Shown here: positions 1-64,000 of the stretch, piece by piece
How the letters are laid out: each line of letters opens with the position of its first letter
Numbering within the stretch: position 1 is the first letter of the stretch
Source: Oceanispirochaeta sp.
GTDB lineage: Bacteria; Spirochaetota; Spirochaetia; DSM-2461
NCBI GenBank assembly: GCA_963666275.2
Contig: CAXXOA010000002.1
Location: forward strand, 2,080,001-2,144,000
Length of the DNA stretch: 64,000 nt
Reading direction: 5' to 3'
The notes under the pieces: model-generated
Told to the model about the DNA's origin: nothing
The model's database searches: none
The model's input: only the letters and a program-made list of their open reading frames with translations
Position numbers and translations under genes: made by a program

Positions 1-475
1 TGGATCCGATGGCGGCCAGATTTTTCACAGTCTCTTTTTCGGGAACAGGAGTCCTTCCGGCACTGCGGCTCAGAATCACAGTCTGGGTTACCCCCGGCAG
101 GGTCAGTTCCTGACCCAGAGCTGCGGCGGAAGCCTGAAAGGAGCTGACTCCGGGGATCACCTCCAGGGCAATTCCCGTTTTCCGGCAGAAATCGATCTGT
201 TCCTGAATGGCGCCGTACACGGAAGGGTCCCCTGTATGGACCCGGGCTATGATTCCTTCGGCAGAGGCATTCTCCCGGTAGACCTCTGTGACCTGTCTGA
301 AATCCATCCCCGCCGAATCGTAGATCCTGGCATCGGAGCGGCAGTATTCCAGAAGGGCCGGATTCACAAGGGAACCCGCCCATATAACGATATCTGCTTT
401 CTGCAGGATTTTATGGCCTTTCAGGGTGATCAGCTCCGGGTCTCCCGGACCGGCCCCGATAAAATATATTTTCAT
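1..475 (-). CDS. cbiF: Precorrin-4/cobalt-precorrin-4 C11-methyltransferase (runs off window)
   Basis: Manual translation MKIYFIGAGPGDPELITLKG...ADIVIYGGSLVN...RVHTGDPSVYGAIQEQ...EVIPGVSSFQASAA; directly downstream of cbiL. Confidence 0.9.
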   Translation of the reverse strand, partial: MKIYFIGAGPGDPELITLKGHKILQKADIVIWAGSLVNPALLEYCRSDARIYDSAGMDFRQVTEVYRENASAEGIIARVHTGDPSVYGAIQEQIDFCRKTGIALEVIPGVSSFQASAAALGQELTLPGVTQTVILSRSAGRTPVPEKETVKNLAAIGS

Positions 476-1207
476 CTAATGTTTCTCCATTCTTGTGGTA
501 ATCAGGGCAGTAGAAAGGTATCCTTCAGTCTCAACAGGCAGATCTTTCAGGCTGGGGTAGAGCTCTTCATCTTCCAGTCCCGCTCTTTTAACCAGAGCCG
601 TCTGATCCGAGAGGCCCAGGGATTCTATTTTACGGCGGAACTCATCCAGCCTGTTGGAAACCTTATAGATCACCACAGTATCAAAGAGTTTAACAAGAGC
701 ATCCAGATCGTCCAGATCCTCAGGCAGGGGAATCAGAGCCAGCTTCTCCCTGCCCAAGAGCAGGGGACGGTTCAGGGCCGCTCCGGCGGCATTCATGGTG
801 GAAATGCCGGGAACCGTTTCTGTTCTGAGGGAAGCACCGGTTTCTGCGAGGGCTTTCTGCAGATAGCTCCAGGTGCTGTAGATCCCAGGATCACCCAGGG
901 TCAGAAAAACTCCCCGGGAGGAGTCAGCCATTTCGCTGATCACTGTCCGGGCCGCGGCCTCCCACTTCTCCTGAAGGGTCTGTCTGTTTTTCGTCATGGG
1001 AAATTCCATTTCCACCACTTTCGCAGGCCTTACGCCGGTTCCCTCCATGATGCTCCGGGCCAGGGAATCCCCCTTCACACGGGCTTTGGGAGTGAAAACC
1101 ACATCCGCTTCTTCTATCAGTTTCAATCCTTTGAGAGTCATCAGTCCGGGATCTCCCGGTCCTATGCCTATCCCCGTCAGCAGGGGGTTCTCTTGCTGGT
1201 TACTCAC
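476..1207 (-). CDS. cbiL: Precorrin-2 C20-methyltransferase
   Basis: GIGIGPGDPGLMTLKG, FPM, LTLGDPGIYST and VPGIST motifs; likely GTG start at 1207 overlapping the cbiD stop. Confidence 0.9.
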   Translation of the reverse strand: MSNQQENPLLTGIGIGPGDPGLMTLKGLKLIEEADVVFTPKARVKGDSLARSIMEGTGVRPAKVVEMEFPMTKNRQTLQEKWEAAARTVISEMADSSRGVFLTLGDPGIYSTWSYLQKALAETGASLRTETVPGISTMNAAGAALNRPLLLGREKLALIPLPEDLDDLDALVKLFDTVVIYKVSNRLDEFRRKIESLGLSDQTALVKRAGLEDEELYPSLKDLPVETEGYLSTALITTRMEKH

Positions 1208-2396
1208 AATTATCCTTATCCTTTTTTTTAAAATGCAGGCAGAGTTGCTCGCTGCCCTCATAGTCACCTGACCATCCCAGAAGCTTACCTTTCAGATCCA
1301 GAGCGGCTGTTTCAATCAGGTCGACAGAGGCACCGCACTCTTTTTCAAGATAGGAGCGGCATCGCTGTTTCGCCCTTTCACAAACCAGAGTAAAGGTCCT
1401 GTCCAGTTTCCACTGTTTCAGCAGAGCCGCTCCTTTTTCCGCCAGAGGTTCGGCCAGGAGTGTTTCTATTTCCACAGGAGTGGCTCCCGCCGCCCCGGCG
1501 CAGGCTGCCAGAGTCTCCATCCGGGCGTCTCCGTAGTCGCAATGGGTCTGAAACAGTCCCGCCGCTACTTTGGTGATCTTTCCTATATGAAGGGGCAGGA
1601 AGATTTTCCGGATTCCCCGTTTCTGCGCCTGCTTCAGGGCAAAGCCTATGAGATCACCCACGGCTACCCAGTCTTCCTCATCAAATCCTTCGGCTGTGAG
1701 AAAGCGTTCTCCCACATAGCCGCTGGCAATGGTAAGGCGATCAGCTCTGCGCGCTGCAGAACGGATTACCATCCCCAGGGTGGCCTGGAAGGCTTTTTCC
1801 GACCGGGGTTCCACGACGCCGCTGGTTCCGATCAGGGATATTCCCCCCCGGACTCCCACCCGGCTGTTCCAGGTTCCGGCGGCAATCTTTTCTCCCTCCG
1901 GGGCGGAGAAGGTTATGGTCACGGCCCTGCCTGAAAGGCCGTGGGCCGAAAGGATCCGATCCGTCTCCTGCAGGATCATCTTCCGGGGGACCGGATTGAT
2001 CGCCGGATTTCCCGGTTTCACAGGCAGTCCTTCTCCTGTCACCCTGCCGATGCCCTCTCCCCCGATGAGGGTTATTTCAGAGCCTTCCGCCCAGGCGGCT
2101 GCGGCGCGGATCTCCATGCCGTTTGTATCATCCCTGTCATCTCCCGAATCCTTGAGAACCGAAGCGCCGGCGCTCCCGTCTCTCTGGATTCCGCTGCTGT
2201 GGAGGGGGATTGTTATCTCTTTTTCACTGAAGGGCTTATTGCTTTTTGGCAGGGTTATTTCAACATCAGATTTTACCTCTCCTGTGATCAGGAGTTCCAG
2301 AGCTGCCGCTGCGGCGGCCTGGGCGGTTGTTCCTGTGGTGTATCCCCGTCGGAGAGTTCCGGCTGTTCCCAGGACCTCTCTGTAATCCGCTGCCAT
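1200..2396 (-). CDS. cbiD: Cobalt-precorrin-5B C1-methyltransferase
   Basis: LRRGYTTGT, KDSGDDRDDT, GGEGIGRVT, AINPVPR and GGISLIGTSG signatures. Confidence 0.95.
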   Translation of the reverse strand: MAADYREVLGTAGTLRRGYTTGTTAQAAAAAALELLITGEVKSDVEITLPKSNKPFSEKEITIPLHSSGIQRDGSAGASVLKDSGDDRDDTNGMEIRAAAAWAEGSEITLIGGEGIGRVTGEGLPVKPGNPAINPVPRKMILQETDRILSAHGLSGRAVTITFSAPEGEKIAAGTWNSRVGVRGGISLIGTSGVVEPRSEKAFQATLGMVIRSAARRADRLTIASGYVGERFLTAEGFDEEDWVAVGDLIGFALKQAQKRGIRKIFLPLHIGKITKVAAGLFQTHCDYGDARMETLAACAGAAGATPVEIETLLAEPLAEKGAALLKQWKLDRTFTLVCERAKQRCRSYLEKECGASVDLIETAALDLKGKLLGWSGDYEGSEQLCLHFKKKDKDNCE

Positions 2397-2402
2397 AGAC
2401 CT

Positions 2403-3050
2403 CTAGTTTTCCTCTTCCTTCACAGCCAGTGCCAGAAGGCCGTTCACTATGGCGGCCGCGATGGTGCTGCCCCCTCTTTCACTGAGGTTTGTAATATGGG
2501 GATAGGGCTTTTCCGCCAGCTCCACTTTGGATTCCAGGGCCCCCACAAAACCGACGGGTACCCCCACAATAAGGGCCGGTTTCACCTCGCCCGCATCGAC
2601 CATTTTCATTAGCTGAAACAGGGCGGTCGGAGCATTTCCAATGGCAATGACCGCGCCGTTCAGGAGGCTTCCCGCTTTTTCCATAGCCAGAGCGGAGCGG
2701 GTTGTGTTTTTTCCTTTTACAGCTTCCACAACCTCAGGATCATTCAGAAAACAGTAGTCCTTTCCTCCCAGATCCTTCAGAAGATTTTTCCGGACACCCG
2801 TGCGGACCATCTCCACATCTGTTATGACGGGAGCGCCTTTTTTCAGTGCCTCCACGCCCTGAACCACCGCTTCCTCTGTCAGGTTGAAGGTTTTGGCAAA
2901 CTCCACATCTCCTGTGGTATGGGCTATCCTTATCACTATTTCCATGACTTCCGGCGGAGCGGTGTAGTCTCCCAGCCTGTCCTGAATAATGGCAAAACTT
3001 TTATTGGTAATCTGCTGCCCGCTCATGGGGGTGTTCTGGTTCGTACTCAT
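2403..3050 (-). CDS. cbiC: Precorrin-8X methylmutase
   Basis: RIAHTTGD, TRSA, IGNAPTAL, GVPVGFVGALESK, GGSTIAAAIVN. Confidence 0.95.
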   Translation of the reverse strand: MSTNQNTPMSGQQITNKSFAIIQDRLGDYTAPPEVMEIVIRIAHTTGDVEFAKTFNLTEEAVVQGVEALKKGAPVITDVEMVRTGVRKNLLKDLGGKDYCFLNDPEVVEAVKGKNTTRSALAMEKAGSLLNGAVIAIGNAPTALFQLMKMVDAGEVKPALIVGVPVGFVGALESKVELAEKPYPHITNLSERGGSTIAAAIVNGLLALAVKEEEN

Positions 3051-3064
3051 TATCTCTTTCCTTA

Positions 3065-4465
3065 TCAAGTATTTGTGTAGTCCCTGCAGGCCTGAATAAA
3101 CCGGTCGGCAATTTCAGGATGGGATGCCAGATGCATATGCATATAGGAGGCCCAGGTATTCTCGGTATAGAACCCGTCCTGCATTCCCTTTACCGCGGCA
3201 TCTCCCTCTTTTTCCAGATCCATCACATAGGGCAGGGCAGGGCTTTTTTTTTCGATCGAAGACCAGTGAAAGATATGGCCTGTTATCTCTTCTCCCGCCG
3301 GGCCCATCCAGCTTTTCCGCTTTGTGGTTCCCTTGTAGTATCCCAGGGCGCGGAGCCCCTTTTTCATAACTGTTGAAGCCGGGAAGACCCCTGTCATTTT
3401 AAAAGGCTTTCCGTCAAAGCCTGTAATGCTTTCGGTCAGATACATAAGACCGCCGCACTCCCCCCACAGAGGCATACCCTGCAACGAGGCCTCTCTGACC
3501 GCCCGGCGCATGGAACTGTTCTGTTCCAGCTCCTCTCCATGGAGTTCCGGGTAACCGCCCCCCAGGTAGATCCCCTGAGTTCCCTCGGGGAGTTCCCTGT
3601 CTTTCAGGGGGCTGAACGGAACCAGTTCGGCACCCCGGCTGGACAGAAAATCCAGATTATCCTGATAGTAGAAATGAAAAGCCCTGTCCCAGGCATAGGC
3701 GATGCGGACTGTTTTTTCCGGTTTTTCCTCCCCTGTGAAGAGAGAGGGTGTATACGCCGGCAGGGGAGGAGCCGACAAGGCTGTCTCCCGGAGCTTATCA
3801 ATATCCACTGAATCCCGGATGATGGGAGCTGTCCTGTCAAAAAAGTCCAGGATCTCATCTTTTTCCCAGGCCGGTATCAGTCCCAGATGCCGTTCGGGCA
3901 TAACCAGGGATTCATTCTTTGGTATGGCTCCCAGGACAGGCAGGCCTGTGGCGTTTTCGACAGCCTGACGCACCATCCTCTCATGACGGGGGCTGGCAAC
4001 GCGGTTCAGAATAAATCCTTTCAGGGAAAGATTTTTATCGAACTCCCTGTACCCCAGGGCTATGGCTCCGGCCGAGCGGGCCATGGCCTTCACATCCAGC
4101 AGGAGAACCGCGGGGGAGTCGAGGATTTTAGCAAGATGGGCCGTACTGCCCCTCTCATCCAGACCGTCCGAACCGTCATAGAGACCCATCACACCCTCTA
4201 TTAAGGAAAGATCCGCCTGGCTAGAGTGCCTGTCGAAGAGCTCCCGGACCTTCTGGCTGCTGATCAGCCTGGTATCCAGGTTTCTGCTGATCCTTCCGCA
4301 GGCCAGTGAGTGATAGGAGGGGTCTATGTAGTCGGGGCCGCATTTGAAGGGCTGGACCCGCTCGCCCCGGTCAGTCAGAATCCTGCCCAGCAGGGTGGTG
4401 AACAGGGTTTTTCCCGTTCCCGAAGTAGCGGCACCTATGGTTAATCTGGGTCTGTTTTCTGACAT
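3065..4465 (-). CDS. cbiA: Cobyrinate a,c-diamide synthase
   Basis: SGTGKT P-loop, FKCGPDYID, EGVMGLYDG, ERHLGL, GATase motif GECGG. Confidence 0.95.
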   Translation of the reverse strand: MSENRPRLTIGAATSGTGKTLFTTLLGRILTDRGERVQPFKCGPDYIDPSYHSLACGRISRNLDTRLISSQKVRELFDRHSSQADLSLIEGVMGLYDGSDGLDERGSTAHLAKILDSPAVLLLDVKAMARSAGAIALGYREFDKNLSLKGFILNRVASPRHERMVRQAVENATGLPVLGAIPKNESLVMPERHLGLIPAWEKDEILDFFDRTAPIIRDSVDIDKLRETALSAPPLPAYTPSLFTGEEKPEKTVRIAYAWDRAFHFYYQDNLDFLSSRGAELVPFSPLKDRELPEGTQGIYLGGGYPELHGEELEQNSSMRRAVREASLQGMPLWGECGGLMYLTESITGFDGKPFKMTGVFPASTVMKKGLRALGYYKGTTKRKSWMGPAGEEITGHIFHWSSIEKKSPALPYVMDLEKEGDAAVKGMQDGFYTENTWASYMHMHLASHPEIADRFIQACRDYTNT

Positions 4466-4636
4466 GAAAGATGGATCTCCTAGGGCTTTTACTAAACGAT
4501 GGAATAGATTTTTTGTCAATTTAAGTTCTCTTTTTCAGTGGAGAAATCCAAAAAATCCATAAAATACTCCAAAAATATTCAAATTATTCCTATAGACAGG
4601 TTCACACTATCAGGGCTAATCTTATGAATATATTCA

Positions 4637-4795
4637 GTCTGTTGTGAGCTTTGGGCAGAACCCTGCCACGAGCCTTAAAAGGGGAATCCGGTGAAAATCC
4701 GGAACGATCCCGTCACTGTGAGCCGTAAGAGTGTCCTTCCGGTAAGTCAGAGAACCTGCTGCAGACCGCATAATAACGATCTTCGAGGAAAGAGT
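4637..4795 (+). ncRNA. Cobalamin (B12) riboswitch
   Basis: Conserved blocks AAAAGGGGAATCCGGTGAAAATCCGGAACG-CCCGTCACTGT and the B12 box AAGTCAGAGAACCTGC upstream of cbiK/btu-like genes. Confidence 0.9.
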
Positions 4796-4862
4796 GTTAT
4801 TAAATTTCGGATTTTAAACCCGGATTTTTACCGCGCTTCCCCGATTTACAGGGAGAAATCAC

Positions 4863-5732
4863 ATGAAAAAAATGAGAATCACAGGAGCCGCAGCTCTCCT
4901 GGCAGTCATTGCCGTCCTTTTCGGCGGATGCCGGAGTACCGCAGGAGACGCAGACCGGGATCGGCCCACCATTGTGGTAGCCGCTTTCGGCAGCAGCTAC
5001 GAGACAGGTCAGAAAAATCTGGAGGATTTTGATAAAGCCCTCCGGGCGGCCTATCCGGAGAATGAGATCACCTGGGGATTTACCGCCGGCTTTATTGTGA
5101 AAAAGCTCAGAAAGAACGGAGTGGAGACACTCTTTGAATCCCATGTTCCTGTCAGGCATATCAGCGAGACCCTGGCGGATCTGGCGGCAGAAGGCAGAAG
5201 AGATATAGTTGTTGTGAACTTCATGCTCATGGTGGGCGCCGAATACAGAGAAGTTATGGATCAGCCCACCAAAGGGCTCAATGTGAAGTATGTTCATCCG
5301 CTGCTCTACTATCCTGAAAATATCCAGAATGCCGTAAGCGCACTGGAAAGCGAGTTCGGAGGGCCCGGAGAAGCCACGATTGTATGCGCCCATGGAAATG
5401 AAAAGCATCCCGAATACAACGCTGAACTGATACAGATCGATAATTACCTGAGAGAGAATTACAGCAATGCCTATGTGGCTGTTATGGAGGGGACTCCCGC
5501 TTTTGAACCGGTCAGAGAGAGCATTGCCGCCTCAGATGTGGAGAGTGTGAAATACATTGCCTTTATGCTGACCTACGGCGACCATATGTCCAACGATGTG
5601 ATGGGGGAGGACGCGGATTCCATGAAGTCCAGAATCGGTCTGCCCGGAGAAAGCTCCGACGGCATGGCCAGCCTTCCGGGGATCCAGAACCTTTTTATAC
5701 AGAAAATTGATACGGCTCTGAAGCAGTTCTGA
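4863..5732 (+). CDS. cbiK: Sirohydrochlorin cobaltochelatase CbiK, lipoprotein (periplasmic type)
   Basis: AAFGSS, AHG, MEG and GDHMSND metal-ligand motifs; N-terminal signal with lipobox LFGG-C. Confidence 0.85.
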   Translation: MKKMRITGAAALLAVIAVLFGGCRSTAGDADRDRPTIVVAAFGSSYETGQKNLEDFDKALRAAYPENEITWGFTAGFIVKKLRKNGVETLFESHVPVRHISETLADLAAEGRRDIVVVNFMLMVGAEYREVMDQPTKGLNVKYVHPLLYYPENIQNAVSALESEFGGPGEATIVCAHGNEKHPEYNAELIQIDNYLRENYSNAYVAVMEGTPAFEPVRESIAASDVESVKYIAFMLTYGDHMSNDVMGEDADSMKSRIGLPGESSDGMASLPGIQNLFIQKIDTALKQF

Positions 5733-5757
5733 TATGAGACTGAAAGGAAAGGTTCCC

Positions 5758-6795
5758 ATGAGAAGAATCCCTCTATTTCTGCTGTTTCTGGCACTTTCTC
5801 CTCTCTTCGCAGAGGGGCAGACCGAGCCGGCTGTTCGGGAAAACCCGGCCCCTGTCCGTACCTTCCGGGACGGCAAAGGCAGCGAGGTCGCTGTTCCGGG
5901 GGAGATCAAGCGGATCATTGTTCTCAATTCAGGTCTGTCTTCCCTTCTGGCGGCATTGGATCAGACCCACAGGATTGTAGGGCGGGACTCTTTTTCAACC
6001 TTTCCTTCCTCCCTCCGTTCCGCAATGGTGGTGGGAAAAAGTTCGGCCTATCCCAATCTGGAACTCATTCTGGCTCAGAAACCCGACCTTGTCCTGGCGG
6101 ATGCCATGTTTGATGAGAGTATCTCGGAAAAACTGAAGGCCCTGGGGATTCCGGTTCTGATTGAAGCCACCAGCGACCCCCAGGGAACCCGGGATCTGCT
6201 TACCCGGTACGGAGACCTGCTGGGATGCTCCGACAGGGCCGATCAGATCATACAGGAACTGGACCTGGCGGATGCCCGCCTGGCCCGTCTGATCTCCCGG
6301 GCACAGGCCGGGGGAGAAGACGCACCGAAAGTTTTTTTTGAAAGTAGAAAGAATTATAAATCCACCTCGGCAAAATCACCCACCCATCAGTACCTGGCTC
6401 TCAGCGGTGGGATCAACATTGCCGCGGAAGAGGGGGTAAGTTCTCCCACTCTGAGCCCCGAGTTCATTGTAACAGGGGATCCGGATGTGATCATCCGGAG
6501 GGTCAGCGGGGATCTGACTGAAGCGACCATGGCGTCCATGCGGGAGAATATCCTGAACCGTCCGGGCCTGAGCACTACCTCGGCCGTCCGGGACCGGAGG
6601 GTTCATATTATCAAGGCCGACCTTTTCCTCACGGTCCGGTATCCGGCGGCCCTTTACTATCACGCGTCCTGGTTCTATCCTGAAACCTTCAGGGATGCCG
6701 ACCCGGATGATTTTAACAGGGAGTGGACCGACTTCCTTTTTGGAGAAGGGGCATTTGAAAGCACAAAAGAATCCTACACATACTCCGGTGAATGA
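5758..6795 (+). CDS. ABC substrate-binding protein (BtuF/FepB-like; cobalamin or iron chelate)
   Basis: Signal peptide; PNLELILAQKPDLVL, SPEFIVTGDPDVII, AVRDRRVH. Confidence 0.85.
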   Translation: MRRIPLFLLFLALSPLFAEGQTEPAVRENPAPVRTFRDGKGSEVAVPGEIKRIIVLNSGLSSLLAALDQTHRIVGRDSFSTFPSSLRSAMVVGKSSAYPNLELILAQKPDLVLADAMFDESISEKLKALGIPVLIEATSDPQGTRDLLTRYGDLLGCSDRADQIIQELDLADARLARLISRAQAGGEDAPKVFFESRKNYKSTSAKSPTHQYLALSGGINIAAEEGVSSPTLSPEFIVTGDPDVIIRRVSGDLTEATMASMRENILNRPGLSTTSAVRDRRVHIIKADLFLTVRYPAALYYHASWFYPETFRDADPDDFNREWTDFLFGEGAFESTKESYTYSGE

Positions 6796-7861
6796 ATCTC
6801 TCCACCAGAACCGCTGGCAGAAAAGCAGGATAAAAAATCTTATCCTGCTTTTTCTGTTATTCACAGCCGCGGCAGGTATCTTCCTTTTCAGTATTATGAC
6901 GGGGTCCGCAGGTATTTCCGCAAAGGACGTGGTTCTGACACTACTTCAGGGACCCGGTCCTTCCGACACCGGAGGAGCAGACCCTGTGATTCACAGCATC
7001 ATCTGGTCTCTCCGCCTTCCCCGGGTTCTCATGTCCCTTCTCTGCGGTGCGGGGCTGGGGATTGCCGGGGCGGCTATGCAGGGAATCCTGCGGAATCCTC
7101 TGGCCAGTCCCTATACCCTGGGAATCTCTTCTGCCGCGGGATTCGGCGCGTCTCTGGCAATCGTTCTGGATGTGGGGGCCATCTCTTTTATTTCCGCCTC
7201 GGGCTACGGCTTTATCATATCCAACTCTTTTCTGTTCTCCCTCCTGGATCTGGGGCTTGTCCTTTTCATCAGCCGCATCCGGGGATTCCGGGCCAGCACC
7301 ATGATCCTCAGCGGGATCTCTCTTATGTATCTGTTTTCCGCCGGAACCTCACTGCTTCAGTATCTTGCCACCAGTGACCAGCTTGCCCGGATTGTATTCT
7401 GGCTTATGGGAAGCCTTATGTCTGTGAGCTGGCATCAGCTGACAATCATTGCCCTGTTTTTTCTGATCCTGTTTCCAGTGCTTATGCGGCTCTCCTGGAG
7501 TCTGAACATCCTCTCCTGCGGAGAAGAGGTGGCCCAGAGCCTGGGAGTCCATCCCCGGTTTGTGATGGTCGCCACTGCACTGGTGGCTTCCCTTATGACG
7601 GCGGCCCTTGTCAGCTTCTGCGGTGTCATCGGATTTATCGGCCTGGTGGCGCCCCATATCGTCCGGCTGCTATTCGGCAGTGATCACAGGCTGCTGCTGC
7701 CGGCATCCGCCCTGAGCGGCGCTTTTCTGCTGGCTTTTGCAGATACCCTGGCCAGAACGGCCCTGTCTCCCATGGAGCTTCCCATCGGGGTTATCACCTC
7801 CTTTATCGGGGTGCCGTTTTTCATATCCATTCTGGTCAGCCGGAAGGGGAGTCCCGAATGA
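6788..7861 (+). CDS. ABC permease, BtuC/FecCD family
   Basis: LRLPR, MQGILRNPLASPYTLGISS, GVIGFIGLVAPHIVR, ELPIGVITS. Confidence 0.92.
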   Translation: MNESLHQNRWQKSRIKNLILLFLLFTAAAGIFLFSIMTGSAGISAKDVVLTLLQGPGPSDTGGADPVIHSIIWSLRLPRVLMSLLCGAGLGIAGAAMQGILRNPLASPYTLGISSAAGFGASLAIVLDVGAISFISASGYGFIISNSFLFSLLDLGLVLFISRIRGFRASTMILSGISLMYLFSAGTSLLQYLATSDQLARIVFWLMGSLMSVSWHQLTIIALFFLILFPVLMRLSWSLNILSCGEEVAQSLGVHPRFVMVATALVASLMTAALVSFCGVIGFIGLVAPHIVRLLFGSDHRLLLPASALSGAFLLAFADTLARTALSPMELPIGVITSFIGVPFFISILVSRKGSPE

Positions 7862-8634
7862 AGCTTTCCGTGAATAATCTGAATTTTTCCTTCCCCAGAC
7901 GGGATGTCCTGAAAGGGATCTCCCTGGAGGTGGATTCTCCCGGCATCATCGGCCTGATAGGGGAAAACGGTTCGGGAAAATCCACTCTGATCCGCTGCCT
8001 CTGCGGGTTAAACACTATAGGGGACAACTCTGTTCTCTATGACGGCAGGGACCTCAACCATACGGCGATCCGCAAAAGGGCCTACCAGTTCGCCTATGTT
8101 CCCCAGAGGACCCTCTACAATCCGGAGATGGTGGTGTACGACTATCTGATTATGGGGCGCAAGCCCTTCTTTCAGTGGAAGGCGGAACAGAAGGACCTGG
8201 AGATCGTGGATCATGTGATCCGGATTTTCCGTCTCGATACCTATGCTTTCCGCAGGATGGGATCCCTCAGCGGAGGGGAGATGCAGAAAATCCTGATCGC
8301 CAGGAGTTTCGTCCAGGATACACCGGTGATCTATCTGGACGAACCGACCAACAACCTGGATATCCGCTATCAGCTGGAACTGATGCACCTGCTCCGGGAA
8401 AGGAGCCGACAGGCCGGAACCATCATTCTGATGGCGGTGCATGATCTGAATCTGGCCTACAGGTTCTGTGACAGGCTGTGCCTTATGCATGAGGGAAGGA
8501 TCTTTGCCGAAGGGGTCCCGGAGGAAGTTCTGACCGAAGAGAATCTTTCAGAGGCCATGGGAGTCCGCTGCTCCCTGGAACAGGGGGATAATCACAGGTT
8601 TATCTATCCTCTGGACAGTTTATCCGGCATATAA
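7858..8634 (+). CDS. ABC ATP-binding protein, BtuD/FecE family
   Basis: GENGSGKST, LSGGEMQK, LDEPT, HDLNLA. Confidence 0.93.
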   Translation: MKLSVNNLNFSFPRRDVLKGISLEVDSPGIIGLIGENGSGKSTLIRCLCGLNTIGDNSVLYDGRDLNHTAIRKRAYQFAYVPQRTLYNPEMVVYDYLIMGRKPFFQWKAEQKDLEIVDHVIRIFRLDTYAFRRMGSLSGGEMQKILIARSFVQDTPVIYLDEPTNNLDIRYQLELMHLLRERSRQAGTIILMAVHDLNLAYRFCDRLCLMHEGRIFAEGVPEEVLTEENLSEAMGVRCSLEQGDNHRFIYPLDSLSGI

Positions 8635-8701
8635 TGGCATCTTCTCCTTCTCTGCCTTAGCATTTAACGGGTGAATCTATCCAAAGGAGGGGAGGGGGAC
8701 T

Positions 8702-8936
8702 GTGGAAAAAATATCCCTGAATATCACAATTGATGCGCAGAAGCAGAGCGTCTGGTCAGTCATAACAGATATTGAGAATTCGGTTCATACGATCAAGGGG
8801 ATTAAAAAGATTGAAATCCTTGAAAAGGGGAATGAAGATCATGAACTTCCTTGTAGGGTGGATGTTCAAAAATGCCACCATTAAAGCCCTGCGGTCGGAT
8901 CTCGAGGATATTAAAGAAGCTGTAGAAAAGGACTGA
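8702..8936 (+). pseudogene. SRPBCC (START-like) family protein remnant with internal deletion and frameshift
   Basis: N-terminus ...ITIDAQKQSVWSVITDIENS...IKKIEILEK joins out of frame to a C-terminus GMKIMNFLVGWMFKNATIKALRSDLEDIKEAVEKD*; the middle of the domain is missing. Confidence 0.7.
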
Positions 8937-8985
8937 TCCGGAAAGGGGGAGTACGCCGGAACAGATGAATCTCCCCTTTCCGGAT
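8936..8985. terminator. Inverted-repeat hairpin between convergent genes
   Basis: ATCCGGAAAGGGG...CCCCTTTCCGGAT. Confidence 0.55.
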
Positions 8986-8987
8986 TA

Positions 8988-11186
8988 TCAACCGACTTCC
9001 TCTTCATTACTTCTGTCAGATGTTCCGGAATCGGCCATTCCCGGCATTTCAGTGTCTGAGATTTCCTCTGTGCTGTAGAAGGAGGCTTCGGTTTTCACAT
9101 TGTTGATGCTCTCCTGATTTCTCAAGGCAATCTCACTGACATTCTGGACGGAATTGCTGATCTCATCCATACCGTTTCCGATCTCTTTCATTGCCATTGA
9201 GACTTCGCTGGATATCTGCGTGAGAGACTGGATCGTTTTGAGAATCCTGTTGTTGCCTTCGGTCATCTCCCGGGAACCGGCCATGATATCCATTCCGGCG
9301 GATTTCATCTCCTCCAGGGATTGGAGGACCTGGGAGCTGCCGGCCACCTGCTCTTCCATAGAGGATTTTATTTCACCGGTAATACGGCCCATGGAGTCCA
9401 TGTTTCCCTGGATTTCTTCAAAGGAGCTGCTGGTGGACTTCGATTCCCTGACGATACTGTCAAAGCTTTCGGCAATATCCGAAATTGTCAGTTTCACCTC
9501 GGCAGACTGGGTCGTGGACTGCTCGGCCAGTTTCCGGATTTCATCAGCAACAACTGCAAATCCTCTTCCCGCATCTCCCGCATGGGCCGCTTCAATGGCT
9601 GCATTCATGGCAAGAAGATTTGTCCTGGCCGCAATACCGGCAATCAGGGTATTCGCATCTTCCAGTTTCCGGGATTTTTCCGCTATGGCATCGATCATAA
9701 GGGATACATTATTCAGATTCTCCTGCCCCAGATCTGCGGAATTCTTCAGGATCTCCATGATCTTTTCCGCCTCTTCCGTAGAGGTTGATACATTCTTTAT
9801 CTGGGCGATCATCTGTTCGATGGCGCTGGAACCCTGCTGGATATTGATATCCTGCTGACTGATATTCTCATCCAGATTCCGGATATTCTGAATAATATCC
9901 TGAACCACCGTAACGGTTTCGGACACACTGGATTCCTGCTGATCAATGTGAGTCCGGGAATTCTCCACATTGGTTCTGATCTCATACACCGCAGCGGCTG
10001 TCTCCTCCATATTGGCCGACAGCTCCTGGCCCACCTGTTCCAGATCCCCAAGGCTCCCTTTCAGAGTCCCGAAAAAATGCCTGAGCGAGTCGAGAAATAC
10101 ATTGATATAGCCGATCATTCCGGCTATTTCATCTCTTCCCTTAACCCTGCCTTTCTGAGTCAGGTCTCCCTCTGATGCCTTGAATAGGATCTGCTCAATT
10201 CCATTCAGTTTGATCACAAGCTTCTTCTTTATGTAGACTGAGAGGATCAGGCTGATCACAAGGATCAGAAGGAAACTGGAAATAAGGAGCATCTCCCTGA
10301 GGGAGGTGGTGGTATGGAACGCTTCCGAATCATTGATCGCCAGGCAGACAATCCACTGAGTGGAGGGCATCCGGATAAATACACCCTGTTTGTCCGACCC
10401 GCCCAGCTGATAGGAGATATTCTGAACTCTCTCTCTACTGTCCACAACGGTCTGGAAAAAGGGGTCCACATCCTGGGAGGGTGTGTAGATAAGATCCTCC
10501 GAGGGGTGGACGATGATCAATCCCTCCCTGTCCAGAATATAGGGGTACCCGGTGGATCCGACCCTTTTATTGTGAATGAACGCTTTGGCAAAGGATGTGA
10601 GATTCAGCGATACAGCGATGATTCCCTTCAGCTCTCCGTCGACCCTTACGGCTGCAGAATGGACAACCGTGAGGTTGCCCGTCGCCACCGACTGGAGGGC
10701 TTTCGTGGCTGTAAAGGTTGTTTTCCCGTCTTCTGCTATGGCCTTGTAATACTCCCGATCCGCCAGGTCCAGGCCAAGCATTCCTGTTGAAAAGGTGGAA
10801 TCCACGACAGTCCCTTCCGTATCCAGGAGGAAGGCCGATTCGTAGTAGCTGCTGCTGTCGTAGAGGTCCATCAGAATATCATGATAATCCAGAGATGAAC
10901 CCAGGCTGTCCGAACCGGTTTCTGCAAGATTCCTGGCAATCTGATCACCGAAAGCTTTGACAAACTTTTCGGTTGTCTGAATTTCAAGCTCCAGAAAATC
11001 GGTAATGGACTGGGTAATAATAGTAAAATTGTCCGTCTGGGTAGATTTTACCTCCCCGGACATACTTGTCAGAATGAAGGCTCCCTGTATCAGGAAGGAC
11101 ACTGTCAGAACCAGTACGACAAGGATAATAAGAGGGATGGAAAATGATACCTTCTCAGATGATCGGCTTTTGCTGTTTTTCATCAT
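8988..11186 (-). CDS. Methyl-accepting chemotaxis protein (dCache-HAMP-MA)
   Basis: Two TM segments, Cache motif DREYYK/GYPYILD, hairpin [34 protein letters not shown]. Confidence 0.95.
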
Positions 11187-11297
11187 ATGTCTCCGGATGG
11201 TTTTTCAATGAATAAGGATGTTTTCTACCATTATTCTTTATTTGCCGGGACATATGCAAGTTGTTTTGTAATATTTACTCCAGCCTCACCCGGGAGA

Positions 11298-13499
11298 TCA
11301 GGATGCTTCACCTTCCTCTTCCGGAAGAGGCCCCTCCGGATCTGAATAGTCCAGCTCAGCTGTTTCACTCTCTTCTATTTCAACGGTCTGATAGATGGAG
11401 GCCCCGGTTTTTACATTGCTGATGCTCTCTTTGTTCCGGGAGACAATGTCACTGACATTCTGAATGGAGCTTTTGATTTCATCCATTCCATGGCCTATCT
11501 CCTTCATAGCCAGAGACACCTCACTGGATATCTGTGTGAGAGACTCCACGGTTTTCAGAATTTTCTGATTTCCCTCGGTCATCTCTCTGGATCCTGAAAG
11601 AACATCCATTCCCGCTGTTTTCATCTCCTGCAGGGACTGCAGAACCTGGGTGCTGCCGGCGACCTGTTCTTCCATGGAGAATTTAATCTCGCCGGTTATC
11701 CGGGCCATGGCATCCATGTTTCCCTCAATCTCCTGGAAGGAGCTGCTTGTGGTATCAGAAGCTTTCACGATCCCGCTGATACTCTGGGAAATATCCAGGA
11801 TTGTTTTTTTGACCTCTGAGGACTGTTTGGTGGACTGCTCCGCCAGGTTGCGGATTTCATCGGCCACCACGGCAAATCCTCTCCCCGCCGCCCCGGCATG
11901 GGCTGCCTCAATGGCGGCGTTCATGGCCAGAAGGTTTGTTTTGGCCGCGATCCCGGCAATAAGGGTATTGGCCTCCTCCAGATTCCGGGATTTTTCGGCA
12001 ATGGTTCCGATCATTCCCGAGACCGTGTTCAGGTTCTCCCGGCCCTGGTGGGAGGAATGTTTCAGAGTCTCCATGATGTTTTCCGCCTCTTCTGTTGAGG
12101 ATGACACATTCTTTATCTGGGCTATCATCTCTTCTATGGCGCTGGACCCCTGCTGAATATTCCCGTCCTGCATGCTGATGCTGGCATCCAGTTTCTGTAT
12201 ATTCCGGATAATCTCCTGCACAACCGCAGCGGTTTCATTTACACTGGATTCCTGCTGATCTATATGGTCCCGGGAGTTGGTCACATTGGTTCGTATCTGA
12301 TAAAGAGCCGCTGCGGTTTCCTCCATGTTGGCAGACAGCTCCTGGCCTACCTGATCGAGTTCGTCCAGATTCCCTTTGAGGCTTATAAAAAATCCCTTGA
12401 GGGATTCCAGAAATGTATTGATATACCCGGTCATACCGGCTACTTCATCTCTGCCTTTTACAGTTCCCTGGACTGTGAGATTCCCTTCGGAAGCCTGAAA
12501 GAGGATCTTCTCTATCTGAGAGAGTTTGATGACAAGCCTTTTTCTGATATAGAAGGCCAGGATCAGACTTATGATCACTATGAGAAGGATGCTTGAGGCG
12601 ATCAGCATTATTCTGAGGGTTAAGATGGAACGGAAGGCTTCGCTGTAATTGATTGCCAGGCAGATAATCCACCCGGTTCCGGGCATCCGGACAAACACTC
12701 CCTCTTTCCGTACCCCGCCCAGTTCATAGGAAATAACCTGAACTCTCTCCTTACTGTCTATGACGGTCTGGAAAAAGGGATCCACATCCTGGGATCTTGT
12801 AAAAACAAGCTCTTTGGAAGGGTGGATCAGGATCAGTCCTTCATTATCCAGCACATAGGGGTAACCGGTTCTGCCTATTTTTTTATTCAGTACAAAGGAG
12901 TTGGCAAAGGACGTCAGATTCAAAGATATGGCCAGAAGGCCTTTTAGCTCTCCATTGGCCCTTATGGCCGCAGAGCAGACCACAGTCAGGTTGCCCGTGG
13001 CTTCCGATATAAGAGCCTTGGAAGTGGTATAGGTGTCTTTTCTTTCATCCATTATGGCTCTGAAATATTCACGGTCGGACAAATCCGCTCCGATCATGGA
13101 TGTGGAGTAGGTGGAGTCCAGTACTTTTCCATTCCCATTCATCAGAAAGGCTGATTCGAAGTAACTGCTCTCATAGGCCAGATCCATAAGGATATCATGG
13201 ACTTCCAGATCGAATTTCAGCTGATCTGTTCCTGTCGCATCCAGGTACTCGGAAATCTGGTCGCTATAGGATTTCACAAGGCGTTCGGTGGACTGAATTT
13301 CCAGGTCCATAAAATCGGTGAGGGACTGGGTAATAATGGTGAAATTCTCACTCTGGCTTTCCTTTATCTGCCGGGACATTCCGGTCAGGATAAAAAATCC
13401 CTGTGTCAGAAACGATACGATAAGGACAAAGACTACCATAATGATGAGAGGGGTTGAAAAAGAGATTTTCTCCCTTTTTTCTCGGGACTTTCGGGCCAT
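11298..13499 (-). CDS. Methyl-accepting chemotaxis protein (tandem paralogue)
   Basis: Same architecture and colinear with 8988..11186. Confidence 0.95.
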
Positions 13500-13609
13500 A
13501 GGATACTCCGGATAATTTTATTAAATCAATATTAAATAACGTTTAAAAATATTATGGAGAATCTTTTAGCGAATGATCAAGCACTTTCAGGAGCTGACTG
13601 ACTAAATGA

Positions 13610-14644
13610 TCAGTCTAATGGCGGTTTACAGGAGTTACGCAGGACCATGGTACAGGGAATTTTATGAATTTCCGGTTCTTTTTCCGGGTTTCTTATCCGT
13701 TTTATCAGACTTTTCATCGCCCTTTGACCCATTTCCTCCACGGGAGTATGTATGCAGGTTAACCGGGGTTCAAAGGCTGTGGACCACTCGAAATCACCGA
13801 AACTGATTATGGATATATCTTCCGGACAGGTCAGGGATAGTTCCCTCATCGCCTGAATGGCTCCCAGGGATAGGGTGTTGCTTCCCAGAAACAGGGCCGT
13901 GGGAGGAATGGGCCTTCTCATCAGCTCCCGTGTCCCCTCGTAACCGCCGGAGATCCTGGCCTGTTTTCTCTGAATATAGTCATCAGAGCCTTTCTGCCCC
14001 GCCATGGCCAGGGCATCCAGATAGCCCTTTTCCCTCTCTCTGTTGCTGGATATCCCGGAAAATCCTCCGATGAAACCGATCCTGCTGTGACCCAGATCGA
14101 GGAGATACCTGACGGCCTGAAAAGAGGCGTTATAATTGTCCAGCTCCACCATATCGGAACGGCAGCCTTCCAGAGTCCTGTCCATGAGCACCGTGGGCAC
14201 CTCTTCTGACAGGGTGTTCCGGATATAGTCCTCATTCCCGCTCCCCGGAGCCAGAATGATACCGTCTACCTGCTTCTGGAGCAGCACATTGATGCATTTC
14301 TTTTCCAGCTCCGGTTCATCGTTATAGCTGTTCAGGATAACACTGAAGCCTTCCCGGTTGGCACTGTTTTCTATCGTATTGATCAGACCGGTAAAAAAGG
14401 GGTTGGTAATATCGGGAACAATCACTCCTATGGTATTGGTTCGGCTCTGCTTGAGACTCTGGGCAATCACATTGGGTTTATAGTTCAGAGTCTCAATGGC
14501 CTTTTGAACCCTCTCTCTGGTTTCTCTTTTCACATGCCGTTTGCCTGTCAGAGAGTGGGATACCGTCGTGGTGGATACTCCGGCAGCCGCAGCCACATCC
14601 TTTATGGTAATTTTCCTTTTCAATATAGCCTCCCGGTTCCGCAT
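13610..14644 (-). CDS. LacI-family transcriptional regulator
   Basis: TIKDVAAAAGVSTTTVS HTH, YKPN hinge, periplasmic-binding-protein fold motifs. Confidence 0.95.
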   Translation of the reverse strand: MRNREAILKRKITIKDVAAAAGVSTTTVSHSLTGKRHVKRETRERVQKAIETLNYKPNVIAQSLKQSRTNTIGVIVPDITNPFFTGLINTIENSANREGFSVILNSYNDEPELEKKCINVLLQKQVDGIILAPGSGNEDYIRNTLSEEVPTVLMDRTLEGCRSDMVELDNYNASFQAVRYLLDLGHSRIGFIGGFSGISSNREREKGYLDALAMAGQKGSDDYIQRKQARISGGYEGTRELMRRPIPPTALFLGSNTLSLGAIQAMRELSLTCPEDISIISFGDFEWSTAFEPRLTCIHTPVEEMGQRAMKSLIKRIRNPEKEPEIHKIPCTMVLRNSCKPPLD

Positions 14645-14766
14645 AGTATTTTAAGAGAATCCGGGGATCGGGAATACCGGTCCGGACAGGAAGTTGGGGT
14701 AAAATTCTTCTGTTCCCGTCTATTCTAGGGATTTGTGAACTGTTATATTTGTGTTCAAGGTTGAAA

Positions 14767-15927
14767 ATGGAAAAGAAATTCAGTAAAACAAAAGTCCTCT
14801 CGATTGCTCTGGCACACCACATACATGATATTTACACATCATTTCTGGCACCTCTCCTGCCGCTCCTTATAGAAAAACTGGGAATCCCCCTTTTTGCAGC
14901 CGCTGTGCTGCAGGTGACAAGGAATGCTCCCTCGCTTTTCAACCCCTTTCTGGCGCTTCTGGCCGAAAAAAAAGGGGTGAAGTATTTTGTGATCCTGACA
15001 CCGGGACTGACGGCAGTCTCCATGAGCCTGATAGGACTGGCCGGTTCTTTCGGTTTCCTGTTTATCCTCCTTCTGGTGGCGGGAATCTCGGCCGCTCTTT
15101 TTCATATCCCTTCCCCTGTGATGGTCCGGGATTCTTCCGGCGACAGAGTGGGAACGGGAATGAGCTGGTATATGGTAGGGGGAGAACTCGCCAGAACCCT
15201 GGGGCCTCTGATTGCCACGGCGGCAGTATCCTACTGGTCTCTGGAAGAAACATGGAAGCTCATGCCCCTGGGACTCGTTGCTTCCCTCCTGCTCTATGTC
15301 AAACTGAAGGACTATAAAGGGCAGGAAATCCATCGGAAGACATCGGAACAGCAGGGTGCGGGTAAAATCCTCCTGACCTATAGAGCTTTTTTCCTCTCTC
15401 TGGCGGGGTTTACCATGTTCAATTCGGCCATGAAAACCGCACTGACCCTCTATCTGCCTGTCTATCTTGTGGAGAAGGGTGCCTCCCTGTGGTCTGCGGG
15501 ATTTTCACTTTCCCTTCTCCAGGGCTTCGGTGTGGCCGGCGTCTTCTGTTCGGGATATATTTCCGACAGGATGGGAAGACGGGGTACCCTGATTGTATCG
15601 GCTCTGGGTACAGTCCTTTTTATGGGGCTCTTCAGTGTTTTCAACAGCCTGATCCTGCTGAGTTTCCTGGGGTTCTTCCTTTTTGCCAGCGGTCCTGTCC
15701 TCCTGGCCATCGTTCAGGAAACAAAGACCAGGATGCCGACTTTCATGAACGGGATGTATATGTCCGTCAATTTCGGCGTCGGATCCCTGATTGCTCTGGT
15801 TGTGGGATTTCTGGGAGATCGTTTCGGTCTGGAAACAGCTTATTATATCTGCAGTTTTCTGGGACTGGGAATCATTCCCATGGCGATCTGGCTGCCTTCA
15901 ACAGTTAAAAATATTGTAGCAGAATAA
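14767..15927 (+). CDS. MFS transporter (Fsr/fosmidomycin-resistance-like)
   Basis: AHHIHDIY...PLLP, SAALFHIP, GYISDRMGRR; about 12 hydrophobic segments. Confidence 0.85.
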   Translation: MEKKFSKTKVLSIALAHHIHDIYTSFLAPLLPLLIEKLGIPLFAAAVLQVTRNAPSLFNPFLALLAEKKGVKYFVILTPGLTAVSMSLIGLAGSFGFLFILLLVAGISAALFHIPSPVMVRDSSGDRVGTGMSWYMVGGELARTLGPLIATAAVSYWSLEETWKLMPLGLVASLLLYVKLKDYKGQEIHRKTSEQQGAGKILLTYRAFFLSLAGFTMFNSAMKTALTLYLPVYLVEKGASLWSAGFSLSLLQGFGVAGVFCSGYISDRMGRRGTLIVSALGTVLFMGLFSVFNSLILLSFLGFFLFASGPVLLAIVQETKTRMPTFMNGMYMSVNFGVGSLIALVVGFLGDRFGLETAYYICSFLGLGIIPMAIWLPSTVKNIVAE

Positions 15928-15998
15928 AAAAAATAGTTTTTAATCCCATACAATATAGATAAATAATAAATTATATTTAAAATTAGTAATAAATTCTC

Positions 15999-16027
15999 TT
16001 GCTTATACTACTAATTAGTATTATATT
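15999..16027 (+). promoter_or_regulatory. Putative sigma70 promoter of wrbA with a palindromic operator in the spacer
   Basis: TTGCTT-N17-TATATT with perfect palindrome TACTAATTAGTA at 16009-16020. Confidence 0.45.
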
Positions 16028-16058
16028 CTCTTTATCAAATTGATGAGGAGTTTACAGT

Positions 16059-16667
16059 ATGAAAATAGCAGTTATATTCTATTCCACCTACGGACATATA
16101 TATCAGATGGCACAGAGTGCAGCCAAAGGCGCGGAAGCAGCGGGAGCAGAGGTTGATCTCGTCAGAGTTCCCGAAACCCTGAGCCCCGAAGTCATTGCGG
16201 CTCTGGGAGCCACAGAAGCTCAGAAAGCTTTTGACGGTGTTAAAGAAGCGCAAGTCGCGGATCTTCCCTCGTACGACGGTTTTATCTTTGCCTTCCCCAC
16301 AAGATTCGGGAATATGCCCGGGCAGTTCAAAACATTTCTGGATGCAACGGGTCAGTTATGGGCCCAGGGAGCACTGGCGGGAAAACCATTCGGAATTGTC
16401 ACTTCCACGGCAACCCAGCATGGGGGACAGGAAACAACAATCCTGACATCCATGGTTCCCTTCATCCATCATGGCATGATTTTTGTCGGTCTGCCTCAGA
16501 CACATCCGGAACTGGGGAATTTTTCCGAAGTCGGCGGCGGTTCCTATTACGGCGCCAGTACTATCAGCGGTGGTGACGGATCCCGTCTACCCGACGAGAG
16601 GGAGCTTTCCCTGTCAGGTAAACTGGCTGAGAGGGTAGCGACTGTAGCAGGAAAACTGAAATCCTGA
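16059..16667 (+). CDS. wrbA: NAD(P)H:quinone oxidoreductase type IV
   Basis: FYSTYGH, PTRFGNM, STATQHGGQETT, GGSYYGA. Confidence 0.95.
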   Translation: MKIAVIFYSTYGHIYQMAQSAAKGAEAAGAEVDLVRVPETLSPEVIAALGATEAQKAFDGVKEAQVADLPSYDGFIFAFPTRFGNMPGQFKTFLDATGQLWAQGALAGKPFGIVTSTATQHGGQETTILTSMVPFIHHGMIFVGLPQTHPELGNFSEVGGGSYYGASTISGGDGSRLPDERELSLSGKLAERVATVAGKLKS

Positions 16668-16718
16668 AAATACCAAGGATCCCCGGATAGCGGGATTCAA
16701 AGGTAAGCATACCCCGCA

Positions 16719-16740
16719 GAGACGCGATTTTTCGCGTCTC
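16719..16740. repeat. REP-like palindrome, copy 1 (also terminator-like)
   Basis: GAGACGCGA-TTTT-TCGCGTCTC followed by a T-rich tract; near-identical copy at 17992. Confidence 0.7.
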
Positions 16741-16860
16741 TTCTTTTTTATAGAACCGTTCAGTCTCTCTTATTTTGGAAATTTCCGTTCTGCCTGTTTC
16801 CCCAATGGGAAGGGTGCAGAAAAAATCAATTTGGGATAATATAAAAAGGGGAGGCCTCTA

Positions 16861-17979
16861 ATGAGTGATTCAGTATCTAAAGTTTATTTTACGACCATGA
16901 AAACAACCCTGCAGGAAAATCTGCAGCAGAAACTGATCCGGCTGATAAAAAAAGCCGGTATGGGATCTATTGATTTTGATAAAAAATATACAGCCATAAA
17001 AATCCATTTCGGCGAAATGGGAAATCTGGCCTATCTCAGACCCAACTATGCCAGAACCATTGCGGATTTTATCAAAGCCCAGGGCGGAAAGCCTTTTCTC
17101 ACCGACTGTAACACCCTCTATGTGGGAGGGAGAAAAAATGCCCTGGACCATATTGAAACCGCCTATATCAATGGTTTCACTCCCTATTCCACAGGGTGCC
17201 ATATTCTGATTGCCGACGGCCTGAAAGGAACGGATGAACAGATGGTGCCTGTCCGGGGCGGGAAACATGTGAAAGAAGCCAAAATCGGTCAGGCTGTGAT
17301 GGATGCGGATATCTTTATTTCACTCAACCACTTCAAAGGTCATGAAGCCACCGGATTCGGAGGGGCCATCAAAAATATAGGGATGGGCTGCGGATCCCGG
17401 GCCGGGAAAATGGAAATGCACAGCAGCGGTAAACCCGTTGTCTTCAGCGGGAAATGCATAGGATGCGGCGCCTGCCTCAAGATCTGTGCTCATGATGCCA
17501 TTACCATTACAGACAAAGTGGCCCTGATCGATCATGAAAAATGCGTCGGATGCGGACGCTGTATCGGAGTTTGCCCGGTTGATGCGGTGCAGCCTGGCTG
17601 GGATGAAGCCAATGATGTTCTGAATGAGAAAATGGCCGAGTATACATGGGCGGTTCTCCATGACAGACCCCATTTCCATATAAGTTTTGTGATCGATGTT
17701 TCTCCCAATTGTGACTGTCATGCGGAAAATGATATCCCCATTGTTCCGGATATAGGTATTTTTGCTTCCTTCGATCCCATTGCTCTGGATGTGGCCTGCG
17801 CTGATGCGGTCAACAGGGAGCTTCCTGTCAAAGGAAGTATTCTGGCGGAAAACAGCGCTGTTGATGTCAGGGAGGATCATTTTGCAACAGTCAGTCCCGC
17901 AACAAACTGGCGCTCCGCCGTGGACCACGCTGTAAACATAGGGGTAGGAAACCGGGAATACGAACTGATCACCCTGTAA
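16861..17979 (+). CDS. DUF362 domain protein with 2x[4Fe-4S] ferredoxin insert
   Basis: KIHFGEMGN, HFKGH, CIGCGACLKIC and CVGCGRCIGVCP, CDC, DPIALD. Confidence 0.9.
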   Translation: MSDSVSKVYFTTMKTTLQENLQQKLIRLIKKAGMGSIDFDKKYTAIKIHFGEMGNLAYLRPNYARTIADFIKAQGGKPFLTDCNTLYVGGRKNALDHIETAYINGFTPYSTGCHILIADGLKGTDEQMVPVRGGKHVKEAKIGQAVMDADIFISLNHFKGHEATGFGGAIKNIGMGCGSRAGKMEMHSSGKPVVFSGKCIGCGACLKICAHDAITITDKVALIDHEKCVGCGRCIGVCPVDAVQPGWDEANDVLNEKMAEYTWAVLHDRPHFHISFVIDVSPNCDCHAENDIPIVPDIGIFASFDPIALDVACADAVNRELPVKGSILAENSAVDVREDHFATVSPATNWRSAVDHAVNIGVGNREYELITL

Positions 17980-17991
17980 ATCCCCCTGGCG

Positions 17992-18013
17992 GAGACGCGA
18001 TTTGTCGCGTCTC
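17992..18013. repeat. REP-like palindrome, copy 2
   Basis: GAGACGCGA-TTTG-TCGCGTCTC just after the DUF362 stop. Confidence 0.7.
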
Positions 18014-18061
18014 ATTTTCCTGTTTTTAATAGCAGGGATGTGTGATCTATACTATGTTATA

Positions 18062-18089
18062 TTGACAATAATGAGCATATGATTAAAAT
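18062..18089 (+). promoter_or_regulatory. Putative sigma70 promoter of the selD operon
   Basis: TTGACA-N16-TAAAAT. Confidence 0.5.
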
Positions 18090-18185
18090 CCCCGGCTGGG
18101 ACCTTGCCATTTTCAGACAGCCCCAATACAATCCGGAAACAGAAGGTCCAAAGAACTTTCTGGACAATGAAGAGGTATTATCGGA

Positions 18186-19226
18186 ATGATCAACAAGAAA
18201 CGACTGAGCGAATTTTCCCGCTTTTCAGGATGCGGAGCCAAACTGGGACCGGCTATGCTGGACCGGGCTCTCTGTGATCTGAAGCAGACCCGATGGCCCG
18301 GTGTGATTGCCGATTTTCACGGCAGCGAGGATGCGGGTGTTTTCAAACTGGATGATTCAAAAGCTCTGGTGCAGACTATTGATTTTTTCCCTCCCATTTC
18401 GGACGATCCCCTGATTTTCGGAGAGATTGCGGCTGCCAATGCCCTGTCGGATATCTATGCTATGGGGGCAAAACCTGTCACTGCGGTCAGTGTGGTCTGT
18501 TTTCCCGAAGAGGAGCTTGAAATCGACTGGCTCAGAAAGATCATGCAGGGGGGGCTGAACAAGCTGGAGGAGGCTGAAACAGCCCTTCTGGGCGGACACT
18601 CTGTCAGCGACAGGGAGCTGAAGTTCGGTTTTTCTGTGAATGGCGTGATTTCGCCCGACCAGGCGGTCCGGAACAATACTCCCCGTCCCGGGGATGCCCT
18701 GATCCTGACCAAGCCCCTGGGGACGGGAACAGTCAATACTGCCATGAAGGCCGGGATGGTCTCTTCCGAATCACTTGAGGCGGCGGAAACCTCCATGAGA
18801 ACTCTGAACCGGCGGGCATCAGAGCTGATTTTTGCCGCTCAGGTCTCGGCCATGACGGATGTTACCGGGTTCGGTCTGATCGGCCATGCTGCGGAAATGC
18901 TTCTGAACTCAAACTGCCGCTTTGTGATTGAGGCGGATAAACTGCCCCTCATTCCCGGAGCCGTCGACTATATCTCCCTGGGGCTGGTTCCAGAAGGTAC
19001 CTTCCGCAACAGGGACTTCCGGCTTCCCTTTCTGGAGGAGCCTGACTCTCTGGATCCGGAACTGGTGGATCTGCTTTTTGATCCCCAGACATCGGGAGGA
19101 CTTCTGGCATCTCTGCCCCTGAAGGATGCGGAGGCTGTGATAAAGGCTCTTTCTGCAGAGGGGTATACAGCTGCCGTGATCGGACAGGTGGAAAAGGGAG
19201 AGGGGAAAGTCAGGATTTATGCATAG
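18186..19226 (+). CDS. selD: Selenide, water dikinase (Cys-type)
   Basis: GCGAKL, EDAGV, QTIDFF, AANALSDIYAMG, TDVTGFGL, DPQTSGGLL. Confidence 0.95.
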   Translation: MINKKRLSEFSRFSGCGAKLGPAMLDRALCDLKQTRWPGVIADFHGSEDAGVFKLDDSKALVQTIDFFPPISDDPLIFGEIAAANALSDIYAMGAKPVTAVSVVCFPEEELEIDWLRKIMQGGLNKLEEAETALLGGHSVSDRELKFGFSVNGVISPDQAVRNNTPRPGDALILTKPLGTGTVNTAMKAGMVSSESLEAAETSMRTLNRRASELIFAAQVSAMTDVTGFGLIGHAAEMLLNSNCRFVIEADKLPLIPGAVDYISLGLVPEGTFRNRDFRLPFLEEPDSLDPELVDLLFDPQTSGGLLASLPLKDAEAVIKALSAEGYTAAVIGQVEKGEGKVRIYA

Positions 19227-19479
19227 GTTTCTGTTTACATTCTATACGACCCATCAGGCGCTGAAGGCGGAAAAATGCATGAAAAAGGAAGAGTCTCCCA
19301 GCCGGCTGATCCCCACTCCTACGGAAATCTTCGCGGAATGCGGTTTCAGTCTGGAACTGGAACTGGATGAAACAGCTCTTCAGGATTTACTGAAGGGAGA
19401 GGCATTCGTTTATGCGGAATGCTATCTTATTGCCAAAAATGAAGAAGGATGTCTGATATATGAAAAAATTCACTATTGA
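19219..19479 (+). CDS. DUF3343 putative Se/S carrier-like protein
   Basis: FYTTHQALKAEK...LIPTPTEIFAECGFSL; typical selD neighbour. Confidence 0.75.
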   Translation: MHRFLFTFYTTHQALKAEKCMKKEESPSRLIPTPTEIFAECGFSLELELDETALQDLLKGEAFVYAECYLIAKNEEGCLIYEKIHY

Positions 19480-20092
19480 TGCGCGCACACTTCCCTGTCC
19501 CCAGCCTTTACTGAGGACAAAGGAAGCTCTTGAAAAAGAGAACTTTCAGGAACTGGAGGTTCTTGTAGACAACAAGGCCGCCAGGGAAAATGTGACCCGG
19601 TTTCTGAAAAAGTCAGGATTGTCTTCCCTCTCCGTGGAGGATTCGGGAGAGAGCCTCTGGACAGTCAGAGCTCTCCGATCCTCGGAGTCTCAGGTTGCCA
19701 CCGGTCAGGAGCCCTCTGAAGTCACAGGCTCAGCTCCCTTTGCAGGGGAGGCCGGGGGCAAAAGGATTCTGATCCTTTCGGATTGTATCGGAAATGGGGA
19801 TGAGAAGCTGGGGGCCCTCCTTATGAAAGGGTTTCTCTACACTCTGACCCAGGTGGAGACCCTTCCGGAGTGTCTGATTTTCATGAATACCGGTGTCAAG
19901 CTCAGCTGTGAAGGTTCCGAGAGCCTGGAGGATCTGAAAACTCTGGAGTCACGGGGCTGCCGGATCATCTCCTGCGGGACCTGTCTGGATTTTTACGGGC
20001 TCACCGAGAAAAAAGGGGTGGGAGAAATCTCCAATATGTATGAAATTGCCTCTCTTATGACAGCCCCCTCGGGATCTCTGACTATCAGTTAA
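19460..20092 (+). CDS. yedF: Sulfurtransferase-like selenium metabolism protein YedF (TusA + DsrE domains)
   Basis: IDARTLPCPQP (TusA) and SCGTCLDFYG...GEISNMY (DsrE-like). Confidence 0.88.
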   Translation: MKKFTIDARTLPCPQPLLRTKEALEKENFQELEVLVDNKAARENVTRFLKKSGLSSLSVEDSGESLWTVRALRSSESQVATGQEPSEVTGSAPFAGEAGGKRILILSDCIGNGDEKLGALLMKGFLYTLTQVETLPECLIFMNTGVKLSCEGSESLEDLKTLESRGCRIISCGTCLDFYGLTEKKGVGEISNMYEIASLMTAPSGSLTIS

Positions 20093-20160
20093 TAGATTTC
20101 GCGGATTAATTATTGAATCCTCTGTATTTTCCATTTTTCCTGGGTTAGACTTAACTGGAT

Positions 20161-23100
20161 ATGCGGGGGATAAAATACAAAAAACAGTTCCTTATATATC
20201 TGGTCTCGTTTTTTTTCTGTTTTGCCATTCTCTCCGGTTTTTTTATGGCTATGGATCTTCTCCTGGAGCAGTCCATGATCGGAGATATCAATAGAAAACA
20301 CCTCTCTGATCTGGCCCTTTACAGAGGGATCGTTATCAATACCATGGACAGTATTCTGGAGGATCTGCAGGTCCTTGAAACCATGGGCAGTGTGAATACT
20401 TATATAAATTCCGGTTTTAACAATGAAGAAGGAGTCATCAGCTCTTTCCTCTCCTTCGGAGCGGCAAAGAAAAAATACGACCAGATCCGGCTGCTCGATC
20501 TGGAAGGATTTGAAAGAGTCCGTATAAACAATGAAAGCGGCATCATTACCTCTACGGCTCCGGAGAATCTGCAGAATAAAAAAGACCGCTACTATTTTAA
20601 GGACACCCTGGCTCTGACTAAAGGTGAGGTTTTTATCTCCCGGCTGGATCTGAATATTGAAAATTCCCGCATAGAAAAACCTCTGAATCCCATGATTCGG
20701 TTTTCCAAACCCCTGTACGGGAACCGGGGAAACCTGGCAGCCGTTCTGATCGTTAACTACAGCGCCAGAGAACTTCTCGACAGAATCTCCCAGTCTCAGC
20801 AGATCCGGGAAGGGACCAGTTTCATGCTCCTCAATAAAGAGGGCTACTGGCTTCTCAATACAGAGGATCACAATCTGGAATGGGGGTTTATGTATGAAGA
20901 CTCAGACCGGAGATTCGGAGAATATTTTAAAGAGGAGTGGCAGCAGATACAGAAGGAGCAGCAGGGGCTGATCAGGGGAGAAAAAGGGCTTTTCAGCTTT
21001 ATGCCCATTTCTACTGAAACCTACGGCAGCGAACTTTCCTCCCAGAGGCTGATGGACTGGACCGCTCTCTATCATGTCAAACCGGAATATCTGTCTGTTC
21101 AGACCAGGGGAATCCGGAACAAATTCCTTCTGCTTTATATTTTAATGGCTCTGTCGCTGGCCGCTGTTTTCCTTGTTTTATATAAACGGAAGATCCATGG
21201 GGAAGTCTATAAAAATGAAATAAGCGATCTCTATGACAATGCCCCTGTGGGTTATTATTCCCTGGATAGGAATCTTATTATCACAAGGATGAATCAGACC
21301 GCCCTGAACTGGCTGAGATACTCGGAAGAGGATGTCATTCATAAAAAAAGTATCTATGATCTTCTGGCTGATAACAGTCTGGAACTATTCAGAAAGGCCC
21401 AGGAACTGTTCCAGTCCCGGGGAATTATCAAGGATTTTTCACTGGATTTTATAAGAAAGGATGGGACGGTGCTGCCGGTTCAGATTTCCGCCAACCGGAT
21501 ATACGATGAGACTGGAAATGTGATTTTCGGCAGAACCGTGCTAGTGGATGCGACAGAAAGAAAGGAACTCCACAACAGCCTCATAAAAGCCAAGCTGGAA
21601 GCAGAGCAGTCCAATGAAGCGAAGAGCCGGTTTCTTGCCAATATGAGTCATGAGATCCGGACTCCTCTGAACGGGATCATCGGTCTCAGCGGCATCGCTT
21701 CGGAGAAAGACATTTCGGATTATGCCAGAGAGACCTTCCGTAAGGTTCATAATCTGGGTGTCTCTCTTCTGGAGTTGATAAACGATATTCTGGATCTGAC
21801 CAAGATTCAGGCGGATAAACTGCTCATCGAAGAAAGGGAATTTGATCTGGATGATTTTATCCATTCCGTAAAAGAGAGGATGGCCGATACCATCTTCGGA
21901 AAAGGTCTGGAGTTCATGATTGATTATTCTGCCAGCCTTCCCAGAATCCTGATCGGAGACCCCTACAGGATCGGTCAGATCCTGAACAATCTTATCGGCA
22001 ATGCTGTGAAGTTCACCGAAAAGGGTGAAATCCATCTGCGGATACGGGAAGTGGAAAGGATTGAATCAGATGTGGTTCTTGAGTTCACAGTCAGCGATAC
22101 CGGAATAGGAATCAGAGAAGAGGTCCTGCCCGGGCTTTTTGAAGAGTTTATTCAGGCGGATTCCAGTACAACCAGAAAATACAGCGGAACAGGACTGGGC
22201 CTCAGTATCTGCCGGCATCTGACAGAAGCCATGGGAGGGACGATACAGGCAAGCAGTACCTGGAATGTGGGAAGTGACTTCTCCTTCCGGTTGAAACTCA
22301 AAATGGGAGATTCAGAGAAAAGCCTGTCCAGTTCTGTTCCGGAGTTTCTGAAGCAGAAGCGCATCCTTCTGGTGGAAGATAACAGCCGGGTAGCCGAATC
22401 CATAGGAAATCTCCTGAGTTCCATGAATTTTACATTTGACATTGCCTGCAGTTCTCAGGACGCTCTGGAGGCTGTAAAGAAAGCCATCCCCACAGACCCT
22501 TTTGATATCCTCATTATAGACTGCCGGATGGAGGGGATAGACGGTATTGAAACCGGAACAAGGATTTCCCGGGATCCGGATATTATCAGAAAACCGGCCG
22601 TGCTGTTTATGGGAGCAGGGACGGATATGGAGGAATTGGCTGAACGGGCAGAAAAAACGGGTCTGCTCAATTTTACTGCCAAACCAGTGACAGCTTCCAA
22701 CCTGCTGGACTCCATCCTGGCTCTGACCCTTCCGGATTTTCAGTCTCAGATTACGAAATGGAAAAGAGGAGATGAAGGGGATTTCCTTTCCGGGAAAAGA
22801 ATACTCCTTGTGGAAGATAATCTCATCAATAAGGAGATTGCTGCAGAAATTCTGAATACTTCAGGGGCGGACCTGATCTATGCGGACAATGGGGCTGACG
22901 CGGTTAGAATGGTGATTCAGGAGAGGCAGGTTCCGGATCTTATCCTGATGGATATACAGATGCCGATTATGAACGGCTATGAAGCCACCAGAAGAATCCG
23001 GGAGTATTACAGTCCCGGTCAGATTCCCATTATAGCCATAACGGCTCATGCTTTCCTGGAGGAACAGGAAAAATCTCTGCAGGCCGGTATGAATGCCCAT

Positions 23101-23799
23101 CTGTCAAAGCCCTTTCTTCCGGAGGATCTAAAAAAACTGCTGAAGGAATTCCTCTCTTCAGAAAAGGACTCTCACAGCGGAGATGACCGGAGAGAGAAAT
23201 GGCAGGAGAAGAAGTCGAGCCCCCATGAAGGGATTGACTGGCAGCGCGGTCTGGCAGGTGTCAACGGGAACGCACGGCTCTACAGTAAACTGCTGAGCAG
23301 GTTCTATCAGGAATACGGTTCTCTCATAACGGCCGGGATTGAAGGGTTCCGGGAAGAAAATCTCATGAACCAGCTGCACAATCTTATCAGCACTTCCGGT
23401 TCTCTGGGATTCTCCGAACTGAATGATATCACAAAGCGGTTCGAAGGAATGCTGAAAACGGGCCGTTCTGCCCAGGAGGCACAGAACCTCCTTGAAGAGA
23501 TGCGGGAATCCCTGAAAAGAGCTTTTTCCAGGATCAGAGAACGGGAATCACAGGAGGTTCCGGACAGCAGGATGAGTGATCCGGAAAGTCCTGAAAATCA
23601 GAGAGAGGTTCTTCTGGCAATACTCAGACAGGCGGAAGCCAGGGATGCGGGGATCATCCGGTATTTCGATACGTCCTTTCACTGGGATCCCTCTGTCATT
23701 CCCGAAAGCCATGTGAGGAAACTGGAGGAGTATATTCTGAATTTTGAGTTTAAAAATATAGTCAATCTTATTGGGTCTATAAAAAGGGAGTTTGTCTGA
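20161..23799 (+). CDS. Hybrid sensor kinase (Cache-PAS-HisKA-HATPase-REC-REC-Hpt)
   Basis: FLANMSHEIRTPLNG, GTGLGLSIC, two receiver domains, C-terminal Hpt-like LHNLISTSGSLG. Confidence 0.93.
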   Translation: MRGIKYKKQFLIYLVSFFFCFAILSGFFMAMDLLLEQSMIGDINRKHLSDLALYRGIVINTMDSILEDLQVLETMGSVNTYINSGFNNEEGVISSFLSFGAAKKKYDQIRLLDLEGFERVRINNESGIITSTAPENLQNKKDRYYFKDTLALTKGEVFISRLDLNIENSRIEKPLNPMIRFSKPLYGNRGNLAAVLIVNYSARELLDRISQSQQIREGTSFMLLNKEGYWLLNTEDHNLEWGFMYEDSDRRFGEYFKEEWQQIQKEQQGLIRGEKGLFSFMPISTETYGSELSSQRLMDWTALYHVKPEYLSVQTRGIRNKFLLLYILMALSLAAVFLVLYKRKIHGEVYKNEISDLYDNAPVGYYSLDRNLIITRMNQTALNWLRYSEEDVIHKKSIYDLLADNSLELFRKAQELFQSRGIIKDFSLDFIRKDGTVLPVQISANRIYDETGNVIFGRTVLVDATERKELHNSLIKAKLEAEQSNEAKSRFLANMSHEIRTPLNGIIGLSGIASEKDISDYARETFRKVHNLGVSLLELINDILDLTKIQADKLLIEEREFDLDDFIHSVKERMADTIFGKGLEFMIDYSASLPRILIGDPYRIGQILNNLIGNAVKFTEKGEIHLRIREVERIESDVVLEFTVSDTGIGIREEVLPGLFEEFIQADSSTTRKYSGTGLGLSICRHLTEAMGGTIQASSTWNVGSDFSFRLKLKMGDSEKSLSSSVPEFLKQKRILLVEDNSRVAESIGNLLSSMNFTFDIACSSQDALEAVKKAIPTDPFDILIIDCRMEGIDGIETGTRISRDPDIIRKPAVLFMGAGTDMEELAERAEKTGLLNFTAKPVTASNLLDSILALTLPDFQSQITKWKRGDEGDFLSGKRILLVEDNLINKEIAAEILNTSGADLIYADNGADAVRMVIQERQVPDLILMDIQMPIMNGYEATRRIREYYSPGQIPIIAITAHAFLEEQEKSLQAGMNAHLSKPFLPEDLKKLLKEFLSSEKDSHSGDDRREKWQEKKSSPHEGIDWQRGLAGVNGNARLYSKLLSRFYQEYGSLITAGIEGFREENLMNQLHNLISTSGSLGFSELNDITKRFEGMLKTGRSAQEAQNLLEEMRESLKRAFSRIRERESQEVPDSRMSDPESPENQREVLLAILRQAEARDAGIIRYFDTSFHWDPSVIPESHVRKLEEYILNFEFKNIVNLIGSIKREFV

Positions 23800-24917
23800 T
23801 GGGGGTAAAAACATCGATACTTCTTGTAGAAGATAATCCGCAGGATATTGCCGTTATTACAAGTGCACTGGAACAGGAATACACAATCTTTGTTGCCAAG
23901 AGTTCTCTTGATGTGGGAGACATCATTGAAAAAGAAGATATCCAACTGATCCTGATGGATATCAATATTCCCGGAATCAATGGACTGGAACTGACAAAAC
24001 TTCTGAAGTCCAGGGATGATACGGAGAAAATTCCCATTATATTTGTCACAGCCTATCAGAATTCAGAGAATGAGATAGCCGCTCTGGATGCGGGAGCCTA
24101 CGATTTTATCTCAAAACCCATCAATCCGGTGATCCTTAAAAAGAGGGTGCATGTTCAGAGACAGCTGGATCTGGCTCTTAGGGAAGCCCACCAGAGGGCG
24201 GAGCTTCTGCAGGAAAACCTTAAACTCCATGAACTGGTGGACTCCATGTCCTATCACGATATGAAGAACCTCCTCATCCCCCTGATGAACCTGCCGGATC
24301 TTATGAGCCTTAAGGTCAGAGAATTCCCGTCTCTGGGAGAGGAATTTACCTCCTATCTGGAAAAAATGCTTTCAGATATGCGCAATGCCTCCTACCGGGT
24401 CCTGGATATGGTCAACAGAACCCATGATCTGTACCTTATGGAAAACGGACGGTATGAACTGTGCCGGGAACAGGTAAACTGCAGCAAACTCCTCTATGAG
24501 GTAAGCGGAACCCTGAGGACCCTTCTTCAGAAAAAGGGGGTCTCCATAGCCATAACAATCGATAACAGGCCGACTTCATCCTTCGAGAGTTTTTTTATCG
24601 AGGGCGAGGAGTATCTTTTTCATAATATATTTATGAACCTTGTAAAAAATGCCGTTGAGGCCTCCGGTCAGGGCGATGAGATATCAATCAATATGGATAG
24701 AACCCGGAAAGAGATCTCCTTTCACAACAGTCAGCCTGTTCCGGAAGAGATACACAAGAGCTTTTTTAAAAAGTTCACCACATTCGGCAAACAGTCCGGG
24801 ACCGGTCTGGGGACGTATATTGTGAAAGTTATGGTGGAACTTATGAAAGGGCAGGTCTCTTTAGTGAGCTGTGAAAAAGAAGGCACCACTGTGACTCTGA
24901 GTTTCCTGTCCTCCTGA
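23799..24917 (+). CDS. Receiver-histidine kinase hybrid
   Basis: N-terminal REC (VEDN, LMDINIP, SKP); HDMKN, NLVKNAVEA, GTGLGTY. Confidence 0.9.
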   Translation: MGVKTSILLVEDNPQDIAVITSALEQEYTIFVAKSSLDVGDIIEKEDIQLILMDINIPGINGLELTKLLKSRDDTEKIPIIFVTAYQNSENEIAALDAGAYDFISKPINPVILKKRVHVQRQLDLALREAHQRAELLQENLKLHELVDSMSYHDMKNLLIPLMNLPDLMSLKVREFPSLGEEFTSYLEKMLSDMRNASYRVLDMVNRTHDLYLMENGRYELCREQVNCSKLLYEVSGTLRTLLQKKGVSIAITIDNRPTSSFESFFIEGEEYLFHNIFMNLVKNAVEASGQGDEISINMDRTRKEISFHNSQPVPEEIHKSFFKKFTTFGKQSGTGLGTYIVKVMVELMKGQVSLVSCEKEGTTVTLSFLSS

Positions 24918-24926
24918 AGGAGAGGG

Positions 24927-25610
24927 TTAGTCCTTTTTCTTTTCCACCCGTCTGAACGCGTCGGCCCAGCCTACAAAGGAAGGTGAAAGACGGGTCTGTA
25001 TCCATATTTTCCCTTCACCCGAGAACCGGCAGATAAGCCCCTCTCCGGAAAAGAAAAGGCTTTTCATGCCCGGAACAGGACGCACCTCATAACGGAGTCC
25101 CTCTGTAAAAGCCACGATGTGGCCCGTATCCACCACATAGTTCTCTTTGACATCTATCTCGATCAGTCCGCCGAAGGTATTAAACCAGAGATCTCCCGAT
25201 CCTGAACATCGGATCATAAAGAGTTTCTCCCCGGAGAAGAATCCTTTGAACCCCTGGAAATCTATACCGGTCTCTATGGACGGGGATGAGGCCAGATAGG
25301 AGGAGTTCTGCAGATAGAGGGTTTCCTCCTCCAGATAGACATGGGCAATATCTCCCGGTGTTCCCGGGGCAATGCCAATATCTCCGGGGACGGATGACGC
25401 GGAGAATTCATTGATAAAGAGATTTTCTCCCGAAAGCATCCGCTTCATGCCGCCTTTCATCCGGGTCTTCATCTTCAGAGAGGAGTCCATGTAGACCATG
25501 GCAGAACCTTCGGCTTTGAGGGTCTCTCCCGGAGGGATGGTGATATTTACCATTCCGAAATCGGGAGCAGCGGCAATATTGAATCTGTAATCGGATTTAT
25601 CTGTATTCAT
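24927..25610 (-). CDS. TIGR00266/AIM24 family protein
   Basis: AEGSAM, SGENLFIN, VVDTGHIVAF, FSGEGL...G.GKIWIQTR. Confidence 0.9.
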   Translation of the reverse strand: MNTDKSDYRFNIAAAPDFGMVNITIPPGETLKAEGSAMVYMDSSLKMKTRMKGGMKRMLSGENLFINEFSASSVPGDIGIAPGTPGDIAHVYLEEETLYLQNSSYLASSPSIETGIDFQGFKGFFSGEKLFMIRCSGSGDLWFNTFGGLIEIDVKENYVVDTGHIVAFTEGLRYEVRPVPGMKSLFFSGEGLICRFSGEGKIWIQTRLSPSFVGWADAFRRVEKKKD

Positions 25611-25621
25611 ATCTCTCTCCT

Positions 25622-26320
25622 TCAGGACTCTTTTTTCGGAGTCAGCAGGGGAGTCAGCTTTCTTCCGAATACCCTGTCCGCATGGGTCTGACACCAGACC
25701 GTTCCTTTTCCTTTAAACCGGCAGACCAGGCCTTCTCCTCCCAGAAAGGAAGATACCCAGCTTCCCCCGGCCTTTGAAATCCGAAAATCCAGGGTCTCTT
25801 CAAAGGCGGCAATATTTCCGGTATCCACAATGTATTCGCCATCCACTTCCACAGGATAGATCATGCCGAAGGCATTGATAATGACCCTTCCGGTTCCTGA
25901 AAGTTCCAGCCAGATCATATTTTCTCCGGAGAACATATTTTTCAATCCTCCCCAGCTTATGTTCATATCCACTGAGGATTCATGGGCCATAAAAGAGCCG
26001 CTCTGGACCCGTACCTTACGGGAACCCTTCAGTTCAATGACCTCCATATCTCCGATGAGAGAGGGAGCCAGATAGACATCGCCTCCTTCCGGGCCGGCGG
26101 TATAGTGATTCATAAAAAAACCTTCTCCCGCCAGTTTCCGTGCCAGACCTTTCAGTACCTTTCCGGACCCCCTGTCCTGATTCCGGCTGATGCTTGTTTC
26201 TATCTTCATATCTCCGGACATGGCAATCATGGATCCTCCTTCGGCTGTGAAGGTTTCGGAAGGGGCCAGGCTAACCCTGGCGGCCGAATTGGAGGGACTG
26301 TTGATAATCTCTATATTCAT
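25622..26320 (-). CDS. TIGR00266/AIM24 family protein
   Basis: AEGGSMIAM, IVDTGNIAAF, GGEGLVCRFKGKGTVWCQT. Confidence 0.9.
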   Translation of the reverse strand: MNIEIINSPSNSAARVSLAPSETFTAEGGSMIAMSGDMKIETSISRNQDRGSGKVLKGLARKLAGEGFFMNHYTAGPEGGDVYLAPSLIGDMEVIELKGSRKVRVQSGSFMAHESSVDMNISWGGLKNMFSGENMIWLELSGTGRVIINAFGMIYPVEVDGEYIVDTGNIAAFEETLDFRISKAGGSWVSSFLGGEGLVCRFKGKGTVWCQTHADRVFGRKLTPLLTPKKES

Positions 26321-26335
26321 CTTTTCTCTCCCTTT

Positions 26336-27001
26336 CTATCTGAATTTGGGATTCAGCCATGAGGCCAGTCCGCTGAGGCTTCTTGTCTGTATGTACACGG
26401 TTCCCCGGCCTGTCAGCCTGGTGACAAAACCTTCTCCGCCGAAAAAACTTCCCAGCAGTCCTCCCGCCAGGGCCACTTTCAATTTAAGAGACGGGTCGTA
26501 GGCCACAAGATGACCGTCATCAACCTTCAGATCACCGTCAATCTGCCGCTCCACAATACCCCCGTAGGCTCCGAACCAGAGCGTTCCTTCTCCCTGGGCT
26601 TTGAGTTTTATCAGGCCCTCGCCGGAGAACCAGGAAATAAACCCTGCCCAGACTGTTTTCAGTCTGACCTCGCCCGCATGAGCCAGATAGGCGCCTTTCT
26701 GCAGGCAGATACTCCCTGTACCGTTGAGAGGCAGTTCCACGATCTCACCGGGCACATCCTGGGAGATGGTCACACGCATGGGGCGGCTTCCTGTATTCTT
26801 GAACCGGTTCACAAAAAATGATTCCCCCCCGAACACCTTTTTTGCCAGAGCCGGGAAAAAACCGCCGTTTGTGACAGCATCCATGGCCATCTCGGCCGAC
26901 ATGGACTGCATGGCGCCGCTTTCGGCAGTCAGCGATTCACCGGGTTCCAGATCGATGTGGAGGTGACTGAATGAGGGGTTTCCCTGGATGGATGCTTTCA
27001 T
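26336..27001 (-). CDS. TIGR00266/AIM24 family protein
   Basis: AESGAM, GGESFFVN, VDDGHLVAY, GGEGFVTRLTGRGTVYIQTRS. Confidence 0.9.
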   Translation of the reverse strand: MKASIQGNPSFSHLHIDLEPGESLTAESGAMQSMSAEMAMDAVTNGGFFPALAKKVFGGESFFVNRFKNTGSRPMRVTISQDVPGEIVELPLNGTGSICLQKGAYLAHAGEVRLKTVWAGFISWFSGEGLIKLKAQGEGTLWFGAYGGIVERQIDGDLKVDDGHLVAYDPSLKLKVALAGGLLGSFFGGEGFVTRLTGRGTVYIQTRSLSGLASWLNPKFR

Positions 27002-27061
27002 AATGAAATCTCCTTTAGAAATGGGGGTACTGTATTAACTTTAATTCATTGGCCGGGAAGT

Positions 27062-28783
27062 TCAAATTATAATCCACCAGAACAGAGCGGCCATTCCCAA
27101 AGAAAGGGCCAGGAAGTTTCCCTGAAACCGTTTGGGTCTGTTCCGGACGGCATGCATGACAGCTTTTCCCGGTGGGGTTGTAATGAGAAGATAGAGCAGG
27201 GCGCCTCCGGCTGTTACCGCAGCGGTTTTCAGAAAGTTTTCGCCCGTAAAAAGAGAGGGAGGGACTGATTTGGCCGTTCCTGTTCCCAGAATGCTCATAA
27301 CCCCTCTGGATACGGCGGGAGCCGCTGCTCCGGTGGCCAGGCACAGAAGAGCCAGAATCCCCTGGGCAATCTGCCGGAACGGGGAGATCCGGGGTTTCTC
27401 CTGTGCGGGGATAACCGAAACCCCGCCTTTTGCGGGAAAGTAGATCCGGGAGAGCTTGATAAAGGATGCCACCGTTCCCAGAGAGGCCGCATAGAGGAGG
27501 GCTCCCTGCCAGGTGCCTTTCAGTCCGTAGGAAAGGGCTGCTTTACTGGCAAAACCGTTAAAGGGCGGGATAGCCGTTATAGCCAGAGCTCCAGTCAGGA
27601 AGCAGAGAAAGGTGAGGGGGACGGTTTCTCCGGCCTGTCTGAGGCTCTTCAGGGCCCCCCGTATTTTATACACATTCCTTTCGCCCACTGTATCGGTAGT
27701 GGTACCCACAGTAAGAAAGAGAAGCCCCTTGAACAGGGCATGGTAGAGCGCATGAAGGAAGGCTGCCGCAAAGAGCATGAGCCCCGCGGGAGTTGTCAGG
27801 CCCTTCCAGACCGCTGCACCCCAGGCCGCCACAATATAACCGATCTGGCTTATGGAGTGATAGGCAAGAAGCTGCTTGCTGTCTTTCTGGGAGAGCGCTA
27901 TTGTTACTCCCGCCAGAGCCGCTACCGCTCCGGTATAGCTCATAAGCCTTCCGATTTCCGGACCTCCCGGCATAAGGATGAGAATCCGGGAAAGGGCAAA
28001 GAGCGGGGCTTTGATCAGAACTCCCGAGAGGACTGCCGATATGGCATGGGGTGCCAGGGCATGAGCATCCGGGAGCCAGCCGTACAGGGGCATAATGGCC
28101 ACTCTGATGGCAACGGCCGCGGCAATCAGGGCCAGAGATGCCGAGGCTTCCAGACCGCCGCCGTCGGGCAGCTGTCTCAGGACCTCCGCAATTGTTTCAT
28201 AGGAAAGGGAGCCTGTTATCCTGTAGAATCCCATAAGTCCCAGCAGAAAAAAGACCATGGCCGTAGCGCTGATCATAAGATAGGAGAATGACGCCAGGAA
28301 TGCTCCGGGCTTTTCTGAACTGGCCACAAGGATATATGAGGCTATCCCCATCACCTCCAGACAGACAAAGAGATTGAAGAGATCCGCTGTCATGGCCGTG
28401 GCAGCCATGGCGGCGGTCTGGATCAGAAAGGTGGTTGTGAATCCAGGCCCACGCGGACCGGCTCCCAGAGAGTAGATCCAGGCCGCGGCAGCCACGGAAT
28501 AGCCCAGCAGGTTCACAAGCCAGGCAATCCCGTCAAAACGGTAGTGGATTCCGACCTCTCCGGGCCAGTTCCCTATGAAAAGCTCCAGAGACTGACCATG
28601 CAGTACCTGGGGAAGCAGATAGAAAAGGGACACAAGAGGTAGGCCCAGTCCTATCAGGGCTGCCAGGGACTCTATACCCCGGGTATCCCTTTTCCTGTGA
28701 AACGCTTTGGCACAGAATGCCAGGGCCGCTCCCAGGAGGGGGAGCATAATCGGAGCGAATATAAGATCATTCGGATTCATCAC
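27062..28783 (-). CDS. mrpD: Mrp/Mnh antiporter subunit D-like (proton-conducting membrane subunit)
   Basis: DLFNLFVCLE, WLPDAHA, LAYHSISQIGY, HALFKGLLFL, PPFNGFASK. Confidence 0.85.
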   Translation of the reverse strand: MMNPNDLIFAPIMLPLLGAALAFCAKAFHRKRDTRGIESLAALIGLGLPLVSLFYLLPQVLHGQSLELFIGNWPGEVGIHYRFDGIAWLVNLLGYSVAAAAWIYSLGAGPRGPGFTTTFLIQTAAMAATAMTADLFNLFVCLEVMGIASYILVASSEKPGAFLASFSYLMISATAMVFFLLGLMGFYRITGSLSYETIAEVLRQLPDGGGLEASASLALIAAAVAIRVAIMPLYGWLPDAHALAPHAISAVLSGVLIKAPLFALSRILILMPGGPEIGRLMSYTGAVAALAGVTIALSQKDSKQLLAYHSISQIGYIVAAWGAAVWKGLTTPAGLMLFAAAFLHALYHALFKGLLFLTVGTTTDTVGERNVYKIRGALKSLRQAGETVPLTFLCFLTGALAITAIPPFNGFASKAALSYGLKGTWQGALLYAASLGTVASFIKLSRIYFPAKGGVSVIPAQEKPRISPFRQIAQGILALLCLATGAAAPAVSRGVMSILGTGTAKSVPPSLFTGENFLKTAAVTAGGALLYLLITTPPGKAVMHAVRNRPKRFQGNFLALSLGMAALFWWIII

Positions 28784-29114
28784 TTACCTTTCTGCGGATT
28801 TCATCAATATCAAAACTGCCTGTATGCCTGTAAAGACGGAAAGCAATGGCCAGAGACAGGGCTGTAATACAAACCCCAATGACGACGGCTGTCAGCATAA
28901 GCGCCTGGGGGATCGGATCGACCACATGCCGGATCCCCTTTTCCATAATCGGAGCGTTCTCACCGATCCGGGATCCTTCCAGAATAAACAGGATCACCAC
29001 TGAGCTGTTGAGAATCGAAAGTCCGTAGACTTTCTTGATGATATTTTTTTTGTAGACAATACCCCACAAGCCAATGAGGGCAAGAATCATAAGAAGAACT
29101 CTCTCAATCATCAT
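28767..29114 (-). CDS. mrpC: Mrp antiporter subunit C
   Basis: DPIPQALMLTAVVIG. Confidence 0.92.
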   Translation of the reverse strand: MMIERVLLMILALIGLWGIVYKKNIIKKVYGLSILNSSVVILFILEGSRIGENAPIMEKGIRHVVDPIPQALMLTAVVIGVCITALSLAIAFRLYRHTGSFDIDEIRRKVSDESE

Positions 29115-29860
29115 ACTTCCTTATCCAGCATGGCTATACACATAAAAGCGATCCCCGCTCCCACTTTGAGTCCTATCAGGGAGTTCAGAAGAATAATATA
29201 TCCCACCTTATAGGCGGAATCCGCGCTGATGGGGTTGCCGAAAAGTCCGACCCCCAGTGGGATTCCTATCACCCCCGCCGAAACCAGCAGAAGAAAACCC
29301 ACTGCCTCGAGACCCGAGAGGACTCTGGCCTCCTGAAGCTTCATGGCGGAATCCCGTTTACTCCCCAGGGACAGAAAAACAATGCCCGAGGCTATCACAA
29401 CACCTCCCTGAAAACCTCCTCCCGGAGAGAGATGGCCGAAGAGCATCACATACAGTCCGAAAAGGAGGACAATGGGGCCCAGTTTGCCTGTTACCACATC
29501 CAGAAGGTCTGTCCGCATAAGAGGCGTTTCCGGGAGGCCTGTTTCCAGTTCCACCCGGGAGTCTCCGAAGCCTCTGGCAAGGAAGCGGCCGGAATGGGAG
29601 ATCATTCCTATTGTGCCGCTTACAGCCACAAGAAGAACAATTGTTTCTCCCAGTGTATCGAAGGCCCTGTATCCCAGATAGATGGCACTGACAAGGTTCT
29701 GAGCCCCTGTCCCGGCCACGCCGTTGGCTTCCAGGAAATCCCTGGCTGTAACAGGCCAGGGTGTACTTGTAAAGAAAATCGGCAGAAAAACAGCCAGAAC
29801 TCCCGCCAGGGTCAGGATGGTCTGGATCATCAGGAATGCTTTTGCTCCGGGTTTCTTCAT
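29111..29860 (-). CDS. mrpB: Mrp antiporter subunit B (MbhE+F-like fusion)
   Basis: NLVSAIYLGYRAFDTLGE and GHLSPGGGFQGG. Confidence 0.88.
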   Translation of the reverse strand: MKKPGAKAFLMIQTILTLAGVLAVFLPIFFTSTPWPVTARDFLEANGVAGTGAQNLVSAIYLGYRAFDTLGETIVLLVAVSGTIGMISHSGRFLARGFGDSRVELETGLPETPLMRTDLLDVVTGKLGPIVLLFGLYVMLFGHLSPGGGFQGGVVIASGIVFLSLGSKRDSAMKLQEARVLSGLEAVGFLLLVSAGVIGIPLGVGLFGNPISADSAYKVGYIILLNSLIGLKVGAGIAFMCIAMLDKEV

Positions 29861-30090
29861 GACTTATCCCTTCTGTCTGTCGCTCCGATGGCCCAGACAA
29901 GGACGACTGTGGAAACTCCGGCTCCCACAGCGGCTTCAGTAATGGCCACATCCGGTGCATAGAGGAGGTAGAACAGCAGGGCCGACACAAGGCTGAACGC
30001 GGAAAGGGCAAAGGCTCCGAACAGGAGATCCCGGGAAATGAGCGTATAGAGCGATAGGAATATCAGAACCAGCAGAATCACAATAATCAT
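29857..30090 (-). CDS. DUF4040/MbhD-like small Mrp subunit
   Basis: APDVAITEAAVGAG. Confidence 0.85.
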   Translation of the reverse strand: MIIVILLVLIFLSLYTLISRDLLFGAFALSAFSLVSALLFYLLYAPDVAITEAAVGAGVSTVVLVWAIGATDRRDKS

Positions 30091-30102
30091 AAAGGGCCGT
30101 CC

Positions 30103-30435
30103 TCAGGATCCGGTTTCAGAAGAATCGGGAGACTCCTTTGGCGGGAGCTGACCGGAGGCCCAGATAAAGCGGGCCACGATATGGGTTCCTGTGGGTGAGG
30201 AAATAAGAAAAAACAGTCCTATGATGATAATCCTGGCAGCCATTCCCCAGCTGGTGGAGAGGATCAGAGCTCCCACAAGCAGAGAGAATACGGCTGTTGT
30301 GCCGCACAGCGAGCCGGTCTGGAGCTGAGCATAGGGATCGGAGTGTCTGAAAAGCCCGATGATTCCGGCCGTACCGAATACCAGGGCGCTAAAAAAAGCG
30401 ACAGCCGCCGCGACAAGGCGGAGGATTTCAATCAT
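30103..30435 (-). CDS. mrpG: Mrp antiporter subunit G
   Basis: GIIGLFRHSDPYAQLQ...SPTGTHIVAR. Confidence 0.85.
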   Translation of the reverse strand: MIEILRLVAAAVAFFSALVFGTAGIIGLFRHSDPYAQLQTGSLCGTTAVFSLLVGALILSTSWGMAARIIIIGLFFLISSPTGTHIVARFIWASGQLPPKESPDSSETGS

Positions 30436-30706
30436 CTTTGTCTCCTGCAATCTTTTTATTCAGAAAATGAGAGATAGCCAGCAGCCCGAGAAAGCCGAAG
30501 ATATCATAAACCAGGGCAATGTCCAGATAGAGGGCACGGCCCAGTCTTACGCCGTGAATCACCAGGAATGCCAGGATAATTCCTGACAGTACATTAAGGC
30601 AGGCCAGCTTGCTCTCCGCCGTTTTACTGGTGACAAGTCGTATGATTGTCAGGAGGGCAAATACAAGCAGGACCCATTGCATGATTTCAAGTAGCAGAAT
30701 TGTCAT
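30428..30706 (-). CDS. mrpF: Mrp antiporter subunit F
   Basis: Three TM segments, LYLDIALVY; position between E and G. Confidence 0.8.
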   Translation of the reverse strand: MTILLLEIMQWVLLVFALLTIIRLVTSKTAESKLACLNVLSGIILAFLVIHGVRLGRALYLDIALVYDIFGFLGLLAISHFLNKKIAGDKDD

Positions 30707-31215
30707 ATCCAGACCTTTCTGATCGCCTGCTCCATGGGCCCTTTTATAAGCTCTCCCGCCCTTTTGGAGTGAATGGTGCTGCACAGATACCAGTGAACCG
30801 TTAAATGGTCATCGTTCAGATCCAGGGTCATGGTTCCGGGTGTCAGAGTGATTCCGTTGGACAGAATCATCCGGGCCATGTCGGATCTCAGTCTGGTTCT
30901 GAAATGCACAATCCGGGGATTGGCATCCTTTTTTATCATGGAGATCAGCATCTGAACGCTGGCGGCATAGAGCTGGAAGATCAGGAAAAAGAAGAACCTG
31001 ATAAAGTTCAGAGGCCGGGGCAGGAAGGCATGCCGGGATGCTTCATGCATGGGGATAAAGACTCTGTAGGTAATGAGAGCTATGGCCAGAGATCCTGTAA
31101 GACCCGCCAGGAGCGAAAAGGAATCCAGTCTGAAAGTAAACAGAAGCCATATACCGAAAAGGATCGTAAAGGTAATGAGAATCCTGGTGAGGGACCAGAT
31201 CACATGGGTGCGCAA
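30703..31215 (-). CDS. mrpE: Mrp antiporter subunit E
   Basis: PRIV...LSNGITLTPGTMTLD...VHW. Confidence 0.9.
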   Translation of the reverse strand: MRTHVIWSLTRILITFTILFGIWLLFTFRLDSFSLLAGLTGSLAIALITYRVFIPMHEASRHAFLPRPLNFIRFFFFLIFQLYAASVQMLISMIKKDANPRIVHFRTRLRSDMARMILSNGITLTPGTMTLDLNDDHLTVHWYLCSTIHSKRAGELIKGPMEQAIRKVWI

Positions 31216-31216
31216 A

Positions 31217-31675
31217 CTATTCCTCCCGCTTTTTAATAAGCTCCAGGAATTCCCCGGCCGATCCGGCCTGTTCCAGGGTTGAGCGGAAATCGCTGCTGCT
31301 GAGGATCCGGGCCAGTTTTGAAAGCAGTTTAAGGTGCTTCGCCGCCAGAGCGGAAGGACCGGCGATAAAAAAGATGATTTTGGCCGGTTTACCGTCAGCT
31401 GCCTGAAAGTCTATGCCCTTGTCCAGAACTGCCGCTGCAATGGTTGTTTTCTCCATGGAGCTGCTCTGGGCATGGGGGATGGCACAGCCGTTATCCAGCC
31501 CTGTGGTGGAAAGGCTTTCCCGGCTCATCACATCCCGGAAAAGGCTTTCCTCATCGGAGCACTTTCCCGACGCCCCCAGAGCGGCAATCAGCTCTTTAAT
31601 AAGCTCTTCCTTATCTTTCACTTCGGGGTGTATCAGAATACATTCGGGGGATAAAAGCGAATGGATTGTGATCAT
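31217..31675 (-). CDS. PTS EIIA (Fru/Ntr-type) domain protein
   Basis: RESLSTTGLDNGCAIPHA (phospho-His), HLKLLSKLAR. Confidence 0.9.
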   Translation of the reverse strand: MITIHSLLSPECILIHPEVKDKEELIKELIAALGASGKCSDEESLFRDVMSRESLSTTGLDNGCAIPHAQSSSMEKTTIAAAVLDKGIDFQAADGKPAKIIFFIAGPSALAAKHLKLLSKLARILSSSDFRSTLEQAGSAGEFLELIKKREE

Positions 31676-31676
31676 A

Positions 31677-32024
31677 TTATATCTCCTCCTCTTCGGGTAC
31701 GAGCCCGGCGGCCCAGTCTACCGGTACAGTAAACATTATACCTGTTCCTGGTTTTTCAAGGCCTCCGACGACTTCGTCTACAAGCTTTTTCACATCTTCG
31801 ATGATCTCTTCATTTCGGATGACTGAGATTATTGTTTTGTTGTAGGGTCTGTTCCCTTTCATAAACTCTCTGAACCCCGCAAAAAGAGGAACGTCGTAGG
31901 CAAGGAATCTTCCCATACCTTCTGAATCCAGAATCGTTGATCCTGCAACCCCGGCTTCCGCATAGGCACTGAGGACTTTTTCAAGATACTCTTCATTATT
32001 GAGAATAAATACCAGAAGTTTCAT
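31677..32024 (-). CDS. PII-like signalling protein
   Basis: 115 aa; GVAGSTILDSEGMG and PGTGIMFTVPV match the PII fold pattern. Confidence 0.8.
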   Translation of the reverse strand: MKLLVFILNNEEYLEKVLSAYAEAGVAGSTILDSEGMGRFLAYDVPLFAGFREFMKGNRPYNKTIISVIRNEEIIEDVKKLVDEVVGGLEKPGTGIMFTVPVDWAAGLVPEEEEI

Positions 32025-32174
32025 TCAATACTCCGGAGAAATTATTACATTTCTGATAGTACATATAATCAGGTAAATCAGTTTTATTGTCAAATTCAAA
32101 AATTGAACAGGCTCCCGGGAATAACGGGTTCTCTTCCCTTTCTTAGTTCTGCCCCGGTATGTTAAGATCCCTTT

Positions 32175-32369
32175 ATGGATGGAAAAACACGCGCTAATAT
32201 CAAACCGGGCCTGAAAGTGGCCATAGTACTGAAAAAAGATCAGAGAACCGGAACACTGACCGAAGGTGTGGTGGCTGATCTGCTGACCAATTCTCCCCAT
32301 CATCCCCATGGGATCAAAGTTCGTCTTCAGGACGGTCAGGTCGGAAGGGTTCAGAAGATCCTCTCCTGA
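32175..32369 (+). CDS. YwbE/DUF2196 family protein
   Basis: VLKKDQRTG.LTEG.V..LLT.S..HPHGIKVRL.DGQVGRV. Confidence 0.9.
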   Translation: MDGKTRANIKPGLKVAIVLKKDQRTGTLTEGVVADLLTNSPHHPHGIKVRLQDGQVGRVQKILS

Positions 32370-32417
32370 GGACTGTTCTCTATAAAATCAAATAAATTTA
32401 AATGACAGGATCAGTAT

Positions 32418-32963
32418 ATGAAAATAATGGTAATTTCTGATATTCACGGCAAGCTGCCGGCTCTGGAGAAAGCACTGGATATCTATAAAAAGGGAAATTT
32501 TCAGAAGCTTTTTATCCTGGGTGACCTTATGTATCACGGTCCCCGGAATCCTATCCCGGAAGGGTATGATCCCGCCGGGGTTGCAGCGCGGCTGAATCCT
32601 CTGAAAGAGGAGATCCTGGCAATCCGGGGCAACTGTGACAGCGAGGTGGATCAGATGCTTCTGGAATTCCCCGTGCTGGCCGATTCGGCCCAGTTCGCCT
32701 GGGACAAGAGACGTTTTGTTCTTACCCACGGTCATCTGGATGCCTCCCGGGTTCTGCCGCCTCTTTATGGGGAGGTTCGTCTGACCGGGCATACCCATAT
32801 ACCGGTACTGGAGGTCAAAGAGGGGGTCTGTTATTTCAATCCCGGATCAGTCTCTCTGCCCAAGGGGGGATTCACCGCCTCTTTCGGTATCATTGAAGAG
32901 GATCAGTATTCGGTCTGTCTTCTGGACTCGCAGGAACTTCTCTTCTCCCTGAGCCGGGAATGA
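32418..32963 (+). CDS. yfcE: YfcE-family metallophosphoesterase (phosphodiesterase)
   Basis: SDIHG, GDLMYHGPRN, RGNCD, THGH, GHTH, NPGS. Confidence 0.9.
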   Translation: MKIMVISDIHGKLPALEKALDIYKKGNFQKLFILGDLMYHGPRNPIPEGYDPAGVAARLNPLKEEILAIRGNCDSEVDQMLLEFPVLADSAQFAWDKRRFVLTHGHLDASRVLPPLYGEVRLTGHTHIPVLEVKEGVCYFNPGSVSLPKGGFTASFGIIEEDQYSVCLLDSQELLFSLSRE

Positions 32964-32976
32964 TGGTTCGGGGGTT

Positions 32977-33846
32977 ATGAAAAGGGTATTCATTAAACTC
33001 ATTCCCTCTCCTCTTCTGCTTATGATCCTCTTCTCGAGTATCCCTCTTTTCGGTCTGAACAGCCCTGTCTCTTTGAAGGTCTGTGCCTTTCAGACGGTTC
33101 TGGACCCCTCGGAATATGCTGATTTCACGACCTATACGGAAAGTCTGGCCCAGCTGGTTTATGACCATCCCGGCCAGGATCTCTATGTATTTCCCGAATA
33201 CACCAGTGCTGTGGCTTTTACCTCTTTTCTGACTCCCCCCGGAAGAATAGATCCCGTTTTTCTGGCGGAAAATCTGAAAAACTGGAATCGAAGAATTCAG
33301 GCGTTCTGGGAAGAACTTGCTTCTGAAACCGGCAGCTATATACTGGCAGGTACAACCCTGGCGGTGGAAAAGGGGAGGCTCTACAACAGAGCCTGGGTTT
33401 TTTCTCCCCCTGGGCTCTTCCATACTCAGGACAAAGCTTTTCTGGGGGATCCGGAAATACTTCTGGGACTGACTCCAGGAAGTCAGGAGCTGATAAAACC
33501 CTTCCGGATCAATGGGATAGAGATAGCACTGACAGTCTGCCGGGATACCTACAACCCTGTCTGGAACAGCCAGTTCGAAAACATTGATCTGTGGATAGAT
33601 ATCAAAGGGAACGAACTGGCCTATACCAGAGAGTATTTTGATCAGGCCCTGCCTGCCAGACTGCGGGAGTATCCCGGGAATCCTCTGGGGCTGACTCTCT
33701 GCGTTACCGGCCCCTGGCTGGACTTTACCTTCAGCGGGATTTCCTCCCTGATCCGCGGGGATCAGACTCTTCTGGAGACAGAGTCGCCCTATAAAGCGGG
33801 GGTGCTTGTATTTACTGTTTTTCCGGGAGGGGGGACGGAGGAATAA
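32977..33846 (+). CDS. Carbon-nitrogen hydrolase family protein (exported)
   Basis: E-K-C triad in VFPEY, QDK, VCRD; hydrophobic N-terminus; 3' end lies inside a repeat. Confidence 0.8.
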   Translation: MKRVFIKLIPSPLLLMILFSSIPLFGLNSPVSLKVCAFQTVLDPSEYADFTTYTESLAQLVYDHPGQDLYVFPEYTSAVAFTSFLTPPGRIDPVFLAENLKNWNRRIQAFWEELASETGSYILAGTTLAVEKGRLYNRAWVFSPPGLFHTQDKAFLGDPEILLGLTPGSQELIKPFRINGIEIALTVCRDTYNPVWNSQFENIDLWIDIKGNELAYTREYFDQALPARLREYPGNPLGLTLCVTGPWLDFTFSGISSLIRGDQTLLETESPYKAGVLVFTVFPGGGTEE

Positions 33847-33897
33847 GATAGGGGGACGGAGGAATAAGAAAAGGGAATAGGAGTAGGGACGGAGGTT
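33830..33897 (+). repeat. Cluster of GGGACGGAGG repeats (REP-like)
   Basis: GGGGGACGGAGGAATAAGA twice (33830, 33851) and TAGGGACGGAGGTT (33884-33897). Confidence 0.85.
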
Positions 33898-34763
33898 GGA
33901 ACAATTCAAATCTGTCTTCACATTTGTGTTAAAAGTCTTCTTTATGACAATTATGACTCATCTGTGTTACTGATCTTTCCTGATAGAGGGGAAATGTATG
34001 CGGTATGTGATGCCTGGATTGGATTACTCCGTAGAAAATACTGAATTAATGCTTTTTTGCTGGTACTGGAGTCAATTCTCGACAGAATGGGTTGTTATTG
34101 GGACGTAGTTTTCCCTTATTACCATTTTTCAGGAAACATTCTTTATGAAGGGATGATCAGACTATCAAAAAATGTGTGCTGAATGACTAAATTATCAACC
34201 GAATAGTTCCATTAACCAGTCATCAGGCTGATTCAGCAGCCTGAATCGCTTCTTTTTCAGTTCATGTATGCCGCTGTAGATATAATCCCGGGGATTTTCA
34301 CACATTCCGGCTTTAACAGGATTATTGGAAATGTAGTTGAATGTGTTGATCCACTGCAGGAATGTCCGGACAATTTTGCTTTTAAAGCGGTCATACCAGA
34401 CATGACCTTTGTATCCCATCATTTTATTAAACCGTATGGCAAAGACCGACAGGATCCACTGCATCATAGGGGATAGCCTTGTTCCATGCATGGGTTCTAC
34501 AAGCATGTGGATATGATTACTCATTACAGAATAATTAGTTACTTTAAAATTGTAGCTCTCTTTAGCTTCATCTACAACGCTGCAGAACAGTTCTTTTACT
34601 TCGTCTGAATCAAAAATGAATTCCCCTCTGTTGGTTCTGGCTGTTACGTGATAGGTTGCACCCTGCTGGGTTAATCTTGGTTTTCTCATATCTGGTATTA
34701 CTGAAAGAACGAACATGATCCTTCAAAAAAAGAAAAGATTTTTTCCATAAACCTCCGTCCCTA
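33884..34763 (-). mobile_element. RAYT/Y1 transposase element bounded by 14-bp perfect inverted repeats
   Basis: TAGGGACGGAGGTT (33884) ... AACCTCCGTCCCTA (34750-34763) around a HUH transposase. Confidence 0.7.
34195..34689 (-). CDS. REP-associated tyrosine transposase (Y1_Tnp, IS200-like)
   Basis: YHVTARTN, MSNHIHML (HUH), WYDRFKS, YISNNPVKAG (catalytic Tyr), DYIYS. Confidence 0.88.
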   Translation of the reverse strand: MRKPRLTQQGATYHVTARTNRGEFIFDSDEVKELFCSVVDEAKESYNFKVTNYSVMSNHIHMLVEPMHGTRLSPMMQWILSVFAIRFNKMMGYKGHVWYDRFKSKIVRTFLQWINTFNYISNNPVKAGMCENPRDYIYSGIHELKKKRFRLLNQPDDWLMELFG

Positions 34764-34849
34764 TAAGGTATTATTAAACAGTCATGTTTTATATTGATAA
34801 AAATGATCAACTATGACACTATAAAGTATTCCCATTAGTGGAGTACAAA

Positions 34850-35878
34850 ATGAAACTTCTCCTTAGAATCCTGATTCCGGATATATTCTTATACTCGCGT
34901 CTGGTTGTTCTCTTTTCAAAGATGAATTATTTGATGAATATACAGTTACCTACTATGACAATTATGCAGATGCCGGCCCCCCCCACCTCAGCAGGTAAAG
35001 GCAGAAGGTAAAAAGATTACCCTTGAAACAAATGCCGGAGGACTTACGCGTTACGGGTATTATTATGTTGGATGGAATACAAAATTGGATGGTAGTGGTA
35101 CAGATTATATGGAAGGGGAGGAGTATTCTGAGGATGAAGACCTGGTTCTCTTTGCAAAATGGTCCGATGTTCCTGCCTATTCTATCACTTACGACTGGAA
35201 TGATGCGGATCTGGGATCGGCTCCGACCAGTCAGCTTAAATATCAGGATGAATCTGTTCAGATAGCAGACAACACAGGGCAGCTGGGAAAATATGACTTT
35301 ACCTTTGCAGGATGGAATACTGCCGCTGATGGGAGTGGTACGGATTATGCTCCGGGAGTTTCCTATTCGGGCAATGCTGATCTGACACTGTTTGCCCGTT
35401 GGGCACCGAGTATTATCACTGATGTAATTGCTTCAGGCGATTATTCATTGATACTTAAAAACGATGGTTCTGTATGGTTGCTTGGTAATAATTATTTCAC
35501 TAGTACTGTAGGAGCAGTTACTGTCAGCTGGACTCCACTGAAAATATTATATAGTAAGGGGGCTGCAATAACTACAGGAGGAGGCTCTTCATTTGTATTC
35601 AGACCAGATGGTACTGTCTGGGCAGGGGGAAGAAATTCATACGGCCAATTAGGTTCTGGGCTCGATGGAACACTTCCCTGAGGTGGTATCAGTAGTACCT
35701 ACAGAAATGAATTTTCTCAAATTCCTATCTCGAATCTAATTTCCATAGCATCAGGGAGCGTTCATTCTTTATTTTTGAAAACTGATGGTTCTGTTTGGGG
35801 TATGGGATACAATCTGACTGGCCAATTGGGATATCAGGAGACTCAGTGTATATACTCTCCAATACAAATTCTGCCCTA
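34850..35878 (+). pseudogene. Lipoprotein with InlB B (Listeria-Bacteroides) repeats and RCC1 repeats, disrupted
   Basis: Lipobox LASG-C; two GWNT..DGSGTDY...LFA.W repeats; RCC1 motifs DGSVW..G.N..GQLG. Frameshifts near 34880 and in C8 (34977-34984); in-frame TGA at 35679. Confidence 0.75.
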
Positions 35879-35900
35879 AGATATCTTTATCTATACCAAT

Positions 35901-35938
35901 AAAAAGTGCCGGCTCCTTTATCTAGGAAGCCGGCATTT
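35901..35938 (-). terminator. Rho-independent terminator of purC (possibly bidirectional)
   Basis: AAAAAGTGCCGGCT-CCT...AGGAAGCCGGCATTT. Confidence 0.7.
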
Positions 35939-35983
35939 CCTTATTACTTTATATTCTCTCATGATAATTATTAATTGAACCAA

Positions 35984-37072
35984 TCAACCAATCAGATCCA
36001 GCTCCGCCAGAGCCTGGGTAATCTCCTGTTTCGGATTATCACTCAGAAGAAGCGTCTTCCCTGTAATCTTTTCGGCCAGATCGATATACAGGCGGCTCAC
36101 TTCCATCATCTGTTCATCCTTCAGTCGGAAAGTGGCGGCCAGTTCCTTCCTCTCAACCATTCTGTCTTTGTTCAGAAGCACGTCCTTGTCAGGTACGCTG
36201 GCCTGGAGCATCTCCCGGAAAAACTCTTTCGAATCCTCCCGGATCTCTCCCTTTTCATAGAGGGCTTTGTCCCAGTAGCGGGAGGAGTCGGGGGTGCCGA
36301 TTTCATCGATATAGATCATTTCAGTTTTATCCCCTTCGCCGATGAAGCCGAACTCGAATTTGGTGTCTACGAAGACTTTTCCAATCTTGTCCAGTTCCCG
36401 GGAAATCAGGTTAAATCCTTCGGTCAGAAGGGTTTCATAGCGATCAACATCTTCGGCATTCCGGAAGTTGAATACTCCCAGATTGTTCAGGATCTGATCC
36501 TTGGTGATATTCACATCATCAATTTCGGGAATCCCTTCCACTCCGGTAACGATACCTTTGGTAGAGGGGGTAATCAGGAGCTCATCCAGCTTCTGGTTCC
36601 GTTTGAGTCCCTCCGGCAGAGTAATGCCGCAGATCTCCCGGTCCCCCTTTTCGTAGGACCGCCACATACTGCCTGTAATGTACTGCCGGGCAATGGCTTC
36701 GACCATCACAGGCCGGGCCTTTCTGACAACCCAGACCAGAGGGTGGGGGACATCTACAATATGGTTTCCCGCCAGGCCTTCTTCTTCAAAACGGGTAAAC
36801 CAGTAGTGGGCTATGGCATTCAGGGCAGCGCCTTTGCCGGGAATCCCTTTCAGTCCTCCCTCGCTCTGCCAGATACACTCATAGGCGGAGATCCTGTCGC
36901 TGATAACCATAACCGCCAGTTCTTCCTGACCCAGGCCGTAACGGGCACAGAGCCGTTTGTTATCTTCCTCTGTCAGCCAGTAGACTGAACGAACCTTGCC
37001 GGAATGAACGTTTCCTGCATGTTTTATGGGTAGGTCGTCAGTTTTTACAAGTGCTTTTTCGGTTATTGCCAT
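35984..37072 (-). CDS. purC: Phosphoribosylaminoimidazolesuccinocarboxamide (SAICAR) synthase, long type
   Basis: HSGKVRSVY, SDRISAY, ITPSTK, VDTKFEFG, DEIGTPDSSRYW. Confidence 0.95.
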   Translation of the reverse strand: MAITEKALVKTDDLPIKHAGNVHSGKVRSVYWLTEEDNKRLCARYGLGQEELAVMVISDRISAYECIWQSEGGLKGIPGKGAALNAIAHYWFTRFEEEGLAGNHIVDVPHPLVWVVRKARPVMVEAIARQYITGSMWRSYEKGDREICGITLPEGLKRNQKLDELLITPSTKGIVTGVEGIPEIDDVNITKDQILNNLGVFNFRNAEDVDRYETLLTEGFNLISRELDKIGKVFVDTKFEFGFIGEGDKTEMIYIDEIGTPDSSRYWDKALYEKGEIREDSKEFFREMLQASVPDKDVLLNKDRMVERKELAATFRLKDEQMMEVSRLYIDLAEKITGKTLLLSDNPKQEITQALAELDLIG

Positions 37073-37344
37073 TGATTATCCCCCGATTCATGTACTGTTT
37101 TGCATTATCTATTTACAGGTAAATCCCTGTTCCCAGGTTTTTACTGCTATTTTGTTTCTCCTTTATAGTACTTGTCAGACAACATTTTCAATAGTCCCGG
37201 GCGGAAAATCCAGGGGAAATCCCGAAGGATCCTGTAACCTCGGCCTAATTCGTACGTTTATTATCATATATCCGGTTCTAGTCGTTTTGAGACTATCTTC
37301 CGAAAGTGACTTTGAGAATTATGAATAAATGAAACATTCCCCCA

Positions 37345-37470
37345 ATGAGCAGAACCATACTGATGTCTCTTATCCTATTATCCAGTGTTTCCATTCTGAA
37401 TGCTGAAGAATCCTCCGTCCTCATTGAAAACCTGGAGGAACAACAATCAGAACAATCCTCCGTCCCCTGA
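37345..37470 (+). pseudogene. Short signal-peptide-bearing ORF or remnant ending in a repeat
   Basis: MSRTILMSLILLSSVSILNA-EESSVLIENLEEQQSEQSSVP*; the stop follows a CCTCCGTCCCC repeat. Confidence 0.4.
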
Positions 37471-37510
37471 TGCGCGCCTCCTGGCTTCCGATGGATAATC
37501 CTCCGTCCCC
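37409..37510 (-). repeat. Three further copies of the (GG)GGACGGAGG repeat
   Basis: AATCCTCCGTCC at 37409; AATCCTCCGTCCCC at 37454 and 37497. Confidence 0.8.
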
Positions 37511-37532
37511 GGGCAGGGAATACTGTCAGTTT

Positions 37533-37571
37533 AAAAAAAGGGCCGCTGCAGATATCATCCGCAACAGCCCT
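37533..37571 (-). terminator. Rho-independent terminator of the flavoprotein gene
   Basis: Minus strand AGGGCUGUUGCGGA-loop-UCUGCAGCGGCCC followed by a U run. Confidence 0.8.
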
Positions 37572-37605
37572 GTTATTTATAGGTCAGCTTTCAGCTGAAG
37601 AGATT

Positions 37606-39558
37606 CTAGAGTCCTGCGGAAGCGCTGGCTCCGGCAATCCGTCCGAATACCATGGTATCGGGAATGGCATTACCGCCCACGCGGTTACCTGCATGGATAC
37701 CTCCAGTGACTTCTCCGGCTGCATAGAACCCGGGGATCGGATTTCCCTCTGAATCCAGGACCTGAGCATCCTTGTTGATTCTCAGACCGCCCATGGTGTG
37801 GTGGATACTGGGTTTCCGGGGAGTCGCCCAGAAGGGGCCCTCGTCGATTTTCTGACCCAGTTTGACTTTGCCGAAATCTTTATCCGCTCCGGCATCGCAG
37901 AAGGCGTTATACTTTTCGATTTCCGCAACGAATACTTCCGGGTCGGCGCCGAACTGTACCGCCAGGTCTTCCAGGGTGTCTGCTTTGTAGATGCTGTGAT
38001 CCTTGAGAAGTTCATCGATGGAGTTGCCCCAGATATTCTGGCCGCCCAGCTGGGGATCACCGGAAGACGCCTGGTCTCCTACAATCCAGAACATACCATC
38101 GGTCTGATTCAGTGCTGCCTTGGCAAGAACGTCCCGGCTTTCGTATTCAGAGACAAAGCGTTTTCCCTCTTTGTTGACAAAAACCTGATCGTCCGCGCTT
38201 CCCCAGACTCCTCCGCCCAGAGATCCTGTGGTGGGGTGGGAGCTGGGCATGAGCTGAATGTAACCCATTCCAACAAGGTCGGCTCCGATCTCTTTACCCA
38301 TGACAATTCCGTCACCTGTTGCCAGGGCTGTGTTAGTGGTGGGCATATCCGGGGTCAGACAGTCCCAGTAGTTATCGTATTCCATGGCCATCTCAGGATT
38401 GGCTCCGTAACCACCGGTGGCCATGACCACTCCCTTTATGGCTGTGAGTATGACTTTGGTTCCGTCGGTTTTTTCAGCAAGAACACCCGTAACCCGGCCG
38501 TTTTCCACAACCAGTTTCTGAGCTTTCGTCTCCAGCATAATGTCGACGTCAAATTTTTTGGAGGCATTGTCCAGGGGAACAATGAATCCGTGACCTACCG
38601 TAGAGCTCAGAGAGTGCATACGGGGCCAGAGGCCTCCCAGTACAGTACTGATGGAGTCCAGGATGTCTGTGTTGTCATCATAGGAAACCAGCCATTCCAG
38701 AGAGTCCAGGGCCCGGGAGGTCAGGGTCCGAACCAGCTCATAATCCCCGTGTATTTCGCTTCCGTCCAGTCCGGTTCTTTTTCCCGCCTTGTAGGTCTGG
38801 AAGATATGGAGTTCCACACTGTCGAAAAGAAGGGATGTATCACCTTTCAGGTAGTCGCTGATCTGGGTTTTAAGAACAGCCAGACTGGGACGGAAATCCG
38901 CATCAATGGTAGATTCGTCGATGGTCAGAATCCTTTTGAGTTCAGTGATCTGGGAAGGATCCATGGGAACTGATTTCTGGCGTACAGGGTCGGCACAGTT
39001 GTAGGCGCCGCCCGCACGGATCGTATTGCCTCCCAGGGCTGATCCTTTTTCAATCAGGATTACTTCCGAACCGTTGGTCACCGCACTCAGGGCCGCAGCC
39101 AGACCGGCACCGCCGCCGCCGATAATGATAACATCAGCTGTTTTTTCAATATCCTGACCGGCTTTCACGGCAGCTGCCGCTTTGGTCATCAGGGCTTCCA
39201 CGTCTCCGCCGGCCTGTTTTACACAGTCCGCAACGGCTTCAATCACAGCCTTGCTTGAATTGGTGGCTCCGCTGACGGTATCCACATTCAAAGTCTGCCC
39301 CGCAACGATCTGTTCGGGGATTTTTACAAGGGCCGGATCGGCAATACCCGGAGTCTCATGATTTTCTCCCACAGAGATAGATTTGATGGCATCATCTGTG
39401 AAAACCACAGTGACGGGAACCATCCCTCCGTTTCCCATTTTCTCAGCCGTATAGCTTCCGGCTTTATAGACGCCGCTCTGTCCTTTTGAACAGCCCGCCG
39501 TGGTCAGCAGCAGAGCCGCTGTCAAGATCAGAGACAGCAGTTTTATACCCTTTTTCAT
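37606..39558 (-). CDS. urdA: Lipoprotein flavocytochrome-c-type reductase with FMN-binding domain, urocanate reductase-like
   Basis: Lipobox TTAG-C; FMNylation motif DTVSGATNSS; GGGGAG; IQLMP, SRD, HHTMGG, GNRVGGNA. The family call is firm; the substrate is inferred. Confidence 0.65.
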   Translation of the reverse strand: MKKGIKLLSLILTAALLLTTAGCSKGQSGVYKAGSYTAEKMGNGGMVPVTVVFTDDAIKSISVGENHETPGIADPALVKIPEQIVAGQTLNVDTVSGATNSSKAVIEAVADCVKQAGGDVEALMTKAAAAVKAGQDIEKTADVIIIGGGGAGLAAALSAVTNGSEVILIEKGSALGGNTIRAGGAYNCADPVRQKSVPMDPSQITELKRILTIDESTIDADFRPSLAVLKTQISDYLKGDTSLLFDSVELHIFQTYKAGKRTGLDGSEIHGDYELVRTLTSRALDSLEWLVSYDDNTDILDSISTVLGGLWPRMHSLSSTVGHGFIVPLDNASKKFDVDIMLETKAQKLVVENGRVTGVLAEKTDGTKVILTAIKGVVMATGGYGANPEMAMEYDNYWDCLTPDMPTTNTALATGDGIVMGKEIGADLVGMGYIQLMPSSHPTTGSLGGGVWGSADDQVFVNKEGKRFVSEYESRDVLAKAALNQTDGMFWIVGDQASSGDPQLGGQNIWGNSIDELLKDHSIYKADTLEDLAVQFGADPEVFVAEIEKYNAFCDAGADKDFGKVKLGQKIDEGPFWATPRKPSIHHTMGGLRINKDAQVLDSEGNPIPGFYAAGEVTGGIHAGNRVGGNAIPDTMVFGRIAGASASAGL

Positions 39559-39630
39559 AGCATCCTCCTAAAGATGATTATTCGGTATTGTAGTATCGAT
39601 AAATTATTATCATAGAAGGAGCCTGCGGTC

Positions 39631-39646
39631 TGTGGTGTGCGCTACA
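39631..39646 (-). promoter_or_regulatory. Crp/Fnr-type binding site upstream of the urdA-like gene
   Basis: TGTGG-N6-CTACA dyad, upstream of a -10-like TATGATAAT on the minus strand; adjacent to the Crp gene. Confidence 0.5.
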
Positions 39647-39660
39647 TAAAAGAAGATTTA

Positions 39661-40347
39661 TTATTCATCCAGGATTTTTTCCAGAGAAGAAAGATCTTTT
39701 ATGACAATTTTCCCTCTGGAGATTTCTATGCAGCCCTTCTTTTTCAGAGCCTGTAGATGCCGGGACACATTGGTTCTATCCATGGCTATATAGGTGGCGA
39801 TCATATCCTGAGTTGCTCTGATTGTCAGAACATCCGGGCAGCAGTGAGCCTGATCTGACGCTCCATGCCGTTCGGCGCAGCTTACCAGGAAACTGACCAC
39901 CCTTTTGGAGCCGTCCGCATAGAGGAGGTGACCCATATCGTACTGGAGAGAAATCGCAAGATTGTCATAAAATGTCAGTATTTTGAAGAGGATCTCCGGG
40001 TTCTCACAGAGGAGGTTTTCATACTGTTTTTTTGTAAAAGCAAGCATTTCCACCCGGGGATAGGGTTCGAAAAGAAAAATCTGCCTGGCGTGCTTTACCT
40101 GGGAGCGGGAGTACATGGGCAGAATGCTCCCTTCTTTGAGAACAGCATTGACCTTTTCATTTCCATTGGTAAGGGATAAAAGCAGACGGCAGCAGCCGGA
40201 GAGCACATAATAGGCATAGTAGGGGCGGTCCAGCAGTTCCTCCAAAGGCTGAGGGGCTGAAAATATTTCTGCCCGGGAAGAGTATTTCAGAAGAGTTTCC
40301 CTGTATTCTGAAAAATCATTGTTCAAGTTTCTGTATAGCAGTGCCAT
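39661..40347 (-). CDS. Crp/Fnr-family transcriptional regulator
   Basis: YYVLSGCCRL cNMP-like domain; C-terminal HTH TQDMIATYIAMDRTNVSRHL. Confidence 0.85.
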   Translation of the reverse strand: MALLYRNLNNDFSEYRETLLKYSSRAEIFSAPQPLEELLDRPYYAYYVLSGCCRLLLSLTNGNEKVNAVLKEGSILPMYSRSQVKHARQIFLFEPYPRVEMLAFTKKQYENLLCENPEILFKILTFYDNLAISLQYDMGHLLYADGSKRVVSFLVSCAERHGASDQAHCCPDVLTIRATQDMIATYIAMDRTNVSRHLQALKKKGCIEISRGKIVIKDLSSLEKILDE

Positions 40348-40510
40348 GAGTTTTATTCTCCCCCCGGGCTTATACTTATTGCTTTCCAGAGGCTTTGTCA
40401 ATTCACGGGGCTTCTCATTTATTCCGGGAATAGAATTCCGGAACTGCTTCCATCTACGATTCTGCCCCGGTGTATTGACCAGACGGGAGAAAAAGCCTTT
40501 TATGTACCCT

Positions 40511-41410
40511 ATGGAAAAAGACAAAGATTCTCTTTTTATATATATGCTTGCCGCCGCCCTTTCCGCCCTTTTCATGGGGACTATCGGTACTATTTCCGCC
40601 TATTCCGGGCTGGGTGCGGAGACTGTCACGTTTTTCCGTCTTTTCGGAGGGTGTCTGTTTATGACAATACTCCTGATTGCCCAGAAAAAGATATCTCTTG
40701 TGAAAATCCGTTTCTCTCCCTCCCTTCTTATAAGCGGTTTCTGTCTGGCCGGTTTTATTGTGATGTACATACAGTCCATGAAATATACATCCATGGCCAA
40801 TGCGGTTGTCACGATCTATCTGGCTCCCCTGGCGGCTTCAGCGGGTGGACATTTCTTCTTTTCCGAAAAGCTGAACCGTTTCTCTTTTTTCCTCATCTGT
40901 CTGGCGCTGGCAGGATTCCTTATTATGAAAGGCTTTGACCCAGCAGCTGGAGGGGACGGAGCAAAAAACTCTCTGAAAGGGATGGTTCTGGCCATGACTG
41001 CTATGGTTTTCTATGCCCTTTATATTCTTATGAACAGGATTATTCCCGGAGAAATTCCTGTTTTTGCCAGGACCTGGTATCAGTTCCTCTTCGGTGCTCT
41101 TGTTATACTGCCTTTTTTTCTGATTCACAGGGAAGCCATTGCTCCGGTGCAGGCTTTCTGGCTGGGAATGGCAGGGCTCTTTCCCGGATTTCTGGGGATT
41201 CTTATGGCTGTAACTGCTCTGGACAGACTGCCCGCTGCGGCTTTCGGAACTCTGGCGTATCTGGAACCCATAACAGTGATGTTTCTGGGATGGACTCTCT
41301 TCGGTCAGACTCTGACACTCTGGCAGATGGCAGGAGCACTGATTATCATTTCTGCTGGATTTCTGAGAGTGTTCATTCCGCCTGTGACTCCCCGGATGGC
41401 CGAGGTCTGA
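40511..41410 (+). CDS. DMT/EamA family transporter
   Basis: Ten TM segments, two EamA repeats (IYLAP...EK; LAYLEP). Confidence 0.88.
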   Translation: MEKDKDSLFIYMLAAALSALFMGTIGTISAYSGLGAETVTFFRLFGGCLFMTILLIAQKKISLVKIRFSPSLLISGFCLAGFIVMYIQSMKYTSMANAVVTIYLAPLAASAGGHFFFSEKLNRFSFFLICLALAGFLIMKGFDPAAGGDGAKNSLKGMVLAMTAMVFYALYILMNRIIPGEIPVFARTWYQFLFGALVILPFFLIHREAIAPVQAFWLGMAGLFPGFLGILMAVTALDRLPAAAFGTLAYLEPITVMFLGWTLFGQTLTLWQMAGALIIISAGFLRVFIPPVTPRMAEV

Positions 41411-41432
41411 AAGTTTACAGTTTCCGGATGTC

Positions 41433-43676
41433 TCAGCCGTTCTGATTTAACAGAGCTTCGCTGTCCAGGATCTCTCTAACCTTTTCTCTCAGGGCTTTCA
41501 GTGAGAAAGGCTTCTGTATAAAGTTTATTCCCTCTTCCAGAACACCCTGATGGGCTATCACATTGGCAGTGTAACCCGACATGAACAGGCACTTAATCGA
41601 TGGATTCATCCGCTGTATGTGCTCGGCCAGATCTCTTCCTGTCATATTGGGCATCACAACATCTGTCACAAGCAGCTGTATCTTGCCCGGGTTGTTCCGG
41701 ACAAACTCAATGGCCTCTCCTGTGGTGGTTGTGCCTATAACGGAGTAGCCGGAGGTTTCCAGCATCAGAGTGGTCATATCCAGAATCGCAGCTTCATCTT
41801 CCACAAGCAGGATGGTTTCACTTCCCTTGCGGGGCTCCGATTGTGATGCTGTCTCCTGCTGTTCAGAATCCTTTCCCCAAAGATACTGGGGCAGGTAGAT
41901 TTTAAAAGTCGTTCCCCGGTCGGGTTCGCTGTAGACATTGATGAACCCCTTGTTCTGTTTGACTACCCCGTAGACCGTGGCAAGTCCCAATCCGGTTCCC
42001 ATGCCCTGATCTTTGGTTGTGAAAAAGGGTTCAAATATACTGGCCTGAGTTTCCGTATCCATGCCGCAACCGTTATCACTCACAGCCAGCATGACATAAT
42101 CCCCCGGGAGGAATCCCAGATGATGATTGCAGTAATCCCTGTCAAAACAGGCTTTGCCGGTTTCGATGGTGACTTTGCCGATGCCGTTAATGGCATCCCG
42201 GGCATTCACACAGAGATTCGCCAGTATCTGATCAACCTGGCTGGGGTCTATTTTTATCCGGGGCAGATCCTCCTCAGGGAGCCAGGCCAGGTCGATATCC
42301 TCTCCGATAATTCTCTGAAGCATACTGATCAGACCTTCCACGGTACTGTTTAGATTTAGAATTTTCGGGGCAATCGTCTCTTTCCTGGCAAAAGCCAGAA
42401 GCTGTCTGGTCAGGGAGGCTGAGCGCTCCGCCGCATTCTGGATTGCTTCAAGATTCTTAGACAGCGAATGGATCGATCCGGAATTGAGCTGATTGATAGC
42501 CAGTTCCGTATGCCCCAGTATAACACCAAGCATATTATTGAAATCGTGGGCAACCCCGCCGGCAAGGCGTCCTACAGATTCAATTTTCTGAGACTGCGCC
42601 AGCTGGCCCCGCAGGTCCTCTTTCTCCTGTTCGGCCTGTTTTTTTTCTGTAATATCCATATGGGTCCCGAACATCCACTCGGGCTTACCATCTCCTGTCC
42701 ATGTCAGAACCTTCCCTCTGTCTACAACCCAGACCCAGTGGCCGTCTTTGTGTTTCATCCGGCATTCACAGTCATAGTAGTCCAGTTTTTTTTCAAAGCA
42801 CAGATTCAGAAGCCTTTCGGACTCTTTCAGATCCTCCGGATGGGCCAGATCAATCCATGTATTCAGGGTAAGGGGTGTCAGTTCTTCCAGGGTATACCCG
42901 ACAATCTCAGCCCATCTCCTATTGAAGATGGTCTCTCCGGTTTGGATATTCCACTCCCAGGTTCCTACATTCATTCCCTGCAGAATGTAATTCAGTCGGT
43001 TTTTCTGATCCAGAAGAGCTGTTTCCGCCTGCCTTTTCTCCTGCAGTTCCTGCTCCTTCTGCATTCTGGCATAACTGACGTTGGATATGTAGCTAGCGAA
43101 TTTCACAAGGAAACTCATCAGGTTCTTCACATCTTCCCTGCTGTACCGGGGGATTTTCCTGAAGGCTTCCAAATACTCATTCACGTCAAAGCCGTATCTT
43201 TCGGCTTGACCGATGAAATACTGTTCATCCACCTCTTCGTCGTCGAAAAAGAACTGGCCTGTATAAATATTTCCCATATGTTTTTCCCCTATATAAAGGG
43301 GAGTTACCACATCCCAGAGACCGTTTTTACATTTATAGCTCACGTACTCACCGGATTTCAGATTATCTGTAAGGTAAAGATCACTTTCAGTGCAGTAGCC
43401 TGCTGTTTCCGGATGAATCCTGTGGAATTTTGTACACAGATCCTGCCAGCCTGTTTTTTCGATCACATTGCCTTTTGTATCCAGTATGGCCGTGACAAGA
43501 CCGGTCAATTTATGGAAATCATCCATTATCTGCTGGAGTTCTGCAACATTGATGATATCTCCCAGCAGATCCGGGATTTCCCGGGCACTGGCCCAGTCGG
43601 AAAGGAGATACTTTTTCTGTTCCAGCGATTGCAGCTTTTCCAGCAGTTCTTCATATGTGGGGTTGTGATCCATCAA
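41433..43676 (-). CDS. PocR-PAS hybrid histidine kinase/receiver
   Basis: PocR motifs (WQDLCTKFHR, YKCKNGLWD, GQFF), PAS_3, GGVAHDFNN, GTGLGL, REC. Confidence 0.92.
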   Translation of the reverse strand: MMDHNPTYEELLEKLQSLEQKKYLLSDWASAREIPDLLGDIINVAELQQIMDDFHKLTGLVTAILDTKGNVIEKTGWQDLCTKFHRIHPETAGYCTESDLYLTDNLKSGEYVSYKCKNGLWDVVTPLYIGEKHMGNIYTGQFFFDDEEVDEQYFIGQAERYGFDVNEYLEAFRKIPRYSREDVKNLMSFLVKFASYISNVSYARMQKEQELQEKRQAETALLDQKNRLNYILQGMNVGTWEWNIQTGETIFNRRWAEIVGYTLEELTPLTLNTWIDLAHPEDLKESERLLNLCFEKKLDYYDCECRMKHKDGHWVWVVDRGKVLTWTGDGKPEWMFGTHMDITEKKQAEQEKEDLRGQLAQSQKIESVGRLAGGVAHDFNNMLGVILGHTELAINQLNSGSIHSLSKNLEAIQNAAERSASLTRQLLAFARKETIAPKILNLNSTVEGLISMLQRIIGEDIDLAWLPEEDLPRIKIDPSQVDQILANLCVNARDAINGIGKVTIETGKACFDRDYCNHHLGFLPGDYVMLAVSDNGCGMDTETQASIFEPFFTTKDQGMGTGLGLATVYGVVKQNKGFINVYSEPDRGTTFKIYLPQYLWGKDSEQQETASQSEPRKGSETILLVEDEAAILDMTTLMLETSGYSVIGTTTTGEAIEFVRNNPGKIQLLVTDVVMPNMTGRDLAEHIQRMNPSIKCLFMSGYTANVIAHQGVLEEGINFIQKPFSLKALREKVREILDSEALLNQNG

Positions 43677-43832
43677 ACCGCTCCCGGGTGTCTATAAGTA
43701 ACTTCCTGAGAATTGTTTCTTCTCTTTTCAAATATTACTACATTTCTCAATATTTAGTAGGAGAAAATGGAAAATTAGCAGGAGGAGCCACGGCGAGACA
43801 GAATGTGTCTGTTGCTTCCCATGCACTCTGTT

Positions 43833-45473
43833 TCAGTTCTTTTCCAGGGGAAGAGCTATTCTTATCACTGTCCCTTTTCCCGGTTCACTTTCCACTTTTA
43901 TAAAACCATCATGCTCTTTGACTATTCCATACACTGAGGAAAGGCCCAGGCCTATTCCTTTTCCCTGGGCTTTTGTTGAGAAAAATGGATCAAAGATCTT
44001 ATCAATATTTCCGGGGTCTATCCCGACTCCATTGTCTATGACCGAAATCTCAGCATAATTCATCGTGGACTCAACGGTTTCCCCGGGATAGGATATTTCC
44101 AGTCCCGGATACTTATGGCATTCAATGGTCACACTGCCTTTTTCATCGACAGCCTGGACGGCATTGTCCACCAGGTGCAGAAGAGCATCCGTAATCATAG
44201 TCTGATCTGCTTTCAGAATAACTTTCTCCTGGACTCTGACAGAAATATCCACTGGTTTCGCCGCATGCTTTTTTGCCCTATCCACTGCTTCATTGACAAG
44301 AAGGGCAATATCAAGATCTGTTTTCAGAATCATAAAATTGTTTCTCGAGTAGGAAAGAAGATCCTGAATAATCTTTGTAGCTCTGTCGATGGAATCCATG
44401 ATGACTTCCAGATAGTGATTTTCCGCTTCGGAATTATCACTATCTTTGAGAAGTTCCGAAGCACTCATGATGGCAAAATTGATATTGTTGAACTCATGAG
44501 CCACCCCTCCGGTAACTCTGCCGATTGCCTCCAGTTTGCTCTGCTGATTGATTTTTTCCTCCAGAAGAATCTGCCTGGCCCTTTGATGGGAGTTGTAGCG
44601 GATCAGGGCAAGGCCCAGTATCAGCAGGATCATATACAGCGCGGAATAGATTATATACTGATTCCGAAGGGGAGTGAGCAGCTCCTGATAGTCTGTCGCC
44701 AGGGCAATGGAAAAGGGATATCCCTGGATTTTATATATGGCCAGATTCACATGATCATCCGAGCTGTGCTGAACCCCTGAAAAGGAGCGGGTATAATTCT
44801 CCTGCTTCAGCAGGGAAGAAATATGTGTTTCTGCAGTATGGCTGTGTGTACTCTCATCCTTGGATAGAATGATATTCATAGCATCATCCAGAATGGCAAT
44901 CTCCGACACATTGTACATGGTCTGTATCTCATCAAAACTGAGGATATCCTCCATGCTTAAACTGCATATAAACACATTCGAAACTGATCCGGCCGGATCA
45001 AAAGAGGCCCGGCTGATCATAAAGTTTGATCTTTCCGATTTTTCAACTGATAAATAGGTTCTGATCTTATTCTGTCTGTGAAAATTGAAAAGTTCTTTCA
45101 GTTCCGCTTCCAGAGCGGGGTTCTCGGGATGAGGATTGTGGTTCATCCCGGCGGCATCAAAAAAGTAGAGATCATAAATATTGAAATATTTGAGTCTGTA
45201 ATCCTTTATGAGTGTGAGTATATTCACACCCTGATCCTCCGGAAGGTACCGAACCTCCTGTTCGATCAAATCCAGGATCATCTCTGATTTTTCCAGGACT
45301 TTTGCTATGTTGCCGGCAATCACAATGGCATTGTATTCTATGTCGGTATTCAATTTATACAGGATAACATTCCGGGAGTTCCTGTATAGAAAGAGAAGGG
45401 AAAAGGCGAGAAAAACCATAAAAACCAGAAAGAACACATAGGAATATTTTCTCAATAGCTGCTTTTTTTTCAT
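43833..45473 (-). CDS. Membrane sensor histidine kinase (Cache-like periplasmic domain)
   Basis: Two TM segments, GGVAHEFNN, DNGVG, FDPFFSTK, GIGLGL. Confidence 0.9.
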   Translation of the reverse strand: MKKKQLLRKYSYVFFLVFMVFLAFSLLFLYRNSRNVILYKLNTDIEYNAIVIAGNIAKVLEKSEMILDLIEQEVRYLPEDQGVNILTLIKDYRLKYFNIYDLYFFDAAGMNHNPHPENPALEAELKELFNFHRQNKIRTYLSVEKSERSNFMISRASFDPAGSVSNVFICSLSMEDILSFDEIQTMYNVSEIAILDDAMNIILSKDESTHSHTAETHISSLLKQENYTRSFSGVQHSSDDHVNLAIYKIQGYPFSIALATDYQELLTPLRNQYIIYSALYMILLILGLALIRYNSHQRARQILLEEKINQQSKLEAIGRVTGGVAHEFNNINFAIMSASELLKDSDNSEAENHYLEVIMDSIDRATKIIQDLLSYSRNNFMILKTDLDIALLVNEAVDRAKKHAAKPVDISVRVQEKVILKADQTMITDALLHLVDNAVQAVDEKGSVTIECHKYPGLEISYPGETVESTMNYAEISVIDNGVGIDPGNIDKIFDPFFSTKAQGKGIGLGLSSVYGIVKEHDGFIKVESEPGKGTVIRIALPLEKN

Positions 45474-45493
45474 ATTCAGTCCAAAGGCTCCGC

Positions 45494-46471
45494 TTACTCT
45501 ATGATCTCATTGATAAGATCCTGCTGATATTCCATAAGGAAATCTCTGGTTTTACGAATCTCTTCTGCTGAAGGATAGGTAATGACTATGCCCTGTTCCT
45601 CCGCCAGTTTCCTTGCCTCGACCTGTGCTTTTTCCGCTTCCATTCTCTGTTCCCGGGCCACTTCATTCCATATGGATCTGATCAGGTCCTGATCCTCTGA
45701 GCTGAGGGAGCTCCAGAAGCGCCGGGATATCATGGGAACATACTGGGGAAAGTATTCATTATCCACAAATGCATATTTGAGGCCGTACTCCCATAAACGG
45801 GCACTCTTCACTGTTTCAAAGGTTGTGAGCAATCCATTTATGGTGCCTTTCTTGAGGTGGAAGGGAACATCCGACCAGGCTATGATCACCCCGTCAGCCC
45901 CCAGGAGTTCCACCCGCATTTTGTTCATAAGCCCGCCGGCCACCCGTATTGTTTTTCCGGACAGGTCACTGAACTCCCTGACAGGATTTCTTCTCGTGGT
46001 AAAAATAAGCGCATGGCCCAGGTCCATCCAGTCTCCGGGAACAACCACATTCAGTTCAGTTTCAATGTCCCTGATCAACTCTTTTCCCCGATCAGATGTG
46101 AGGTAACTGTAGTTGTATTCTTTTTCCTCCCCGAAGAATTCGGGCAGCAGAAAGTAGCTGACCCTGGGAACATACTGACTCACATGCCAGGTTCCCGGCA
46201 CAGCCATCTCAACCTTTCCGGTGTAAAGGGCGGAAATAACCTCCTGATCCCGATAGAGTTTTCCCGAATCATAGAGTTCCACCCGGATTCTGCCCTGTGC
46301 TCTCAGCTGCAGCCGTTCGGCAAATTCCTTCACATCCCTTGTCTGTATATGATCTTCCGAGTTTTCAATGGATATTCTCAATAAGGGTATGACCTGGGAA
46401 TCAATTGGCGAGATGGGGAAAAACAGAAGAGCAATGAACAGCATTGCGCTGAATACTGATTGTACAGACAT
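45494..46471 (-). CDS. TRAP DctP-family substrate-binding protein (orphan)
   Basis: GRIRVELY.SGKL, G.VEMA, DLSGKTIRV, GTINGL. Confidence 0.88.
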   Translation of the reverse strand: MSVQSVFSAMLFIALLFFPISPIDSQVIPLLRISIENSEDHIQTRDVKEFAERLQLRAQGRIRVELYDSGKLYRDQEVISALYTGKVEMAVPGTWHVSQYVPRVSYFLLPEFFGEEKEYNYSYLTSDRGKELIRDIETELNVVVPGDWMDLGHALIFTTRRNPVREFSDLSGKTIRVAGGLMNKMRVELLGADGVIIAWSDVPFHLKKGTINGLLTTFETVKSARLWEYGLKYAFVDNEYFPQYVPMISRRFWSSLSSEDQDLIRSIWNEVAREQRMEAEKAQVEARKLAEEQGIVITYPSAEEIRKTRDFLMEYQQDLINEIIE

Positions 46472-46675
46472 CCTTTGAATCCTTTTTCTGCTGGTGTGTT
46501 TCAGTCGGCTCAGGGAATAAACCCTTGGGAAATAGCAAGATGTACTGAAAAACATCTTATTATTCTGAAGTGTAATACAAGGACGGAAGTCTATCAAATG
46601 CTGATTGATTTTCACTGATTCCTGTTCGGGGAATTGAAAGTTTACCGGAATGGGTCCTCCCTGGAAGAATCGCTC

Positions 46676-47860
46676 TTATATGTGATTTTTAAGCAGCCGG
46701 AACCAGAGGAGCACCAGGGCTGTAAAAACAGCAGCCGCCGGGAAAATGGCGCCCATACCGAAGAGATCTCCGATTCCGCCCCAGAGAACGGAACCGATGC
46801 CGATCCCCACATCCATAAAAAGATAGAATGTGGCATTGGCAAAAGCCCGCCTTGAAGGATTTGTCTTTTTGACTGCCGCCACATTGAAAAGGACATGGGA
46901 AAGGCCGAAACCCATACCATAGAGAAAGGCTATTGTGAAAATAAGGGGAGTGGTTCTGACAAGGTATACCCCCCCGATTCCCAGGATCATCTCTCCGATG
47001 GCCAGGCTGATCATCCGGCGTTCTCCCATCATTCTGATCATCTGGCCGGCAAAGACCCGGGAGAGAGTCAGACCAAGCGCTCTGGCAATGAAGAAGATTC
47101 CTATGCCGCTGATTTTCTCCACTTCCGCATAGGGCACAAGAAATGATGTGGTAGAGGCAGTTGCCATGGACAGACAACCAATAATAAAAGAAGGGGCAAC
47201 CGCTTTTCTTTCGACAATTTTGTCGATAAAGCGGCGGGTAGGAGAATCCGCCGTATCTGCTTTCCCGCCATCTGATGTATTCCGGAAAGACCTGTCCTTT
47301 TCATATGTAATAAATTTGAGGGATATTAAGGCTGCCGCCATGACAAGACCCGCAGAGAGAAAGAGCTCGGAAAAGCTGAATCGTTTGTAACTCCATATCG
47401 CCAGAAAGGGGCCGAGGGCCTGAGTCACTGTGGCTGTCAGTCCGAAATAACCCAGACCGTTGACCAGTTTCTCTTCCGGGACAATATCGGTGATTATTGT
47501 GGTCAGAGCGATGGACATCAGAGAAAAACTAAGACCGCTGACTCCCTGCAGCAGATAGAGCATGGTTATGTTACCGAAGAAGCCGAAAGGCAGGGTTGTC
47601 AGGGAAAAGAAGAGCATCCCTGTAAAAAGCATCTTTGTCCGGCCTGTTTTTTCAATGAGGTTACCGCTAATGGGGCGGAATACCAGAGCGAAGATAGTGA
47701 ATACGGTCATTGCCAGACCAGCCTGCATCTTCGTATACCCCAGAGATATCATATACAGGGGAATCAGTGTTATTTTATACTGCATTGCCAGGCGCATAAG
47801 CAGAGATGCCGTGAATGCCATATTATAGTCGGTGGTGAATAGGCTGTTCTTCTTTTTCAT
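46676..47860 (-). CDS. MFS transporter
   Basis: RPISGNLIEKTGR motif A; about 12 TM segments. Confidence 0.9.
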   Translation of the reverse strand: MKKKNSLFTTDYNMAFTASLLMRLAMQYKITLIPLYMISLGYTKMQAGLAMTVFTIFALVFRPISGNLIEKTGRTKMLFTGMLFFSLTTLPFGFFGNITMLYLLQGVSGLSFSLMSIALTTIITDIVPEEKLVNGLGYFGLTATVTQALGPFLAIWSYKRFSFSELFLSAGLVMAAALISLKFITYEKDRSFRNTSDGGKADTADSPTRRFIDKIVERKAVAPSFIIGCLSMATASTTSFLVPYAEVEKISGIGIFFIARALGLTLSRVFAGQMIRMMGERRMISLAIGEMILGIGGVYLVRTTPLIFTIAFLYGMGFGLSHVLFNVAAVKKTNPSRRAFANATFYLFMDVGIGIGSVLWGGIGDLFGMGAIFPAAAVFTALVLLWFRLLKNHI

Positions 47861-48080
47861 ATTTTCCCGGATTTTCTGTGCAGTATACTCAGATTTCCTG
47901 ATATTAAATGGTAATTTCATATCAGGAATTTGTATAGTAATAGAATAAATATTTTATGCTTACCTAATATCCTTTTCTCTGATTTTTCCATTCGGTCTGT
48001 CAAAAGGGATAAAACCGGCTTCCGGACATGCCGTTTTCATACCTCCTTCCTGTAGGGATTTGTCCACTGAAACGCTGGGT

Positions 48081-49157
48081 TCAGGCCTTCTGAAATTTTA
48101 TCCGTGAAAGTTTGTAAAGCTCCTCCCTGAAAGATCCGGGAAGCATAGTGTTCACCACATGGTTCATAAGAGCCGGTTTGCAGGGGTCACAGAATTTCTC
48201 AACAAAATCCCGGGCGCTCTGCTTCAGGGTCTCCGGCGTCTCACTGTCGTAGCTCTCCGGGATAACTCCAACAACCAGCTGATCTCCATACTCCTCGTAA
48301 ATTTTATGGGTATCATTGATAATCTGCGGGGACCATACATCCCATCCGGCGTTTATAATGGAAGGCACTCTCATATCCAGCAGTCCGCAGCTGTGAAATT
48401 CCGCAATTCTTCCTCTGCTGTGGATATGGTCGGTCAGACGCTTCATGGCCGGAACAATCATCTCTTCACAGGCTTCTTCAGAAAACAGGGGCCCTCTCTG
48501 GGAACCCCAGTCATCATGGACCAGAAATCCGTCGGCATGAAAATAGTCTATGAAATGATCGACAATCTGAATATAAAGGTCTGTCAGTTTCTCGAACAGC
48601 TCCAGAACCGCCTCTTTCTGTGTATCGTCTATCAGGGCTATAGAGGCATTTCCAAAATCCATAAAGGAAATCAGACGTTCGAAGTAGCCGCTGAAGATGG
48701 TTGTAAAGACCGCCCGGTCGTCGGCAAGGAAGTCTTTATTCTTTTCGGCGGTCTCCTTCCAGTCCCAGGATTCAACATCCGGCCAGATCAGTTTGTCCCT
48801 CCACTCATTGGCATCAGTAAAAAGATGGTAAGACGGATCCACGGCAGAGCCCCGGTTCTCCGGATTGTAATGCCATAGAACTCCGAACATATCCGGACCG
48901 CCATAGGTATCCGGAGAAACCGGTAGTTCCTGAATAATAAATCCTCTTGCCAGATTATCCGGAATGATATCGGGACAGAAAGTCATCTTCTCCACTCCTG
49001 TCAGCTGCCAGAGGGGAGCCTTTTTCAGACCCCTCCGGTAGGCTTCTCCCGGGGCAACCGGAAAGTTGTAAAGAGGAATCACAGGACGCCCCAGCCGTGC
49101 GGGAGGTATCTCCTCTACTATTTTCAGTTCATTTTCTGAAAAAATTATCGTTTCCAT
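48081..49157 (-). CDS. Uroporphyrinogen decarboxylase/MtaA-CmuA superfamily protein
   Basis: DMFGVLW, FERL, HDDWGSQ, FHSCG. Confidence 0.8.
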   Translation of the reverse strand: METIIFSENELKIVEEIPPARLGRPVIPLYNFPVAPGEAYRRGLKKAPLWQLTGVEKMTFCPDIIPDNLARGFIIQELPVSPDTYGGPDMFGVLWHYNPENRGSAVDPSYHLFTDANEWRDKLIWPDVESWDWKETAEKNKDFLADDRAVFTTIFSGYFERLISFMDFGNASIALIDDTQKEAVLELFEKLTDLYIQIVDHFIDYFHADGFLVHDDWGSQRGPLFSEEACEEMIVPAMKRLTDHIHSRGRIAEFHSCGLLDMRVPSIINAGWDVWSPQIINDTHKIYEEYGDQLVVGVIPESYDSETPETLKQSARDFVEKFCDPCKPALMNHVVNTMLPGSFREELYKLSRIKFQKA

Positions 49158-49187
49158 ATTTTCGTCCCCATAGGATAATCTCTCATA

Positions 49188-50399
49188 TCAGATGATCCCT
49201 TCGTTTTCCAGATATTTTATTTTATCTTCACTGAACCCCAGAAAATCCGTGTATATTTCCCCATTGTGCTGCCCCAGGTCGGGAGCGGGTTTTACTGGAA
49301 CATAGGTGTCGGACATTCTGTAGGCAGACCCGCAGAGTGTAATTTCTCCCAGGCTGGGATGATCAATGGTCTGAAGGAAGTTAGACTCGTACATATCAGG
49401 CGAGTTGACCACATCGGCGATGGTAAGAGTGGCACCGCAGGGAATCATTCTTTCGCACATAATGCGCATGACGTCTTCCTTGTCCAGAGAGGATGTCCAT
49501 TTGATAACTTCTTCTTCCAGGGAATCCACATTATCCAGCCGGGTGGAACCGTCTATGTATCTGGGATCTTCGAACAGATCCATTCTGCCGATGCCTTCGC
49601 AGAATTTCTTCCACATGATCTGCCCCGGAGTATCCCGTACCAGTATGAAGACATAGTTGTTTTCGTCTCCCTCAAACCGGGGTTTGGTGGGAAACATATT
49701 CCGGGGAGCATTCCGTCCGGCAAAAAGCATGGCACCGCCCCTTTTGGGCATCTCCTTCTGTTCCACAAAGGACATTCTGGACGAGGAAATCACGACTTCC
49801 TGCATATTGATTCTCAGATGCTGGCCCCGTCCGGTTTTCTCTCTCTGGAAGAGGGCTGCCAGGATACTGGATACCGCATAGTGTCCGGAAGGGTCATCGG
49901 CCAGTCCAACCGAGGAGATAAGGGGAGGTCCGTCGAGCATTCCGGTCTGGCTGGCCAGGGTTCCGGTAGCCTGAACCGGTCCGTCCATGGCGGGGAAATT
50001 CGCATAGGGACTGTTCTCATGATACCCCTTGATCTGACAGAAGATACAGCGGGGATTGATCTCTTTGATGGTATCAAAAGTGAATCCCAGCCGCTCAAAT
50101 GTTCCGGGGGCAAAGTTTTCAATGATCACGTCTCCCTTTTTGATAAGCTCTTTCAGAACCTCTTTTCCCCCGTCGCTTTTCAGATCCAGTGTGATGGATT
50201 TTTTATTGGCATGGAGAATGGCCCAAAGCATGTTCTGACCGCCTCCTCTGGGACGTCCCTGTTCTCCCTCTCCGGGTCTTTCCACCTTGATTATATTGGC
50301 ACCCATCTGGGCCAGTGTGAGGGTACAGATCGGTCCGCTGGCAAACTGGGTCAGGTCTATCACATTAATCCCTTCCAGGGCATTGGCTTTTCCACTCAT
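49188..50399 (-). CDS. Family III CoA-transferase (CaiB/BaiF/Frc)
   Basis: LEGINVIDLTQFASGP, NKKSITLDLK, ENFAPG, catalytic Asp region GLADD. Confidence 0.93.
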   Translation of the reverse strand: MSGKANALEGINVIDLTQFASGPICTLTLAQMGANIIKVERPGEGEQGRPRGGGQNMLWAILHANKKSITLDLKSDGGKEVLKELIKKGDVIIENFAPGTFERLGFTFDTIKEINPRCIFCQIKGYHENSPYANFPAMDGPVQATGTLASQTGMLDGPPLISSVGLADDPSGHYAVSSILAALFQREKTGRGQHLRINMQEVVISSSRMSFVEQKEMPKRGGAMLFAGRNAPRNMFPTKPRFEGDENNYVFILVRDTPGQIMWKKFCEGIGRMDLFEDPRYIDGSTRLDNVDSLEEEVIKWTSSLDKEDVMRIMCERMIPCGATLTIADVVNSPDMYESNFLQTIDHPSLGEITLCGSAYRMSDTYVPVKPAPDLGQHNGEIYTDFLGFSEDKIKYLENEGII

Positions 50400-50420
50400 T
50401 TTGTCTCTCCTTTATGGTCG

Positions 50421-51728
50421 TTATTTTCCTCTTTTGGGAAGTATTCTCTTTTCAATAAGATTTTCTACCTGAGCCACCATATTCTCCTGGCTCCATTTTT
50501 TAGCATCCGCCGGATCGGCTCTCAGAACACAGACGGGAAATCCCGCTTCCTCCAGAGACCAGACGATATTGTAGAAGAAGTCCCCGTTGTTCATGCAGTT
50601 TTCAGGCACCAGGAAGACGATCCCGTCGATCTGGTTGTTTTTGGCTTCTTTCACAAACCACTGACTGTTGAAGGGGGGAACATGGAGGATATCCTCCAGG
50701 AAGGAAAACCGTGAGGCCAGTGCCCGGATGGGATTCTCTTCCACTTTGTTCCGGATATAACCGTCCGCAGCCAGGCCCAGGTACATGGTCCATACAAAGG
50801 CCGCACCGTATTTCTCTTCGAAGTGCTGGTAGAAGGCCAGGTTGAACCAGAGCCCCCGTCCGATCCAGAGAAGGCGGACATTTTCATTGGGAACCGCGGC
50901 AGTCTGATTGTCCACCAGAGCTTTCACCTCTTCGTAGAGGCTTTTAGCCATTTCCACTGCTTCGGCAGATCCTCTGTGCCACTGGGCTTGCATAACCGCA
51001 TTGATCGTATCCGTTACGGTGACAGGGGCCGGAACCGTACGGGCTATAAGATCTCTTGTTTTCCGGTACCATCCCTCCTGGGCGTTTACATTGTTCAGAG
51101 TTTCAATCAGCCGGTTCAGATCCAGTTTTCTTCCGGTGGTTCTTTCCAGAAATTCCACAAGAAGTCTCAGTTCCTGTTCGTAGAAGTCGATTCTGTTTTT
51201 TCCCAGAAGGGTTTCCCAGTCATCAGGAGATTTCTCCCACCAGTTATCCAGAATCACATCCTGATGATAGTGCTGTATCCTGAAGGCCTCGGCGTTGAAG
51301 GCTTCGGTCATCAGTTCTTCGATTTTAATCCCGCTGGAACAGGTTTCCGCACAGATCACCAGAGAGGGGTGGGGAAGGCCTCCCCAGGGGCCCTCTTCCG
51401 GTTTGGCATCCAGGGAGCAGGCATAGGCGGCGGCACAGTAGGAACAGATATCATTTCTATAGCCCGCCTGTTCCAGAAGATCGTAGAACCGGGGGCCCAT
51501 CTGCTTAGCCGAACAGATGGCCGTCCACCATTGGTTGACCACAAAGGGAATATCCATGGCCCGGAGCAGTTCCATCGGAGCATTGGCACCCACAAAACCG
51601 AAAGGCTCTCCCGCTTCCACTCTGGCATGAAGGCCCATAAACCACTCTTTCTGGAATTTCCCTACCATTCGGGTCGTTTCCAGCTTTTTTACAGACCTGG
51701 TGCTGTATTGTTTCTTTTCTTCAGCCAT
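50421..51728 (-). CDS. 2-hydroxyacyl-CoA dehydratase/benzoyl-CoA reductase family subunit (Cys ligands retained)
   Basis: DICSYC, ETCS, ENC motifs; FLERTTGRKLD...L.E; DGIV. Confidence 0.85.
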   Translation of the reverse strand: MAEEKKQYSTRSVKKLETTRMVGKFQKEWFMGLHARVEAGEPFGFVGANAPMELLRAMDIPFVVNQWWTAICSAKQMGPRFYDLLEQAGYRNDICSYCAAAYACSLDAKPEEGPWGGLPHPSLVICAETCSSGIKIEELMTEAFNAEAFRIQHYHQDVILDNWWEKSPDDWETLLGKNRIDFYEQELRLLVEFLERTTGRKLDLNRLIETLNNVNAQEGWYRKTRDLIARTVPAPVTVTDTINAVMQAQWHRGSAEAVEMAKSLYEEVKALVDNQTAAVPNENVRLLWIGRGLWFNLAFYQHFEEKYGAAFVWTMYLGLAADGYIRNKVEENPIRALASRFSFLEDILHVPPFNSQWFVKEAKNNQIDGIVFLVPENCMNNGDFFYNIVWSLEEAGFPVCVLRADPADAKKWSQENMVAQVENLIEKRILPKRGK

Positions 51729-52896
51729 TTTTCCGCTCCCGCTTCACTGTTTCCGCAAATTTGGTGCATCGGTCCAGAATGGAATCCGGATCCTTCAGCG
51801 GGTAGTACTGATCCTCAATGGTGAGGATCCTGATACCCATTTTATCCAGTTCTATTTTCAGCTTGGGAAGGTCCCATATGTAGGACTCGTCGTTGTGATT
51901 CATAAAAATGACAACAGCTTCGGCTCCCGTTTCTTTTACCCTCTCAGGCAGGGCCTGAGCTCTGTCTTTTATAAAGGCCCTTTCACTGCTGGGAAACCGG
52001 TTATGGTATCTGTCCGCAATGGCTCTTGCCGGAGGACGGGCGGTATCAGTCTCTCTGTCCGTATAGCGGTCCCCGGGAACTTTATCTTCACACACCACAT
52101 TCAGTCCGGCATTCTGCAGAATCTCATATACTTCGGTTGTATCCTGCATACTTCCTGTATAGAGGCATCTTACGTTTTCCAGGACGGGCCATCCGGCCGC
52201 ATCTTCTGTAAGAGCCCGGAGCAGTTCAATGGCTTTCTTTTTTTCCAGATAAAAAGATCCGGCCAGGACTGTGAGAGCTTCACTTCCGGTGATCCGGCTT
52301 TCAGGACCGAACCGGAGGGCGGAAAAATCTCTCAGGGCAGCCTTGTAGGCATTACAGAGTGTGATTGCTTCGGCCAGATCTCTGTCACTGATCTTTTTCC
52401 CGGTCCACTCTTCCACCCTTGTCTGAAACCTCTGGGTTTCCCTCCAGTTCCGTTCCCGGGTTCTGAACTCCTTGTTGACAAGCCAGTAATCCACGTATTC
52501 GATGTCGGGCAGCCTCCGCTCAGGCTCGATTTTTTTGAGCTGAACCAGATAGTAGAAGAGTTTTTGAATGATATCGGACGAGTTGGACAGAACCAGATAG
52601 TCCATGATATCCGAATGCTCATCGTTCATGATTGTTTCAAACAGCCCTCTCCAGAGGGCTCCGAAAGACATTTCCAGATATTTATCTGCATTCGGACGGT
52701 TGTCGGGGTGTCCCCAGAGTCTGACCGGAATCAGGTCCGCCGCCATGAGGATCTCTTCGGGAACTTCATCTCCCAGCATCCAGGCTGTCTTTTTTCCACT
52801 CAGCATAAGATTCAGAATCGATTCATGTTTATGATCAAATGCCCTTTTAAACTCATTATATGCGGCACTTTCCAGTGCACATGGTCTTGTAGCCAA
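51721..52896 (-). CDS. 2-hydroxyacyl-CoA dehydratase family subunit (BcrC/HgdB-like; cluster Cys apparently absent)
   Basis: VPEEILMAADLIPVRL, EEWTGKKISD..L.EAI, GAEAVV...GIRILTIE; TTG start after AGGAGG. Confidence 0.8.
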   Translation of the reverse strand: MATRPCALESAAYNEFKRAFDHKHESILNLMLSGKKTAWMLGDEVPEEILMAADLIPVRLWGHPDNRPNADKYLEMSFGALWRGLFETIMNDEHSDIMDYLVLSNSSDIIQKLFYYLVQLKKIEPERRLPDIEYVDYWLVNKEFRTRERNWRETQRFQTRVEEWTGKKISDRDLAEAITLCNAYKAALRDFSALRFGPESRITGSEALTVLAGSFYLEKKKAIELLRALTEDAAGWPVLENVRCLYTGSMQDTTEVYEILQNAGLNVVCEDKVPGDRYTDRETDTARPPARAIADRYHNRFPSSERAFIKDRAQALPERVKETGAEAVVIFMNHNDESYIWDLPKLKIELDKMGIRILTIEDQYYPLKDPDSILDRCTKFAETVKRERKNG

Positions 52897-52945
52897 TGAA
52901 CATACCTCCTTTATGAACGGATAATCCTGTAGTTGATTAAAAATG

Positions 52946-53015
52946 ATGCTACCATGTTTATTTTTTGATTTCTAACACCAAAAGAAACGTATCACTACAA
53001 CAGAAAGATTGTAGT
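52946..53015 (-). promoter_or_regulatory. Promoter with dyad operator for the dehydratase/CoA-transferase operon
   Basis: ACTACAA-N8-TTGTAGT (52994-53015) and TGGTAGCAT -10 on the minus strand; architecture duplicated at 54224-54293. Confidence 0.7.
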
Positions 53016-53104
53016 AGATGGTCTGGATAGAGTTTCAGCGTGTAGAAGAGTGCAAATATTGCAATAATTTTAATAAATACTGTTTTTCTGTTTTAGTGAA
53101 CCTA

Positions 53105-53129
53105 TGGTATAATGTCGAACATGTTCGAC
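53105..53129 (+). promoter_or_regulatory. lysR extended -10 with 16-bp perfect palindrome
   Basis: TGGTATAAT immediately followed by GTCGAACATGTTCGAC. Confidence 0.5.
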
Positions 53130-53146
53130 GAAATGAGGGAGACCGT

Positions 53147-54118
53147 GTGACTATATTGAATCTTCATATGTTTGTGGAAATCGTCAAAGATATGAATCTG
53201 TGTGTGACTGCCCAGAGATTGAATACCACCCAGCAGGGCTTGTCGGGTCATATCAAACGTCTTGAGACTCACTTTGGTGTCCGCCTGTTTGAGCGTAATC
53301 CCCGTCTTCTACTGACTTCCGAAGGAAACTTCCTGCAGCGGGAATCAAAGAGCATCCTGGATGCGGAACAGAGAATTTTTACCCATTTCGGAACGGGAGG
53401 AAAGTACCACTCCGGCAGTATCAGGGTTTCCTGCGGTATGGCCCGGGCCCGGTACAGCCTTCCCCATATAATCAGTGAGTTTACCTCCCTTTACCCCTCG
53501 GTCAGTGTGAATCTGGTGGATGAGAATACGTTACGCGAAACAGATGTGTTCTCGGAAGCTAAAGTGGATATGGTCATAGGCCGTCCGGTTAAAACATCCA
53601 GCCAGGTCATGGAGATTCCTCTCATAGATCTTCAGGGGTTTATTATGGTCTCTGATTCGCTGCTGAGAAAAAGTCTGAAATCGGGAACAGAAAACTTTAT
53701 CAGAAACGCTCAGGGAGGAGTGGAGGTAAAGGATATTCCCGGGGACATACCCATGGCCTTCCCGGGGGTCATGAAAAAGGAGCCCTGGATCTGTGAGCAG
53801 ATCCCCGAACTCCGGAGCAGACCCCGGGTTTCGGTAGACCGGGAGAACTATGATATCCTTGTCGGTTTGTGCCGGGAGGGAAAGATGATGATGCTTATCT
53901 CCGAGATGTACCTTCACTTTATCAAGAAAACCTACTCATCCCAGTTCTATGAAAATATCCATTTCTTTCCCCATATTCAGGAGGGCTGCCGCTTTATCGA
54001 GCATGAGGTCCTCTCTTATGACGCCAGTAAGTACCATCCCCAGTATTTCCAGGACTTCATCAGTATTATCCTGAAGGAGTTTCAGGGAATCCGGCATGAA
54101 TTCGATGAGTGCCGTTAA
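53147..54118 (+). CDS. LysR-family transcriptional regulator
   Basis: TAQRLNTTQQGLSGHIKRLETHFGVRLFER HTH; LTSEG; GSIRV. Confidence 0.9.
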   Translation: MTILNLHMFVEIVKDMNLCVTAQRLNTTQQGLSGHIKRLETHFGVRLFERNPRLLLTSEGNFLQRESKSILDAEQRIFTHFGTGGKYHSGSIRVSCGMARARYSLPHIISEFTSLYPSVSVNLVDENTLRETDVFSEAKVDMVIGRPVKTSSQVMEIPLIDLQGFIMVSDSLLRKSLKSGTENFIRNAQGGVEVKDIPGDIPMAFPGVMKKEPWICEQIPELRSRPRVSVDRENYDILVGLCREGKMMMLISEMYLHFIKKTYSSQFYENIHFFPHIQEGCRFIEHEVLSYDASKYHPQYFQDFISIILKEFQGIRHEFDECR

Positions 54119-54223
54119 GCCCTTTTCTGAATATTCCGGACTCCTTTCTCGTTTTTCAGACCCCGCCGCATCTCCTGTCTCCCGTTCCGATCGAATCCTC
54201 CTGTCAGAGCAGATTATTTTTTT

Positions 54224-54293
54224 ACAACAACAATAATGTTGTAGTAGTACCCGTATTTTGATGTTAGCGTGCCAAAAAATCCTATGATAGCAT
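54224..54293 (+). promoter_or_regulatory. Promoter with dyad operator for the TRAP/CoA-transferase operon
   Basis: ACAACAA-N8-TTGTAGT (54224-54245) and TGATAGCAT -10, same spacing as the divergent promoter. Confidence 0.7.
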
Positions 54294-54343
54294 TCTTTTA
54301 AAAGGTTGAAATTTGTGAATCAAAGCTCACAAAAGGAGGAATA

Positions 54344-54823
54344 ATGAAGCGATTAATCACCTTTACCGACTTCCTGGCCAGGGGAGTTGTTCTTTTTTCC
54401 TGTGTCTCTTTATCCCTGGTTGTTCTAATAATCGCAGTCAATGTTATTGGAAGGGCCTTTAATCATCCGATTCCCGGAGGTTATGATCTGACCATACTCT
54501 GTTCCGCAGTTTCGGGGAGTCTGGCAATTGCTTACACCACAAAACAATGTGCCCATGTGAGCGTCGATATTGTTACAAATATCCTGCCCCCTTTCCTTAA
54601 AAGAATCCAGAGTATGATAACCCATCTTGTGGCGCTGTTCATCTTTGTGATACTGGCCTGGCAGGCTGCGATTGTCTTTGTGGAACGGTTCCACGGAGAG
54701 CTGACGGACACTCTGAGGATCCCCATCTGGCCCTTCCGGCTGATATGGCTCTTTTCCATGTGCTGTTCAATCCTTTTCTGTGTCACTCAATTCATCATAG
54801 CTATGCTGGGAGGTGAAGAATAA
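54344..54823 (+). CDS. dctQ: TRAP small permease
   Basis: Four TM segments, NVIGR, HVSVD. Confidence 0.9.
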   Translation: MKRLITFTDFLARGVVLFSCVSLSLVVLIIAVNVIGRAFNHPIPGGYDLTILCSAVSGSLAIAYTTKQCAHVSVDIVTNILPPFLKRIQSMITHLVALFIFVILAWQAAIVFVERFHGELTDTLRIPIWPFRLIWLFSMCCSILFCVTQFIIAMLGGEE

Positions 54824-56130
54824 TGGATCCTATTACAATAGGTATTATCGCCATAATACTTCTGGTTGTTCTGATGGGAATCGGGATACCTATAGGGTTT
54901 GTCATGATGATCCTGGGGTTTGCGGGAGTGGCGATTCTGGTGAATCCCTCTGCGGCCCTTATGAAAATGGCTGTGATTCCCTTCAGTTTTGTATCCAACT
55001 ATGACTTTGCGGTTATTCCCATGTTTATGCTCATGGCGAATATCATCCTGGTCTCCGGACTGGGAACGGACCTCTACAGGATCGCTTCCAAATGGATGGG
55101 ACGCCGCAACGGGGGACTGGCCGTGGCCACCACTGTGGCCTGTGCGGGATTTGCCGCTATCAGCGGTTCCGGGCTGGCTACTTCGCTGACAATCGGTCAG
55201 ACCGGCATGCCGGAAATGAAGAAATATAAGTATGACACCGCATTTTCCGCCGCAGTTATCTGTTCCAGCGGAACCATCGGTCTTCTTATTCCTCCCAGTA
55301 CGGCTCTGATGGTGTACGGTATTGTGACGGGAACTTCCATCCGGAGCTTATTTATCGGAGGTTTTATTCCCGGTATCACTCAGGCTCTCTTCTATATCGT
55401 TCTGATCTCTATCATGACCCGGATCAAACCGTCCCTGGGACCCCACAGCGACAAGGCCTCTTTCAAAGAGAAGCTGCTCTCCCTGAAACAGGGGATTGAT
55501 ATTATTATCCTGATCTCCTTTGTTTTCTTCGGTATGCTTTTCGGCTGGTTCACTCCCACCGAAGCCGGAGCCATGGGTGCGGCGGGAGCCTTCCTGATAA
55601 CCATCGTCCGGAAAAGGATGGACTGGGAAGGATTCAAGTCGGCCATCCGGGATACCATCAAGATTTCAGGAATGTACTTTCTGATCCTGATCGGAGCCCA
55701 GATGTTCATGTACCTGACCTCCGTCACAACCCTTCCCCGGGTGGTGGCACTCTGGGTCGGCGGACTGGATGTGGCTCCCATGACAATTATGCTGATTATG
55801 ATGGGAATCTATATGATTCTGGGCTGTTTCATGAGCGGCAATGCCATCATGATGCTGACTATCCCCATCTTCTTTCCCATTGTTATTCAGCTGGGATTCA
55901 ATCCTATCTGGTTCGGAATCCTCCTTACCAGAGTTTCCGAGATCGGCCAGCTGACTCCTCCGGTGGGACTGGGTGTTTACAGTATTCAGGCCATTCTGCC
56001 TGAAAAAGTTCCCATTCACCGGATTTTCAAATGGACCGCATGTTTCGTCGGTGCCGATGCGCTCCATCTGCTTCTGCTTCTGCTCGTACCGGCTGTGACT
56101 TTGTTTCTACCAATGCTTTTTGCAGGTTGA
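54823..56130 (+). CDS. dctM: TRAP large permease
   Basis: IPMFMLM, FAAISGS, LIPPS, FTPTEA, TPPVG. Confidence 0.93.
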   Translation: MDPITIGIIAIILLVVLMGIGIPIGFVMMILGFAGVAILVNPSAALMKMAVIPFSFVSNYDFAVIPMFMLMANIILVSGLGTDLYRIASKWMGRRNGGLAVATTVACAGFAAISGSGLATSLTIGQTGMPEMKKYKYDTAFSAAVICSSGTIGLLIPPSTALMVYGIVTGTSIRSLFIGGFIPGITQALFYIVLISIMTRIKPSLGPHSDKASFKEKLLSLKQGIDIIILISFVFFGMLFGWFTPTEAGAMGAAGAFLITIVRKRMDWEGFKSAIRDTIKISGMYFLILIGAQMFMYLTSVTTLPRVVALWVGGLDVAPMTIMLIMMGIYMILGCFMSGNAIMMLTIPIFFPIVIQLGFNPIWFGILLTRVSEIGQLTPPVGLGVYSIQAILPEKVPIHRIFKWTACFVGADALHLLLLLLVPAVTLFLPMLFAG

Positions 56131-56154
56131 AAATAATAAAGAAAGGAGAATTCT

Positions 56155-57252
56155 ATGTTTACAAAAAGGAAAAACAGTTCTGTTTTACTGGCTGGTCAGA
56201 TTCTGGTTCTTATCCTGGTGGTTGGGCTCAGCGGATGCAGTAAAAAAACAGAGACCGCTTCCGGCGAAAAGTCAGAGAAGGCGCTCACAGAAATGAAGAT
56301 GACCTTCGCGGCTCCCCATACACCTCCCCAGACCTATGCTCAGGTGGATGTGGCTTTTACGGATCATATGAAAGAGGTTTCGGGAGGTAAAATCAATTTC
56401 ACCTACTATCCCGGAGGAACTCTGATCGGCGGAAGCGAAGCTGCTGCGGAACTGAAAGCCGGTGCAGCCGATTTCGGATGGCCCCGGGTAGGTTACTCCA
56501 AGCACGGGTATAAACTCTATAATGCCAACCTGATCTGGATGTACAACCTGGATCCGGTCGAGGATGTTGAAGCGGAACTGGAAATCTATAAAAAGCTCTA
56601 CGAACTGGAACCCATGTATTCCGAGTTTGACGGTATCGTTCCCTACGGTGCGAATGCTTCCGGTACAACAGCATGGCTTTTCACCAATAAACCCATTGAG
56701 TCTCTGAAAGATATCAAGGGAATGACCATCCGGGCTAATGCCGCCTGGGCCAAGGTTGTGACCGAACTGGGAGGCGTTCCCCTGAATATGCCCTTTTCCG
56801 AGCTCTATCTTGCCATGGAAAAAGGAACCATCGACGGAATCCTGGGACTGCCCGGTACGGTTATCAAAGGGGAAAATCTGGGAGAAGTTATCGATTATGC
56901 CATGGATATCAAGATGAACCAGAGCCCCTATTACGCCTGGGCCTTCAATGAAAAATCCTGGAATGAGATGCCCGCTGAAGCTCAGGAAATGTTCAAATCC
57001 GAAGAGGGATGGATTGAACAGAGGGTCGTTGACCAGCTTCAGGGAGAGAACGGACCTTCCATCGAATATGGAAAGGCTCTGGGAATCAACTTCCTTGATA
57101 TCTCAGAAGAAGATAAAAATATGTTATACGGCATTATGGACAGCGTCTGCCGGGAAAACTGTGCCGTTCTGGACGGAGAAGGCTACCCTGCCACAGAAAT
57201 GTACGAATACACCCAGAAACTGATCAAAGAGTTCAAAGACTCCCAGTCCTGA
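56155..57252 (+). CDS. dctP: TRAP substrate-binding lipoprotein
   Basis: Lipobox LSG-C, YPGGTL, DIKGMTIR, MEKGTIDG. Confidence 0.9.
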   Translation: MFTKRKNSSVLLAGQILVLILVVGLSGCSKKTETASGEKSEKALTEMKMTFAAPHTPPQTYAQVDVAFTDHMKEVSGGKINFTYYPGGTLIGGSEAAAELKAGAADFGWPRVGYSKHGYKLYNANLIWMYNLDPVEDVEAELEIYKKLYELEPMYSEFDGIVPYGANASGTTAWLFTNKPIESLKDIKGMTIRANAAWAKVVTELGGVPLNMPFSELYLAMEKGTIDGILGLPGTVIKGENLGEVIDYAMDIKMNQSPYYAWAFNEKSWNEMPAEAQEMFKSEEGWIEQRVVDQLQGENGPSIEYGKALGINFLDISEEDKNMLYGIMDSVCRENCAVLDGEGYPATEMYEYTQKLIKEFKDSQS

Positions 57253-57312
57253 TAAATCTCACCCGGGACAACCTTTTTCTCAGGCTGTCCCAAAAAATCT
57301 GAAAAGGAAGAA

Positions 57313-58530
57313 TTGATGAATAACACAGCATTAGAAGGCATCCGGGTTGTGGACCTGACCCAGTTTGAAGCGGGAACGGTCTGTACCATGTCTCTGGCAT
57401 GGATGGGTGCTGAAGTCATTAAAGTAGAACATCCGAAAAGGGGCGCCGGGGGAAGATTCTCCTTTGAGGATCCCGGACAGGACTGCAAGGGATTTCTTAT
57501 TATGAATGCCAATAAGAAATCGGTAACCCTGGATGTCAAATCTGAAAAGGGAAAAGAGATCCTGACAGATCTTATCCGCAACGGCGATGTGCTTGTTGAA
57601 AATATGGGCCCCGGTACCATTGAGCGTCTGGGTTTTGACTATGAGACCGTCAAAGCGATCAACCCGAAGATCATTTTTGCCCAGATCAAAGGCTTCGGAA
57701 AAGACAGCCCCTATGCGAAATTCCCCGCTTTTGCTCCCATCGGACACGCCACAGGCGGTGCAGCCAGCATTACCGGCGACCCTGAAGGTCCTCCCATGCA
57801 GATGGGTGTGAATGTGGGTGACAGCGGCCCCGGATATCTCTGCGCTATGGGGATAGTTTCGGCCCTCTATCAGAGAAATACAACCGGAATAGGCCAGAGG
57901 ATCGAAGTGACCATGCAGGAGAGTGTGATCGCCTTCGGCAGATCCGCCTGGGAACAGCAGTACCGGACAGGCAAAGCCGCTCCCCGGGCCGGAAACGGTA
58001 TGCCCCTGGAAAATGTGGCCCCTGCGGGAATGTACCCCTGCAAACCCTTCGGCCCCAATGACTATGTTCATATTTATATTTCCCGGCATCCCGGATCCAA
58101 ACAGTGGGATCTGTTTTGCGAAACTATCGATAGAACCGATCTGCTTGAGGATGAGAGGCTGAAAACACCCCAGTCCCGGTACAACTACCGGGAAGAGCTG
58201 AACACCATCATTGGTGAGTGGACCTCCCAAAGGACAAAGCATGAGGCTATGGAAACGCTGGCTCTGGCGGGAATTCCTGCGGGTGCCACTCTGGATACGA
58301 TGGAGATTACCAACGATCCCTATCTGAGAGAGCGGGGCATTATTTCAGAAGTGGAACATCCTTTTCACGGGAAAGTACTTATTCCCGGATTTCCTGTTCA
58401 TATGTCTGAAACAAAGGTTCCGGTACAGTGTGCCCCGGCTCTCGGCGCAGATAACAAAGTGATCTATCAGGATCTTCTGGGTATGACAGAAGCTGAACTT
58501 GATGCTCTGAAAGAGCAGAAAGTCATATAA
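57313..58530 (+). CDS. Family III CoA-transferase (formyl-CoA transferase-like)
   Basis: DLTQFEAGT, NANKKSVTLD, ENMGPG, catalytic Asp in VGDSGPG. Confidence 0.93.
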   Translation: MMNNTALEGIRVVDLTQFEAGTVCTMSLAWMGAEVIKVEHPKRGAGGRFSFEDPGQDCKGFLIMNANKKSVTLDVKSEKGKEILTDLIRNGDVLVENMGPGTIERLGFDYETVKAINPKIIFAQIKGFGKDSPYAKFPAFAPIGHATGGAASITGDPEGPPMQMGVNVGDSGPGYLCAMGIVSALYQRNTTGIGQRIEVTMQESVIAFGRSAWEQQYRTGKAAPRAGNGMPLENVAPAGMYPCKPFGPNDYVHIYISRHPGSKQWDLFCETIDRTDLLEDERLKTPQSRYNYREELNTIIGEWTSQRTKHEAMETLALAGIPAGATLDTMEITNDPYLRERGIISEVEHPFHGKVLIPGFPVHMSETKVPVQCAPALGADNKVIYQDLLGMTEAELDALKEQKVI

Positions 58531-58541
58531 AAGGAAATTTT

Positions 58542-59672
58542 ATGGACAAGGTTTCAATGGTTTTTGCCGGAGATATCATTCTGGGTGAGAATCCGGAGGA
58601 GTATTTCGGGAGCGTCGATCCTGTTCTGAGGAATACCGATGTGGTTGCCGGTCAGCTGGAGGTCCCCTACAGCAACAGGGCGCCGGAGCTGGCGGATCTG
58701 AATCGGCAGGTTGAAAACCTTGCTCCACTGAAAGAGTATTTTGACATTGTTTCTCTGGCGGGGAATCATATCTACGATGCAAAGGACCAGGGGGTCATCG
58801 ACACCCTCTCCTGGCTGGAGAACAATGCCATCCAGTATGTGGGCGGAGGCCTCAACAGGGCAGAGGCCAGAAAAGCCCGGATTGTAGAGAAACAGGGAAT
58901 CCGGATCGGATTTCTGAGCTATAACTGTACGGGGCCGTCGATCATGACTGCCACGGACTCCAAACCGGGTTGTGCTTCTGTTGATATTGTAACCCACTAT
59001 GAGCTGGGGGATATTGCCAATCCCGGGGGCCCTCCCGAATCGATCTACTCCTGGCCGGAACCGAAAAGCTACCGGAAGATGATAGAGGAGATCAGAGATC
59101 TCCGGACCAACTGCGATGTGCTCTGCCTTTACCTTCACAAAGGTCTGGTCCACAAGCCAATAAAACTGGCGGCCTACGAACAGCCTCTCTGTTACGGCGC
59201 CATTGATGCGGGGGTGGATATCATCTTCTGTTCCCATCCTCATATCCTTCACGGTATTGAGGTATACAGGGGAAAAACAATCTATCACAGTCTGGGGAAT
59301 TTTATAGCCTGGGTTCCCTCGCTCAGTCCCGGTTTCAAAGCGGTCCATGGTAAGAAAAATGAGTTTTTCGACCCGGAAGAGTGGGCTAAAACGCGGATTG
59401 AACGGTTTGGTTTTGTTCCCGATCCGGAGTATCCGACCTATCCTTTTCACAGTGAAGCCAGATTCTGCCTGATTGCCAGGTGTTATCTGGATAGAAGCGG
59501 AATCCTCAGTACCGGATGCGTTCCCATGATCGTGGATAAAAAAGGGGTTCCCCGTGTAGTAAAAAGAGTGGACGGGGGAGAGGAAGTCTTCAACTATCTG
59601 AAAATGATCACAGAGAAAGCCGGCCTGGAAGCGGAATTTTTCTGGGATAAAGAGGAAATACTGATCCGCTGA
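58542..59672 (+). CDS. CapA/PGA_cap family metallohydrolase (cytoplasmic)
   Basis: FAGDIIL, QLE, SLAGNHIYD, YLHKG, SHPHIL, HSLGNF; no signal peptide. Confidence 0.88.
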   Translation: MDKVSMVFAGDIILGENPEEYFGSVDPVLRNTDVVAGQLEVPYSNRAPELADLNRQVENLAPLKEYFDIVSLAGNHIYDAKDQGVIDTLSWLENNAIQYVGGGLNRAEARKARIVEKQGIRIGFLSYNCTGPSIMTATDSKPGCASVDIVTHYELGDIANPGGPPESIYSWPEPKSYRKMIEEIRDLRTNCDVLCLYLHKGLVHKPIKLAAYEQPLCYGAIDAGVDIIFCSHPHILHGIEVYRGKTIYHSLGNFIAWVPSLSPGFKAVHGKKNEFFDPEEWAKTRIERFGFVPDPEYPTYPFHSEARFCLIARCYLDRSGILSTGCVPMIVDKKGVPRVVKRVDGGEEVFNYLKMITEKAGLEAEFFWDKEEILIR

Positions 59673-61288
59673 TGAAAGAGTTTCTGAAATCTACCATAGG
59701 AGAAAAGCTGAAAGAGACAGCTCTGCATTTTCCTCTCAGGACTGCTCTGAAGTCAGAGCGGGAAACTCTCAGCTATAGGGAACTGGACCTGATTACCGAC
59801 CGTATTGCAGCCAATCTTCTGGGTCTGGGCCTGAAAGCGGGAGACAAGGTTCTTCTGGTGGATGATAATTCGCTGCGGGGGATCTCTTTTTTCTATGCTT
59901 TACAGAAGATCCGGGTCATTCCTGTTCTGACAGGACCGAAAATCCTGCCCGGAGCCCTCCAGAACCTGATTGATCTGGTTCAATCCGATTATCTGGCCAT
60001 GGGGAGCGGAAAACACGCTCTCGAGCTCATGGACCAGATCCGCCTGAACAAGACCGATCTGAAAAGCCGTCTGGTCTTTTCTCTGGGCTATGAAGGTTAC
60101 CCGGGGCAGGTTGATTACTGCAGTCTCATAAGGGAACCCCGGGAGGTAGATCGGAAACATCTGGAGAGAGTCTTCCGGCAGGCGGATCCGGATGATACGT
60201 CCAGCATCCTTTTTACTTCCGGTACCACAGGAGTTCCCAAAGGGGTCAAAACCAGTCATTTTTCCTGGCTCAACAGCGGCTATTTCCAGGCCATTGATCT
60301 CGAGGCGAGTGAAAAGGATGTGTTCTGCAGCGTTCTGCCCATGTATCACTGTTTCGGTTTAAGCACCAACATCATTGCGGCTATGACCATAGGGGCATCG
60401 GTAGTCCTTCCGGAAGACCGCAGTCCCCGGGGAATCCTGAACGTTATTGAACGGCACGGGTGTACAATCCTGAATGCGGTCCCAACTGTTTTCTATCGTA
60501 TCCTGACATCCGGCAATTACCGGAAAAACGACCTCTCCTCTCTCAGAACCGGTATCATCGGCGGTTCCGGGTGCAGTCCCTCATTTTTCCGGGGAATAGA
60601 AAAGTCCCTGGGTATGACCCTCCTTTCCAGTCTGGGAATGACTGAAGCCACAGCAGGGATCACTGTCAGCACCATGAATGATTCCCTCGAACTGCGTTCA
60701 TCCAGTGTGGGCCGCTTTATGGACTGTGTTGAGGGGGCTATCCTAGATCCCCGGACTGGGGATCTTCTTCTGCCGGGACAGGTGGGGGAGATCTGCATGA
60801 AAGGATACCTGCAGATGCAGGGGTATTACGGAGCTCCCGCTCTTACTGCCGAGGTGATAGACCAGAATGGATGGCTCCATACGGGAGATCTCGGTTATAT
60901 GGACCATCAGGGATATTTGTATCTGAAAGGCCGGATCAAAGAGCTGATTATCAAAGGGGGTGAGAATATCTGTCCCTGTGAGGTGGAAAAAGTCCTGCTG
61001 GAAAACAATAAAGTGGCGGAAGCCAAAGTGATCGGTGTTCCCGATCTGCATTACGGGGAGGAGCTGTATGCATTTATAGTTCCCCAGCAGAATCAGGAAC
61101 TCAAGCTGGAGGAGATCTCTGCCTATACCCGGGAAAGGCTAATCCGGTTCAAGATTCCCCGGTATTTTTCCATTGTCGGAAATCTGCCGAAAAATACTAT
61201 TGGCAAAATCCAGGTGGACCATCTCAGGGAGACCGCCGTGAGGAATCTGGAGAGTGCTGAAAACAAAAAACTCCGCTACTATGAATAA
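59672..61288 (+). CDS. AMP-binding acyl-CoA synthetase
   Basis: FTSGTTGVPKG, LPMYHCFG, LGMTE, GWLHTGDLG, GRIKELII, PKNTIGKI. Confidence 0.93.
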   Translation: MKEFLKSTIGEKLKETALHFPLRTALKSERETLSYRELDLITDRIAANLLGLGLKAGDKVLLVDDNSLRGISFFYALQKIRVIPVLTGPKILPGALQNLIDLVQSDYLAMGSGKHALELMDQIRLNKTDLKSRLVFSLGYEGYPGQVDYCSLIREPREVDRKHLERVFRQADPDDTSSILFTSGTTGVPKGVKTSHFSWLNSGYFQAIDLEASEKDVFCSVLPMYHCFGLSTNIIAAMTIGASVVLPEDRSPRGILNVIERHGCTILNAVPTVFYRILTSGNYRKNDLSSLRTGIIGGSGCSPSFFRGIEKSLGMTLLSSLGMTEATAGITVSTMNDSLELRSSSVGRFMDCVEGAILDPRTGDLLLPGQVGEICMKGYLQMQGYYGAPALTAEVIDQNGWLHTGDLGYMDHQGYLYLKGRIKELIIKGGENICPCEVEKVLLENNKVAEAKVIGVPDLHYGEELYAFIVPQQNQELKLEEISAYTRERLIRFKIPRYFSIVGNLPKNTIGKIQVDHLRETAVRNLESAENKKLRYYE

Positions 61289-61467
61289 TCCCATTCACTT
61301 TTATAGTCCCAAAGGCAGCTGATTTTTTCTCTCTTTTATCATTAAAAATTACTCAGATAGACTTAATTCACCGGACGTAACCATTCAAAACTTGCTGAAG
61401 AACAGCCTTCTGGTTCTGCAGAAACCGGGATGTTCTATTTAAAAACAAAGAAAAGAGAATTTAAAAA

Positions 61468-62631
61468 ATGACTGGTCAAAGGAAAAACCCTGAAAAAGTG
61501 TCTGGAACAAATCCGCTTTACAGTGAAATATTTACCTCCGAATTCCTCCGGGGGGGGAATCATTCACAGAAATATCAACTGGTTTGCCTACTCGGTTATT
61601 CTTCTTTTCAGTCTATCCACCTGGCTTTTTCAGGGAAACAGCATTGCCGGGCCTGTAGGAGTGGCCCTAGCGATGTTTAATCTGGTATATAACTTTCTGA
61701 TCGGATATTTCATCAATGACTATAAAAGGATCCACTATATAGGTTATGTGACAATCACACTGAATATAATTTCCCTAACAGTCTATAACTGTCTGGATGC
61801 CATGAACAATTCATTATTCCTGCCGGCTACATCGGCTACACTTCTTCTGTTCCCAGTCATTATTTTTCTTGCCTCTCTGAGGATCAACCATAAACTAGTT
61901 ATTTTTTCGACAGTTCTTTCTGTTGCTTCAATGGATGGCCTTTACCTTTATGTCGCTCATTTTCATGATCTTGATATCCATACAAGTGCCCTCTCCACCG
62001 ACTGGCTCAGCCGGGGATATAGAACCATTTATCTGATTATGATCGGGTATATGATCTCCAGAATCCCGAAAACCATGTACAGGATTCTGGGAAAACAGGA
62101 AGTTCTGAGACAGGAGACTCTGGTTCATCAGACAAAAGCCGAAAAAGACCCGCTCACAACTTTACATAACAGGCATTATCTGAACTCCTACTTTGAAAAC
62201 TACCGTCAGGCCTCATGCCTGCAGAACCAGAAATTCGCTCTACTTTACATCGATATCAATGATTTCAAACAGATCAACGATACCTACGGGCATGACTATG
62301 GAGATTTTGTTTTAATCTCCCTGGGAAAGGATCTGAGATCTGCTGTAAGAGATGAGGATATTGTAGCCCGGCTGGGGGGGATGAACTTGTGATCCTTGTC
62401 AAACTCCAGCCGGACAGGAAGGGCCTTGATGAAATGACTCAGAGAGTCTCCCGGGCGGTTGCCAGCCCCCGCAGCTTTCAGGATGTGACATTTCATATCA
62501 AATGCAGCATCGGGGTCGCTGTCTATCCGGATAAAGCTTCCTCACTGGATGAGCTTCTGAAGAAAGCGGACCAGGCTATGTATTCCGTCAAAAAACAGAA
62601 AAAACACGGCGTGGCCTACTGTTCCGGGTAA
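61468..62631 (+). pseudogene. Membrane diguanylate cyclase (GGDEF) interrupted at poly-G tracts
   Basis: TM region, DPLTTLHNR, DINDFKQINDTYGH, RLGG/DEL split by G7 (62374-62380); probable second shift at G8 (61550-61557); SIGVAVYP...ADQAMY in the downstream frame. Confidence 0.8.
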
Positions 62632-62640
62632 AAAAGGTCT

Positions 62641-64000
62641 CTACAGGCTCTTCTGTTTCTCCAGATAGTAGGAGTAGTCTCCCTCATAGATTTTCATCTC
62701 GCCATGATCTATATGAAAAACCCTGTTGGCCAGGTGGCTCAGAAAGTAACGGTCATGGCTAACTACTATAACAGTGCCTTCAAACTCCTGCAGTGCCTCC
62801 AGCAGGACCTCCCGGCTGGCAATATCCAGATGGTTGGTCGGTTCGTCCAGTATCAGAAAGTTCAGGGGCTGAGCCAGAAGAGATGCCAGCATCACCCGGC
62901 TTTTCTCTCCTCCCGACAGGATCCCGATCTTCTTGTCCGCATCATCACCGGAAAACTGGAATGCCCCCAGCAGATTTTTGATGGTTCCCACTGACTCTCC
63001 CGGAAGAATGGCGGAAATCTCCTCGAATACGGTTCGGTTCGGGTCCAGAATATCCGATGAGTACTGACTGAAATAGCCGGTGCTCACACTGGCTCCGATG
63101 GCCGAGGTTCCTGAGGTGGCTTCGGTCTGGCCGCAGATCACTTTCAGCAGGGTCGACTTTCCCGCTCCGTTGACTCCGGTCAGGGCTATCTTGTTGCCCC
63201 GCTCAATGACAGCGTTGATCCCGGAAAAAACCTGATGATCCGTTCCGTCTTCCTGAGGCCAGGTTTTGGCCAGGTTTTCCATCTCAACCACCCTGTCTCC
63301 GCTACGGGGGCAGGGCTGAAACTGGAATTTCATTACCTTAGGATCCGGAGGTACCACAATCCTCTCCATCTTTTCAATCATTTTAACCCGGGACTGAACC
63401 TGGGCGGCATGGGAGGCCCGGGCGGCAAAGCGGGCAATGAACTCCTCTTCCTTGGCCAGCATGGCCTGCTGCCTTTTACTGGCCGCAATGAGCTGCTCCC
63501 GGCGGATCTCCCTCTCTCTCAGATAGAAGTCGTAATCACCGCTGTAGGTGGTGATGGTTTCTCCACCGGCCTCTATGGTACGGCTGCAGATCCGGGTCAT
63601 GAACTCCCTGTCATGACTGGTCATCATCAGGGCGCCTTTGAAAGACCCCAGCCACTGTTCCAGCCACAGGATCGATTCCATATCCAGATGGTTGGTGGGT
63701 TCGTCCATCAGGAGAACATCCGGATTCAGAAGCAGAATTTTCGCCAGGGCGATCCGCATTTTCCATCCTCCGCTGAAACTCTCCAGAGGCTGGTTCTGCC
63801 GGCTTTCGGGAATTCCCAGTCCGTCCAGGATCGCTTTGGCGCTGCTTTCCAGTTCGTATCCGCCCCGGTTCTGGTATTCCATCTGGACTTCTCCGTAACG
63901 GCCCATAAACCTGTCCATTTCCTCATCACTCATGGCGGCCATGGCCTCCATGTCCCCCATGGTGTGTTCCATGAGGGCTAGTTCTTCTCCCAGCTGATAG
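62641..64000 (-). CDS. ABC-F family ATPase (5' part outside window)
   Basis: FSGGWKMR, DEPTNHLD twice, GVNGAGKST, LSGGEKSR; no TM segments. Confidence 0.93.
   Translation of the reverse strand, partial: YQLGEELALMEHTMGDMEAMAAMSDEEMDRFMGRYGEVQMEYQNRGGYELESSAKAILDGLGIPESRQNQPLESFSGGWKMRIALAKILLLNPDVLLMDEPTNHLDMESILWLEQWLGSFKGALMMTSHDREFMTRICSRTIEAGGETITTYSGDYDFYLREREIRREQLIAASKRQQAMLAKEEEFIARFAARASHAAQVQSRVKMIEKMERIVVPPDPKVMKFQFQPCPRSGDRVVEMENLAKTWPQEDGTDHQVFSGINAVIERGNKIALTGVNGAGKSTLLKVICGQTEATSGTSAIGASVSTGYFSQYSSDILDPNRTVFEEISAILPGESVGTIKNLLGAFQFSGDDADKKIGILSGGEKSRVMLASLLAQPLNFLILDEPTNHLDIASREVLLEALQEFEGTVIVVSHDRYFLSHLANRVFHIDHGEMKIYEGDYSYYLEKQKSL

Follow-up and report, generated by a model that had tools for sequence, protein, structure and literature searches.

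Members of the HAD/BCR family have been described as radical, cluster-dependent enzymes that are activated by ATP (PMC11971306, PMC11574389). In the published route, electrons pass from an activator to the cluster of the beta subunit and from there to that of the alpha subunit (PMC11574389), while in BzdO, which binds an aryl-CoA, Glu65 has been described as the acid/base residue (PMC11971306). Phenolic O-demethylases belong to the UroD superfamily (PMC10418091). Here we describe a 12-gene island in Oceanispirochaeta sp. (GCA_963666275.2, contig CAXXOA010000002.1, positions 2,080,001 to 2,144,000); this 64,000-nt stretch is the analyzed window, and all positions below refer to it. Judged from sequence comparisons, the island appears to be a LysR-linked, two-arm module for uptake and breakdown, whose alpha/beta pair has lost the Fe-S ligands of beta, the acid/base Glu, and the ATP-driven activator. 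In agreement with the initial annotation, no matching pathway was found in the literature.

Gene content and regulation

The island spans positions 46676 to 61288, and all of the genes named in the initial annotation were found, each intact and above its Pfam cut-off:

46676..47920, minus strand: MFS transporter (PF07690)
48081..49157, minus strand: UROD/MtaA-fold protein (PF01208, 28.2 bits versus a cut-off of 23.9)
49188..50399, minus strand: CT1, family III CoA-transferase (CoA_transf_3, Frc-like; PF02515)
50421..51728, minus strand: alpha subunit, HGD-D, HAD/BCR fold (Pfam, alignment, AF2 model)
51721..52896, minus strand: beta subunit, HGD-D, HAD/BCR fold (Pfam; alignments to HadC 3o3m_B and BzdN)
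52972..53013, minus strand: left-arm operator (palindromic box 1, 52996-53013; box 2, 52972-52983)
53147..54118, plus strand: LysR-type regulator (PF00126, PF03466)
54226..54267, plus strand: right-arm operator (box 1, 54226-54243; box 2, 54256-54267)
54344..54823, plus strand: dctQ, TRAP importer (Pfam)
54823..56130, plus strand: dctM, TRAP importer (Pfam)
56155..57252, plus strand: dctP, TRAP importer (Pfam)
57313..58530, plus strand: CT2, family III CoA-transferase (CoA_transf_3; PF02515)
58542..59672, plus strand: CapA/PGA_cap metallophosphatase-fold protein (PF09587)
59672..61288, plus strand: AMP-binding, ATP-dependent acyl-CoA ligase (PF00501)

Intergenic gaps inside the arms range from -8 to 60 nt, the alpha and beta genes overlapping by 8 nt. 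The listed MFS frame lies 160 nt behind the UROD-like gene, and its true start is probably downstream of the listed ATG. The arms had been viewed as divergent around lysR; this holds for the left arm, whereas the right arm lies on the same strand as lysR, 3' of it, with its own operator. The most likely lysR start is GTG 53147 (323 amino acids), which has a ribosome binding site and agrees with homologue starts, rather than ATG 53018.

The two arms share a two-box operator, and the 5.27-Mb genome contains exactly two copies of box 2, one in each arm. The left-arm operator is kept 5' of the beta gene in loci L008 to L012 and L021, and box 1 also precedes dctQ in the two syntenic spirochaete islands (L011 and L012). 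LysR orthologues (42 to 71% identity) occur in L008 to L013 and L021, with the operator recurring beside them, and LysR is likely to bind both operators. The shared operator and the conserved gene set bear out the earlier view of a co-regulated, co-conserved module for the uptake and CoA activation of a carboxylate.

Distribution of the module

Of 80 related genome loci, 69 contain the core, which consists of the beta-alpha pair and a family III CoA-transferase. Because it is conserved in other genomes, the gene set is not a chance assembly, and the predicted co-occurrence is confirmed. The core also exists on plasmids of aerobic sphingomonads (Croceicoccus and Novosphingobium), so the label “anaerobic” is not supported for the module. 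CapA and a TRAP importer often accompany the core, while the commonest importers in clostridial loci are CitMHS (28/80) and MatC-like proteins (13/80). Nor is the earlier view of a self-contained island supported: two of its genes, for the ligase and the UROD-like protein, are accessories of local occurrence (ligases at 26 to 43% identity in 10 of 80 loci; UROD-like genes in 12), and likely partners, namely, glycyl radical enzymes and, about 125 kb away, a RACo activator and a corrinoid protein, are encoded elsewhere in the genome.

The alpha/beta pair

The AF2 model of alpha (pLDDT 91) matches HadB (3o3m_A) with a Z score of 39.6 and an rmsd of 2.2 Å over 392 residues, at 19% identity. Alpha C95, C130, and C378 align with the three [4Fe-4S] ligands of HadB, and an extra C98 is present. 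At the acid/base position (the catalytic Glu55 in HadB and Glu65 in BzdO), alpha has Q66; of 89 dereplicated family rows, 88 have Gln there, whereas 23 of 33 outgroup rows have Glu. The family motifs of alpha are NQWW, PWGGLP, QWHRG, and WxGRGxW. In beta, all three cluster cysteines are absent, as seen in alignments to HadC, BzdN, and the genome's own canonical beta, and none of 77 rows has Cys at these columns. The alpha cysteines are all kept in 66 of the 80 genome loci, but they were lost jointly in 14 of them and in 63 of 77 metagenome or plasmid rows, with at least six changes of state on a tree built without the ligand columns; some orthologues at 49 to 51% identity have no alpha ligand. 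Since the alpha ligands are missing even from such close relatives, the cluster is, by these alignments, dispensable in the family. The family search gave 240 representatives at an E value of ≤1e-30, the lower-scoring ones being three-cysteine outgroup proteins. Natural beta-alpha fusions are frequent. Against class I benzoyl-CoA reductase profiles, the pair scores 64 and 65 bits (cut-offs near 450); assignment to that enzyme (Bzd/Bcr/Mbd) was rejected, as there is neither a cluster-bearing N subunit nor ATP-binding P/Q subunits.

The initial annotation had noted that an activator, a 2-hydroxyacid dehydrogenase, and an acyl-CoA dehydrogenase/ETF are missing from the island, and tblastn with activator, D-2-hydroxyacid dehydrogenase, acyl-CoA dehydrogenase, and ETF-alpha queries likewise found none there; across the whole window, the sole match is a 78-amino-acid stretch at 17440, to the N-terminal part of a query. 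Among 165 loci, made up of 80 genome loci with 1.34 Mb of sequence and 85 further ones with 0.94 Mb, none has a linked activator gene; an acyl-CoA dehydrogenase is encoded in 2/80 and 1/85, and a D-2-hydroxyacid dehydrogenase in 1/80 and 0/85. Given the ligand-free beta, the Glu-to-Gln exchange, the missing linked activator, and the loss of alpha ligands in relatives, the pair is, on sequence grounds, not a canonical radical 2-hydroxyacyl-CoA dehydratase, and the “Fe-S transformation” attributed to it is not upheld.

Supply of an activator in trans is possible, because contig C3 of this genome carries a stand-alone one, within a canonical activator-alpha-beta cluster, and a TIGR00241 match of some kind is present in 48 of 50 host genomes. 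The pair might then still be a radical dehydratase that relies on this activator and on the alpha cluster only, beta possibly containing a flavin. The aligned alpha ligands and the fold match are in keeping with this, as are the flavin carried by some dehydratases (PMC11574389) and the island's ligase, whose closest relative found (52% identity) adjoins the C3 cluster. However, beta has lost its ligands and the acid/base Glu is gone, close orthologues have no alpha ligand, and aerobes possess the family; moreover, 11 of the 50 host genomes, mostly incomplete MAGs, have no stand-alone activator (G305, with a syntenic island, and G323 have no match at all, and nine more have long fused frames only). 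We regard this reading as quite unlikely.

Loss of every known catalytic element, together with the truncation of the sphingomonad beta to about 293 amino acids, could instead mean that the pair is a noncatalytic acyl-CoA-binding or scaffold protein serving the transferases. This seems scarcely probable, because a set of polar residues (Q66, Q249, H251, R252, N215, Q217, R225, D322, and R340) is strongly conserved in a family-specific manner and because in many loci the pair is the sole candidate catalyst acting on a CoA ester.

Accessory enzymes and transporters

Both transferases belong to family III, with full-length PF02515 matches and the catalytic Asp. They share 42% identity and score 322 and 354 bits against the Frc equivalog TIGR03253, below its cut-off of 504.2. 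The best NCBIfam match of CT1, also below cut-off, is formyl-CoA transferase, and its catalytic-position Asp column is invariant (71/71 rows). CT2 is the orthologue of the core transferase (48 to 59% identity to clostridial copies) and keeps Asp170. CT1 orthologues occur only with window-type alpha (L011, L012, L015, L017, and L019); in four genomes, lysR-beta-alpha stands alone at one site, with a CT2 orthologue (56%) encoded in a different place, and genome G311 holds three paralogous pairs. The island might thus be not a single linear pathway but a mosaic for two related substrates under one regulator, with a left arm of window-type pair, CT1, and UROD-like protein and a right arm (TRAP, CT2, CapA, and ligase) acquired from the commoner clostridial type. 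We consider this very unlikely, as one operator is common to both arms here and in L011 and L012, and window-type alpha is joined with a CT2-type transferase in L013 and L014.

CapA had been taken for a hydrolase. Among solved structures, however, the one relative found is the epimerase MslH (8GQ9), whose His88/Asp91 and His295/Asp11 dyads are kept (H76/D79 and H234/D11). D11, E40, N75, H76, D79, H199, and H234, which match MslH residues, are invariant in 43 of 43 rows, D11 and E40 having been placed by motif position, outside the printed MslH alignment. The MslH metal positions Glu44, Asn87, and His259 are kept, whereas that of His261 is Gly, with an invariant Lys beside it; against NF038314, CapA scores 47 bits (cut-off 700). 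CapA is likely a C-alpha epimerase or a hydrolase, the former being at least as likely, although the residues kept from MslH may be family-general and are thus no proof of such activity.

The UROD-fold protein has DDWG and HxCG motifs and invariant H255, D215, and D216 (16 rows). Its AF2 model (pLDDT 92) matches MtaA (4ay7; Z 19.9) and UROD (4exq; Z 19.4) equally well; it is likely an aryl-methyl-ether:corrinoid methyltransferase (O-demethylase), with a decarboxylase as the alternative. In the TRAP importer, dctP, dctQ, and dctM occur together. DctP, predicted to be a lipoprotein, has the conserved carboxylate-binding Arg (R193), and DctM groups with 21 module-linked DctMs (FastTree support, 100) and is separated from 13 paralogues in its own genome. 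The MFS protein, with orthologues in L011 (42%) and L012 (52%), is likely a product exporter or a second importer.

Proposed function

We propose, with even confidence for and against, that the pair is a nonradical CoA-ester lyase or hydratase working within a CoA-recycling loop and that it acts on an aromatic acid of plant origin that esterases set free. The esterase would be encoded elsewhere than in the island, as the neighbors in relatives suggest, and TRAP would import the released acid. CapA may invert the C2 stereocenter, so that both isomers become usable, or hydrolyze a conjugate. CT1 and CT2 would load CoA onto the acid from the CoA-ester product of the pair, the loop likely being primed by the ligase. 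Alpha/beta may perform enolate-type chemistry (retro-aldol or C-C cleavage, beta-elimination, or hydration), in which the alpha cluster would be at most a Lewis acid or structural site. The UROD-fold protein could move aryl O-methyl groups to the genome's corrinoid protein, and MFS might export the product.

The nonradical part draws on the absent beta ligands, the Gln for Glu, the joint loss of alpha ligands in relatives, the lack of a linked activator, the host genomes that show no stand-alone activator, and the presence of the module in aerobes; the alpha ligands kept in the window and in most genome loci count against it, as does the possible supply of an activator in trans. An aromatic acid is suggested by PaaX (7), P450 (14), and CocE (11) among the 85 further loci and by p-hydroxycinnamoyl-CoA hydratase/lyase, DUF3237, and tannase/feruloyl esterase neighbors; an acetate-CoA-ligase-family protein and an aldehyde dehydrogenase also neighbor the module. 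Members of the CocE family (E values of 1e-121 to 1e-158), an alpha/beta hydrolase family (E about 1e-51), and the DUF3237 family turn up again in clostridial/spirochaete loci, each in 3 of 80. The corrinoid protein and RACo activator genes of the genome count for the proposal as well. However, the direct aromatic markers are in the minority (hydratase/lyase, 3/85; folate-binding demethylase-like, 3/85; DUF3237, 4/85), the island itself contains no esterase or aromatic-ring enzyme, DctP has low identity to solved binders (best E value, 2e-18), and the UROD fold match is a tie between methyltransferase and decarboxylase.

The CitMHS and MatC-like importers and Frc-like transferases fit aliphatic di- and tricarboxylates equally well. 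The same nonradical loop might therefore split, by a retro-aldol reaction, an aliphatic hydroxy acid of this kind (one resembling tartrate, citramalate, or citrate, perhaps the acid portion of a hydroxycinnamoyl ester like caftarate). This is favored by a gene resembling tartrate dehydrogenase in 4 of 80 loci, MmgE/PrpD in 5 of 85, aldolase and enolase-family genes in a Rhizobium locus, and alcohol and aldehyde dehydrogenases behind the third G311 pair; the aromatic and UROD-like neighbors, together with the unusually Trp-rich invariant residues of the family, make it unlikely.

A bolder version of the aromatic proposal, which we consider unlikely, is that the pair descends from a radical enzyme that shed its electron relay and is now a cofactor-independent C-C/C-O lyase that, needing neither oxygen nor ATP, cleaves the CoA thioesters of ferulate/lignin-type dimer acids. 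Candidate substrates would be 8-O-4 or 8-8 diferulates and beta-aryl-ether gamma-acids. CapA would epimerize racemic dimers, paralogous pairs would serve different linkage isomers, and one module would be at work in clostridia of guts and digesters, in spirochaetes, and in lignin degraders that live aerobically.

A widespread branch without the electron relay would mean that the HAD/BCR fold has been reused for other chemistry. The island and its clostridial kin represent a halfway state, and natural orthologues with and without the cysteines, about 50% identical to each other, make the role of the cluster directly testable. Because databases label these genes “2-hydroxyacyl-CoA dehydratase,” amino acid fermentation is probably misassigned to gut genomes in which they occur. 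Should a phenolic dimer of the cell wall prove to be the substrate, the pair would provide an oxygen-independent step in fiber and lignin breakdown.

Comparison with described systems

Like HadBC (3O3M; activator HadI, transferase HadA; also FldBC and HgdAB), the pair is an alpha/beta HGD-D heterodimer with three alpha ligand cysteines and an adjoining family III CoA-transferase. It differs in its cysteine-free beta, in the changes of Glu55 to Gln and Ser37 to Ala, and in lacking the linked activator, hydroxyacid dehydrogenase, and acyl-CoA dehydrogenase/ETF; in its family, furthermore, alpha cysteines are dispensable, beta-alpha fusion is frequent, and aerobes are included. The alpha fold also matches BzdNO (8S02; Z 37.8), MbdON (9G87; Z 35.3), and DCCP (7YYL; Z 30.4), and the BzdO ligands Cys95, Cys128, and Cys380 occupy the positions of C95, C130, and C378. 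Whereas BzdN bears a double-cubane cluster and must be activated by an ATP-dependent partner, the N-like subunit of the island is ligand-free, and the Glu65-type acid/base residue is Gln.

Frc/YfdW (1PQY, 1P5H) is the best solved relative of CT2 (E value, 2e-73) and shares the catalytic-position Asp, but the glycine-rich loop is replaced, and oxalyl-CoA decarboxylase is not among the recurring neighbors. CapA shares the PF09587 fold with the lasso-peptide epimerase MslH but occurs in a catabolic, not a RiPP, context. The UROD-fold protein, a putative counterpart of the phenolic O-demethylases OdmB/VdmB, has the TIM barrel of MtaA and an HxC motif; structural identity to MtaA is 11%, and no corrinoid-protein gene recurs beside it. 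FerA/FerB, a hydroxycinnamoyl-CoA ligase and a hydratase-lyase of the crotonase fold, cleave a phenylpropanoid CoA ester without redox chemistry after ATP-dependent activation. Such a route is of the kind proposed for the pair; because a hydratase/lyase of this type adjoins the module in some loci, the substrate of the module would be a different one, probably upstream.

Gene content and putative operators

ORF listing together with Pfam and NCBIfam scans placed all twelve genes of the initial annotation at window positions 46676..61288, in two arms on opposite strands.

Genes of the island (window coordinates)
51721-52896, minus strand: beta subunit of the HGD-D-fold pair, first gene of the left arm
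50421-51728, minus strand: alpha subunit of the pair, after beta
left arm after alpha, minus strand: family III CoA-transferase CT1, UROD-like protein, MFS carrier
start GTG at 53147 (best placement), between the arms: lysR
right arm, plus strand, in this order: dctQ-dctM-dctP, family III CoA-transferase CT2, CapA (PGA_cap protein), ligase

As had been noted, an activator, a hydroxyacid dehydrogenase, an acyl-CoA dehydrogenase and ETF are all absent from the island, and the Had, Bzd, Bcr, Frc and MslH equivalog models each scored below their own cut-offs on the island proteins (NCBIfam scan). Neither a tRNA nor a boundary repeat nor an Rfam match was detected in the island, and therefore no mechanism of insertion was found. 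Sigma-70 and terminator scans stayed at chance level.

Each arm is preceded by one copy of an 18-bp palindrome (HACAAY-N6-GTTGTR), giving two in the window against 0.02 expected, a figure that is flattering since the pattern was derived from these same two sites. The 5.27-Mb genome holds seven copies of the palindrome and exactly two of a second box lying 12 nt downstream of it, one per arm. Of 192 loci searched, 11 have the palindrome: three are this island again, seven carry an orthologous LysR (L008-L013 and L021), and one is another locus. Because the palindrome and the LysR orthologues co-occur, we infer that LysR binds both putative operators. A search of other genomes gave no convincing additional regulon members, most other matches being intragenic or before unrelated genes.

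Several features of the window lie outside the island. A histidine kinase gene and, immediately upstream of it, that of an orphan DctP-type protein (43833-46615, minus strand) abut its MFS gene; the two are probably a periplasmic sensor pair, and one congener without the island has a counterpart. A GGDEF protein (61523-62392, plus strand), whose domain ends at profile position 81 of 161, at the GGDEF motif (GGMNL, then stop), is probably frameshifted or truncated. Cobalamin biosynthesis and uptake genes (1200-8634; cbiD, cobQ, cbiK and an iron/B12-type ABC system) include a cobalamin riboswitch at 4625-4777, and an IS200-like transposase (34195-34716, minus strand) lies in a low-GC stretch at 34-36 kb (38-42% GC).

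Distribution and co-conservation

No beta gene was detected in 40 relatives, 10 of them congeneric, and the alpha profile had no match in 300 other genomes of the phylum. The ABC-F flank was matched in five congeners, one of which also matches the dctP/kinase flank, and none of the five has a gene-length match to the island. Because it is missing from relatives, including congeners that share its flanks, the island is accessory and was probably acquired by lateral transfer; its GC3 is not atypical.

Scanning 185,579 species genomes gave 106 relatives; the best 80 of these were retained as genome loci. These are mostly from Clostridia and Coriobacteriia of guts and digesters, plus two Spirochaetia loci (L011 and L012) that share the window's layout as far as their contigs extend. 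The co-occurrence of dehydratase-family, CoA_transf_3 and PGA_cap genes, proposed earlier as a check, was borne out: in the best 80 of 106 loci, beta is present in 79, a family III transferase in 69 and CapA in 32, against a background of one CapA-like match at E < 1e-15 in the 5.27-Mb genome. The same 80 loci contain a glycyl radical enzyme (17), a UROD-like gene (12) or a ligase (10), carriers of the DctM (3), CitMHS (28), Opp (16) or MatC-like (13) types, and PucR-type (39) or LysR (19) regulators. All of these counts are lower bounds, as many loci end at a contig edge; 65/80 are at least 12 kb long.

A further 85 loci comprise 80 metagenomic loci, picked by alignment of distant members, four plasmid loci and one actinobacterial genome; their mostly unnamed hosts are presumably aerobic. 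Here the transferase was found in 65, CapA in 29 and DctM in 18, and in the 35 loci of at least 12 kb the counts were 33, 19 and 17. The alpha gene, at 34-37% identity, also lies on plasmids of aerobic Croceicoccus, Novosphingobium and Rhizobium (seven records). The three of these that are annotated carry the window's cast in reshuffled order (CocE hydrolase, CapA, dctQM, short beta, transferase, alpha, dctP, hydrolase, transferase). In a FastTree tree, as all trees here are, the window's DctM clusters with the DctMs linked to the module (21 sequences) and separately from the 13 paralogues that its genome also carries; therefore, the importer travels with the module. Natural fusions join alpha and beta, and an ESM Atlas search returned HGD-D clusters only. 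L093, a sphingomonad plasmid locus, is oddly placed on a long branch and the CapA tree gave long-branch warnings, and neither was used for dating or donor assignment.

Some loci depart from this layout. The sphingomonad plasmids L092 (11866-13968), L093 and L094 have a double-length family III CoA-transferase (~700 aa; N-half degenerate, C-half intact) between alpha and a truncated beta of ~293 aa. In L016 (295-8057), L018 and L084, an acetoacetate-CoA-ligase-family gene precedes the pair in place of the transferase; L016 additionally encodes a beta-keto acid cleavage enzyme, a cyclase and a 3-hydroxyacyl dehydrogenase, which may hint at a 3-hydroxy or 3-oxo product. Behind the module in L033, L035 and L037 (Youngiibacter and a relative) come genes for LysR, ligase, family I transferase, thiolase, SDR and MaoC, which make up a beta-oxidation set; Y. 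multivorans turns cinnamate into benzoate.

Residues of the dehydratase-fold pair

In 2-hydroxyisocaproyl-CoA dehydratase (HadBC), the electron passes from the activator to the beta cluster and on to the alpha cluster, yielding a ketyl radical (PMC11574389). The window's beta aligns with HadC (E 3e-14) and with BzdN of benzoyl-CoA reductase (E 1e-18); in contrast to both, and to the canonical beta of its own genome, it has no Cys at the three ligand sites. That canonical beta (Cys74/101/326) belongs to a cluster on another contig, C3, with activator, alpha, transferase and ligase, which served as internal control. In the beta alignment (77 rows: the window and 76 loci, 3 of 79 having been dropped as shorter than 340 aa), no row has Cys at site 1, site 3 or column 107, and seven have one within three residues of site 2. 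Among distant rows, Cys occurs at site 1 in 0/50, in or near site 2 in 17/52 and at site 3 in 2/55; therefore, no row can hold all three ligands. The control cluster (L088, C3:38640-46090) runs activator-alpha-beta-transporter-CoA-transferase, followed by GntR and FAD/CCG oxidoreductase genes; its divergent ligase is 52% identical to the window's.

The alpha model shares the fold of 3O3M_A (Z 39.6), and the window's alpha keeps C95, C130 and C378. In BzdO, Glu65 adjoins the open iron (PMC11971306); the equivalent position is Gln in 88/89 dereplicated family rows and Glu in 23/33 outgroup rows. The three ligands are lost jointly (Cys to Asn/Asp, Gly and Asp) in 14 of the best 80 of 106 loci, anaerobes of ~50% identity nested among Cys-bearing kin, and in 63/77 aligned distant rows; sphingomonad alphas have lost only C378. 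Six ligand changes are needed on a tree built without those columns. An extra Cys, C98, forms a CxxC with C95 in 25/25 Cys-bearing family rows (12/33 outgroup rows) and might fill the fourth iron site, making the alpha site structural. Cys72, invariant in 81/81 close rows, was dropped as a candidate catalytic nucleophile, most wider relatives having Val, Ile or Ala.

An activator gene was found in none of the 165 loci. The idea that the host genomes generally lack activators was dropped, as 48/50 have a TIGR00241 match; the other two include the host of the syntenic L012 (G305). In nine of the 50, most of which are incomplete, only frames of at least 950 aa are among the matches listed.

On its residues, the pair does not qualify as a canonical dehydratase. 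The "Fe-S transformation" proposed initially does not agree with a beta without ligands, the Glu-to-Gln change, the loss of alpha ligands in relatives and the activator count of 0/165 loci. Two observations count against a non-radical, activator-independent reading: all alpha ligands are kept in 66 of the best 80 of 106 loci, and nearly all host genomes have the TIGR00241 match. On balance, we consider it likely that the pair acts non-radically and without an activator.

Transferases, CapA and UROD-like protein

The Asp that is catalytic in formyl-CoA:oxalate CoA-transferase (Frc) is kept in CT1 and CT2 (71/71 rows). The only solved relative of CapA is MslH, a lasso-peptide epimerase that acts on the C-terminal residue via His88/Asp91 and His295/Asp11 dyads (PMC10406935). 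The dyad-equivalent residues are invariant in 43/43 CapA rows, although MslH His261 is replaced by Gly. These conserved residues make an epimerase a fair rival to the hydrolase proposed initially.

The predicted fold of the UROD-like protein resembles MtaA (Z 19.9) and UROD (Z 19.4) equally, and phmmer found no solved relative. Its superfamily contains phenolic O-demethylases (PMC10418091). A stand-alone corrinoid protein and a RACo activator lie ~125 kb from the island (C2:2265939-2269705, loci L182 and L184), with no recognised methyltransferase gene next to them; at least four scattered UROD-like genes of the genome could use them.

Glycyl radical enzyme modules

A glycyl radical enzyme is also present in 6/12 UROD loci, most with a GC(L/V)D loop, and this branch adjoins the dehydratase-fold pair in 17 of the best 80 of 106 loci. 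Outside the island, two glycyl radical enzymes are encoded in the window's genome.

Glycyl radical enzyme operons of the window's genome
C2:420584-426245 (L192): uncharacterised enzyme (C2:421994) with MatC-like carrier
C3:50110-61879 (L191): uncharacterised enzyme (C3:55690) with MatC-like carrier, UROD-like gene, DUF3237 and BD-FAE esterase

The first enzyme is 62-80% identical to eight neighbour copies and has the same carrier and PucR regulator. These operons and the dehydratase-fold module are likely linked modules.

Substrate and proposed pathway

Annotated neighbours that point to an aromatic compound include p-hydroxycinnamoyl-CoA hydratase/lyase, DUF3237, P450 and tannase/feruloyl esterase. 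The 85 further loci have PaaX (7), P450 (14) and CocE (11), these CocE and DUF3237 families and the hydrolase family recur in anaerobes (3/80 each in the best 80 of 106 loci), and L011 has two DUF3237 genes and a carboxylesterase directly behind UROD. The CocE/esterase, PaaX, P450 and DUF3237 neighbours support an aromatic, plant-derived acid released from an ester. The DUF3237 family takes in PhcF/PhcG, which act on an 8-5 diferulate-type acid, and the 8-O-4 diferulate is cleaved by gut flora; our literature search on diferulate cleavage turned up only plant cell-wall and lignin chemistry. The top DctP matches, 7NR2, 4PGN and 5IM2, are presumably binders of aromatic acids. An aliphatic acid is suggested instead by the CitMHS and MatC carriers, the Frc-like transferases and tartrate-dehydrogenase-like genes in 4 of the best 80 of 106 loci; an aryl-bearing diacid would satisfy both sets of evidence. 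We think that the substrate is probably aromatic and plant derived, and such a substrate together with a non-radical, activator-independent pair has, in our view, about an even chance of being correct.

From the gene content, operators, co-conservation and residue losses observed, we infer the substrate and every reaction of the following pathway. The acid would be imported, optionally epimerised, and receive CoA by transfer; the pair would then carry out non-radical enolate chemistry, and the product CoA ester would be reused as CoA donor. Such a scheme would explain a minimal conserved unit of pair, transferase and importer without redox partners, as well as a module working in aerobes.

Consistent with the initial annotation, which could match no described pathway, the gene set and the family (including PF06050) were not found in the literature searched, whose scope left out most subscription journals. 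Within a known fold, the locus thus represents a branch and a pathway apparently undescribed in that literature: it shows the anaerobic, half-degenerate state of the family, repeated loss of the alpha ligands, a shared operator and a link between the aerobic and anaerobic versions.
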